Assembly: GCA_049509455.1 (NCBI GenBank)
Contig: JBEKZX010000032.1
Location: 1-17,264 of the forward strand
Origin: Conexivisphaerales archaeon
Lineage (GTDB): Archaea; Thermoproteota; Nitrososphaeria; Conexivisphaerales; DTJL01
Reading direction: 5' to 3'
Length of the DNA: 17,264 nt
Positions within the stretch are counted from its first letter, which is position 1, and every line of letters begins with the position of its first letter. The translations under genes were made by a program, and so were the position numbers. Below the pieces are notes generated by a model that was not told the origin of the DNA, ran no database searches, and was given only the letters and a program-made list of their open reading frames with translations. This document shows, piece after piece, positions 1 to 17,264 of the stretch.

Positions 1-2
1 GG

Positions 3-119
3 ATCCTTGATGACTTCCGGAGGGCGGGCGTCGACCTCCCCATCATCTATCCTTACGTCCTTGGAGACGACACATACAAGATCACCTTGGTCGAAAGGCT
101 CGCCTCCATCATAGCCTGA
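3..119 (+). CDS. 3' end of a gene entering the window; possibly an LLM-class (luciferase-like) oxidoreductase C-terminus
   Basis: My translation of frame 3 gives ILDDFRRAGVDLPIIYPYVLGDDTYKITLVERLASIIA, ending at TGA 117-119. The F-R-x-A-G-V-D-L-P-I-I-Y-P stretch resembles the last strand of LLM-family barrels, but the fragment is too short to be sure. Confidence 0.4.
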   Translation: MLDDFRRAGVDLPIIYPYVLGDDTYKITLVERLASIIA

Positions 120-289
120 AGCCATGCCTAGGGGAAGGGCTCCGCGCAGCTTCTTGAGCCAACTTTCTGGGCGCCCTCCAAGACAATCTTGTGTCGTCGT
201 CGGCCTTCCTACGATGATATGAATACAGACAGCGCCGAAGACGTCTCAGAACCGGAGTGCCCTATCGACTTGGAGACTGAAAAGTTGGG

Positions 290-829
290 TCAGACCTTAG
301 TATAGATGCCCTCTAGACAGTACACTGACAGCTTCCCTGGGACAGGGCACCTCACTCCTAGGTCACACCTAGGGCACAACGATTCTGGCGTGCTATCCAA
401 AGTGCCCCCCTCCTCATGTAGCGCGTAAAGTAGCTTCAGGTACTTGCCCTCGGCCACCCGCGGGACGGCGTCCCTATTCTCCAGGCCGTACCATTCGTAG
501 AGCCTCTTGCTGCCCTTGCTTGAGTTGCAGCTCTTACATACCCACACGGCGTTGTCGGCGACGTCCGGGCCGCGACGGGCCCTGGGCAGGACGTGTTCCA
601 AGGTGAGCTGCGCCCGAGAGCCGCAGTAGACGCAGGAGCCCCCGATCTGGCGCTCCTTGACGTATTCCCTTATGGCGGATGACCATTCTATGTTCCCGGA
701 CTTCAGCTCCTTGAACCGGTTCATTATGAAGCCGTAGTTCTCCTTCCCTTCGCCCGCCGAATTGGAGATAATCTTGGCGTACTGCCAGTAGATCTGGTCC
801 CTTATCGTCCTGACGGCCGCTGGAGGCAT
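290..829 (-). CDS. HNH endonuclease with zinc-binding cysteines
   Basis: CVYCG...LTLEHVLPRARRGPDVADNAVWVCKSCNSSKG is a canonical CxxC-H-N-CxxCN HNH core. The ORF track starts at GTG 850; ATG 829 (MPPAAVRTIRD) is the more likely start. Confidence 0.88.
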   Translation of the reverse strand: MPPAAVRTIRDQIYWQYAKIISNSAGEGKENYGFIMNRFKELKSGNIEWSSAIREYVKERQIGGSCVYCGSRAQLTLEHVLPRARRGPDVADNAVWVCKSCNSSKGSKRLYEWYGLENRDAVPRVAEGKYLKLLYALHEEGGTLDSTPESLCPRCDLGVRCPVPGKLSVYCLEGIYTKV

Positions 830-966
830 GCATATCGTCTCACGCGGCACAGGGACATAAGGCTTGCATCTGGACGGATGAAACCGATGTCCAGGACCAG
901 GCCTGACGTCCGTTCGTCTAGCCCTGTACCCTTAACTAGTGTGAGCTGCTAAATGGTTGAATGAGA

Positions 967-1087
967 ATGTCTTCAGAGTTCAGGAAGGAGGTCTTCTTCG
1001 ACATGGAGACGACGGGGCTCTCCCCCTTCGACTCCCAGATCATCACCATCCAGGTGAGGGTTGACGGCAGGAACATCGTCTGGCCGG
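967..1087 (+). repeat. Direct repeat copy A (121 bp)
   Basis: Manual alignment to 12228-12347 shows 3 substitutions and one C indel. Confidence 0.95.
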
Positions 1088-1123
1088 TGTGGGAGGGCTC
1101 CGAGAGGGAAGTCGTCGATGACC
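967..1123 (+). pseudogene. 5' fragment (about 52 codons) of a DEDD/RNase H-like 3'-5' exonuclease gene
   Basis: MSSEFRKEVFFDMETTGLSPFDSQIITIQV carries the ExoI D-x-E-T-T-G motif. Protein-like sequence ends at WPVWEGSEREVVDDL, where it meets the stop codon of the opposite-strand gene (1124). The rest of ORF 961..1242 is antisense read-through. Confidence 0.75.
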
Positions 1124-1744
1124 TTAGCCACTCGTTGACAGGCGCTCATAAAGCGCCCAAGCGGCGCTCAAGGCTCCGTAAACGACGCCGCCTGTTTCTC
1201 GTCCCCAGGATATCACTAGGGCGTCTCCTGGGTCGGGCGTGACAACTTTCAGGACGTTTTCGGCCAGGTCAGGGTATTCTCTGGAAAGATTCGAGAGCCC
1301 TGGCATCACGAGCTCTCCATCCCTGTAAACGAGCGTCATGGCCCCGTCTGCACCCGCCCTGACAGCCTGATCCCTTTCTGAGAGACCATTTGCCAGTGCT
1401 CCGCCACCTCTGACGCCTACGCCGCAGCTCGTTTTGCCGAGAAAGCCCTCGGACCGAGGCTTGAACAGATAGAAACTTCCCCTTACCTCATCATAAAGGG
1501 TTTTGCCCTTGGAGGTAAGATGACAGCCATTTCGGTCCGCCTTTATCAGTCCTCTTAAAGTGAGCCTCCTCAGCAGAGTGCGGGCGGTCCCTTCACCTAC
1601 GGACAGGCCGGCGGCCAGCTTCTGACGGCCAACGTGGATGTCATCGATTAGGAACAGGGCATAGAGAACATGGGCTATAGTGAATGATGCGCGTGGTCCT
1701 GGCGCTTGTTCCTCCAAGAGCCTCTTCATTTCGGGGAGGAGCAT
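1124..1744 (-). CDS. Archaeal winged-helix protein, DUF4443-like
   Basis: The N-terminal GRQKLAAGLSVGEGTARTLLRRL...GCHLTSKG is a wHTH. The C-terminal GLSERDQAVRAGADGAMTLVYRDGELVMPG matches my recollection of this archaeal family. A GGAGG RBS precedes the ATG. Confidence 0.75.
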   Translation of the reverse strand: MLLPEMKRLLEEQAPGPRASFTIAHVLYALFLIDDIHVGRQKLAAGLSVGEGTARTLLRRLTLRGLIKADRNGCHLTSKGKTLYDEVRGSFYLFKPRSEGFLGKTSCGVGVRGGGALANGLSERDQAVRAGADGAMTLVYRDGELVMPGLSNLSREYPDLAENVLKVVTPDPGDALVISWGRETGGVVYGALSAAWALYERLSTSG

Positions 1745-1765
1745 CAGCCTCCATTTCGGCTCGTG

Positions 1766-1807
1766 TTATATAATGGTTGATGGATCGGCCGTGGCAAAGG
1801 TTTATTT
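1766..1807. promoter_or_regulatory. Divergent archaeal promoter region
   Basis: TTATATAA at 1766-1773 lies 22 nt from the minus-strand ATG at 1744. A purine-rich AAAGG followed by TTTATTT (1801-1807) lies about 25 nt before ATG 1832. Confidence 0.55.
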
Positions 1808-1828
1808 GGTCGGATTATCCATCCAACA

Positions 1829-2356
1829 TTGATGAAGAAGCTGGCCATGCTGGCCATGCTGGTCGCTTTGATCGTCGGGACCGACTATGCAATGTTCGCG
1901 CTCCCGAACGTGAAGCTGATGGACATGCTAGTGTTCCTGACCGGCGTGTGGATGGGACCGTATTATGGCGCAGCGGCCGGGGCCCTTTCGTGGATGGTCT
2001 ATGGAACGGTGAACCCGCTCGGCTTCAACTTGGTGACATTGCTCACCGTCGTCCCCATGGAGATGCTTTACGGTCTGACTGGGGGATTGCTTCGAAAGCA
2101 TTTCCTCGTCACCCCCACGGAAATGTTCTGGAAGTTCGGCTTGGTGGCGCTCGGAACCACACTAGCCTACGACCTGGTCACCAATGCCGTGACTGGCGCG
2201 CTCTTCTATCAGAACATCACCATTGGTATCTTGACCGGCATCCCTTTGAGCGCGGTGCACATCTTCTCTAACTTTGTTCAGTTCACAGTCCTAGCGCCTC
2301 TAGTAATTACTGAGACGAACAGGGCCTTCTTCAAGGGGGTCTACAAGATTGTCTGA
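1829..2356 (+). CDS. ECF transporter S component, probably cobalamin-specific
   Basis: A 175 aa protein with about 5-6 hydrophobic segments and the S-component layout (PNVKLMD...G..YGAAAGALSWMVYGTVNPLG). Substrate is inferred from the overlapping DUF4430 gene. Start is TTG 1829 or ATG 1832. Confidence 0.78.
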   Translation: MMKKLAMLAMLVALIVGTDYAMFALPNVKLMDMLVFLTGVWMGPYYGAAAGALSWMVYGTVNPLGFNLVTLLTVVPMEMLYGLTGGLLRKHFLVTPTEMFWKFGLVALGTTLAYDLVTNAVTGALFYQNITIGILTGIPLSAVHIFSNFVQFTVLAPLVITETNRAFFKGVYKIV

Positions 2357-2816
2357 TACCGGATGGAAGGTTCTGGCGGTCGTCCTGCTGGTGGGGCTGA
2401 TCCTAGCTTCATATGGCTCCATCTACTTCCATCAGGAGGTTTCCACATTGCAGTCGGAAAACGACTACCTTCGGAGCAGGCTGGGCTCTGTCAGCGAAAC
2501 CGTCGACGTCGCGGTGAGCTTCGGGAACAGCACCACGCTGTGGTACAACGACACATACGTGCCCGTGGGGTCCTCAGTGTATAATGCCACGTACATCGCG
2601 ACAGGTGGCAGTGTGACGACTCAGCTCTACACCTTCGGCAACGTTACTCAGGCCTTCGTCACTGGGGTCCTGGGAGTTCAGGGCACCTCCACCTCCTATT
2701 GGCTGTGGTACTACTACGATAGCTCGAGCATGAGCTGGGTTGAAGCTCCAGTGGGGGCGGGCGAGTACCTTGCCATGCAGGGCGGGATGTATCTCTGGAA
2801 CTTAACTCAAGGCTAG
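2349..2816 (+). CDS. Membrane-anchored DUF4430 (transcobalamin C-terminal-like) protein
   Basis: N-terminal TM helix and short coiled stretch, then FVTGVLGV...YWLWYYY...PVGAGEY...YLW, typical of DUF4430. It has five N-x-T/S sequons and overlaps the S-component stop by 8 nt. Confidence 0.78.
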   Translation: MSDTGWKVLAVVLLVGLILASYGSIYFHQEVSTLQSENDYLRSRLGSVSETVDVAVSFGNSTTLWYNDTYVPVGSSVYNATYIATGGSVTTQLYTFGNVTQAFVTGVLGVQGTSTSYWLWYYYDSSSMSWVEAPVGAGEYLAMQGGMYLWNLTQG

Positions 2817-3188
2817 CGCCATTTCCGGCGATCCTTGACTGTTCTCTCTGGCCAGCAGCAACCCCGGAACCTCAATTGTGAAGCGACCTGCACTGGAGCA
2901 CGCTTCGCGTCGGTTGCCATCGGGCCTCCCCCCACGATGAAGGGGAATGGAGACCCAAACTAGGGCGAAGCGGAAGGGCGTCTTCCCGATGCGCCATGTC
3001 AGACGAATCCGTGGCATAGGTCACTTGGCGACCATCATGTCGGCCCGGCGGACGGCAGCAGCAGTCTCCAGGGGCGCCTTCAGGGCTGCAAGATTACATA
3101 TAATGGCTACGATTATAACCAATTATATCGCGTCAACGCATCCAATTTATGCAGTTGATTTACGACTATCTAACCTTTCGTGATAATC

Positions 3189-3196
3189 TTTTTAAC
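3189..3196 (+). promoter_or_regulatory. Candidate TATA box of the rdhA operon
   Basis: TTTTTAAC lies 30 nt upstream of ATG 3226, at the end of an AT-rich tract. Confidence 0.5.
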
Positions 3197-3225
3197 CCTA
3201 GCTCATCTATGGAAGACGGATACAC

Positions 3226-4830
3226 ATGAAAGATGTTAGGAAGGATCCAGAGCTAGCCGAATTGTACATGAAAGGGTTCGAAGAGGGCGTTTCTAAGCAC
3301 ATCGTTCACCAGCAGATTTCGAGGAGAACTTTCGTCGCCAGCATGGCAGGACTTGGCGCCTTAGCCGCAACCCTGAGCCTCCCTTGGGTCAACTCCACTG
3401 AGGTCTCCAAGGAGATCGAGAAGATGACAAAGAACGTCCGGGCGCAGCGGACAGTATATGCGTCAACCCCGCCTCCCGCTCCATATACCGCAGGGAAGGG
3501 CACCATGCCTTACACCGTGGTGACCACGCCGCAGAGGTTCAACTACGACCTCCGAAATGGACCAGAGTTCTCACCTTTCGCGACAGACCCTACTACCCTT
3601 CAAGGTCAGTACTACGCTGCTAACCCCGCCGTCCTCCAAAAAGCCGAGGAAAACATGGGGTTGATTCCGACGAAGCTGGCCAACAATGTTGAGGGCTATA
3701 CCTGGCAGGCCCAGGCTTTGGAGACCGGCGCGGGTCTTTTCTTTGACAGCTCAACTACCATTGCAAAGGCCATCTATGGTGGGGCGGCGGTGCCCAATAC
3801 CTATGTGGGGACCGATGAGGGGCCATGGTTGCCGGTACAGGGAGGTTCGTTGGTCCCAGGGTCGAAGTGGCAGGGAAGCACCGCCGAAGCGGCACACAAA
3901 GCAAAGAAGGCTGCCAGATTCCTGGGGGCGGACCTGGTGGGGATCACAAGGTTGAACCAGTCGTGGATCTACTCCCAGAGGAGTGGTCTTCAAATAGAAT
4001 TCCAAGATGTTACGGCGCCGGCGGTGACGTTAACCAATGGCACCCCATCCGCGCTTGTGATTCCCTCAAGTGTGAACAACGCGATCGTCATGGCCTTTGA
4101 GGAAGACTATGGCGTGATGAGGAGCAGGAGCTCTGACCACTTCTCTACTTGGCTAACTCTATCTGGAGTCGCTAGATGCTATTCCAATCAGATGTTTGTC
4201 TCAAACATGGTCGCCGAGTACATCAGGGCTTTGGGGTACAACGCAATCCCCTGCGGAAATGATACTGGCCTGAGTATACCGCTGTCAATAGATGCCGGAT
4301 TGAGCGAAGGGGGGAGACATGGCCTGGGAATCACTCCTGAATTTGGTCCACAGGTGAGATGGGCGAAGGTCCTCACCGACCTCCCGATGGACGAGGACCC
4401 ATGGATGACGTTCGGTGTGAAGGAATTCTGTGATGTCTGTAAGTACTGTGCGAATACGTGTCCGACACTCTCGATTCCCTTGGGCGACATGGCGAGCACG
4501 GCACCGGCCGAATACTACTCGCAAGACGGCGTCCTCAAATGGAGGGTCAACCATACCCAGTGCAACTTCGGTCAATTCGCGGGAGGTTGTTTCTGCACGC
4601 TTTGCCAGCAGAACTGCCCGTGGGGAAGGGGGCCATCGTCCTTCCACAGCGTGGCGAGGTGGACGGCGAAGAACGCCTCAGGCCTCGATTCCGCATTCGT
4701 CTGGCTCGACCAGAACATGGGCTACGAAGACTCGGTCACAGAAAGCTACTGGTGGGACAACATCCCTGTCGAATGGAAGCACGGAACAAGGATCTTCAGG
4801 ACGCCGGAGCGCCCTGAGCATGAGGAGTAG
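3226..4830 (+). CDS. rdhA: Reductive dehalogenase catalytic subunit (corrinoid/Fe-S) with twin-arginine signal
   Basis: SRRTFV (residues 32-37) is followed by a hydrophobic stretch. RdhA-typical blocks are AARFLGADLVGI, AIVMAFEEDY, YS...AEYIRALGYNAIPCGNDTGLSIP and GRHGLGITPEFGPQVRWAKVLTDLP. Fe-S motifs are CDVCKYCANTCP (CX2CX2CX3CP) and C-X10-CTLCQQNCP. Confidence 0.93.
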   Translation: MKDVRKDPELAELYMKGFEEGVSKHIVHQQISRRTFVASMAGLGALAATLSLPWVNSTEVSKEIEKMTKNVRAQRTVYASTPPPAPYTAGKGTMPYTVVTTPQRFNYDLRNGPEFSPFATDPTTLQGQYYAANPAVLQKAEENMGLIPTKLANNVEGYTWQAQALETGAGLFFDSSTTIAKAIYGGAAVPNTYVGTDEGPWLPVQGGSLVPGSKWQGSTAEAAHKAKKAARFLGADLVGITRLNQSWIYSQRSGLQIEFQDVTAPAVTLTNGTPSALVIPSSVNNAIVMAFEEDYGVMRSRSSDHFSTWLTLSGVARCYSNQMFVSNMVAEYIRALGYNAIPCGNDTGLSIPLSIDAGLSEGGRHGLGITPEFGPQVRWAKVLTDLPMDEDPWMTFGVKEFCDVCKYCANTCPTLSIPLGDMASTAPAEYYSQDGVLKWRVNHTQCNFGQFAGGCFCTLCQQNCPWGRGPSSFHSVARWTAKNASGLDSAFVWLDQNMGYEDSVTESYWWDNIPVEWKHGTRIFRTPERPEHEE

Positions 4831-4845
4831 GGGGTACAAGAGAAC

Positions 4846-5082
4846 ATGGCTAAGATAGGCGGAATCATGGTAACGCCCAAGCTGGTGCTGCGAGGAGTAG
4901 TATGGTTGGTCTGGTTCATACTGTTGCTGTTAGCCGCATGGTTCGCGTCCGATGCCTATGCGGAGTATGTACCGACGATGGGCTTGACGGCGACGATATT
5001 CGCTGTCGTCTGGCTGATCCTCGGCATCGGCGTCTTTGTCTTCAACAGGCGAAGCAGATTCTTCAAGAAGAAAGCTCCTTAG
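4846..5082 (+). CDS. Small two-helix membrane protein, putative RdhB-type anchor
   Basis: It starts 15 nt after the rdhA stop on the same strand. It has two long hydrophobic segments (VVWLVWFILLLLAAWFAS; TMGLTATIFAVVWLILGIGVFVF) and a basic tail (RRSRFFKKK). Alternative start is ATG 4867. Confidence 0.72.
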   Translation: MAKIGGIMVTPKLVLRGVVWLVWFILLLLAAWFASDAYAEYVPTMGLTATIFAVVWLILGIGVFVFNRRSRFFKKKAP

Positions 5083-5098
5083 TAACCTAGTCTAGGCT

Positions 5099-5140
5099 GG
5101 TGGTGGCGGGGCAGCTGCCTGCCACCGCCTATTTTTTGTT
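5099..5140 (+). terminator. GC-rich hairpin plus T-tract after the rdhA operon
   Basis: 5099-5110 pairs with 5118-5129 (12 bp including two G-T pairs, 7-nt loop), followed by TATTTTTTGTT. Confidence 0.75.
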
Positions 5141-5194
5141 TCCGTCCTGACATGGTACTGATTAGCCTGCAGAAGATACCTCGATGGATGACGT

Positions 5195-5899
5195 CTAGAG
5201 TGTAACAAGGTAAGCTTCTTCGCTTCGGCTGGGTCCCTGATGGACTACATTTCCGTCCTTGTCGACGATTCTGCTGCCTCCCGTAAGTCCGATGCGCCCC
5301 TTTTGGAACGTGTATGAGCCGACCCAGTTAGACAACACTTTGTGATACCCCGTTCTAGCGGACCCGTATGACGCTGAATCCTTAGGCAGGCTCAGTGCCG
5401 CAGGAACCAGAAGGGCATCTATGCGCCCCTTCAGATCTTCCAGCTCGGACGTGTAACCTGAATCGAGGCAGACCACGGAGGAAATCGCTGTCTTGCCCAC
5501 TCTGACTATGTCAGGACCGCGCTCTCCTCGAGTGAAGGTACCGATCTCGTGGCCGAAGAGGTGCCTTTTCCTGTAACGATAGGCCACCTTCCCGCATGAA
5601 ATGACAACGCTGCAGTCATACAGAAGCCCCTTCTCCTCCATAGCTTCGCCTGAGACTATGGTGTTATTGTGCTCGGCAGTAAAATCTCTTAGGGCTTCCA
5701 CATGCTTGCCCCCAACTTGTTTGATCGCCCGCAAAGCTTGGTCGCGGGTCCAAGCTCGGTAGCCTATGTTCGCCATCTCTGGGAGGACTATGAAGTCTGC
5801 ATCCGCTATCGAGCGCGCAAGGGCCAAGCATCTACCCATCGCTCCCTTTCCGTCACCCTTCATAAGCCTTGGCTGCACAAAACCGAAGGAGAGTCCCAT
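5195..5899 (-). CDS. Carbon-nitrogen hydrolase (nitrilase superfamily)
   Basis: The Glu-Lys-Cys triad is present in family context: VLPEM, YRKRHLF, VVCLD. The C-terminal GGSRIVDKDG is also typical. Confidence 0.88.
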   Translation of the reverse strand: MGLSFGFVQPRLMKGDGKGAMGRCLALARSIADADFIVLPEMANIGYRAWTRDQALRAIKQVGGKHVEALRDFTAEHNNTIVSGEAMEEKGLLYDCSVVISCGKVAYRYRKRHLFGHEIGTFTRGERGPDIVRVGKTAISSVVCLDSGYTSELEDLKGRIDALLVPAALSLPKDSASYGSARTGYHKVLSNWVGSYTFQKGRIGLTGGSRIVDKDGNVVHQGPSRSEEAYLVTL

Positions 5900-5914
5900 A
5901 GGTTGGACCTCATC

Positions 5915-6574
5915 CTAAGAATTGAAGACGACGACCACGGAGAGAATGGGGTAGGTGCCATTGCTTAACTCAGCCAGAGACCCCACGGCAATCCCCTCGT
6001 TCAGGGTGAGATTATAGCACACCATCGCCTTGGTTCCTTCTCCCAATATTGGCGAAAGCCGCCCAGCCAGGGCCTCTGGAGGGTAATCTTCGTCGCAGAG
6101 AATGACGAGATGTTTCCCGTTCTCATAGGCCATCTTCATGAAGCCGAAGGACTCCTCTCTGTCTGCCACCTTGTGGAAGGACACGATGACGCTATCCTCT
6201 AGACTGATGCGGGCTTTGGCGGCTGCGACCTGAACGGAGCTTATCCCAGGCACCAGTTCCACCTCGAACCCTGAAAACGGCTCCAAGACCTTGTTGATGG
6301 CGGACGATACCGTAACATCACCTGTCCTCAGGACGCAGACTGTTAGCCCCCTGGTCCTGGCTTCCTCTGCGACTTCATTCGCGACTTCCCAGACGTTGGC
6401 CTCGTTCTGGACGCGCGGCGATGCCTTTAGGGGCAAGCCCTTGACAACCTGGATGGCCTCGGTCCAGCCTACGACTAGGTCAGCTGAAGTTATGATTCGT
6501 TTGGCCCCATCGGTGAGCATGTCTGGAGCTCCCGGCCCCACTCCCACTACGAATAGCTTCGGCAACGAGGCCAT
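5915..6574 (-). CDS. cbiE: Tetrapyrrole methylase, CbiE-like
   Basis: VVGVGPGAPDMLT (GxGPG), TGDV in place of the usual GDP, ELVPGISSVQVAAA, IVSFH, and YNL in place of ENL. The length and motifs best fit the CbiE subfamily. Confidence 0.72.
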   Translation of the reverse strand: MASLPKLFVVGVGPGAPDMLTDGAKRIITSADLVVGWTEAIQVVKGLPLKASPRVQNEANVWEVANEVAEEARTRGLTVCVLRTGDVTVSSAINKVLEPFSGFEVELVPGISSVQVAAAKARISLEDSVIVSFHKVADREESFGFMKMAYENGKHLVILCDEDYPPEALAGRLSPILGEGTKAMVCYNLTLNEGIAVGSLAELSNGTYPILSVVVVFNS

Positions 6575-6575
6575 T

Positions 6576-6596
6576 CCTCCGTCTCATGGACTTAAG
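6576..6596 (-). promoter_or_regulatory. RBS and candidate TATA for the cbiE-nitrilase operon
   Basis: On the minus strand, CCTTAAG lies about 20 nt upstream of the ATG and GGAGG lies immediately before it. Confidence 0.45.
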
Positions 6597-6773
6597 GTTA
6601 TGCTTGTGATCTATCTCATAACTGCTTCCATGATGTTGGCAAGCATCGAATTGCGATGGAACCTAGGCTGGATGACCGCCACGTAACGAACAGTAGCCCC
6701 TTCCGCTAAGACGAAGCCAATAAGTGCAAACGTAAGGGCAAAGCCAAATTAATCAGCATTCAGCTGAGTTAGA

Positions 6774-7355
6774 ATGACCATGTCCAGCTTCAAAGGCCTA
6801 AACAGGGTTGGGCCTTCATTGATGCGCAGAGACGAAGCTGGTTCCCCTGCGCCACTCAAGATGGCGCTGCTCATTGTCGACCCCATCAGGGGCATGATGG
6901 AACTTCGACGTGGAACGGGGCAGATACTGCCTAACGTGGCTGCGTTGGCAGACGCTGCTCGGGAAAGAGGCATTCCTGTCTTCTACGTGACCCATGTTAT
7001 GAGGGACGGTAGAGATTCCGAAATCTTGGCAGAGCTGAGGCCTGGCAAGGGGGACATCAAAGTGGACAAACGGGACTACAGCGCGTTCAGAGGGACGCGA
7101 CTGGAGGAAATGCTCAAGATGAAGGGGGTGACGACGATCGTAATCGCGGGGATCTATTCCGACCTCTGCGTCCGTTATAGTTCGGAGGACGCTATCAGGC
7201 TGGGCTTCAAGGTTATCGTCCCGCTCGATTGCATCAAGAGCTACCAGGTGGAAGAGTCAGAGGCCACCGTTAAGCTGCGTGCTTTGGAAGGCCTGATTCC
7301 AACTGATTCGGCCTCTTTGATTGAAGCCGATTTCGACGTAAGCAGACTTGCGTGA
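6774..7355 (+). CDS. Isochorismatase/cysteine hydrolase family protein
   Basis: The Asp-Lys-Cys triad is in ALLIVD, DKRDYSAF and GIYSDLCV. The true start may be ATG 6822 or 6861. Confidence 0.88.
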   Translation: MTMSSFKGLNRVGPSLMRRDEAGSPAPLKMALLIVDPIRGMMELRRGTGQILPNVAALADAARERGIPVFYVTHVMRDGRDSEILAELRPGKGDIKVDKRDYSAFRGTRLEEMLKMKGVTTIVIAGIYSDLCVRYSSEDAIRLGFKVIVPLDCIKSYQVEESEATVKLRALEGLIPTDSASLIEADFDVSRLA

Positions 7356-7659
7356 ATGAATGAACCCAAGGTTCCGTGACGTTCAGCGGAGGCTGAAAGT
7401 CGGGTTTCTTGCCCCTTTGGGGTCGTTGAATCACAACTAGTCTGCCACGTCCTGCAAGAATGGGAATCGAGAGAGATCTTCACACCTGCAGTTGCGGCAA
7501 GGACGCTCTACCGTCGGAATCGTTCATCGGGTGAATTGCTTGGCCTAATCAATGACACTGTGGCAGCAAGGGCCCCTGTCGAGTGCAGCTGTATCTCGTC
7601 CCGTCCTGCGAAAGGTAGATTAGAGTTGGAGTATAGCGACATCCTGGTGGAATGCTTCG

Positions 7660-9063
7660 AAGGTTGCGCTCGTGGTCCCGCCTCTCCCTGGCGGAGTTCT
7701 ACGTGATTCTGTCTGCGTCTCGCCACCATTGAACGTGACATATTTAGGGGCGGTCTTGAGGTCCGGTGGTCACGAAGTCGCAATCGTCGACTCTCCAGCC
7801 TCACGGCTTGACGAACTCAAAGCAGCGGAGAAAGTGAAGTCTTTCGGGCCCGACCTAGTCGGCATATCTTCACTTTCGCAGACCTACAACAGTTCCCTAA
7901 AAGTTGCACACGCCATCAGGGAGATCCTTCCAGATGTTCCCATTTCCACAGGCGGTCCACATGCGACCTTCTTCGACCGTCAGACGGCACAACACCCCGA
8001 TGTTGACATAGTCGTACGTGGAGAAGGAGAGGCCACCATCGTGGACTTGGCGAACCAGCTTGAAGCGGGACATGGGTTAGATGCCGTCCTCGGAATCACC
8101 TACAAGGAAGGCGCCAGAGTCATCTCGAACGGGGATAGACCTTTCATACAGGACTTGGACTCCTTGCCTTTTCCCGCTTACGATCTTATTCCCCTCTCTC
8201 TGTATGGAGCCTTGCGAGGAAGGAAGATCTTCCTCCTGCTCTCAAGCAGAGGGTGTCCCTATGGATGCGGTTTCTGCATTATGTATAAGATGGATGGCAA
8301 CAGGGTCCGCGCTAGATCTCCAAAGAACGTTGCGGACGAAATCGAGCTTCTGATCAGCCTTGGCGCCGATTCCTTCTCCTTCTGTGACGAGACTTTCACC
8401 TTCAATGCGAAAGGGGTAGAAGGCATTTGCGACGAAATCCTAGCCCGTCGACTCGAGATACCTTGGGACTGTCAAACGCGCTCAGACTTGCTCAAGCCAT
8501 CGTTGCTAGAGAAGATGAGGAAGTCTGGCTGTGAGCTCATCTGCTTGGGCGTGGAATCAGGCTCACAGCGGATACTCGATAGAATGAAGAAGAGGACAAC
8601 CGTCGCGATGAACCTGGAAGGCGTTCGCGCGATCAAGAAGGCCGGAATTGCCGTTTCGACGAGCTTGATTATTGGTTATCCGGGGGAGGACGCGGAGAGC
8701 CTGGAAGAGACCATCAGGTTCGTCAAGACGACATCGCCGGACATAGCCTATCTCAACATAGCTACGCCATTTCCCGGGACGGAGTTTTACGATGAGGTTT
8801 CCTCTTCGGGGCTTATTCAGGAATTCGAATGGCAGAAATATGACATAACGATGCCCGTCTTTGAGACGACTACGATGAAAAAGGAAACATTGCTTAGGGC
8901 ACGGCGGTCCTTCTACAACTCTTGGTACTCTCTTGGCTACGTCCTTAGGAACCTCACAAAGGAGAATTTCTACAATAGGACTATGGGCTGGTTCGCGCTG
9001 AATTACATCAAATGGCGGTTTACGAACTCTCTTAAGAAGGGCGTATTCCGAAGCTTCAGATGA
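7660..9063 (+). CDS. B12-binding domain radical SAM enzyme (class B methyltransferase-like)
   Basis: N-terminal Rossmann-type B12 domain (KVALVVPP...PDLVGIS...GGPHAT...VRGEGE), SRGCPYGCGFC (CX3CX2C), GVESGSQRIL and IIGYPGE. Homology begins at 7660, upstream of the ORF-track GTG at 7672. Confidence 0.92.
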   Translation, partial: KVALVVPPLPGGVLRDSVCVSPPLNVTYLGAVLRSGGHEVAIVDSPASRLDELKAAEKVKSFGPDLVGISSLSQTYNSSLKVAHAIREILPDVPISTGGPHATFFDRQTAQHPDVDIVVRGEGEATIVDLANQLEAGHGLDAVLGITYKEGARVISNGDRPFIQDLDSLPFPAYDLIPLSLYGALRGRKIFLLLSSRGCPYGCGFCIMYKMDGNRVRARSPKNVADEIELLISLGADSFSFCDETFTFNAKGVEGICDEILARRLEIPWDCQTRSDLLKPSLLEKMRKSGCELICLGVESGSQRILDRMKKRTTVAMNLEGVRAIKKAGIAVSTSLIIGYPGEDAESLEETIRFVKTTSPDIAYLNIATPFPGTEFYDEVSSSGLIQEFEWQKYDITMPVFETTTMKKETLLRARRSFYNSWYSLGYVLRNLTKENFYNRTMGWFALNYIKWRFTNSLKKGVFRSFR

Positions 9064-9145
9064 GATATCTGACCCAGGTCAGACCAAACCATACTCAGCA
9101 ACTTGGCGAAAGGGTGTTGCTCTATTTATTTTACCCCACAGCATA

Positions 9146-9154
9146 CTTATAAAT
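9146..9154 (+). promoter_or_regulatory. Candidate TATA box for the NrdJ-like gene
   Basis: CTTATAAAT lies about 31 nt before TTG 9186. Confidence 0.55.
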
Positions 9155-9185
9155 GAAATGACGCCGAAATTGGCAGGAACGCGAC

Positions 9186-10775
9186 TTGACTGGTCGTACG
9201 CGGTTCTTCCCTCCTTTAACTAAAAGCGCGTACGACCACAGCCTGTCGCGATACGTGCTGAAGGATGGCGCCGGCGTACCAGTTGAATCTTATCAGGAGA
9301 TGTTCCGACGCGTGTGCGATTATGCTCTGAAACGTGAGGGCAGTGGCGCCGGCGGAGAGGTCGTCGCAGATTTTCGCAACTTGATAACGGGGTTAGTGTT
9401 CCTTCCCGGCACCCCTGTGTTGGTCGGTGCAGGCGTCGAAGGTGCCCAGCTCTTTGCAGCGGTGGCGTTCCCCTTCAGGCCCTTCGCCCTTACTCGCTCC
9501 TTGCTGGTCACGTCTCAGCGTGGGGGCGCTGGGACCTCCTATTGTATCAGGTCGCGTCACGGCGAACAATGGGATCGAATACGGTATCGCATTAGTCAAC
9601 TTGACAAGGCCACTCGATCCGTTAAACAGGGCGGGTGCAGGCAAGGCTGTAGCCTCGCGGTCATGAGGGCTGATGACCCAAACGTAGACCAATTCGTTAT
9701 GGCTAAGCTGGATAGGAACCTAGCGCCTAACACGGGCACCAGTGTTGCCCTCAATGATTCGCAAATGGAGGAACTGGCTGGGGGAGGTGACGAGGATCTC
9801 TTTTCTAGGATGACTGAAGCCATTCATGAAGTCGGCGAGCCTGGTGTCATATTCAGTGATGAAGTCAATAGGGAAAATCCAATCTCGCATTTAGGCCATA
9901 TTGGCGCTTCCAGCGCCTGCGCAGAAGTCCCTCTGATGGATTATGAAGCGTGTCAGTTGGGGGCTGTCGACGTAAGCAAGCTCATCTATGATGGTGATTT
10001 CGACTTCGACCTCCTGAAAAGGGCCACCAAATCGGCCGTGAGGTTCTTGGACGACATGATCGATTTGACGTCATACCCTGACGAAAGGGTTCGATGTGCG
10101 ACCATGTCGTCTAGGAAGATGGGGGTTGGAGTCATGGGCCTGGCTGACCTGTTCGCTTCACTGGAACTGCAGTACGGAGAGGATGATTCTGTCCAGCTGT
10201 GCCGTGAGATAGCCTCCACAATGCGCCTCGCAGCAATGGAAGAAAGCAAGACGTTGGCCGAGGAACGCGGGTCATGCCCTGCGTTGGAGGAAATCGGAGT
10301 GATGAGGAGGAACGCAACGTTGCTCGCCATCCCGCCCTCAGGTTCGATAAGCCTGATTGCTGGCTGCTCAAGCGGGATAGAGCCCTATTTCTCCTTTCCA
10401 GTGACGATGCATCGGGTCGAAGGTACAGGCCGGCTCGAAGTTAGCCGAGTCCTTGTGGAGCGTCTCAAGCGTTTAGGATTTCGAGTTTCCGCGGAGGGTC
10501 TCCTAGACGTGCCGACGTCGTCGCGCTTGGGCTTGGAGCTCCGGAGTGCTCATCACATCTTCAGGACAGCCACTGAATTGGCCCCAGAACGGCACTTGGC
10601 GATCGCCAAGGCATTTCAGACATACTTCGACAATTCCGTCTCCAAAACGGTCGCGCTGCAAGAAGAGTCCTCTCCAGAAGAAGTAAGCAAGATAATTGTC
10701 CAAGCGTGGAGGATGGGCTTGAAAGGAATTTCGATTTTCAGGCCTGCGAGCGGTGAAAGGCTGATCTACAGTTGA
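9186..10775 (+). CDS. Divergent class II (adenosylcobalamin-type) ribonucleotide reductase homolog
   Basis: NrdJ blocks are recognisable throughout: FLPGTP, KQGG, GEPGVIF, DYEACQLG, AVRFLDDMID, RKMGVGVMGLAD, RNATLLAIPPSGSIS, SSGIEP, FQTYFDNSVSKT and KGISIFR. There is no class I Tyr-Tyr pair. Catalytic positions are altered (see findings). Confidence 0.88.
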   Translation: MTGRTRFFPPLTKSAYDHSLSRYVLKDGAGVPVESYQEMFRRVCDYALKREGSGAGGEVVADFRNLITGLVFLPGTPVLVGAGVEGAQLFAAVAFPFRPFALTRSLLVTSQRGGAGTSYCIRSRHGEQWDRIRYRISQLDKATRSVKQGGCRQGCSLAVMRADDPNVDQFVMAKLDRNLAPNTGTSVALNDSQMEELAGGGDEDLFSRMTEAIHEVGEPGVIFSDEVNRENPISHLGHIGASSACAEVPLMDYEACQLGAVDVSKLIYDGDFDFDLLKRATKSAVRFLDDMIDLTSYPDERVRCATMSSRKMGVGVMGLADLFASLELQYGEDDSVQLCREIASTMRLAAMEESKTLAEERGSCPALEEIGVMRRNATLLAIPPSGSISLIAGCSSGIEPYFSFPVTMHRVEGTGRLEVSRVLVERLKRLGFRVSAEGLLDVPTSSRLGLELRSAHHIFRTATELAPERHLAIAKAFQTYFDNSVSKTVALQEESSPEEVSKIIVQAWRMGLKGISIFRPASGERLIYS

Positions 10776-10916
10776 GCGATGTCCAGTCGCGTCATGGTCG
10801 GTCGTGTATCGGGTGGGTACGAAATACTTGTGCATCCTGGCCCGCATGGTCCTGTCGAAGACGCTAGGCGACGGTGTCCGGTCCGTACTGACTGCACGAG
10901 ATCCCTTGGCCCTGGG

Positions 10917-11936
10917 TCAAGCGGGGTACGCGCCACATACTCGACAATAGTTCTTTCCATGCTCGACTCCGCTTCCGCAGCATCGGCACTTCTTCTCCAG
11001 GTCCGGGTAGGCGGGTTTGTCCCCAAACTTGCTAACATAGTACCGATAGCATATCAGCTGTTCCTTGTTCCTAAGGGCAAGTCCGTTGCGGGCCAACCTC
11101 TCCTTCTCCTTGGCGAACTCCCCGTCGGAGATCTCCTCATCAGCGAGGACTTCGGCATAAGTCGTCCCCGTTCCCGCCTCTATGGGGGCCTTGGGCCTCC
11201 AAAGTATCTCGTCGGGAAGAAGGCCCCTATGCGCTTGCCGCACGATCCATTTCCCCCACCGCTGCCCGTTGACTTCTCTCACCTTCAGATCGGCTGGGAC
11301 GCTCTTGGAGAACTGTAGGAAATCGGCGTGCAGGGCCGGGATATCGACCTCGATGCCCACGTACCTTCCCAAATCTCTTGACGTGAACGACATGACGGCC
11401 CACATAGCCTCAAGCGCCTTCTGCAGGTCCCCGTAATCGGTCATGTCCACGAAGAAGCTGTACCCAGCATAGAGCTCGTCGAAAGCATCCCCTGTCAGCA
11501 CCCTGCGCATGCCGTGATCCTTCGCCAATCTGAGCGCCAGGTAGATGGAGGCGCTGTTCCTGACTTCGACTGGGTCGAAGGTATGGAGGGCTTCGATGAC
11601 GTGATGTGAAGCGTCCGTGTACTCTTCAAGGTCGAACTCATGGAAGAAGTGTTCCATCCCCAGCAGTGACGCCACCCTCTTTGCGTAGGGCGGGTCTGAT
11701 GGGCTCCCCATGGTGAAGGCGACCGTGGCCGCCTTAGGCCTAGAACTGCGTGTTGCCGAATATGAAACAACGCTCGTGTCAAGGCCGCCAGAAAGCAGTA
11801 TGCCGTCGGCCTTGGCTTCAGCCGTAGCTTGGTTGAGGATTGTCCTTAGAAGTGCGGAACATCTACGTAGACTCGATTCGTCCGGCAGGCCCACGAAATG
11901 TGGATGTATCCTGTGCGCAGATAAGTCTTTAATCAC
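10917..11936 (-). CDS. Asparagine-synthase-like ATP pyrophosphatase (synthetase domain only) with C-terminal zinc ribbon
   Basis: LLSGGLDTS PP-loop, VLTGDAFDELYAGY and GKWIVR...LPDEILWRPKAP. It ends with CRCC...CRVCGAYP. There is no N-terminal Ntn glutaminase domain. Confidence 0.85.
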   Translation of the reverse strand: MIKDLSAHRIHPHFVGLPDESSLRRCSALLRTILNQATAEAKADGILLSGGLDTSVVSYSATRSSRPKAATVAFTMGSPSDPPYAKRVASLLGMEHFFHEFDLEEYTDASHHVIEALHTFDPVEVRNSASIYLALRLAKDHGMRRVLTGDAFDELYAGYSFFVDMTDYGDLQKALEAMWAVMSFTSRDLGRYVGIEVDIPALHADFLQFSKSVPADLKVREVNGQRWGKWIVRQAHRGLLPDEILWRPKAPIEAGTGTTYAEVLADEEISDGEFAKEKERLARNGLALRNKEQLICYRYYVSKFGDKPAYPDLEKKCRCCGSGVEHGKNYCRVCGAYPA

Positions 11937-12227
11937 CCGGGATGCCCCACAGCCTACTTCTTGTCAACTGCATTCGTCCAGCCTGTCAGTTGGCTTCACC
12001 GCACTCACTTCTCTCGATCGGGAATTCACACTAGGGAGTTGAGGCCCGCCAAGCAGGGCAGGGCGCTTGGTGTTAGAGTCACCCGACTCGGACGGTCAGG
12101 TTCTATCTGTTATCTGGATTCCGCCGGTGTCCCTGTCCTTGGGGTCCGAACCGGTGATACTGAACCCTCTACACTGACCATGTGGTGCAGGCTTAACTAA
12201 CTATCCGCTCTATTATTAGTGAAAGGT

Positions 12228-12347
12228 ATGTCTTCCGAGTTCAGGAAGGAGGTCTTCTTCGATATGGAGACGACGGGGCTCTCCCCTTCGACTCCCAGAT
12301 CATCACCATCCAGGTGAGGGTCGACGGCAGGAACATCGTCTGGCCGG
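12228..12347 (+). pseudogene. Direct repeat copy B: frameshifted 5' fragment of the same exonuclease gene
   Basis: Near-identical to 967-1087 from the ATG onward. CTCTCCCCTTCG has one C fewer than copy A, which shifts the frame after TTGLSP. Similarity stops at TGGCCGG. Confidence 0.9.
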
Positions 12348-12379
12348 GATTGGAGCATAGGATGCTATGTTTAAGCCGG
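12342..12379 (+). repeat. Hairpin element copy 1
   Basis: GGCCGGGATTGGAGCATAG-GATG-CTATGTTTAAGCCGG. The first 28 nt are 26/28 identical to 13398-13425. Confidence 0.8.
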
Positions 12380-12443
12380 GGCGGATTCGTGGCTATTTCG
12401 GCACTAGACTGCCGTTCTCCGCCAACTCGGACATTGATTCTAA

Positions 12444-12473
12444 CCGAGTTTGAAGCATAGGATACTGTGCTTT
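12444..12473 (+). repeat. Hairpin element copy 2 (more diverged)
   Basis: CCGAGTTTGAAGCATAG-GATA-CTGTGCTTT is 21/26 identical to 12344-12369 and offset from it by exactly 100 bp. Confidence 0.65.
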
Positions 12474-12577
12474 TGTCTTCAGACTCTGGCTTCCCGCTTT
12501 CCAGAGGCCAATGCGAGATGAGGTCTCAATCCTTATTACTTCGTCCTCGCCACTCTCATAACAGAAGGTGTCTTCGG

Positions 12578-12679
12578 ATGTTCGTGGTGTGGGCTGACTT
12601 CTCCAGGCTCCGTATCGTCCTTCTCCTCATGACCGTGATCGCCGTCGTGGTGCTTCTCGTAACCGCTTTCTTGAAATGA
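12578..12679 (+). CDS. Possible 33-aa single-helix membrane peptide
   Basis: MFVVWADFSRLRIVLLLMTVIAVVVLLVTAFLK; this is the hydrophobic tail of ORF 12467..12679. No homology was recognised. Confidence 0.35.
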   Translation: MFVVWADFSRLRIVLLLMTVIAVVVLLVTAFLK

Positions 12680-12817
12680 AGCCCCTTATCCCAGGCGACT
12701 CTAAACACGCCGTCGCTGTCAAGGTCTGTGTAAGCTGAGATCCATGCTACGGGGAAGAATCATCAGCTCATCGAGCCGGGACCATTGGGTCAAGATGCCA
12801 ACCCAAGTTACGGTGAA

Positions 12818-13264
12818 TCAGGCCTCAAGAGCCTTCTTGAGGTTCTCTAGCATCTTGTAGTCTGCCTTTTCCAGTTCCCTCCGGGCCACCAACGCCTCGA
12901 ACAATTTGCCCAGAACAGAATATTTCATTTCATAGTCTATAGAGTATGTCGCCTTGGTTCCCTTGGTCGTGGGTTCAAGGGTAAATGAGTTGGTCGAATT
13001 GAGGGCGCGCCTGCGTGTTCCCACGGCGCGCATCGTCATCCTCTGGTTCTTGACAAGTTCGGTTACTCTGATGTCCCACTCTCCTCCTTTGTTCCTGCCC
13101 ACGCCAACCACATGCGCAGTTGAGCCGACTGCAATGGGTCCATCTGAGGTCCACTTGATCGTTGTCCACTCCTTCCATATGTCATTCATCTTCTCGCTCA
13201 TCAAGAAAGCAAAGACTTCCTCGGGAGTCGCTAGGATTTCGACAGTCGCAGTTGACTCTGTCAT
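12818..13264 (-). CDS. SRPBCC/START-like (polyketide cyclase-type) ligand-binding protein
   Basis: TVEILATPEEVFAFL...GPIAVGSTAH...RVTELVKNQRM...FTLEPTTKGTKATYSIDY...LENLKKALE is the typical SRPBCC pattern. Confidence 0.88.
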   Translation of the reverse strand: MTESTATVEILATPEEVFAFLMSEKMNDIWKEWTTIKWTSDGPIAVGSTAHVVGVGRNKGGEWDIRVTELVKNQRMTMRAVGTRRRALNSTNSFTLEPTTKGTKATYSIDYEMKYSVLGKLFEALVARRELEKADYKMLENLKKALEA

Positions 13265-13270
13265 GCAGTT

Positions 13271-13305
13271 ACCTCATGATCCTATTTGCGCGCTGAATTT
13301 AAAAG
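13271..13305 (-). promoter_or_regulatory. RBS and TATA for the SRPBCC gene
   Basis: On the minus strand, CTTTTAAAT (13305-13297) is followed by GAGGT (13275-13271) before ATG 13264. Confidence 0.6.
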
Positions 13306-13397
13306 ACTTCCTGAGCCTGGTTCCGCAAGCTCCGCGTTTGGCAGTCCTTCGCTCCTTTGGTGGAGCCACCTACACCCTGAGCGTGGTACCAGATTCA

Positions 13398-13435
13398 GGC
13401 CGGGAAGGGAGCATAGGATGCTATGCTCAAACCAG
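13398..13435 (+). repeat. Hairpin element copy 3
   Basis: GGCCGGGAAGGGAGCATAG-GATG-CTATGCTCAAACCAG has perfect 8-bp arms GAGCATAG/CTATGCTC (13409-13428). It overlaps the stop codon of the surface-protein gene. Confidence 0.8.
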
Positions 13436-14720
13436 ATTCTGATGACGTCGCAGCCTGCGCTCGACGAGTACGGCCATGAGCACGCCGATGAAGACTGTGA
13501 AGAACGGGAGGGACGCCGGGAACTCCGGTATCGGAGTTGCCGTTGATATTTCTACCAGGTGGGGTCCAGGGGAGAGCTGGAACACTATCGTCGCGTAGGT
13601 CGCGTTCTGGGAGATCGTGTAGGATTGGTTCTCGCCGTCGACGCTGAGGAGGAGCGGCGCTGGAAGGAGCCCGGCCGGCACCGCGACGGACGTCTGGATC
13701 GCGCCAGCAGGCGGCCTATGGGTTCGAAATGAAATCAGGCGGGAGCCCTGGTCGAAGGTCAAGTTGGTCACCCATGCATTCGCCTCCACTGCCACGGCGG
13801 GGGCCTGGAGCAGATAGGTGCGGTCAGGCAGTGTCAGCAGGGCGTTCCGCACTGTCAGCAGGCTGTCAAAGAAGAGGCCTTGGGCCAATTGCTGCTGGGC
13901 TAGGGCAAGCGCAGGGTTCCCGGGGCCTAGGATGGGCGTCGCCCACTGCATCATGAACTCCGGATTTAAGGCCGCCATGAATTCGTCCGGTGAAAGCACG
14001 ACCCCACCCGCACGTTGGAGGTCCCCTGCGAACTGTGGCGTCTCCGCAAAGCTCTGACCCGGCTGAACCAGGGAAATCTGTATCGCAGCAAAGACCGGAA
14101 AGTTCAGGCTTTCATCCCTAGTCGTGTTGATGTAATCGATGTACAGATTCGTGGAGTTGTAGTAGGTCATCTTGATTTGGATCCCCTGTGAAAGATCGCC
14201 TAAGGTGAAATTCACCGTGAAGTCTTGGAATTTGCCAGGTTGATCGAAATCGCTGGACGAGACGGTTCTCTGGGCCAACGTAACAGGCGACGTCGAATTC
14301 TCGGTCACCAGAAGTGAGGCGACCGGGGCCGTGGGTTGGTTATCGGTGACTTTCAACCGATATACCGCGGTGTAGTTGCCCGGCGCGAGGGACATCCACA
14401 CTGGACCGTAAGTGCCGAAAGTTGGAGCTCCCTGGGAGAAGAGGACAGATTGACCGCTGAGGGCATCCGTATCATTGACTACGATCCCGCCCTGCCACGG
14501 ATAGGAAGCCATGTCGATGAAGACTTGATCGGATCTGCGGTTGAGAAGGTCATCTATTATCCACGCGCCGTTGGTCATGTTCAATGCATAACTCTGGCGC
14601 ACTCCAGGCGTGGGAACCCCCCCATACTCGAGGTTGAGGCCCCAATTGAATCCATAGTCGCTCACGATGGCACCTAGGTAGCCGGAGTCGTGTAGGTACT
14701 CGTAGTAGAGGGGCGCCACA
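13427..14720 (-). pseudogene. N-terminally truncated PEF-CTERM cell-surface glycoprotein
   Basis: The C-terminus TPIPEFPASLPFFTVFIGVLMAVLVERRLRR is PEF + TM + basic tail (PEF at 13528-13520). It has many N-x-S/T sequons and a beta-sandwich-like insert. There is no signal peptide, and the ORF-track start (GTG 14746) lies inside the upstream oxidoreductase sequence. Confidence 0.75.
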
Positions 14721-15809
14721 TCCTCCGCAACAATACGAGTATTCACGGATCCGATACATCTCTATGAAATCGAGCCCTTTGATCGCACGTAGAATCTGAC
14801 GTGGTGGATCATAGACACCGTTCACCCCTCGGTTGATCTTTTTGGGGGGTTCGGTGTAGGTCATGCAACCCCGGGTGACTTTTTGCTCCCCTTTCCATGT
14901 GAGGGGCGGTTCGCTCTGACGTCCAAGGTAACATGGATCGTGATAGGTCACCTTTCGCCTGACAGGATTGGGCAGGCGCACACGGTCATCAGCTATCAAC
15001 TGCGCCAAGAACTCGGTGATATGCAGGACTTTGGCCTTGGGCGCCCTCGCATACTCAGGATACTTGGAACGGAAAGCTCCCAGGCACGACCCGGACAGGA
15101 CGACGACCGTCTCGATCTTCATATCGTCGAGCATATCCACCAGATGGTTTGCTGTGTTCGCAAAGACGTCTCTGTGTCCTGTCCAGTAAGCTGGCAGCCC
15201 GCAGCTCGTTTCATTCTCTCGCAGGATGCCGAAATCCACCTCTGCCTGCTTCAGAAGGATGGCGCACTTTCGGGCTACTTCTGTGGCTCCCGGGTCGCAT
15301 CGCATGCAACCCGTGAATAGGAGAATCGGCGCTTTTTGGGCCGGCAATATCTTCAATCCCAGGTCCTTTGCCCAACTTAGGCCCTGATCCTCTGTCATTC
15401 CCCCTGGATTTCCATATTCTTGAAGATTCTTTATCATGGACCGATGGGCGGGCAAAGCAAATCCTTCGTCCACAATATGCTCTCTGAGCGCCATGTTCAC
15501 TGCGTGGCGTTCCGCCTCCATGATGAATTTGCAGGAGACATCGCAGAGTCCGCATGCAGTGCAGGCGAACGTGATATCGGCAAGCGCCTGATCGACCTGG
15601 ATGCGGCCATTGACCAATGAGAGCGCCATGATGCTCTTGCCTGACCCTGAATATCCATGGAAATGGTACAAGTGGCTGGCTGGGCAGCCATCAGCATACT
15701 TTGGGTTCAGTACCGTTGGTAGCGGCACCATTTTGCACAAAGAGCATCTAATGCACTTCTGCATCTCCGGTTCCAAATCCTTGAGTCTAGACAAGGACAT
15801 GCTGTTCAC
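14721..15809 (-). pseudogene. C-terminally truncated HdrD/GlpC-like (Fe-S)-binding CCG-domain oxidoreductase
   Basis: CIRCSLC...CP and CTACGLCDVSC are ferredoxin motifs, followed by CCG-domain blocks LFTGC, SCG, VTYHDPCYLGR and YCCGG. After YCCGG (residue 363) the frame becomes unrelated read-through, so the end of the second CCG domain is missing. Confidence 0.82.
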
Positions 15810-16190
15810 TTCCTGGCTACGTGTTAAGCAACAGGATTCTGAGCTATATATGGAATGCCTGCCCGAGCAGAGGCCTTCGACAATGGCTTCAAGGCCAGGG
15901 TCGTGTCCGGAGGCAAGTGGTGGCTGATCCGAACATTGGAGGATCAGGGTACTGTGTTAGAAAGGGCGGTATTAGTACCTATTACGGGTTCAAGTCTCAT
16001 AAATAATGACATGATATATTAAGAATGGTGCGAACCTTTATCAATATACCGGCAGCATGGTTTACTAAACTTGTAATACTCCTACGTTCGTTTCATCTCA
16101 GGTCTCTTCGAGCCATTCTTTGTGCCACTTGGTGTGATAGTCTGTCTCTGGGATGATTACTCGGAGACCCTTGCTTGTCCATAGGTAATG

Positions 16191-16214
16191 TTTAAATATA
16201 ATCCATAATCCATA
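16191..16214 (+). promoter_or_regulatory. TATA box with adjacent tandem ATCCATA repeat
   Basis: TTTAAATA at 16191-16198 is followed by ATCCATA twice (16201-16207, 16208-16214) before the HTH gene start. Confidence 0.55.
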
Positions 16215-16218
16215 GACT

Positions 16219-16755
16219 GTGGAGATGGACATGGAACGGCCAGAAGGAATAGGGCAGATACTCCCGACATTCCATGGGCAGAGCGCTCAAATCCTAGCGT
16301 ACGCGGCAGCCAGAGGTATCGTGACCCCCGAGGAAATAAAAAGAGATTTGTCTATTCCCAGGTCTACTGTCTACAAGCTTCTCGCACAATTCGTCGACGA
16401 GGGGCTTGCAGTGAAGGAGAAAGATGGGAATACCAACCGGTTTAGCGTCCCAGATTTCGAGTTCATAATCAAGAACACCGCATTCATAGCCGAAATCAAG
16501 GTGACACCGAGGAACGTCTTGGCTTTCGACGCAATTGACACAAATGTGGGCAAGGCCTTCACAGAACAACGTGGTCCGGAGAAGTTCGCTAGATTCGTGG
16601 AACTCTATGGCGACTACGCAAGGGGGAATACCACGGCCCAGATCATTGCCAGAGAGCTTGGCGTGACCCGATTTGAGGTCGAGCTTCTGCTTAGTAGCAT
16701 CAAGTCAGTGAACCCCGGTGTAGTTGTACATGAACGTGCGCGTCGTCGACAGTAG
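16219..16755 (+). CDS. Winged-helix DNA-binding protein with second C-terminal HTH-like segment; putative antitoxin/regulator
   Basis: VTPEEIKRDLSIPRSTVYKLLAQFVDEGL is a TrmB/ArsR-like wHTH. TTAQIIARELGVTRFEVELLL is a second HTH-like segment. Start may be 16225 or 16231. Confidence 0.78.
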   Translation: MEMDMERPEGIGQILPTFHGQSAQILAYAAARGIVTPEEIKRDLSIPRSTVYKLLAQFVDEGLAVKEKDGNTNRFSVPDFEFIIKNTAFIAEIKVTPRNVLAFDAIDTNVGKAFTEQRGPEKFARFVELYGDYARGNTTAQIIARELGVTRFEVELLLSSIKSVNPGVVVHERARRRQ

Positions 16756-17215
16756 TCTGCTAATCGAAGCTGACTATCGCAGGAAGTTAGGTGCGCTAGC
16801 GAAGTACTTGGGTTCTGACTCTAGAGCAATCGCTCCACCTGAAGTGTACACAGAGACCGTGATCACACCAAAGGCACTCCCATACTTGGCTGCATCGGCA
16901 ACCCGTATCGAAGGGCTCTATTCCAGAGGAGTCATAACGACTCAGACTCCCGATTATACGAACAGTCGAGTCTCTAAGATCGTGGACAGAGTCAGAGGCT
17001 GTATTGCGAACAAGGCGAACAAACCGGTCCATGAAGTGGAAATAGCCGACCTTCAAATTGTGGCCTTAGCAGTCACAGCGGCTTTCAAAGGGGAAGCGGT
17101 TGAACTAATCTTTCGTGACAGAGCACTCAGGGACTGCTTGGAATCCGCTATGAAACGCAATAGGGTTTCTAGTATTGTGATGATTGACTCATCAGAACTA
17201 CTTGATCGAATCTGA
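16730..17215 (+). CDS. PIN-domain ribonuclease (VapC-like)
   Basis: Acidic residues sit in PIN spacing: VVDSSLLI, EVYTET, ADLQIVALA, FRDRAL. It overlaps the upstream gene by 26 nt from ATG 16730. Confidence 0.75.
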   Translation: MNVRVVDSSLLIEADYRRKLGALAKYLGSDSRAIAPPEVYTETVITPKALPYLAASATRIEGLYSRGVITTQTPDYTNSRVSKIVDRVRGCIANKANKPVHEVEIADLQIVALAVTAAFKGEAVELIFRDRALRDCLESAMKRNRVSSIVMIDSSELLDRI

Positions 17216-17264
17216 TGAAGTGCGTTGTTGTAAAGCGCATCAGCAGTAGCTTCGTGAGAGTCGG

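Follow-up and report, generated by a model that had tools for sequence, protein, structure and literature searches.

Genes for a Tat-type RdhA and a two-helix RdhB-like protein encode a candidate membrane-associated reductive dehalogenase in a Conexivisphaerales archaeon

The rdhA-rdhB gene pair of a Conexivisphaerales archaeon is a two-gene unit that probably encodes a corrinoid/[4Fe-4S] reductive dehalogenase associated with the membrane and facing outward. The pair lies in the left half of the window, by which we mean the whole stretch of 17,264 nucleotides that was analysed. We established to which family the protein belongs and what fold it has, that its catalytic and cluster residues and a Tat motif are present, that the host has Tat genes, how the operon is laid out, and that the DNA is of archaeal origin. 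A Tat signal combined with an RdhB partner is the layout of bacterial organohalide respiration; to our knowledge, this respiration has been demonstrated in bacteria only, with none known in archaea, and the archaeal RdhA homologues that we know of are mostly Tat-less cytoplasmic proteins. Complete, intact and from an identified host, the locus is a candidate archaeal dehalogenase of the outward-facing, membrane-tethered kind. Its features are as follows:

3182..3195, + strand: candidate archaeal TATA-like box, GATAATC/TTTTTAA, read from the sequence
3226..4830, + strand: rdhA, reductive dehalogenase catalytic subunit (P0001, 534 aa), assigned from TIGR02486, PceA 4uqu, Foldseek and the AF2 model
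3226..3393, + strand: Tat-type leader, residues 1-56, with a long n-region, S-R-R-T-F-V at residues 32-37 and a weakly hydrophobic h-region
4429..4620, + strand: two [4Fe-4S] binding motifs, residues 402-413 and 446-465, found by regular expression on the translation
4618..4725, + strand: C-terminal two-helix region, residues 465-500, equivalent to PceA alpha17/alpha18 in the alignment to 8q4h
4747..4827, + strand: clade-specific C-terminal tail, W-W-x-N-x-P-V-x-W-x-H-G-T-R … R-P-x-H-E, from alignment A2
4846..5082, + strand: rdhB-like gene (P0002), a 78-aa two-TM hairpin with acidic outer loop D-A-Y-A-E-Y-V, from topology and hhalign
5099..5139, + strand: terminator-like 12-bp GC hairpin with a T-run behind it, at the end of the rdhA-rdhB unit

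The original prediction described a complete RdhA, and the intact 534-residue reading frame bears this out, with the SRRTF signal, both Fe-S motifs, Y319 and R378 all located. The protein covers model positions 1-313 of 314 of TIGR02486 at 192.5 bits (cut-off 160.35), and PF13486 of Pfam matches it at 32.1 (cut-off 24.3) over the last quarter of the model only. Among solved structures, the best sequence match is PceA of Sulfurospirillum multivorans (SmPceA, 4uqu; E 1.5e-46). With the AF2 model (pTM 0.80) as query, Foldseek returns membrane-bound PceA (8q4h_A) first, at E 2e-23 over 518 columns, and the top matches are PceA entries throughout (E ~1e-22 to 1e-23). The first Fe-S motif reads CxxCxxCxxxCP (residues 402-413) and the second C-x8-C-x-CxxCxxxCP (residues 446-465); the eight cysteines are invariant or nearly so in an alignment of 65 homologues. 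As reference catalytic residues we took Y246 and R305, plus Asn272, of SmPceA and Y337 and R396 of DhPceA. Y319, the tyrosine of the "YS" pair, aligns with SmPceA Y246, the arginine of GPQVRWAKV (R378) with R305, and N345 with N272, and all three show at least 90% conservation in the 65 homologues. The protein is an RdhA by family, fold and residues, and its dehalogenase activity is predicted. A grouping with QueG, which had been named as an outcome that would count against the assignment, was not found: TIGR00276 gives 23.8 bits against a cut-off of 200, compared with the 192.5 bits for TIGR02486, and the Foldseek value for QueG is ~2e-5 versus 2e-23 for PceA. The catabolic NpRdhA type, defined as cytoplasmic, without a signal peptide and with a C-terminal NAD(P)H/flavin reductase module, was likewise rejected, since P0001 has a Tat leader and ends ~70 residues past the second cluster motif; NpRdhA is a weaker match (E 1.7e-20 by sequence and ~1e-15 by fold).

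The twin-arginine motif of the leader (S32-R33-R34-T-F-V) is followed by ~24 uncharged residues, and the h-region downstream of it is the sole hydrophobic stretch (KD19 ~1.5). In N-terminally TM-fused RdhAs, one to three N-terminal TM helices replace both Tat and RdhB (Atashgahi 2019, PMC6797604). The long leader (…QQISRRGFIKAMAGLGA…) is conserved in a clade member on contig L116, and its n-region may be a chaperone site. The Tat-signal models of Pfam and NCBIfam gave no match on the leader. No clear signal-peptidase site is visible in it, so that the signal might stay uncleaved and act as an anchor. Profile searches of the host genome recovered TatC and four TatA matches. Export via Tat is predicted from the leader, and the respiratory-type layout that had been proposed is present in its parts: Tat motif, small membrane ORF and host TatC/TatA.

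The membrane gene reported to follow rdhA was confirmed as a two-helix ORF on the same strand, starting 15 nt past the rdhA stop and preceded by a GGGGG(T) run. Its hydrophobic helices span residues ~13-35 and 45-66, with K/R clusters at either end and an acidic loop, and the predicted topology places both termini in the cytoplasm. None of the RdhB family models in the Pfam and NCBIfam libraries searched matches P0002, and a word-seeded search of 5.8 billion proteins returned no homologue except a 96% variant; its homology was detected through genomic context only. It is weakly homologous to small ORFs adjoining related rdhA genes, among them the one beside the L116 rdhA (33% identity, E 5e-6), which has a weak precomputed match to the VcrB family PF27193 that hmmscan, run with a library lacking this family, did not reproduce. 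With hhalign, P0002 aligns to TMH2-3 of canonical RdhB (probability 92.4%, E 5e-7), placing E40 on the invariant Glu. The EXE motif of the RdhB loop is degenerate (E-Y-V), with the first Glu, E40, kept and the second replaced by Val; the corresponding motif is E-Y-E in the L116 relative and E-A-E or E-F-E in bacterial 2-TM relatives. In the strain with the 96% variant the ORF stays open; its codon changes there are 4 synonymous and 3 non-synonymous, too few sites for dN/dS to be decisive. A complex prediction for RdhA (residues 56-534) with P0002 scored 0.01 (mark 0.32), deciding neither way, and binding of the two proteins is predicted from their sequences. P0002 would be a minimal two-helix RdhB, equivalent to just those two helices with which PceB builds the quinone pocket, and could be useful for defining the smallest functional anchor.

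PceA helices alpha17 and alpha18 contact RdhB and menaquinone, and the quinone-pocket residues of DhPceA are S486, W487, K489, H495, A498, R499, A511, D515 and Y520 (PMC10624902). Seven of these nine positions are identical or conservative in P0001 (W466, R468 for K, H474, A477, R478, D495 and Y500), while P465 and F491 differ; the AF2 model has helices at residues 472-483 and 485-498. NuoH is present in the host genome, suggesting a membrane electron-carrier pool. None of the menaquinone genes searched for in the genome scored above cut-off (MenA 78.8 versus 102, MenB 140 versus 343, UbiE 90 versus 158); MqnA was not found, and profile searches for MqnA/D gave nothing above cut-off. The host has three hydrogenase-like genes. 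The largest, the sole locus examined, is of the cytoplasmic Mvh/HdrA type, so that no donor module is evident; an uptake-type role for it was ruled out by this Mvh/HdrA linkage. Pfam searches of the contig detected no rdhC, rdhT, rdhK or NapGH-like genes flanking the operon. By analogy with PceAB, quinol may be the electron donor to RdhA.

We propose the following mechanism. RdhA would receive its corrinoid and its two Fe-S clusters while still in the cytoplasm, and the folded protein would be exported by host TatA/TatC through its SRRTF leader. Outside, it would dock via its two C-terminal amphipathic helices onto the 78-residue RdhB-like hairpin. A membrane carrier, probably quinol bound in a four-helix pocket like that of PceAB, would donate electrons, and the two clusters would relay them to cob(I)alamin, which would reduce the carbon-halogen bond with a proton from Y319 and R378. 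An organohalide substrate and a coupling to energy conservation are the likely implications of this scheme. It is possible, and we put it forward tentatively, that the archaeon respires natural organohalides with this minimal RdhA/two-helix RdhB on the outer membrane face. A second, independent Nitrososphaeria operon, on contig L111, comprising a Tat-RdhA, a P0002-like ORF and NapG/NapH-like Fe-S proteins, points in the same direction. We consider it unlikely that the enzyme, exported and active on organohalides, serves only detoxification or co-metabolic halide removal uncoupled from energy conservation, with the small ORF as a mere tether. Such a role would fit an operon with no uptake hydrogenase, NapGH or RdhC beside it, a cytoplasmic Mvh/HdrA-type hydrogenase at the locus examined and a host genome in which quinone biosynthesis is not demonstrable. 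However, the PceAB quinone-pocket residues are kept in P0001 and the Glu of the RdhB loop in P0002, NuoH hints at a carrier pool, and experimentally verified Tat-exported RDases are all respiratory (PMC6737245).

In the RdhA phylogeny, a check suggested with the original prediction, P0001 groups with other enzymes of the Tat+RdhB kind, with support (SH-aLRT 95), and lies outside the Tat-less Bathyarchaeia/Thorarchaeota cluster. The claim that most archaeal RdhA homologues lack the Tat-plus-anchor arrangement also held: an RR motif together with a small membrane ORF shortly downstream of rdhA was seen in 1 of 36 Bathyarchaeia relatives, and Asgard RDases are without Tat signals (Manoharan et al. 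2019, PMC6737245). The clade of P0001 is long-branched, with two metagenomic relatives only. The terminal branch of P0001 is 1.07 against a median of 0.16, and its identity to any of 1.8 billion representatives is at most 41%, so the substrate may have shifted. The C-terminal tail motif, of low pLDDT, is common only to P0001, P0156 and P0158 in alignment A2.

The genes around the operon, and the repeats that flank it, are:

967..1095, + strand: left copy of a ~129-nt direct repeat, a 5' fragment of an RNase H/DnaQ-like gene
1124..1744, - strand: DUF4443/PH0730-like wHTH regulator (Pfam)
1829-2356, + strand: ECF-S-component-like membrane protein (weak ECF_trnsprt match)
2349-2816, + strand: membrane-anchored DUF4430-like protein, from likeness to the pair on L024
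5915..6574, - strand: CbiE-type corrin methyltransferase (TIGR02467, 98.9 bits versus cut-off 92.9)
6774-7355, + strand: isochorismatase-family hydrolase (Pfam; 43% identity to the L024 gene)
7672-9063, + strand: B12-binding radical SAM enzyme (Pfam; 52% identity to the L024 gene)
12228..12355, + strand: right copy of the ~129-nt direct repeat, frameshifted, 95-97% identical

The candidate TATA-like box lies ~31-44 nt upstream of the rdhA ATG, with its T/A-rich part (3189-3195) at ~31-37 nt; a transcript started from it would be leaderless or have a very short leader. Archaeal-type promoters had been claimed for the locus; the T/A-rich box upstream of rdhA makes this plausible, and we go no further than that. 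The DUF4443 regulator is divergent from the ECF-S/DUF4430/rdhAB side. The ECF-S-like and DUF4430-like genes overlap and are a candidate corrinoid-uptake pair, and together with CbiE and further B12 enzymes nearby they give rdhAB a cofactor context. Much of this neighbourhood (rdhA, isochorismatase, B12-radical SAM, DUF4443, ECF-S and DUF4430) recurs on L024, despite an RdhA identity of 41%, with the isochorismatase/B12-radical SAM pair again adjoining a related rdhA. The regulator is 31% identical to its counterpart beside the L024 rdhA (E 2e-18), and the ECF-S/DUF4430 pair is 37% (E 1e-20) and 25% (E 1e-5) identical to its L024 equivalents, the second of which is clearly a DUF4430 protein.

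Shared neighbours at such distant RdhA identity, the long terminal branch, the limited identity to relatives and the clade-specific tail and conserved long leader could together indicate a clade with a changed substrate, in which P0001 would be an exported corrinoid reductase whose acceptor carries no halogen, with a possible link to the isochorismatase-family hydrolase and the B12-radical SAM enzyme. We judge this improbable: the Tyr/Arg/Asn set for carbon-halogen reduction is intact, the reductive dehalogenase model scores above its curated cut-off, and the shared neighbours, which lie on the opposite strand or are separately transcribed, plausibly serve B12 supply or are unrelated. Moreover, rdhB and rdhA occur together on L116, a 2.9-kb contig too short to show L024-type neighbours.

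The host genome carries an archaeal SSU rRNA (16S) and an unsplit RpoB that clusters at 90% with a protein of a "Conexivisphaerales archaeon"; McrA is absent from it, so the host is not a methanogen. The contig is archaeal and not chimeric. The archaeal context and neighbours noted from the sequence are thereby upheld, with DUF4443/PH0730-like and TrmB-type regulators, archaeal-type by Pfam, on the contig itself. A bacterial or chimeric contig was another outcome named as fatal to the original prediction. The nearest RdhA relatives, from a related-locus search with a 7-sequence alignment, do include many bacteria, and the contig fits at the low end of the bin in GC and tetranucleotide composition (tetranucleotide r 0.914 versus a bin median of 0.967), as mis-binned bacterial DNA might. 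Such an origin is nevertheless hardly credible, given that the right-hand gene of the contig (HdrD-like) is 80-96% identical in all four congeners, that the regulator/ECF-S/DUF4430 module has paralogues elsewhere in the host genome and in congeners, and that rdhA-rdhB occurs with identical DNA and the same gene order in six independent assemblies from different samples. Samples containing the contig are JGI 3300018023, 3300018024, 3300038418 and 3300039412, ENA ERZ27250170 and ERZ27250189, and SRR13201612.

Within the contig, none of the four congeners has DNA that matches the interval ~2820-14700, and P0001 was found only in the source species, on this ~12-kb segment. The two direct-repeat copies flank 11.26 kb containing rdhAB, and an HNH gene adjoins the bracketed stretch. 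These observations, with the composition at the low end of the bin and the related rdhA genes split by frameshifts on L111 and L116, would suit a recently acquired island whose rdhAB cargo is silent or decaying. We regard this as very unlikely, because neither ORF is broken and no functional residue is missing, six assemblies from different samples agree exactly in the DNA, the small ORF is open in the 96% variant strain, and the host already keeps a second Tat-RdhA (genome G000, contig C115) that is conserved across the genus, with orthologues in G001-G003. RdhA is rare in the class, being present in 5 of the 301 Nitrososphaeria genomes sampled.

We found no report of an RDase in Conexivisphaerales, Thaumarchaeota or Nitrososphaeria in the literature searched; Conexivisphaerales are deep-branching, non-ammonia-oxidising Nitrososphaeria. 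If rdhAB does serve respiration, archaea would gain their first case of organohalide respiration and the former Thaumarchaeota a new type of anaerobic energy metabolism, and confirmation of the function would place organohalides among the electron acceptors open to archaea in anoxic soils.

Among known systems, other archaeal enzymes resemble rdhAB to different degrees. Prototypical "quinone-dependent" RdhA+RdhB have been predicted in four archaeal phyla from cold seeps (Han et al. 2025, PMC12219181), so the archaeal layout is not unprecedented and its novelty had been overrated. The architecture is the same and likewise predicted from genes; those enzymes come from marine MAGs, among them Thermoplasmata and Heimdallarchaeia, whereas the rdhAB host belongs to Conexivisphaerales and its RdhA to a long-branch clade of its own. 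The Tat-less cytoplasmic RdhAs of Bathyarchaeia and Asgard archaea share the core (~35-42% identical to P0001) but are ~340-420 aa long or ferredoxin-fused, have neither RR motif nor small membrane neighbour (PMC6737245), and form a separate cluster in the tree. The second Tat-RdhA of the genus (462-471 aa, Tat motif TRRNLIK) belongs to the same supported phylogenetic group as P0001, but is only 36-38% identical to it and has no small 2-TM ORF beside it; its neighbour in three congeners is a membrane-anchored PD40 beta-propeller protein. SmPceA has all of its Y246, N272 and R305 conserved in P0001, although sequence alignment fails over the N-terminal 210 residues and P0001 adds the C-terminal tail. 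The best structural match is PceA2B2, the menaquinol:organohalide oxidoreductase of Desulfitobacterium hafniense TCE1 (8q4h, PMC10624902). Identity to P0001 is just ~25-38%, PceB has three helices and EXE where P0002 has two and E-Y-V, the pce locus has the pceC and pceT that rdhAB lacks, and no menaquinone biosynthesis genes are recognisable in the archaeal host of rdhAB. What P0001 shares with PceA2B2 is the Tat leader, the pair of [4Fe-4S] motifs, the catalytic Tyr/Arg and, in the C-terminal two-helix region, the pocket residues W/K(R)/H/A/R/D/Y, as well as a small membrane partner encoded immediately downstream.

Coordinates of the rdh operon and associated elements in the window:

967-1095 and 12228-12355: copies of a ~129-nt direct repeat
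1124-2816: DUF4443 regulator, ECF-S-like and DUF4430-like module
3226-4830, + strand: rdhA, encoding P0001 (534 aa)
3226-3321: n-region of the P0001 leader
4747-4827: C-terminal tail of P0001
4846-5082, + strand: small membrane ORF, encoding P0002 (78 aa)
12339-12377, 12439-12477 and 13395-13433: ~39-nt repeat family
14714-15814: HdrD-like gene
15964-16003: 40-nt element

The rdhA ORF is intact, and residues 214-500 of its product align end to end with the NCBIfam reductive dehalogenase model TIGR02486 (192.5 bits; curated cut-off 160.35 bits). Pfam Dehalogenase gives a weak pass (32.1 vs 24.3) over the last quarter of the model only, because the N-terminal half of P0001 is divergent. Among solved structures, sequence similarity is highest to S. 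multivorans PceA (E 1.5e-46), then to D. hafniense PceA (3e-44), the catabolic NpRdhA (~2e-20) and QueG (~1e-5). For the AlphaFold2 model (pTM 0.80; core pLDDT >90), Foldseek ranks the PceA chain of the D. hafniense PceA2B2 complex first (8q4h_A; E 2e-23, 518 columns), ahead of many S. multivorans PceA entries, NpRdhA (~1e-15) and QueG (~1e-5). Residues Y319, N345 and R378 align with Y246, N272 and R305 of S. multivorans PceA and reach at least 90% conservation across 65 aligned sequences, among which the cluster cysteines of the two Fe-S motifs (residues 402-413 and 446-465) are all invariant or nearly so. The family model, PceA alignment, Fe-S motifs and fold therefore bear out, residue by residue, the RdhA description in the original prediction (Fe-S motifs, tyrosine and arginine). 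QueG identity was rejected, with TIGR00276 scoring 23.8 bits against a cut-off of 200 and PceA ahead of QueG by fold, and membership of the RdhA family is close to certain. The C-terminal tail (W-W-x-N-x-P-V-x-W-x-H-G-T-R…R-P-x-H-E) is conserved and clade-specific, being common to P0001, P0156 and P0158.

The window takes in an entire contig (C67) of 17,264 bp. The genome (2.05 Mb, 140 contigs; estimated 95.5% complete, 2.4% contamination) has a full-length archaeal SSU rRNA (1476 bits) and an unsplit RpoB that clusters at 90% identity with a protein labelled 'Conexivisphaerales archaeon'; a profile search found no McrA. The contig encodes DUF4443/PH0730-like and TrmB-type regulators, and its HdrD-like gene has counterparts at 80-96% identity in each of the four congeners searched. 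Six assemblies made independently (three from JGI, two from ENA and one from Logan) carry this RdhA unchanged, with gene order retained and zero nucleotide differences across rdhA-rdhB. Tetranucleotide composition fits at the lower end of the bin (r 0.914 vs 0.72-0.99, median 0.967), and GC is 54.6% vs 58.2%. The archaeal markers, identical assemblies, congener anchoring and composition therefore reject both chimerism and a bacterial origin.

P0001 residues 32-37 read S-R-R-T-F-V and are followed by ~24 uncharged, weakly hydrophobic residues (KD19 ~1.5), the only hydrophobic segment found by hydropathy across the protein. The 31-residue n-region ahead of the RR motif is unusually long; we take it as real because the related clade-member locus L116 has the same leader (…K-G-L-E-Q-G-M-G-E-H-I-K-R-Q-Q-I-S-R-R-G-F-I-K-A-M-A-G-L-G-A…), its N-terminal fragment being 39% identical to that of P0001 over the first 55 residues. 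This conserved n-region is possibly a chaperone-binding site. Short Tat-signal HMMs (Pfam, NCBIfam) did not match the P0001 leader, which also shows no obvious AxA cleavage site. The host genome encodes TatC and four TatA-family matches, and, judged from the sequence, P0001 would quite probably be exported via Tat.

The P0002 ORF begins 15 nt past the rdhA stop, after a G-rich run, and is followed by a 12-bp GC hairpin and a T-run. Its product has two helices with K/R clusters at each terminus, predicting cytoplasmic termini and an outward acidic loop, D-A-Y-A-E-Y-V. In a word-seeded search P0002 was an orphan, the sole match being a 96% variant whose codon changes (4 synonymous, 3 non-synonymous) leave the frame open. 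Relatives surfaced through the genomic context of related rdhA genes: a 92-aa 2-TM ORF preceding rdhA at L116 (33% identity over 55 residues, E 5e-6; common loop motif F-A-S…(Q/A)-E-Y-(E/V)-P-T), a 75-aa 2-TM ORF after rdhA at the Nitrososphaeria locus L111 (30% identity, E 7e-4), and the 2-TM ORFs behind Tat-RdhAs of one Bathyarchaeia, one Solibacteraceae and one Aminicenantes genome, which align in register. A profile of this 2-TM set matches TMH2-TMH3 of canonical 3-TM RdhBs (probability 92.4%, E 5e-7), placing E40 of P0002 on their invariant Glu; the loop reads E-Y-V rather than a strict EXE motif. We consider it fairly probable that P0002 is an RdhB-type partner of RdhA. L116 (360-2199; GCA_012974965.1) has the B-A gene order, and its rdhA is broken by a stop and frame change between residues ~200 and 209, which makes it a pseudogene or else reflects a sequencing error.

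Cryo-EM of PceA2B2 shows a menaquinone pocket formed by PceB TMH2-3 and PceA helices alpha17/alpha18 (PMC10624902). Aligning P0001 to the 8q4h chain (offset 48) pairs the pocket residues S486, W487, K489, H495, A498, R499, A511, D515 and Y520 (PMC10624902) with P465, W466, R468, H474, A477, R478, F491, D495 and Y500, so that seven of the nine are conserved, and the P0001 model has two helices in this region (472-483 and 485-498). A profile search of the genome found no canonical menaquinone genes over cut-off. NuoH, encoded near tatC and tatA (NuoH, TatC and one TatA gene within ~4 kb at C107:2307-6467), hints at a membrane carrier pool. The genome has three [NiFe]-hydrogenase-like genes, and the one locus examined is of the cytoplasmic HdrA/MvhDGA type. 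Window annotation shows no rdhC, rdhT, rdhK or NapGH flanking the operon, whereas at L111 NapG/NapH-like Fe-S proteins follow rdhAB. L111 (1932-5072; CAYTRT010000006.1, uncultured Nitrososphaeria archaeon) is a second Nitrososphaeria respiratory-type operon, comprising a Tat-RdhA split across two frames (frameshift or assembly error), the P0002-like ORF and two further genes, for a poly-ferredoxin and for a membrane Fe-S protein of the Fer4_5 (NapH-like) type, whose products could together make up a quinol-dehydrogenase module.

Run exhaustively against 1.84 billion representatives, phmmer returned 1805 relatives of P0001, among which only P0156 spans most of it (41% identity, residues 94-533). 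In a maximum-likelihood tree of 98 sequences, P0001, P0156 and P0158 form a clade (SH-aLRT 99) nested in an 18-row group (SH-aLRT 95) that also includes a second, genus-wide Tat-RdhA type, the Bathyarchaeia Tat+B gene L036 and bacterial Tat+2-TM-RdhB genes. P0001 thereby groups with Tat+RdhB enzymes and not with the large cluster of Tat-less Bathyarchaeia/Thorarchaeota proteins; its very long terminal branch (1.07 vs a median of 0.16) makes the exact placement uncertain. The expectation that most archaeal RdhAs lack the Tat-plus-anchor layout held among Bathyarchaeia relatives in GTDB genomes, where one of 36 combined an RR motif with a small membrane ORF closely downstream of rdhA. In a sample of 301 Nitrososphaeria genomes, only five pass the RDH-model cut-off: this one (two copies), three congeners (second type only) and G077; the window-type copy was found in this species only. 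The second Tat-RdhA (L012 4216-5604, contig C115; 462-471 aa, TRRNLIK motif) is conserved in this genome and in three of the four congeners searched (L003, L004, L005); in those three it adjoins a membrane-anchored PD40/TolB-like beta-propeller protein, not RdhB; in this genome it adjoins molybdate-transport-like genes.

Much of the context around rdhA recurs on L024, the P0156 contig (JGI 3300033156, 8.4 kb), despite a very different base composition (GC 44%). Identities of L024 copies to those of the window:

isochorismatase-family hydrolase: 43%
B12-radical SAM enzyme: 52%
DUF4443 regulator: 31%
ECF-S-like membrane protein: 37%
DUF4430 protein: also beside the related rdhA

L024 then carries a polyprenyl synthase and a UbiE-type methyltransferase; the window additionally has CbiE and a class II, B12-dependent-type RNR. 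From family annotations, the ECF-S/DUF4430 pair is a candidate corrinoid-uptake module, possibly regulated. The DUF4443/ECF-S/DUF4430 module is multi-copy in the genus (66-68% DNA identity), with a paralogue at C13:39810-41275. DNA comparison with four congeners gives no match to the region ~2820-14700 (~12 kb), and the direct repeats (95-97% identical, each a piece of the 5' end of an RNase H/DnaQ-like exonuclease gene with the FDMETTGL sequence) bracket 11.26 kb containing the operon; the rdh unit therefore probably lies within a species-specific segment, which was possibly acquired or may have been rearranged. Other contigs and congeners also have similar exonuclease fragments. Intergenic DNA, both in the window and on many contigs of this genome and G004, contains repeated copies of the ~39-nt family (core GGAGCATAGGATGCTATG, partly palindromic) and of the 40-nt element. 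The assemblies part ways just past ~13.4 kb, with a 1053-aa GxGYxYP protein in one ENA contig vs a 439-aa ORF in the others.

Taken together, the reading that best fits the two genes is a PceAB-like reductive dehalogenase that a Nitrososphaeria archaeon would export and tether to its membrane. The respiratory-type RdhA with its anchor is thus confirmed, and the cautious proposal of organohalide reduction outside the membrane, or of a respiratory reductase for another acceptor, is supported. The chances that the substrate is an organohalide are about even, and coupling of dehalogenation to energy conservation is somewhat less likely than not. The literature searched held no report of an RDase linked to Conexivisphaerales, Thaumarchaeota or Nitrososphaeria. 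Asgard RDases are without Tat signals (PMC6737245), and 95% of marine RDases have neither Tat nor RdhB (PMC12660952). Prototypical respiratory RDases are characterised by Tat together with an RdhB, which may have two or three helices (PMC12219181); in that paper Han et al. (2025) predict RdhA+RdhB genes of the quinone-dependent type for MAGs from four archaeal phyla and call for validation. Archaeal RdhA+RdhB had itself thus been predicted there, and the present pair represents a highly divergent RDase in a lineage where none has been described.

Follow-up and report, generated by a model that had tools for sequence, protein, structure and literature searches.

The 17,264-nt stretch of DNA analysed here (the window) encodes an RNR-like protein, P0001, derived from the class II ribonucleotide reductase (RNR) NrdJ. 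Its gene lies together with those for a homolog of the reductive dehalogenase RdhA, a CbiE-like methyltransferase, a CN-hydrolase and an Asn-synthetase-like (AsnS-like) PP-loop enzyme, as well as a B12-binding radical SAM enzyme, the adjacent radical SAM gene of a preliminary description of the DNA (Table 1).

Table 1. Features of the RNR-like locus, with positions counted from the first letter of the window
Feature	Position	Strand	Details
129-nt direct repeat, left copy	967..1095	+	95-97% identity to right copy
Reductive dehalogenase RdhA homolog, Tat-type SRRTF signal	3226..4830	+	TIGR02486 192.5 bits vs cut-off 160.35
Small membrane protein, RdhB-like anchor	4846..5082	+	78 aa, hydrophobic
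CN-hydrolase (nitrilase superfamily), candidate glutaminase/amidase	5195..5899	-	PF00795 1.3e-15
CbiE-like class III methyltransferase, orphan	5915..6574	-	TIGR02467 98.9 bits vs cut-off 92.9
Isochorismatase-family hydrolase	6774..7355	+	PF00857 7.6e-33; this locus only
B12-binding radical SAM enzyme (BchE/HpnJ-like)	7672..9063	+	PF02310 and PF04055; CxxxCxxC at residue 195
TATA-like TTATAAAT, putative promoter element	9147..9154	+	32 nt 5' of TTG; read from sequence
NrdJ-derived RNR-like protein (P0001)	9186..10775	+	529 aa, TTG start
Codon GCG, Ala92, at the beta-A redox Cys position (E. coli C225 / T. maritima C134)	9459..9461	+	Alignment, residue table
Cys155 codon, end of loop 2 / start of beta-C; family-specific invariant Cys	9648..9650	+	Residue table
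Finger loop S242-S243-A244-C245-A246-E247 (canonical TNPCGE)	9909..9926	+	HMMER alignment, residue table
Cys256 codon (E. coli C462 / T. maritima C333), invariant	9951..9953	+	Alignments, residue table
Asn-synthetase-like PP-loop synthetase domain, without own glutaminase domain	10917..11936	-	PF00733 2.3e-37; SGGLDT PP-loop
129-nt direct repeat, right copy	12228..12355	+	Brackets 11.26-kb block with left copy

The genome contains only two TP_methylase genes, one of which is the CbiE-like gene of the window, and the next relatives of this methyltransferase reside inside btuFCD/CobQ/CobA/CobU/CbiB cobamide-salvage operons. One PduO adenosyltransferase was found in the genome, CobS was not, and the RNR-like loci themselves hold neither an adenosyltransferase nor a cobamide transporter. 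The Glu-Lys-Cys triad of the CN-hydrolase can be read in the motifs LPEMAN (Glu), RKRHLF (Lys) and VVCLDS (Cys). For the RdhB-like protein, a counterpart with a faint match to VcrB is present on the contig of the relative P0279, and none of the other RNR-like loci has a counterpart of the isochorismatase-family gene.

The reading frame of P0001 is uninterrupted over its 529 codons, and inspection of the upstream region showed the TTG to be the first in-frame start after the upstream stop codon TGA at 9159-9161. An intact ORF of this length with a TATA box of its own had been described before, and both the frame and the TATA-like element were confirmed. Public gene callers give a shortened protein of either 336 or 370 aa, and the N-terminal part absent from these annotations can be aligned to P0003, a homolog with 51% identity, from residue 8 onwards. 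An ORF at 10779-11318 (179 aa) was also considered as a gene, but was treated as spurious, as it matches no family and overlaps, on the opposite strand, the AsnS-like gene.

P0001 matches the Pfam families PF02867 (3.4e-72) and PF00317 (7.2e-11), and its AF2 model (pLDDT 83, pTM 0.89) contains the ten-stranded alpha/beta barrel of RNRs with the finger loop, preceded by the N-terminal all-alpha domain. The best Foldseek match of the model was the NrdJ of T. maritima (1xje, E 7.9e-39, TM 0.84). The protein nevertheless falls below the cut-off of every NCBIfam RNR model, with 328.8 bits vs 399.95 for TIGR02504 and 334.6 vs 961 for NF006417, though one of its relatives scores above the TIGR02504 cut-off. 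The family NF005401 (PRK06948), annotated as 'ribonucleotide reductase-like protein', resembles P0001 in being an RNR-like subfamily with no assigned function, and a literature search returned no functional work on it; P0001, however, reaches only 194 of the 906 bits required and is not a member.

The residues of the active site had been read from the letters in the preliminary description, and most of that reading withstood alignment. The canonical QLSACFV is replaced by QLFAAVA (residues 88-94) in two separate alignments, codon 92 being GCG, which leaves the redox pair incomplete, with Ala92 on beta-A and Cys256 kept on beta-F. At the beta-A position, 320 of 326 aligned other NrdJs have Cys, while the six members of the P0001 family have A, S, A, V, V and T. 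The reported change of TNPCGE to SSACAE and the retention of the YEAC cysteine were likewise borne out by a HMMER alignment to 1xje, in which Ser243, Cys245, Glu247 and Cys256 correspond to Asn320, Cys322, Glu324 and Cys333, respectively. The NxCxE motif, which RNRs of classes I, II and O share (PMC9669993), is hence broken in P0001 (SACAE), with Ser243 instead of Asn and with Cys245 and Glu247 present. Among 375 other NrdJs, 339 have the Asn and 374 the Glu. The six family members carry S, S, S, S, S and G at the Asn position, with the thiyl Cys invariant, and E, E, E, V, V and V at the Glu position, so that the retention of Glu247 described earlier is correct for P0001 but does not extend to the family.

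Other parts of the earlier reading needed refinement. Loop 2 does read KQGGCRQGC (147-155), but its two cysteines differ in standing: Cys151 is private to P0001, whereas Cys155 is found in all six family members and in none of the 375 other NrdJs, 343 of which have Ala. According to the strand topology assigned by DSSP to the AF2 model, Cys155 sits at the N-terminal end of beta-C, i.e. at the same half-barrel end as residue 92. The effector-binding region is indeed shortened, yet the stretch called unrecognisable resolves into two discrete deletions relative to canonical NrdJs, of 4 aa at the DS(L/I) motif and of 10 aa in loop 1 (defined as in PMC9669993), both shared by all six family members. 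The lack of a C-terminal Cys-pair tail was corroborated, as only 10 residues, none of them Cys, follow the last barrel strand (median 48 in the 375 other NrdJs); such a tail serves re-reduction of RNR, as described in PMC5704485. The phosphate loops are still recognisable in the alignment, as PGTP (apical) and IPPSGSIS (distal). The apical motif, P-N-S-P (NDP) or P-A-G-R (NTP) in NrdJ (PMC8365446), reads PSTP, PNSP, PSSP, PSSP and PTSP in the relatives. Motifs flanking the cofactor pocket, KGISIFR on beta-J and DNSVSKT, are conserved as well.

Phylogenetically, P0001 forms one clade with P0003, P0021, P0131, P0278 and P0279 (SH-aLRT 99), on a long stem branch of 1.23 substitutions per site; P0021 is closer to canonical NrdJ than P0001 is. 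None of the six has the beta-A Cys, the finger-loop Asn, loop 1 or the C-terminal tail, and their shared derived residues further include S/G-x-C-A-[EV] in the finger loop, Cys155, and NTG in place of NFN. Cys245, Cys256 and the newly gained Cys155 are invariant despite sequence identities of roughly 35-50%, and full-length frames are found in the five lineages besides P0001, down to 35% identity. In the one pair for which it was measurable (L010 vs L024), dN/dS was 0.115; the comparison of L009 with the P0001 locus was saturated, and the population variants L006-L008, L025 and L026 differ from the P0001 gene in 6 codons (4 nonsynonymous and 2 synonymous), too few to assess constraint. The loss of the Cys and the Asn, which the preliminary description had marked for comparison among homologs, is thus common to the whole clade, and the gene is neither a singleton nor, given the intact frames and the low dN/dS, a decaying pseudogene. 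Judged from these comparisons, the family is selectively maintained and under purifying selection.

The family is rare, with about 5.8 billion protein clusters yielding six lineages. A metagenome scan with the P0001 and P0003 alignment revealed only one further, identical locus, the DNA of P0003 being absent from that collection, and a scan of a genome collection with the alignment of all six members gave 80 canonical NrdJs, none of them belonging to the family. A search of 400 genomes from the same phylum yielded only canonical NrdJs of about 700 aa with at most 38% identity. P0263, which has an ATP cone, a retained beta-A Cys, SPCAE and no tail, was considered as an evolutionary intermediate and rejected because the tree groups it with canonical NrdJs. 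Canonical RNR is also available in the genome itself: contig C56 encodes a full NrdJ with ATP cone, NPCGE, beta-A Cys, DS effector motif and zinc-finger tail, which settles the earlier question of whether such an enzyme is present elsewhere.

Synteny was counted over the five loci with flanks, namely that of P0001 itself and those on the L009, L010, L024 and P0279 contigs. Orthologs of the CbiE-like methyltransferase and the CN-hydrolase are constant partners, present in all five, and the AsnS-like PP-loop enzyme is found in four (the L009 ortholog being 47% identical). RdhA is likewise present in four, the fifth contig being cut off, and its homologs adjoin the RNR-like gene in the L009, L010 and P0279 contigs. 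Some loci additionally contain a thermosome paralog, TatA/TatC, or ApbE and NosR/RdhC-like genes. The radical SAM enzyme, proposed in the preliminary description as the working partner of P0001, occurs in only two of the five, its sole ortholog (56% identical) being that of L009, and is thus not a constant partner. Such surroundings suggest that cobamide is handled for a reductive dehalogenase, rather than that nucleotides are dehydrated in general metabolism. Of the original suggestion that the gene encodes a repurposed radical enzyme or a pseudoenzyme, the repurposed RNR homolog, neither a working reductase copy nor a decaying gene, is supported, while the radical SAM partnership is not supported in the form in which it was stated.

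Because the residues required for reduction are lost and the gene is surrounded by rdhA and B12-related genes, the P0001 family probably has a new B12-related job. Quite likely, the protein is not an RNR but a conserved accessory of an rdhA/cobamide module. It would have arisen from the adenosylcobalamin-dependent class II RNR as a neofunctionalised paralog that has lost ribonucleotide reduction and acts as an accessory protein in rdhA gene clusters, mostly of archaea, where it would form a module with the CbiE-like methyltransferase, the CN-hydrolase and the AsnS-like synthetase and handle salvaged cobamide. That P0001 is a repurposed NrdJ handling adenosyl-cobamide for the dehalogenase, a role for which we infer the chemistry, has in our estimation a little short of an even chance of being correct.

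A possible mechanism starts with adenosyl-cobamide bound in the NrdJ pocket, where the Co-C bond would be homolysed and Cys245 would donate a hydrogen atom to the 5'-deoxyadenosyl radical. Since the proteins have neither the beta-A Cys nor the finger-loop Asn nor a reducing tail, and often no Glu either, an RNR-type cycle could not be closed, and the thiyl radical might instead be quenched via Cys256, which is conserved, and the newly gained Cys155. The reaction would leave 5'-deoxyadenosine and an upper-ligand-free cob(II)amide, the form that RdhA needs before Tat export and that would presumably be handed on to it. Active-site Cys-pair mutants of the L. leichmannii RTPR reportedly turn AdoCbl irreversibly into 5'-dA and cob(II)alamin. 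An RNR-derived de-adenosylase of this kind, which strips salvaged adenosyl-cobamide and supplies cob(II)amide to the reductive dehalogenase prior to export, is put forward tentatively and is less likely to be right than wrong. The recognisable phosphate loops suggest that P0001 still binds a phosphorylated ligand, for which a pure de-adenosylase has no obvious need, although Co-C cleavage in the canonical enzymes depends on a nucleotide as its trigger.

Alternatively, P0001 could be a thiyl-radical enzyme whose substrate is a small molecule resembling a nucleotide, with chemistry such as that of a lyase or a redox-neutral 2'-elimination in which water or another 2' leaving group is lost. It could then catalyse one step of a tailoring pathway to which the methyltransferase, the split amidotransferase and, in some cases, the B12-radical SAM enzyme also contribute, and might act on a nucleotide, on a lower-ligand ribotide or on the nucleotide loop of the cobamide. 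Loss of the beta-A Cys is known to divert the chemistry of RNR mutants to 3'-keto-2'-deoxy products, in line with such a function, as are the deletion of loop 1 and the specificity site, expected of a single-substrate enzyme, and the tight operon coupling with partner enzymes in L009, L010 and L024. The thiyl Cys is kept along with both phosphate loops, and all six members have kept the Ser/Thr of the apical loop, a loop whose role is described in PMC8365446. We still consider this function unlikely. Glu247, the general base for 2'-elimination in RNR, is Val in three of the six members, which weakens mechanisms that copy the dehydration step of RNR exactly; 3'-keto-2'-deoxynucleotides are not stable, and no enzyme that would obviously trap them is conserved; and cofactor supply accounts better than free nucleotide metabolism for the constant association with a Tat-exported RdhA and with a methyltransferase of the salvage-operon clade.

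Should the NrdJ pocket only bind its cobamide, P0001 could be a non-catalytic carrier, chaperone or sensor in RdhA maturation or regulation. The synteny would fit this equally well, catalytic residues (Asn, Cys and partly Glu) have been lost, and dedicated chaperones such as the thermosome paralog accompany the cluster, but pure binding leaves three invariant cysteines in the active-site region unexplained, one of them newly gained; a purely regulatory pseudoenzyme thus fits poorly, and we regard this option as rather improbable. Distinctly improbable is that P0001 still reduces ribonucleotides, with a relocated Cys155 that replaces the beta-A Cys, pairs with Cys256 and is re-reduced directly, independently of a tail, by a small or protein reductant. 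Cys155 is invariant, specific to the family and located at the half-barrel end of residue 92, and many genomes carry two nrdJ genes (PMC8365446); on the other hand, NxCxE is broken throughout the family, with the Glu gone in three members, the reducing tail, loop 1 and the effector motif are absent, the scores stay under all curated RNR cut-offs, the stem branch is long, and the neighbours are rdhA and cobamide genes, not those of DNA metabolism. Decay of a duplicated nrdJ into a pseudogene or singleton relic, to which the shortened public annotations and the 4 nonsynonymous and 2 synonymous population variants might be taken to point, can practically be dismissed, being contradicted by the intact frames in all six lineages, the dN/dS of the measurable pair, the invariance of the derived residues, the conserved synteny, and the alignment of the omitted N-terminal part with P0003.

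To our knowledge, the members of the class I/II RNR lineage studied so far all produce deoxyribonucleotides. If true, the de-adenosylase function would be the first non-reductase function in this lineage, and would offer a candidate answer to how corrinoid dehalogenases come by their upper-ligand-free cofactor. The glycyl-radical cousins of the RNR scaffold have been recruited for other chemistry, and an offshoot that retains the radical cysteine but not the reduction machinery would show such recruitment here as well. Its place beside rdhA and genes of cobamide-salvage type makes P0001 a testable candidate for a step in dehalogenase maturation, i.e. the preparation and insertion of the cobamide. 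Since the gene is shortened in public annotations and its relatives are named as ordinary NrdJ, metabolic reconstructions may over-count RNRs.

Compared with the dimeric class II NrdJ of T. maritima (PDB 1xje/3o0o; TIGR02504, NF006417), P0001 has the same barrel and helical domain and retains the Cys of the finger loop and that of beta-F as well as the distal phosphate loop, together with the beta-J and DNxVSKT motifs of the cofactor pocket, at about 34-38% identity to canonical NrdJs. It differs in that the Cys on beta-A and the Asn of the finger loop are gone, along with the loop 1/DS effector site, the apical PNSP motif and any C-terminal Cys pair or zinc finger, and in having a newly gained Cys155 and an rdhA/cobamide context. 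The lesion, loss of one bottom-face Cys, is of the same type as in the RNR mutants E. coli R1 C225S/C462S and L. leichmannii RTPR C119S/C419S. Active-site Cys mutants of RNRs destroy their substrate, and those of class II turn AdoCbl into 5'-dA and cob(II)alamin. These variants are engineered and suicidal, whereas the P0001 family is natural, under purifying selection and furnished with further compensating changes. A preprint on sinefungin was examined as a precedent for AdoCbl consumption, but concerns an unrelated radical SAM enzyme.

Literature searches on RNR-like non-reductases, archaeal rdh accessory genes and the RTPR Cys mutants gave nothing usable, and none of the rdh operon accessories described in the literature searched is RNR-like, CbiE-like, CN-hydrolase or AsnS-like. 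The accessories of bacterial rdh operons include the trigger-factor chaperone PceT/RdhT, the GroEL-like CprD/CprE and the NosR-like RdhC, with genes for cobamide biosynthesis or remodelling nearby. The P0001 loci resemble these operons in that cytoplasmic helpers are encoded beside a Tat-exported RdhA/RdhB pair, and counterparts of the bacterial accessories can be recognised in the sister loci as the chaperonin paralog, the ApbE and NosR-like pair, and the Tat genes.

The frame of the RNR-like gene contains no stop, which upholds the uninterrupted 529-residue ORF of the preliminary description, and the upstream TATA it had proposed was located as TTATAAAT, 32 nt 5' of the TTG start. Sequence inspection found no other in-frame start between the upstream stop and this TTG, and the protein can be aligned with its 51% identical homologue P0003 from residue 8 onward, which argues that the long (TTG) form is the real gene. 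Public calls (NCBI/JGI) use internal ATGs (P0126, 336 aa; P0122, P0123 and P0125, 370 aa) and omit the N-terminal 160-190 residues, and with them the N-domain and the region of the lost Cys. The protein matched PF02867 (RNR barrel, 3.4e-72) and PF00317 (RNR all-alpha N-domain, 7.2e-11) and scored far under every NCBIfam RNR cut-off (TIGR02504 NrdJ_Z, 328.8 vs 399.95; NF006417, 334.6 vs 961). An AlphaFold2 model built from 12 sequences (pLDDT 83, pTM 0.89) gave a TM of 0.84 against T. maritima NrdJ.

In the HMMER alignment with this NrdJ (1xje), IGASSACAEVPLMDYEAC lies opposite INSTNPCGEIGLSDYEAC. As had been claimed for the finger loop, Ser243 corresponds to Asn320, Cys245 to the thiyl Cys322 and Glu247 to Glu324, and the YEAC Cys256, described as retained, aligns with Cys333. 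Multiple alignments place QLFAAVA opposite QLSACFV, so the position of the beta-A redox Cys is indeed Ala92 (codon GCG). The chain ends 10 residues past the last barrel strand, with no C-terminal Cys tail, again as described; the effector region is shortened as stated, but far from being unrecognisable it shows two clean deletions. According to DSSP of the predicted model, beta-A would begin with residue 92 and Cys155 would immediately precede beta-C, both at the same end of the first half-barrel.

The protein is not the singleton that the preliminary description had allowed for, as searches of ~5.8 billion protein clusters yielded just five further lineages that carry these lesions. Apart from P0003, the members (P0021, P0131, P0278 and P0279) share 35-38% identity with the query and ~50% among themselves. 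No further members were found in 400 genomes of the same phylum or among 80 loci from species-representative genomes, and the six-lineage family is very rare. A tree that also included 70 canonical NrdJs, drawn at random, and four more atypical ones set the six apart by a branch with an SH-aLRT of 99; the stem of the query and P0003 was long (1.23 substitutions per site). When the six were compared with 375 other NrdJ-type proteins, the beta-A Cys was absent from all of them (A, S, A, V, V, T; Cys in 320/326 aligned others), as was the finger-loop Asn (S, S, S, S, S, G; Asn in 339 of 375). All six have Ala for the Gly following the thiyl Cys, NTG for the NFN preceding beta-D and, where loop 2 ends, Cys at residue 155, a site at which the others have Ala in 343 cases and never Cys. 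The finger-loop Glu, present in 374/375 others, is kept in three members and Val in three, while Cys245 and Cys256 are invariant. NDP-type NrdJs carry an apical P-N-S-P phosphate loop whose last three positions are fixed (PMC8365446); the family loops (PGTP, PSTP, PNSP, PSSP, PSSP, PTSP) thus retain the Ser/Thr and not the Asn.

P0021 still reaches 453.6 bits on TIGR02504 (cut-off 399.95) although its beta-A Cys, Asn and tail are all missing, so automatic annotation would call it a working NrdJ. P0263 is a NrdJ of full length that has an ATP cone and the beta-A Cys, reads SPCAE for NPCGE, lacks the C-terminal Cys tail and is encoded next to a CobA/BtuR adenosyltransferase gene; the tree ruled out its kinship with the family, the Asn-to-Ser change being independent.

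The sister loci carry the window's gene set again in varying order, tightly packed in L009. Among the five loci with flanking sequence, the CbiE-like methyltransferase and CN-hydrolase occur in all, the AsnS-like partner in four, RdhA in four (the fifth contig is cut off) and the B12-radical SAM enzyme in two. In the sample that P0003 comes from, one contig likewise carries a CbiE-like gene (57% identical) together with CN-hydrolase and AsnS-like genes. A conserved four-gene set without Pfam match adjoins the module in L010 and L024. In the window, a direct repeat flanks the entire 11.26-kb rdhA/cobamide block, which may be an inserted island with a duplicated gene head, and an HNH endonuclease gene lies just upstream. 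An ORF overlapping the AsnS-like gene on the opposite strand, JGI-called on one short contig (L008), has no family match and is probably not a gene.

Features and gene contents of the window and related loci
Feature	Locus	Position (strand)	Details
RNR-like gene	window	9186-10775 (+)	
TATA-like element	window	9147..9154 (+)	
Ala92 codon	window	9459-9461	
RdhA (reductive dehalogenase)	window		Tat signal; TIGR02486 192.5 bits, cut-off 160
Small membrane protein	window		beside RdhA
CN-hydrolase	window		Glu, Lys, Cys motifs of the family's catalytic triad
CbiE-like methyltransferase	window		TIGR02467 98.9 bits, cut-off 92.9
Isochorismatase	window		same block as RNR-like gene
B12-binding radical SAM enzyme	window		same block as RNR-like gene
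AsnS-like PP-loop domain	window	(other strand)	SGGLDT; no glutaminase domain
Direct repeat	window	967-1095, 12228-12355	129 nt, 95-97% identical, begins at ATG
HNH endonuclease gene	window	about 290-850 (minus)	
ORF	window	10779-11318 (+)	179 aa
Module	L009		RdhA, small protein, B12-rSAM (56% identical), thermosome paralog, CbiE-like (40%), CN-hydrolase (30%), AsnS-like (47%), RNR-like
Module	P0279 contigs		RdhA, VcrB-like, thermosome paralog, CbiE-like, CN-hydrolase, RNR-like, AsnS-like, ApbE, NosR/RdhC-like
Module	L010		CbiE-like, CN-hydrolase, RNR-like (stop/start overlap), B12-binding-domain protein, Tat-signal RdhA fragment (contig end)
Module	L024		TatA, TatC, radical SAM gene, CbiE-like, CN-hydrolase, RNR-like, AsnS-like fragment (contig end)
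P0021 gene	L009	9392-11008	
Thermosome paralog	L009	5359-7011	
Thermosome paralog	P0279 contigs		531 aa
Four-gene set	L010, L024	L010 912-4859, L024 1783-5645 (minus)	about 316, 172, 522-532, 206-210 aa
P0263 gene	L011 (GCA_018655015.1)	344-2383	
NrdD-like open frame	contig C56 (L005)	about 12868-13608 (minus)	693 aa
CbiE-like relative	L120	10001-10687	salvage operon
CbiE-like relative	L122	6325-7062	salvage operon
CbiE-like relative	L124	10001-10663	salvage operon

TP_methylase genes number only two in the genome, CobS was not detected and a single PduO-type adenosyltransferase is present, which indicates that corrinoids are salvaged, not made, and that the CbiE-like gene is an orphan. Its next relatives outside the module (45%, 41% and 39% identity; one from a Marsarchaeota genome) lie in operons that also encode BtuF/BtuC/BtuD-type transporters, CbiA/CobQ-type amidotransferases, adenosyltransferases (CobA or PduO), CobU, CbiB and CobD-like proteins, and this clade of methyltransferase-like proteins therefore belongs to cobamide salvage; the host organisms would not need a precorrin methylase. 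The pairing of the CN-hydrolase with a PP-loop synthetase that lacks a glutaminase domain resembles glutamine-dependent NAD synthetase, so the two may form a split amidotransferase with a carboxylate as substrate. The chaperonin paralogs, Tat genes and ApbE/NosR-like pair are expected company of a Tat-exported corrinoid dehalogenase. Bacterial cpr/pce operons encode GroEL-like and trigger-factor-like helpers, and the thermosome (group II chaperonin) paralog within the archaeal rdhA clusters parallels the GroEL-like CprD/CprE of cpr operons.

Adenosyl-cobamide is the end product of salvage, and the cobamide of RdhA carries no upper ligand. In class II RNRs, Co-C homolysis is reversible and the finger-loop Cys donates a hydrogen atom to the 5'-deoxyadenosyl radical, while in mutants of the bottom-face cysteines homolysis reportedly leads irreversibly to 5'-dA and cob(II)alamin. 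The RNR-like protein could thus be a dedicated adenosyl-cobamide processor supplying the dehalogenase, which would fit the loss of precisely such a Cys (on beta-A), of the Asn, tail and allosteric site and often of the Glu, with the thiyl Cys and Cys256 retained and Cys155 new. Synteny and the genomic surroundings of the methyltransferase relatives favour a cobamide-related role. The kept phosphate loops equally permit radical chemistry on a nucleotide-like substrate, the alternative nearest to the original proposal, which we regard as possible though doubtful. A binding-only role is improbable, leaving three invariant cysteines unexplained.

Ribonucleotide reduction could in principle be restored by a Cys pair at a new location; the broken NxCxE motif, variable Glu and missing tail make this quite improbable. 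The canonical RNR sought elsewhere in the genome (2.05 Mb, 95.5% complete) was found on contig C56, a NrdJ 34% identical to the RNR-like protein with an ATP cone, the beta-A Cys followed by a DS motif, KQGGIRRGA, TNPCGE, ESC, APTGSIS and a CxxC...CxxC tail; a NrdD-like open frame directly adjoins it. That the gene is a pseudogene is hardly credible and contradicted by the data: between L010 and L024, the two members with alignable DNA (77% amino-acid identity), dN/dS is 0.115, similar to the 0.144 of the CN-hydrolase neighbour. The window's own population has only six variable codons, four nonsynonymous (all conservative) and two synonymous, too few to count for or against decay.

None of the papers searched describes a protein of the RNR lineage with a function other than reduction, or accessory genes of RNR-like, CbiE-like or nitrilase type in rdh clusters. 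There is a real chance that the family has new chemistry. By fold and descent, the protein is a class II RNR of the NrdJ type; of the tested features that define a working class II RNR, however, it has only the thiyl Cys and the beta-F Cys.
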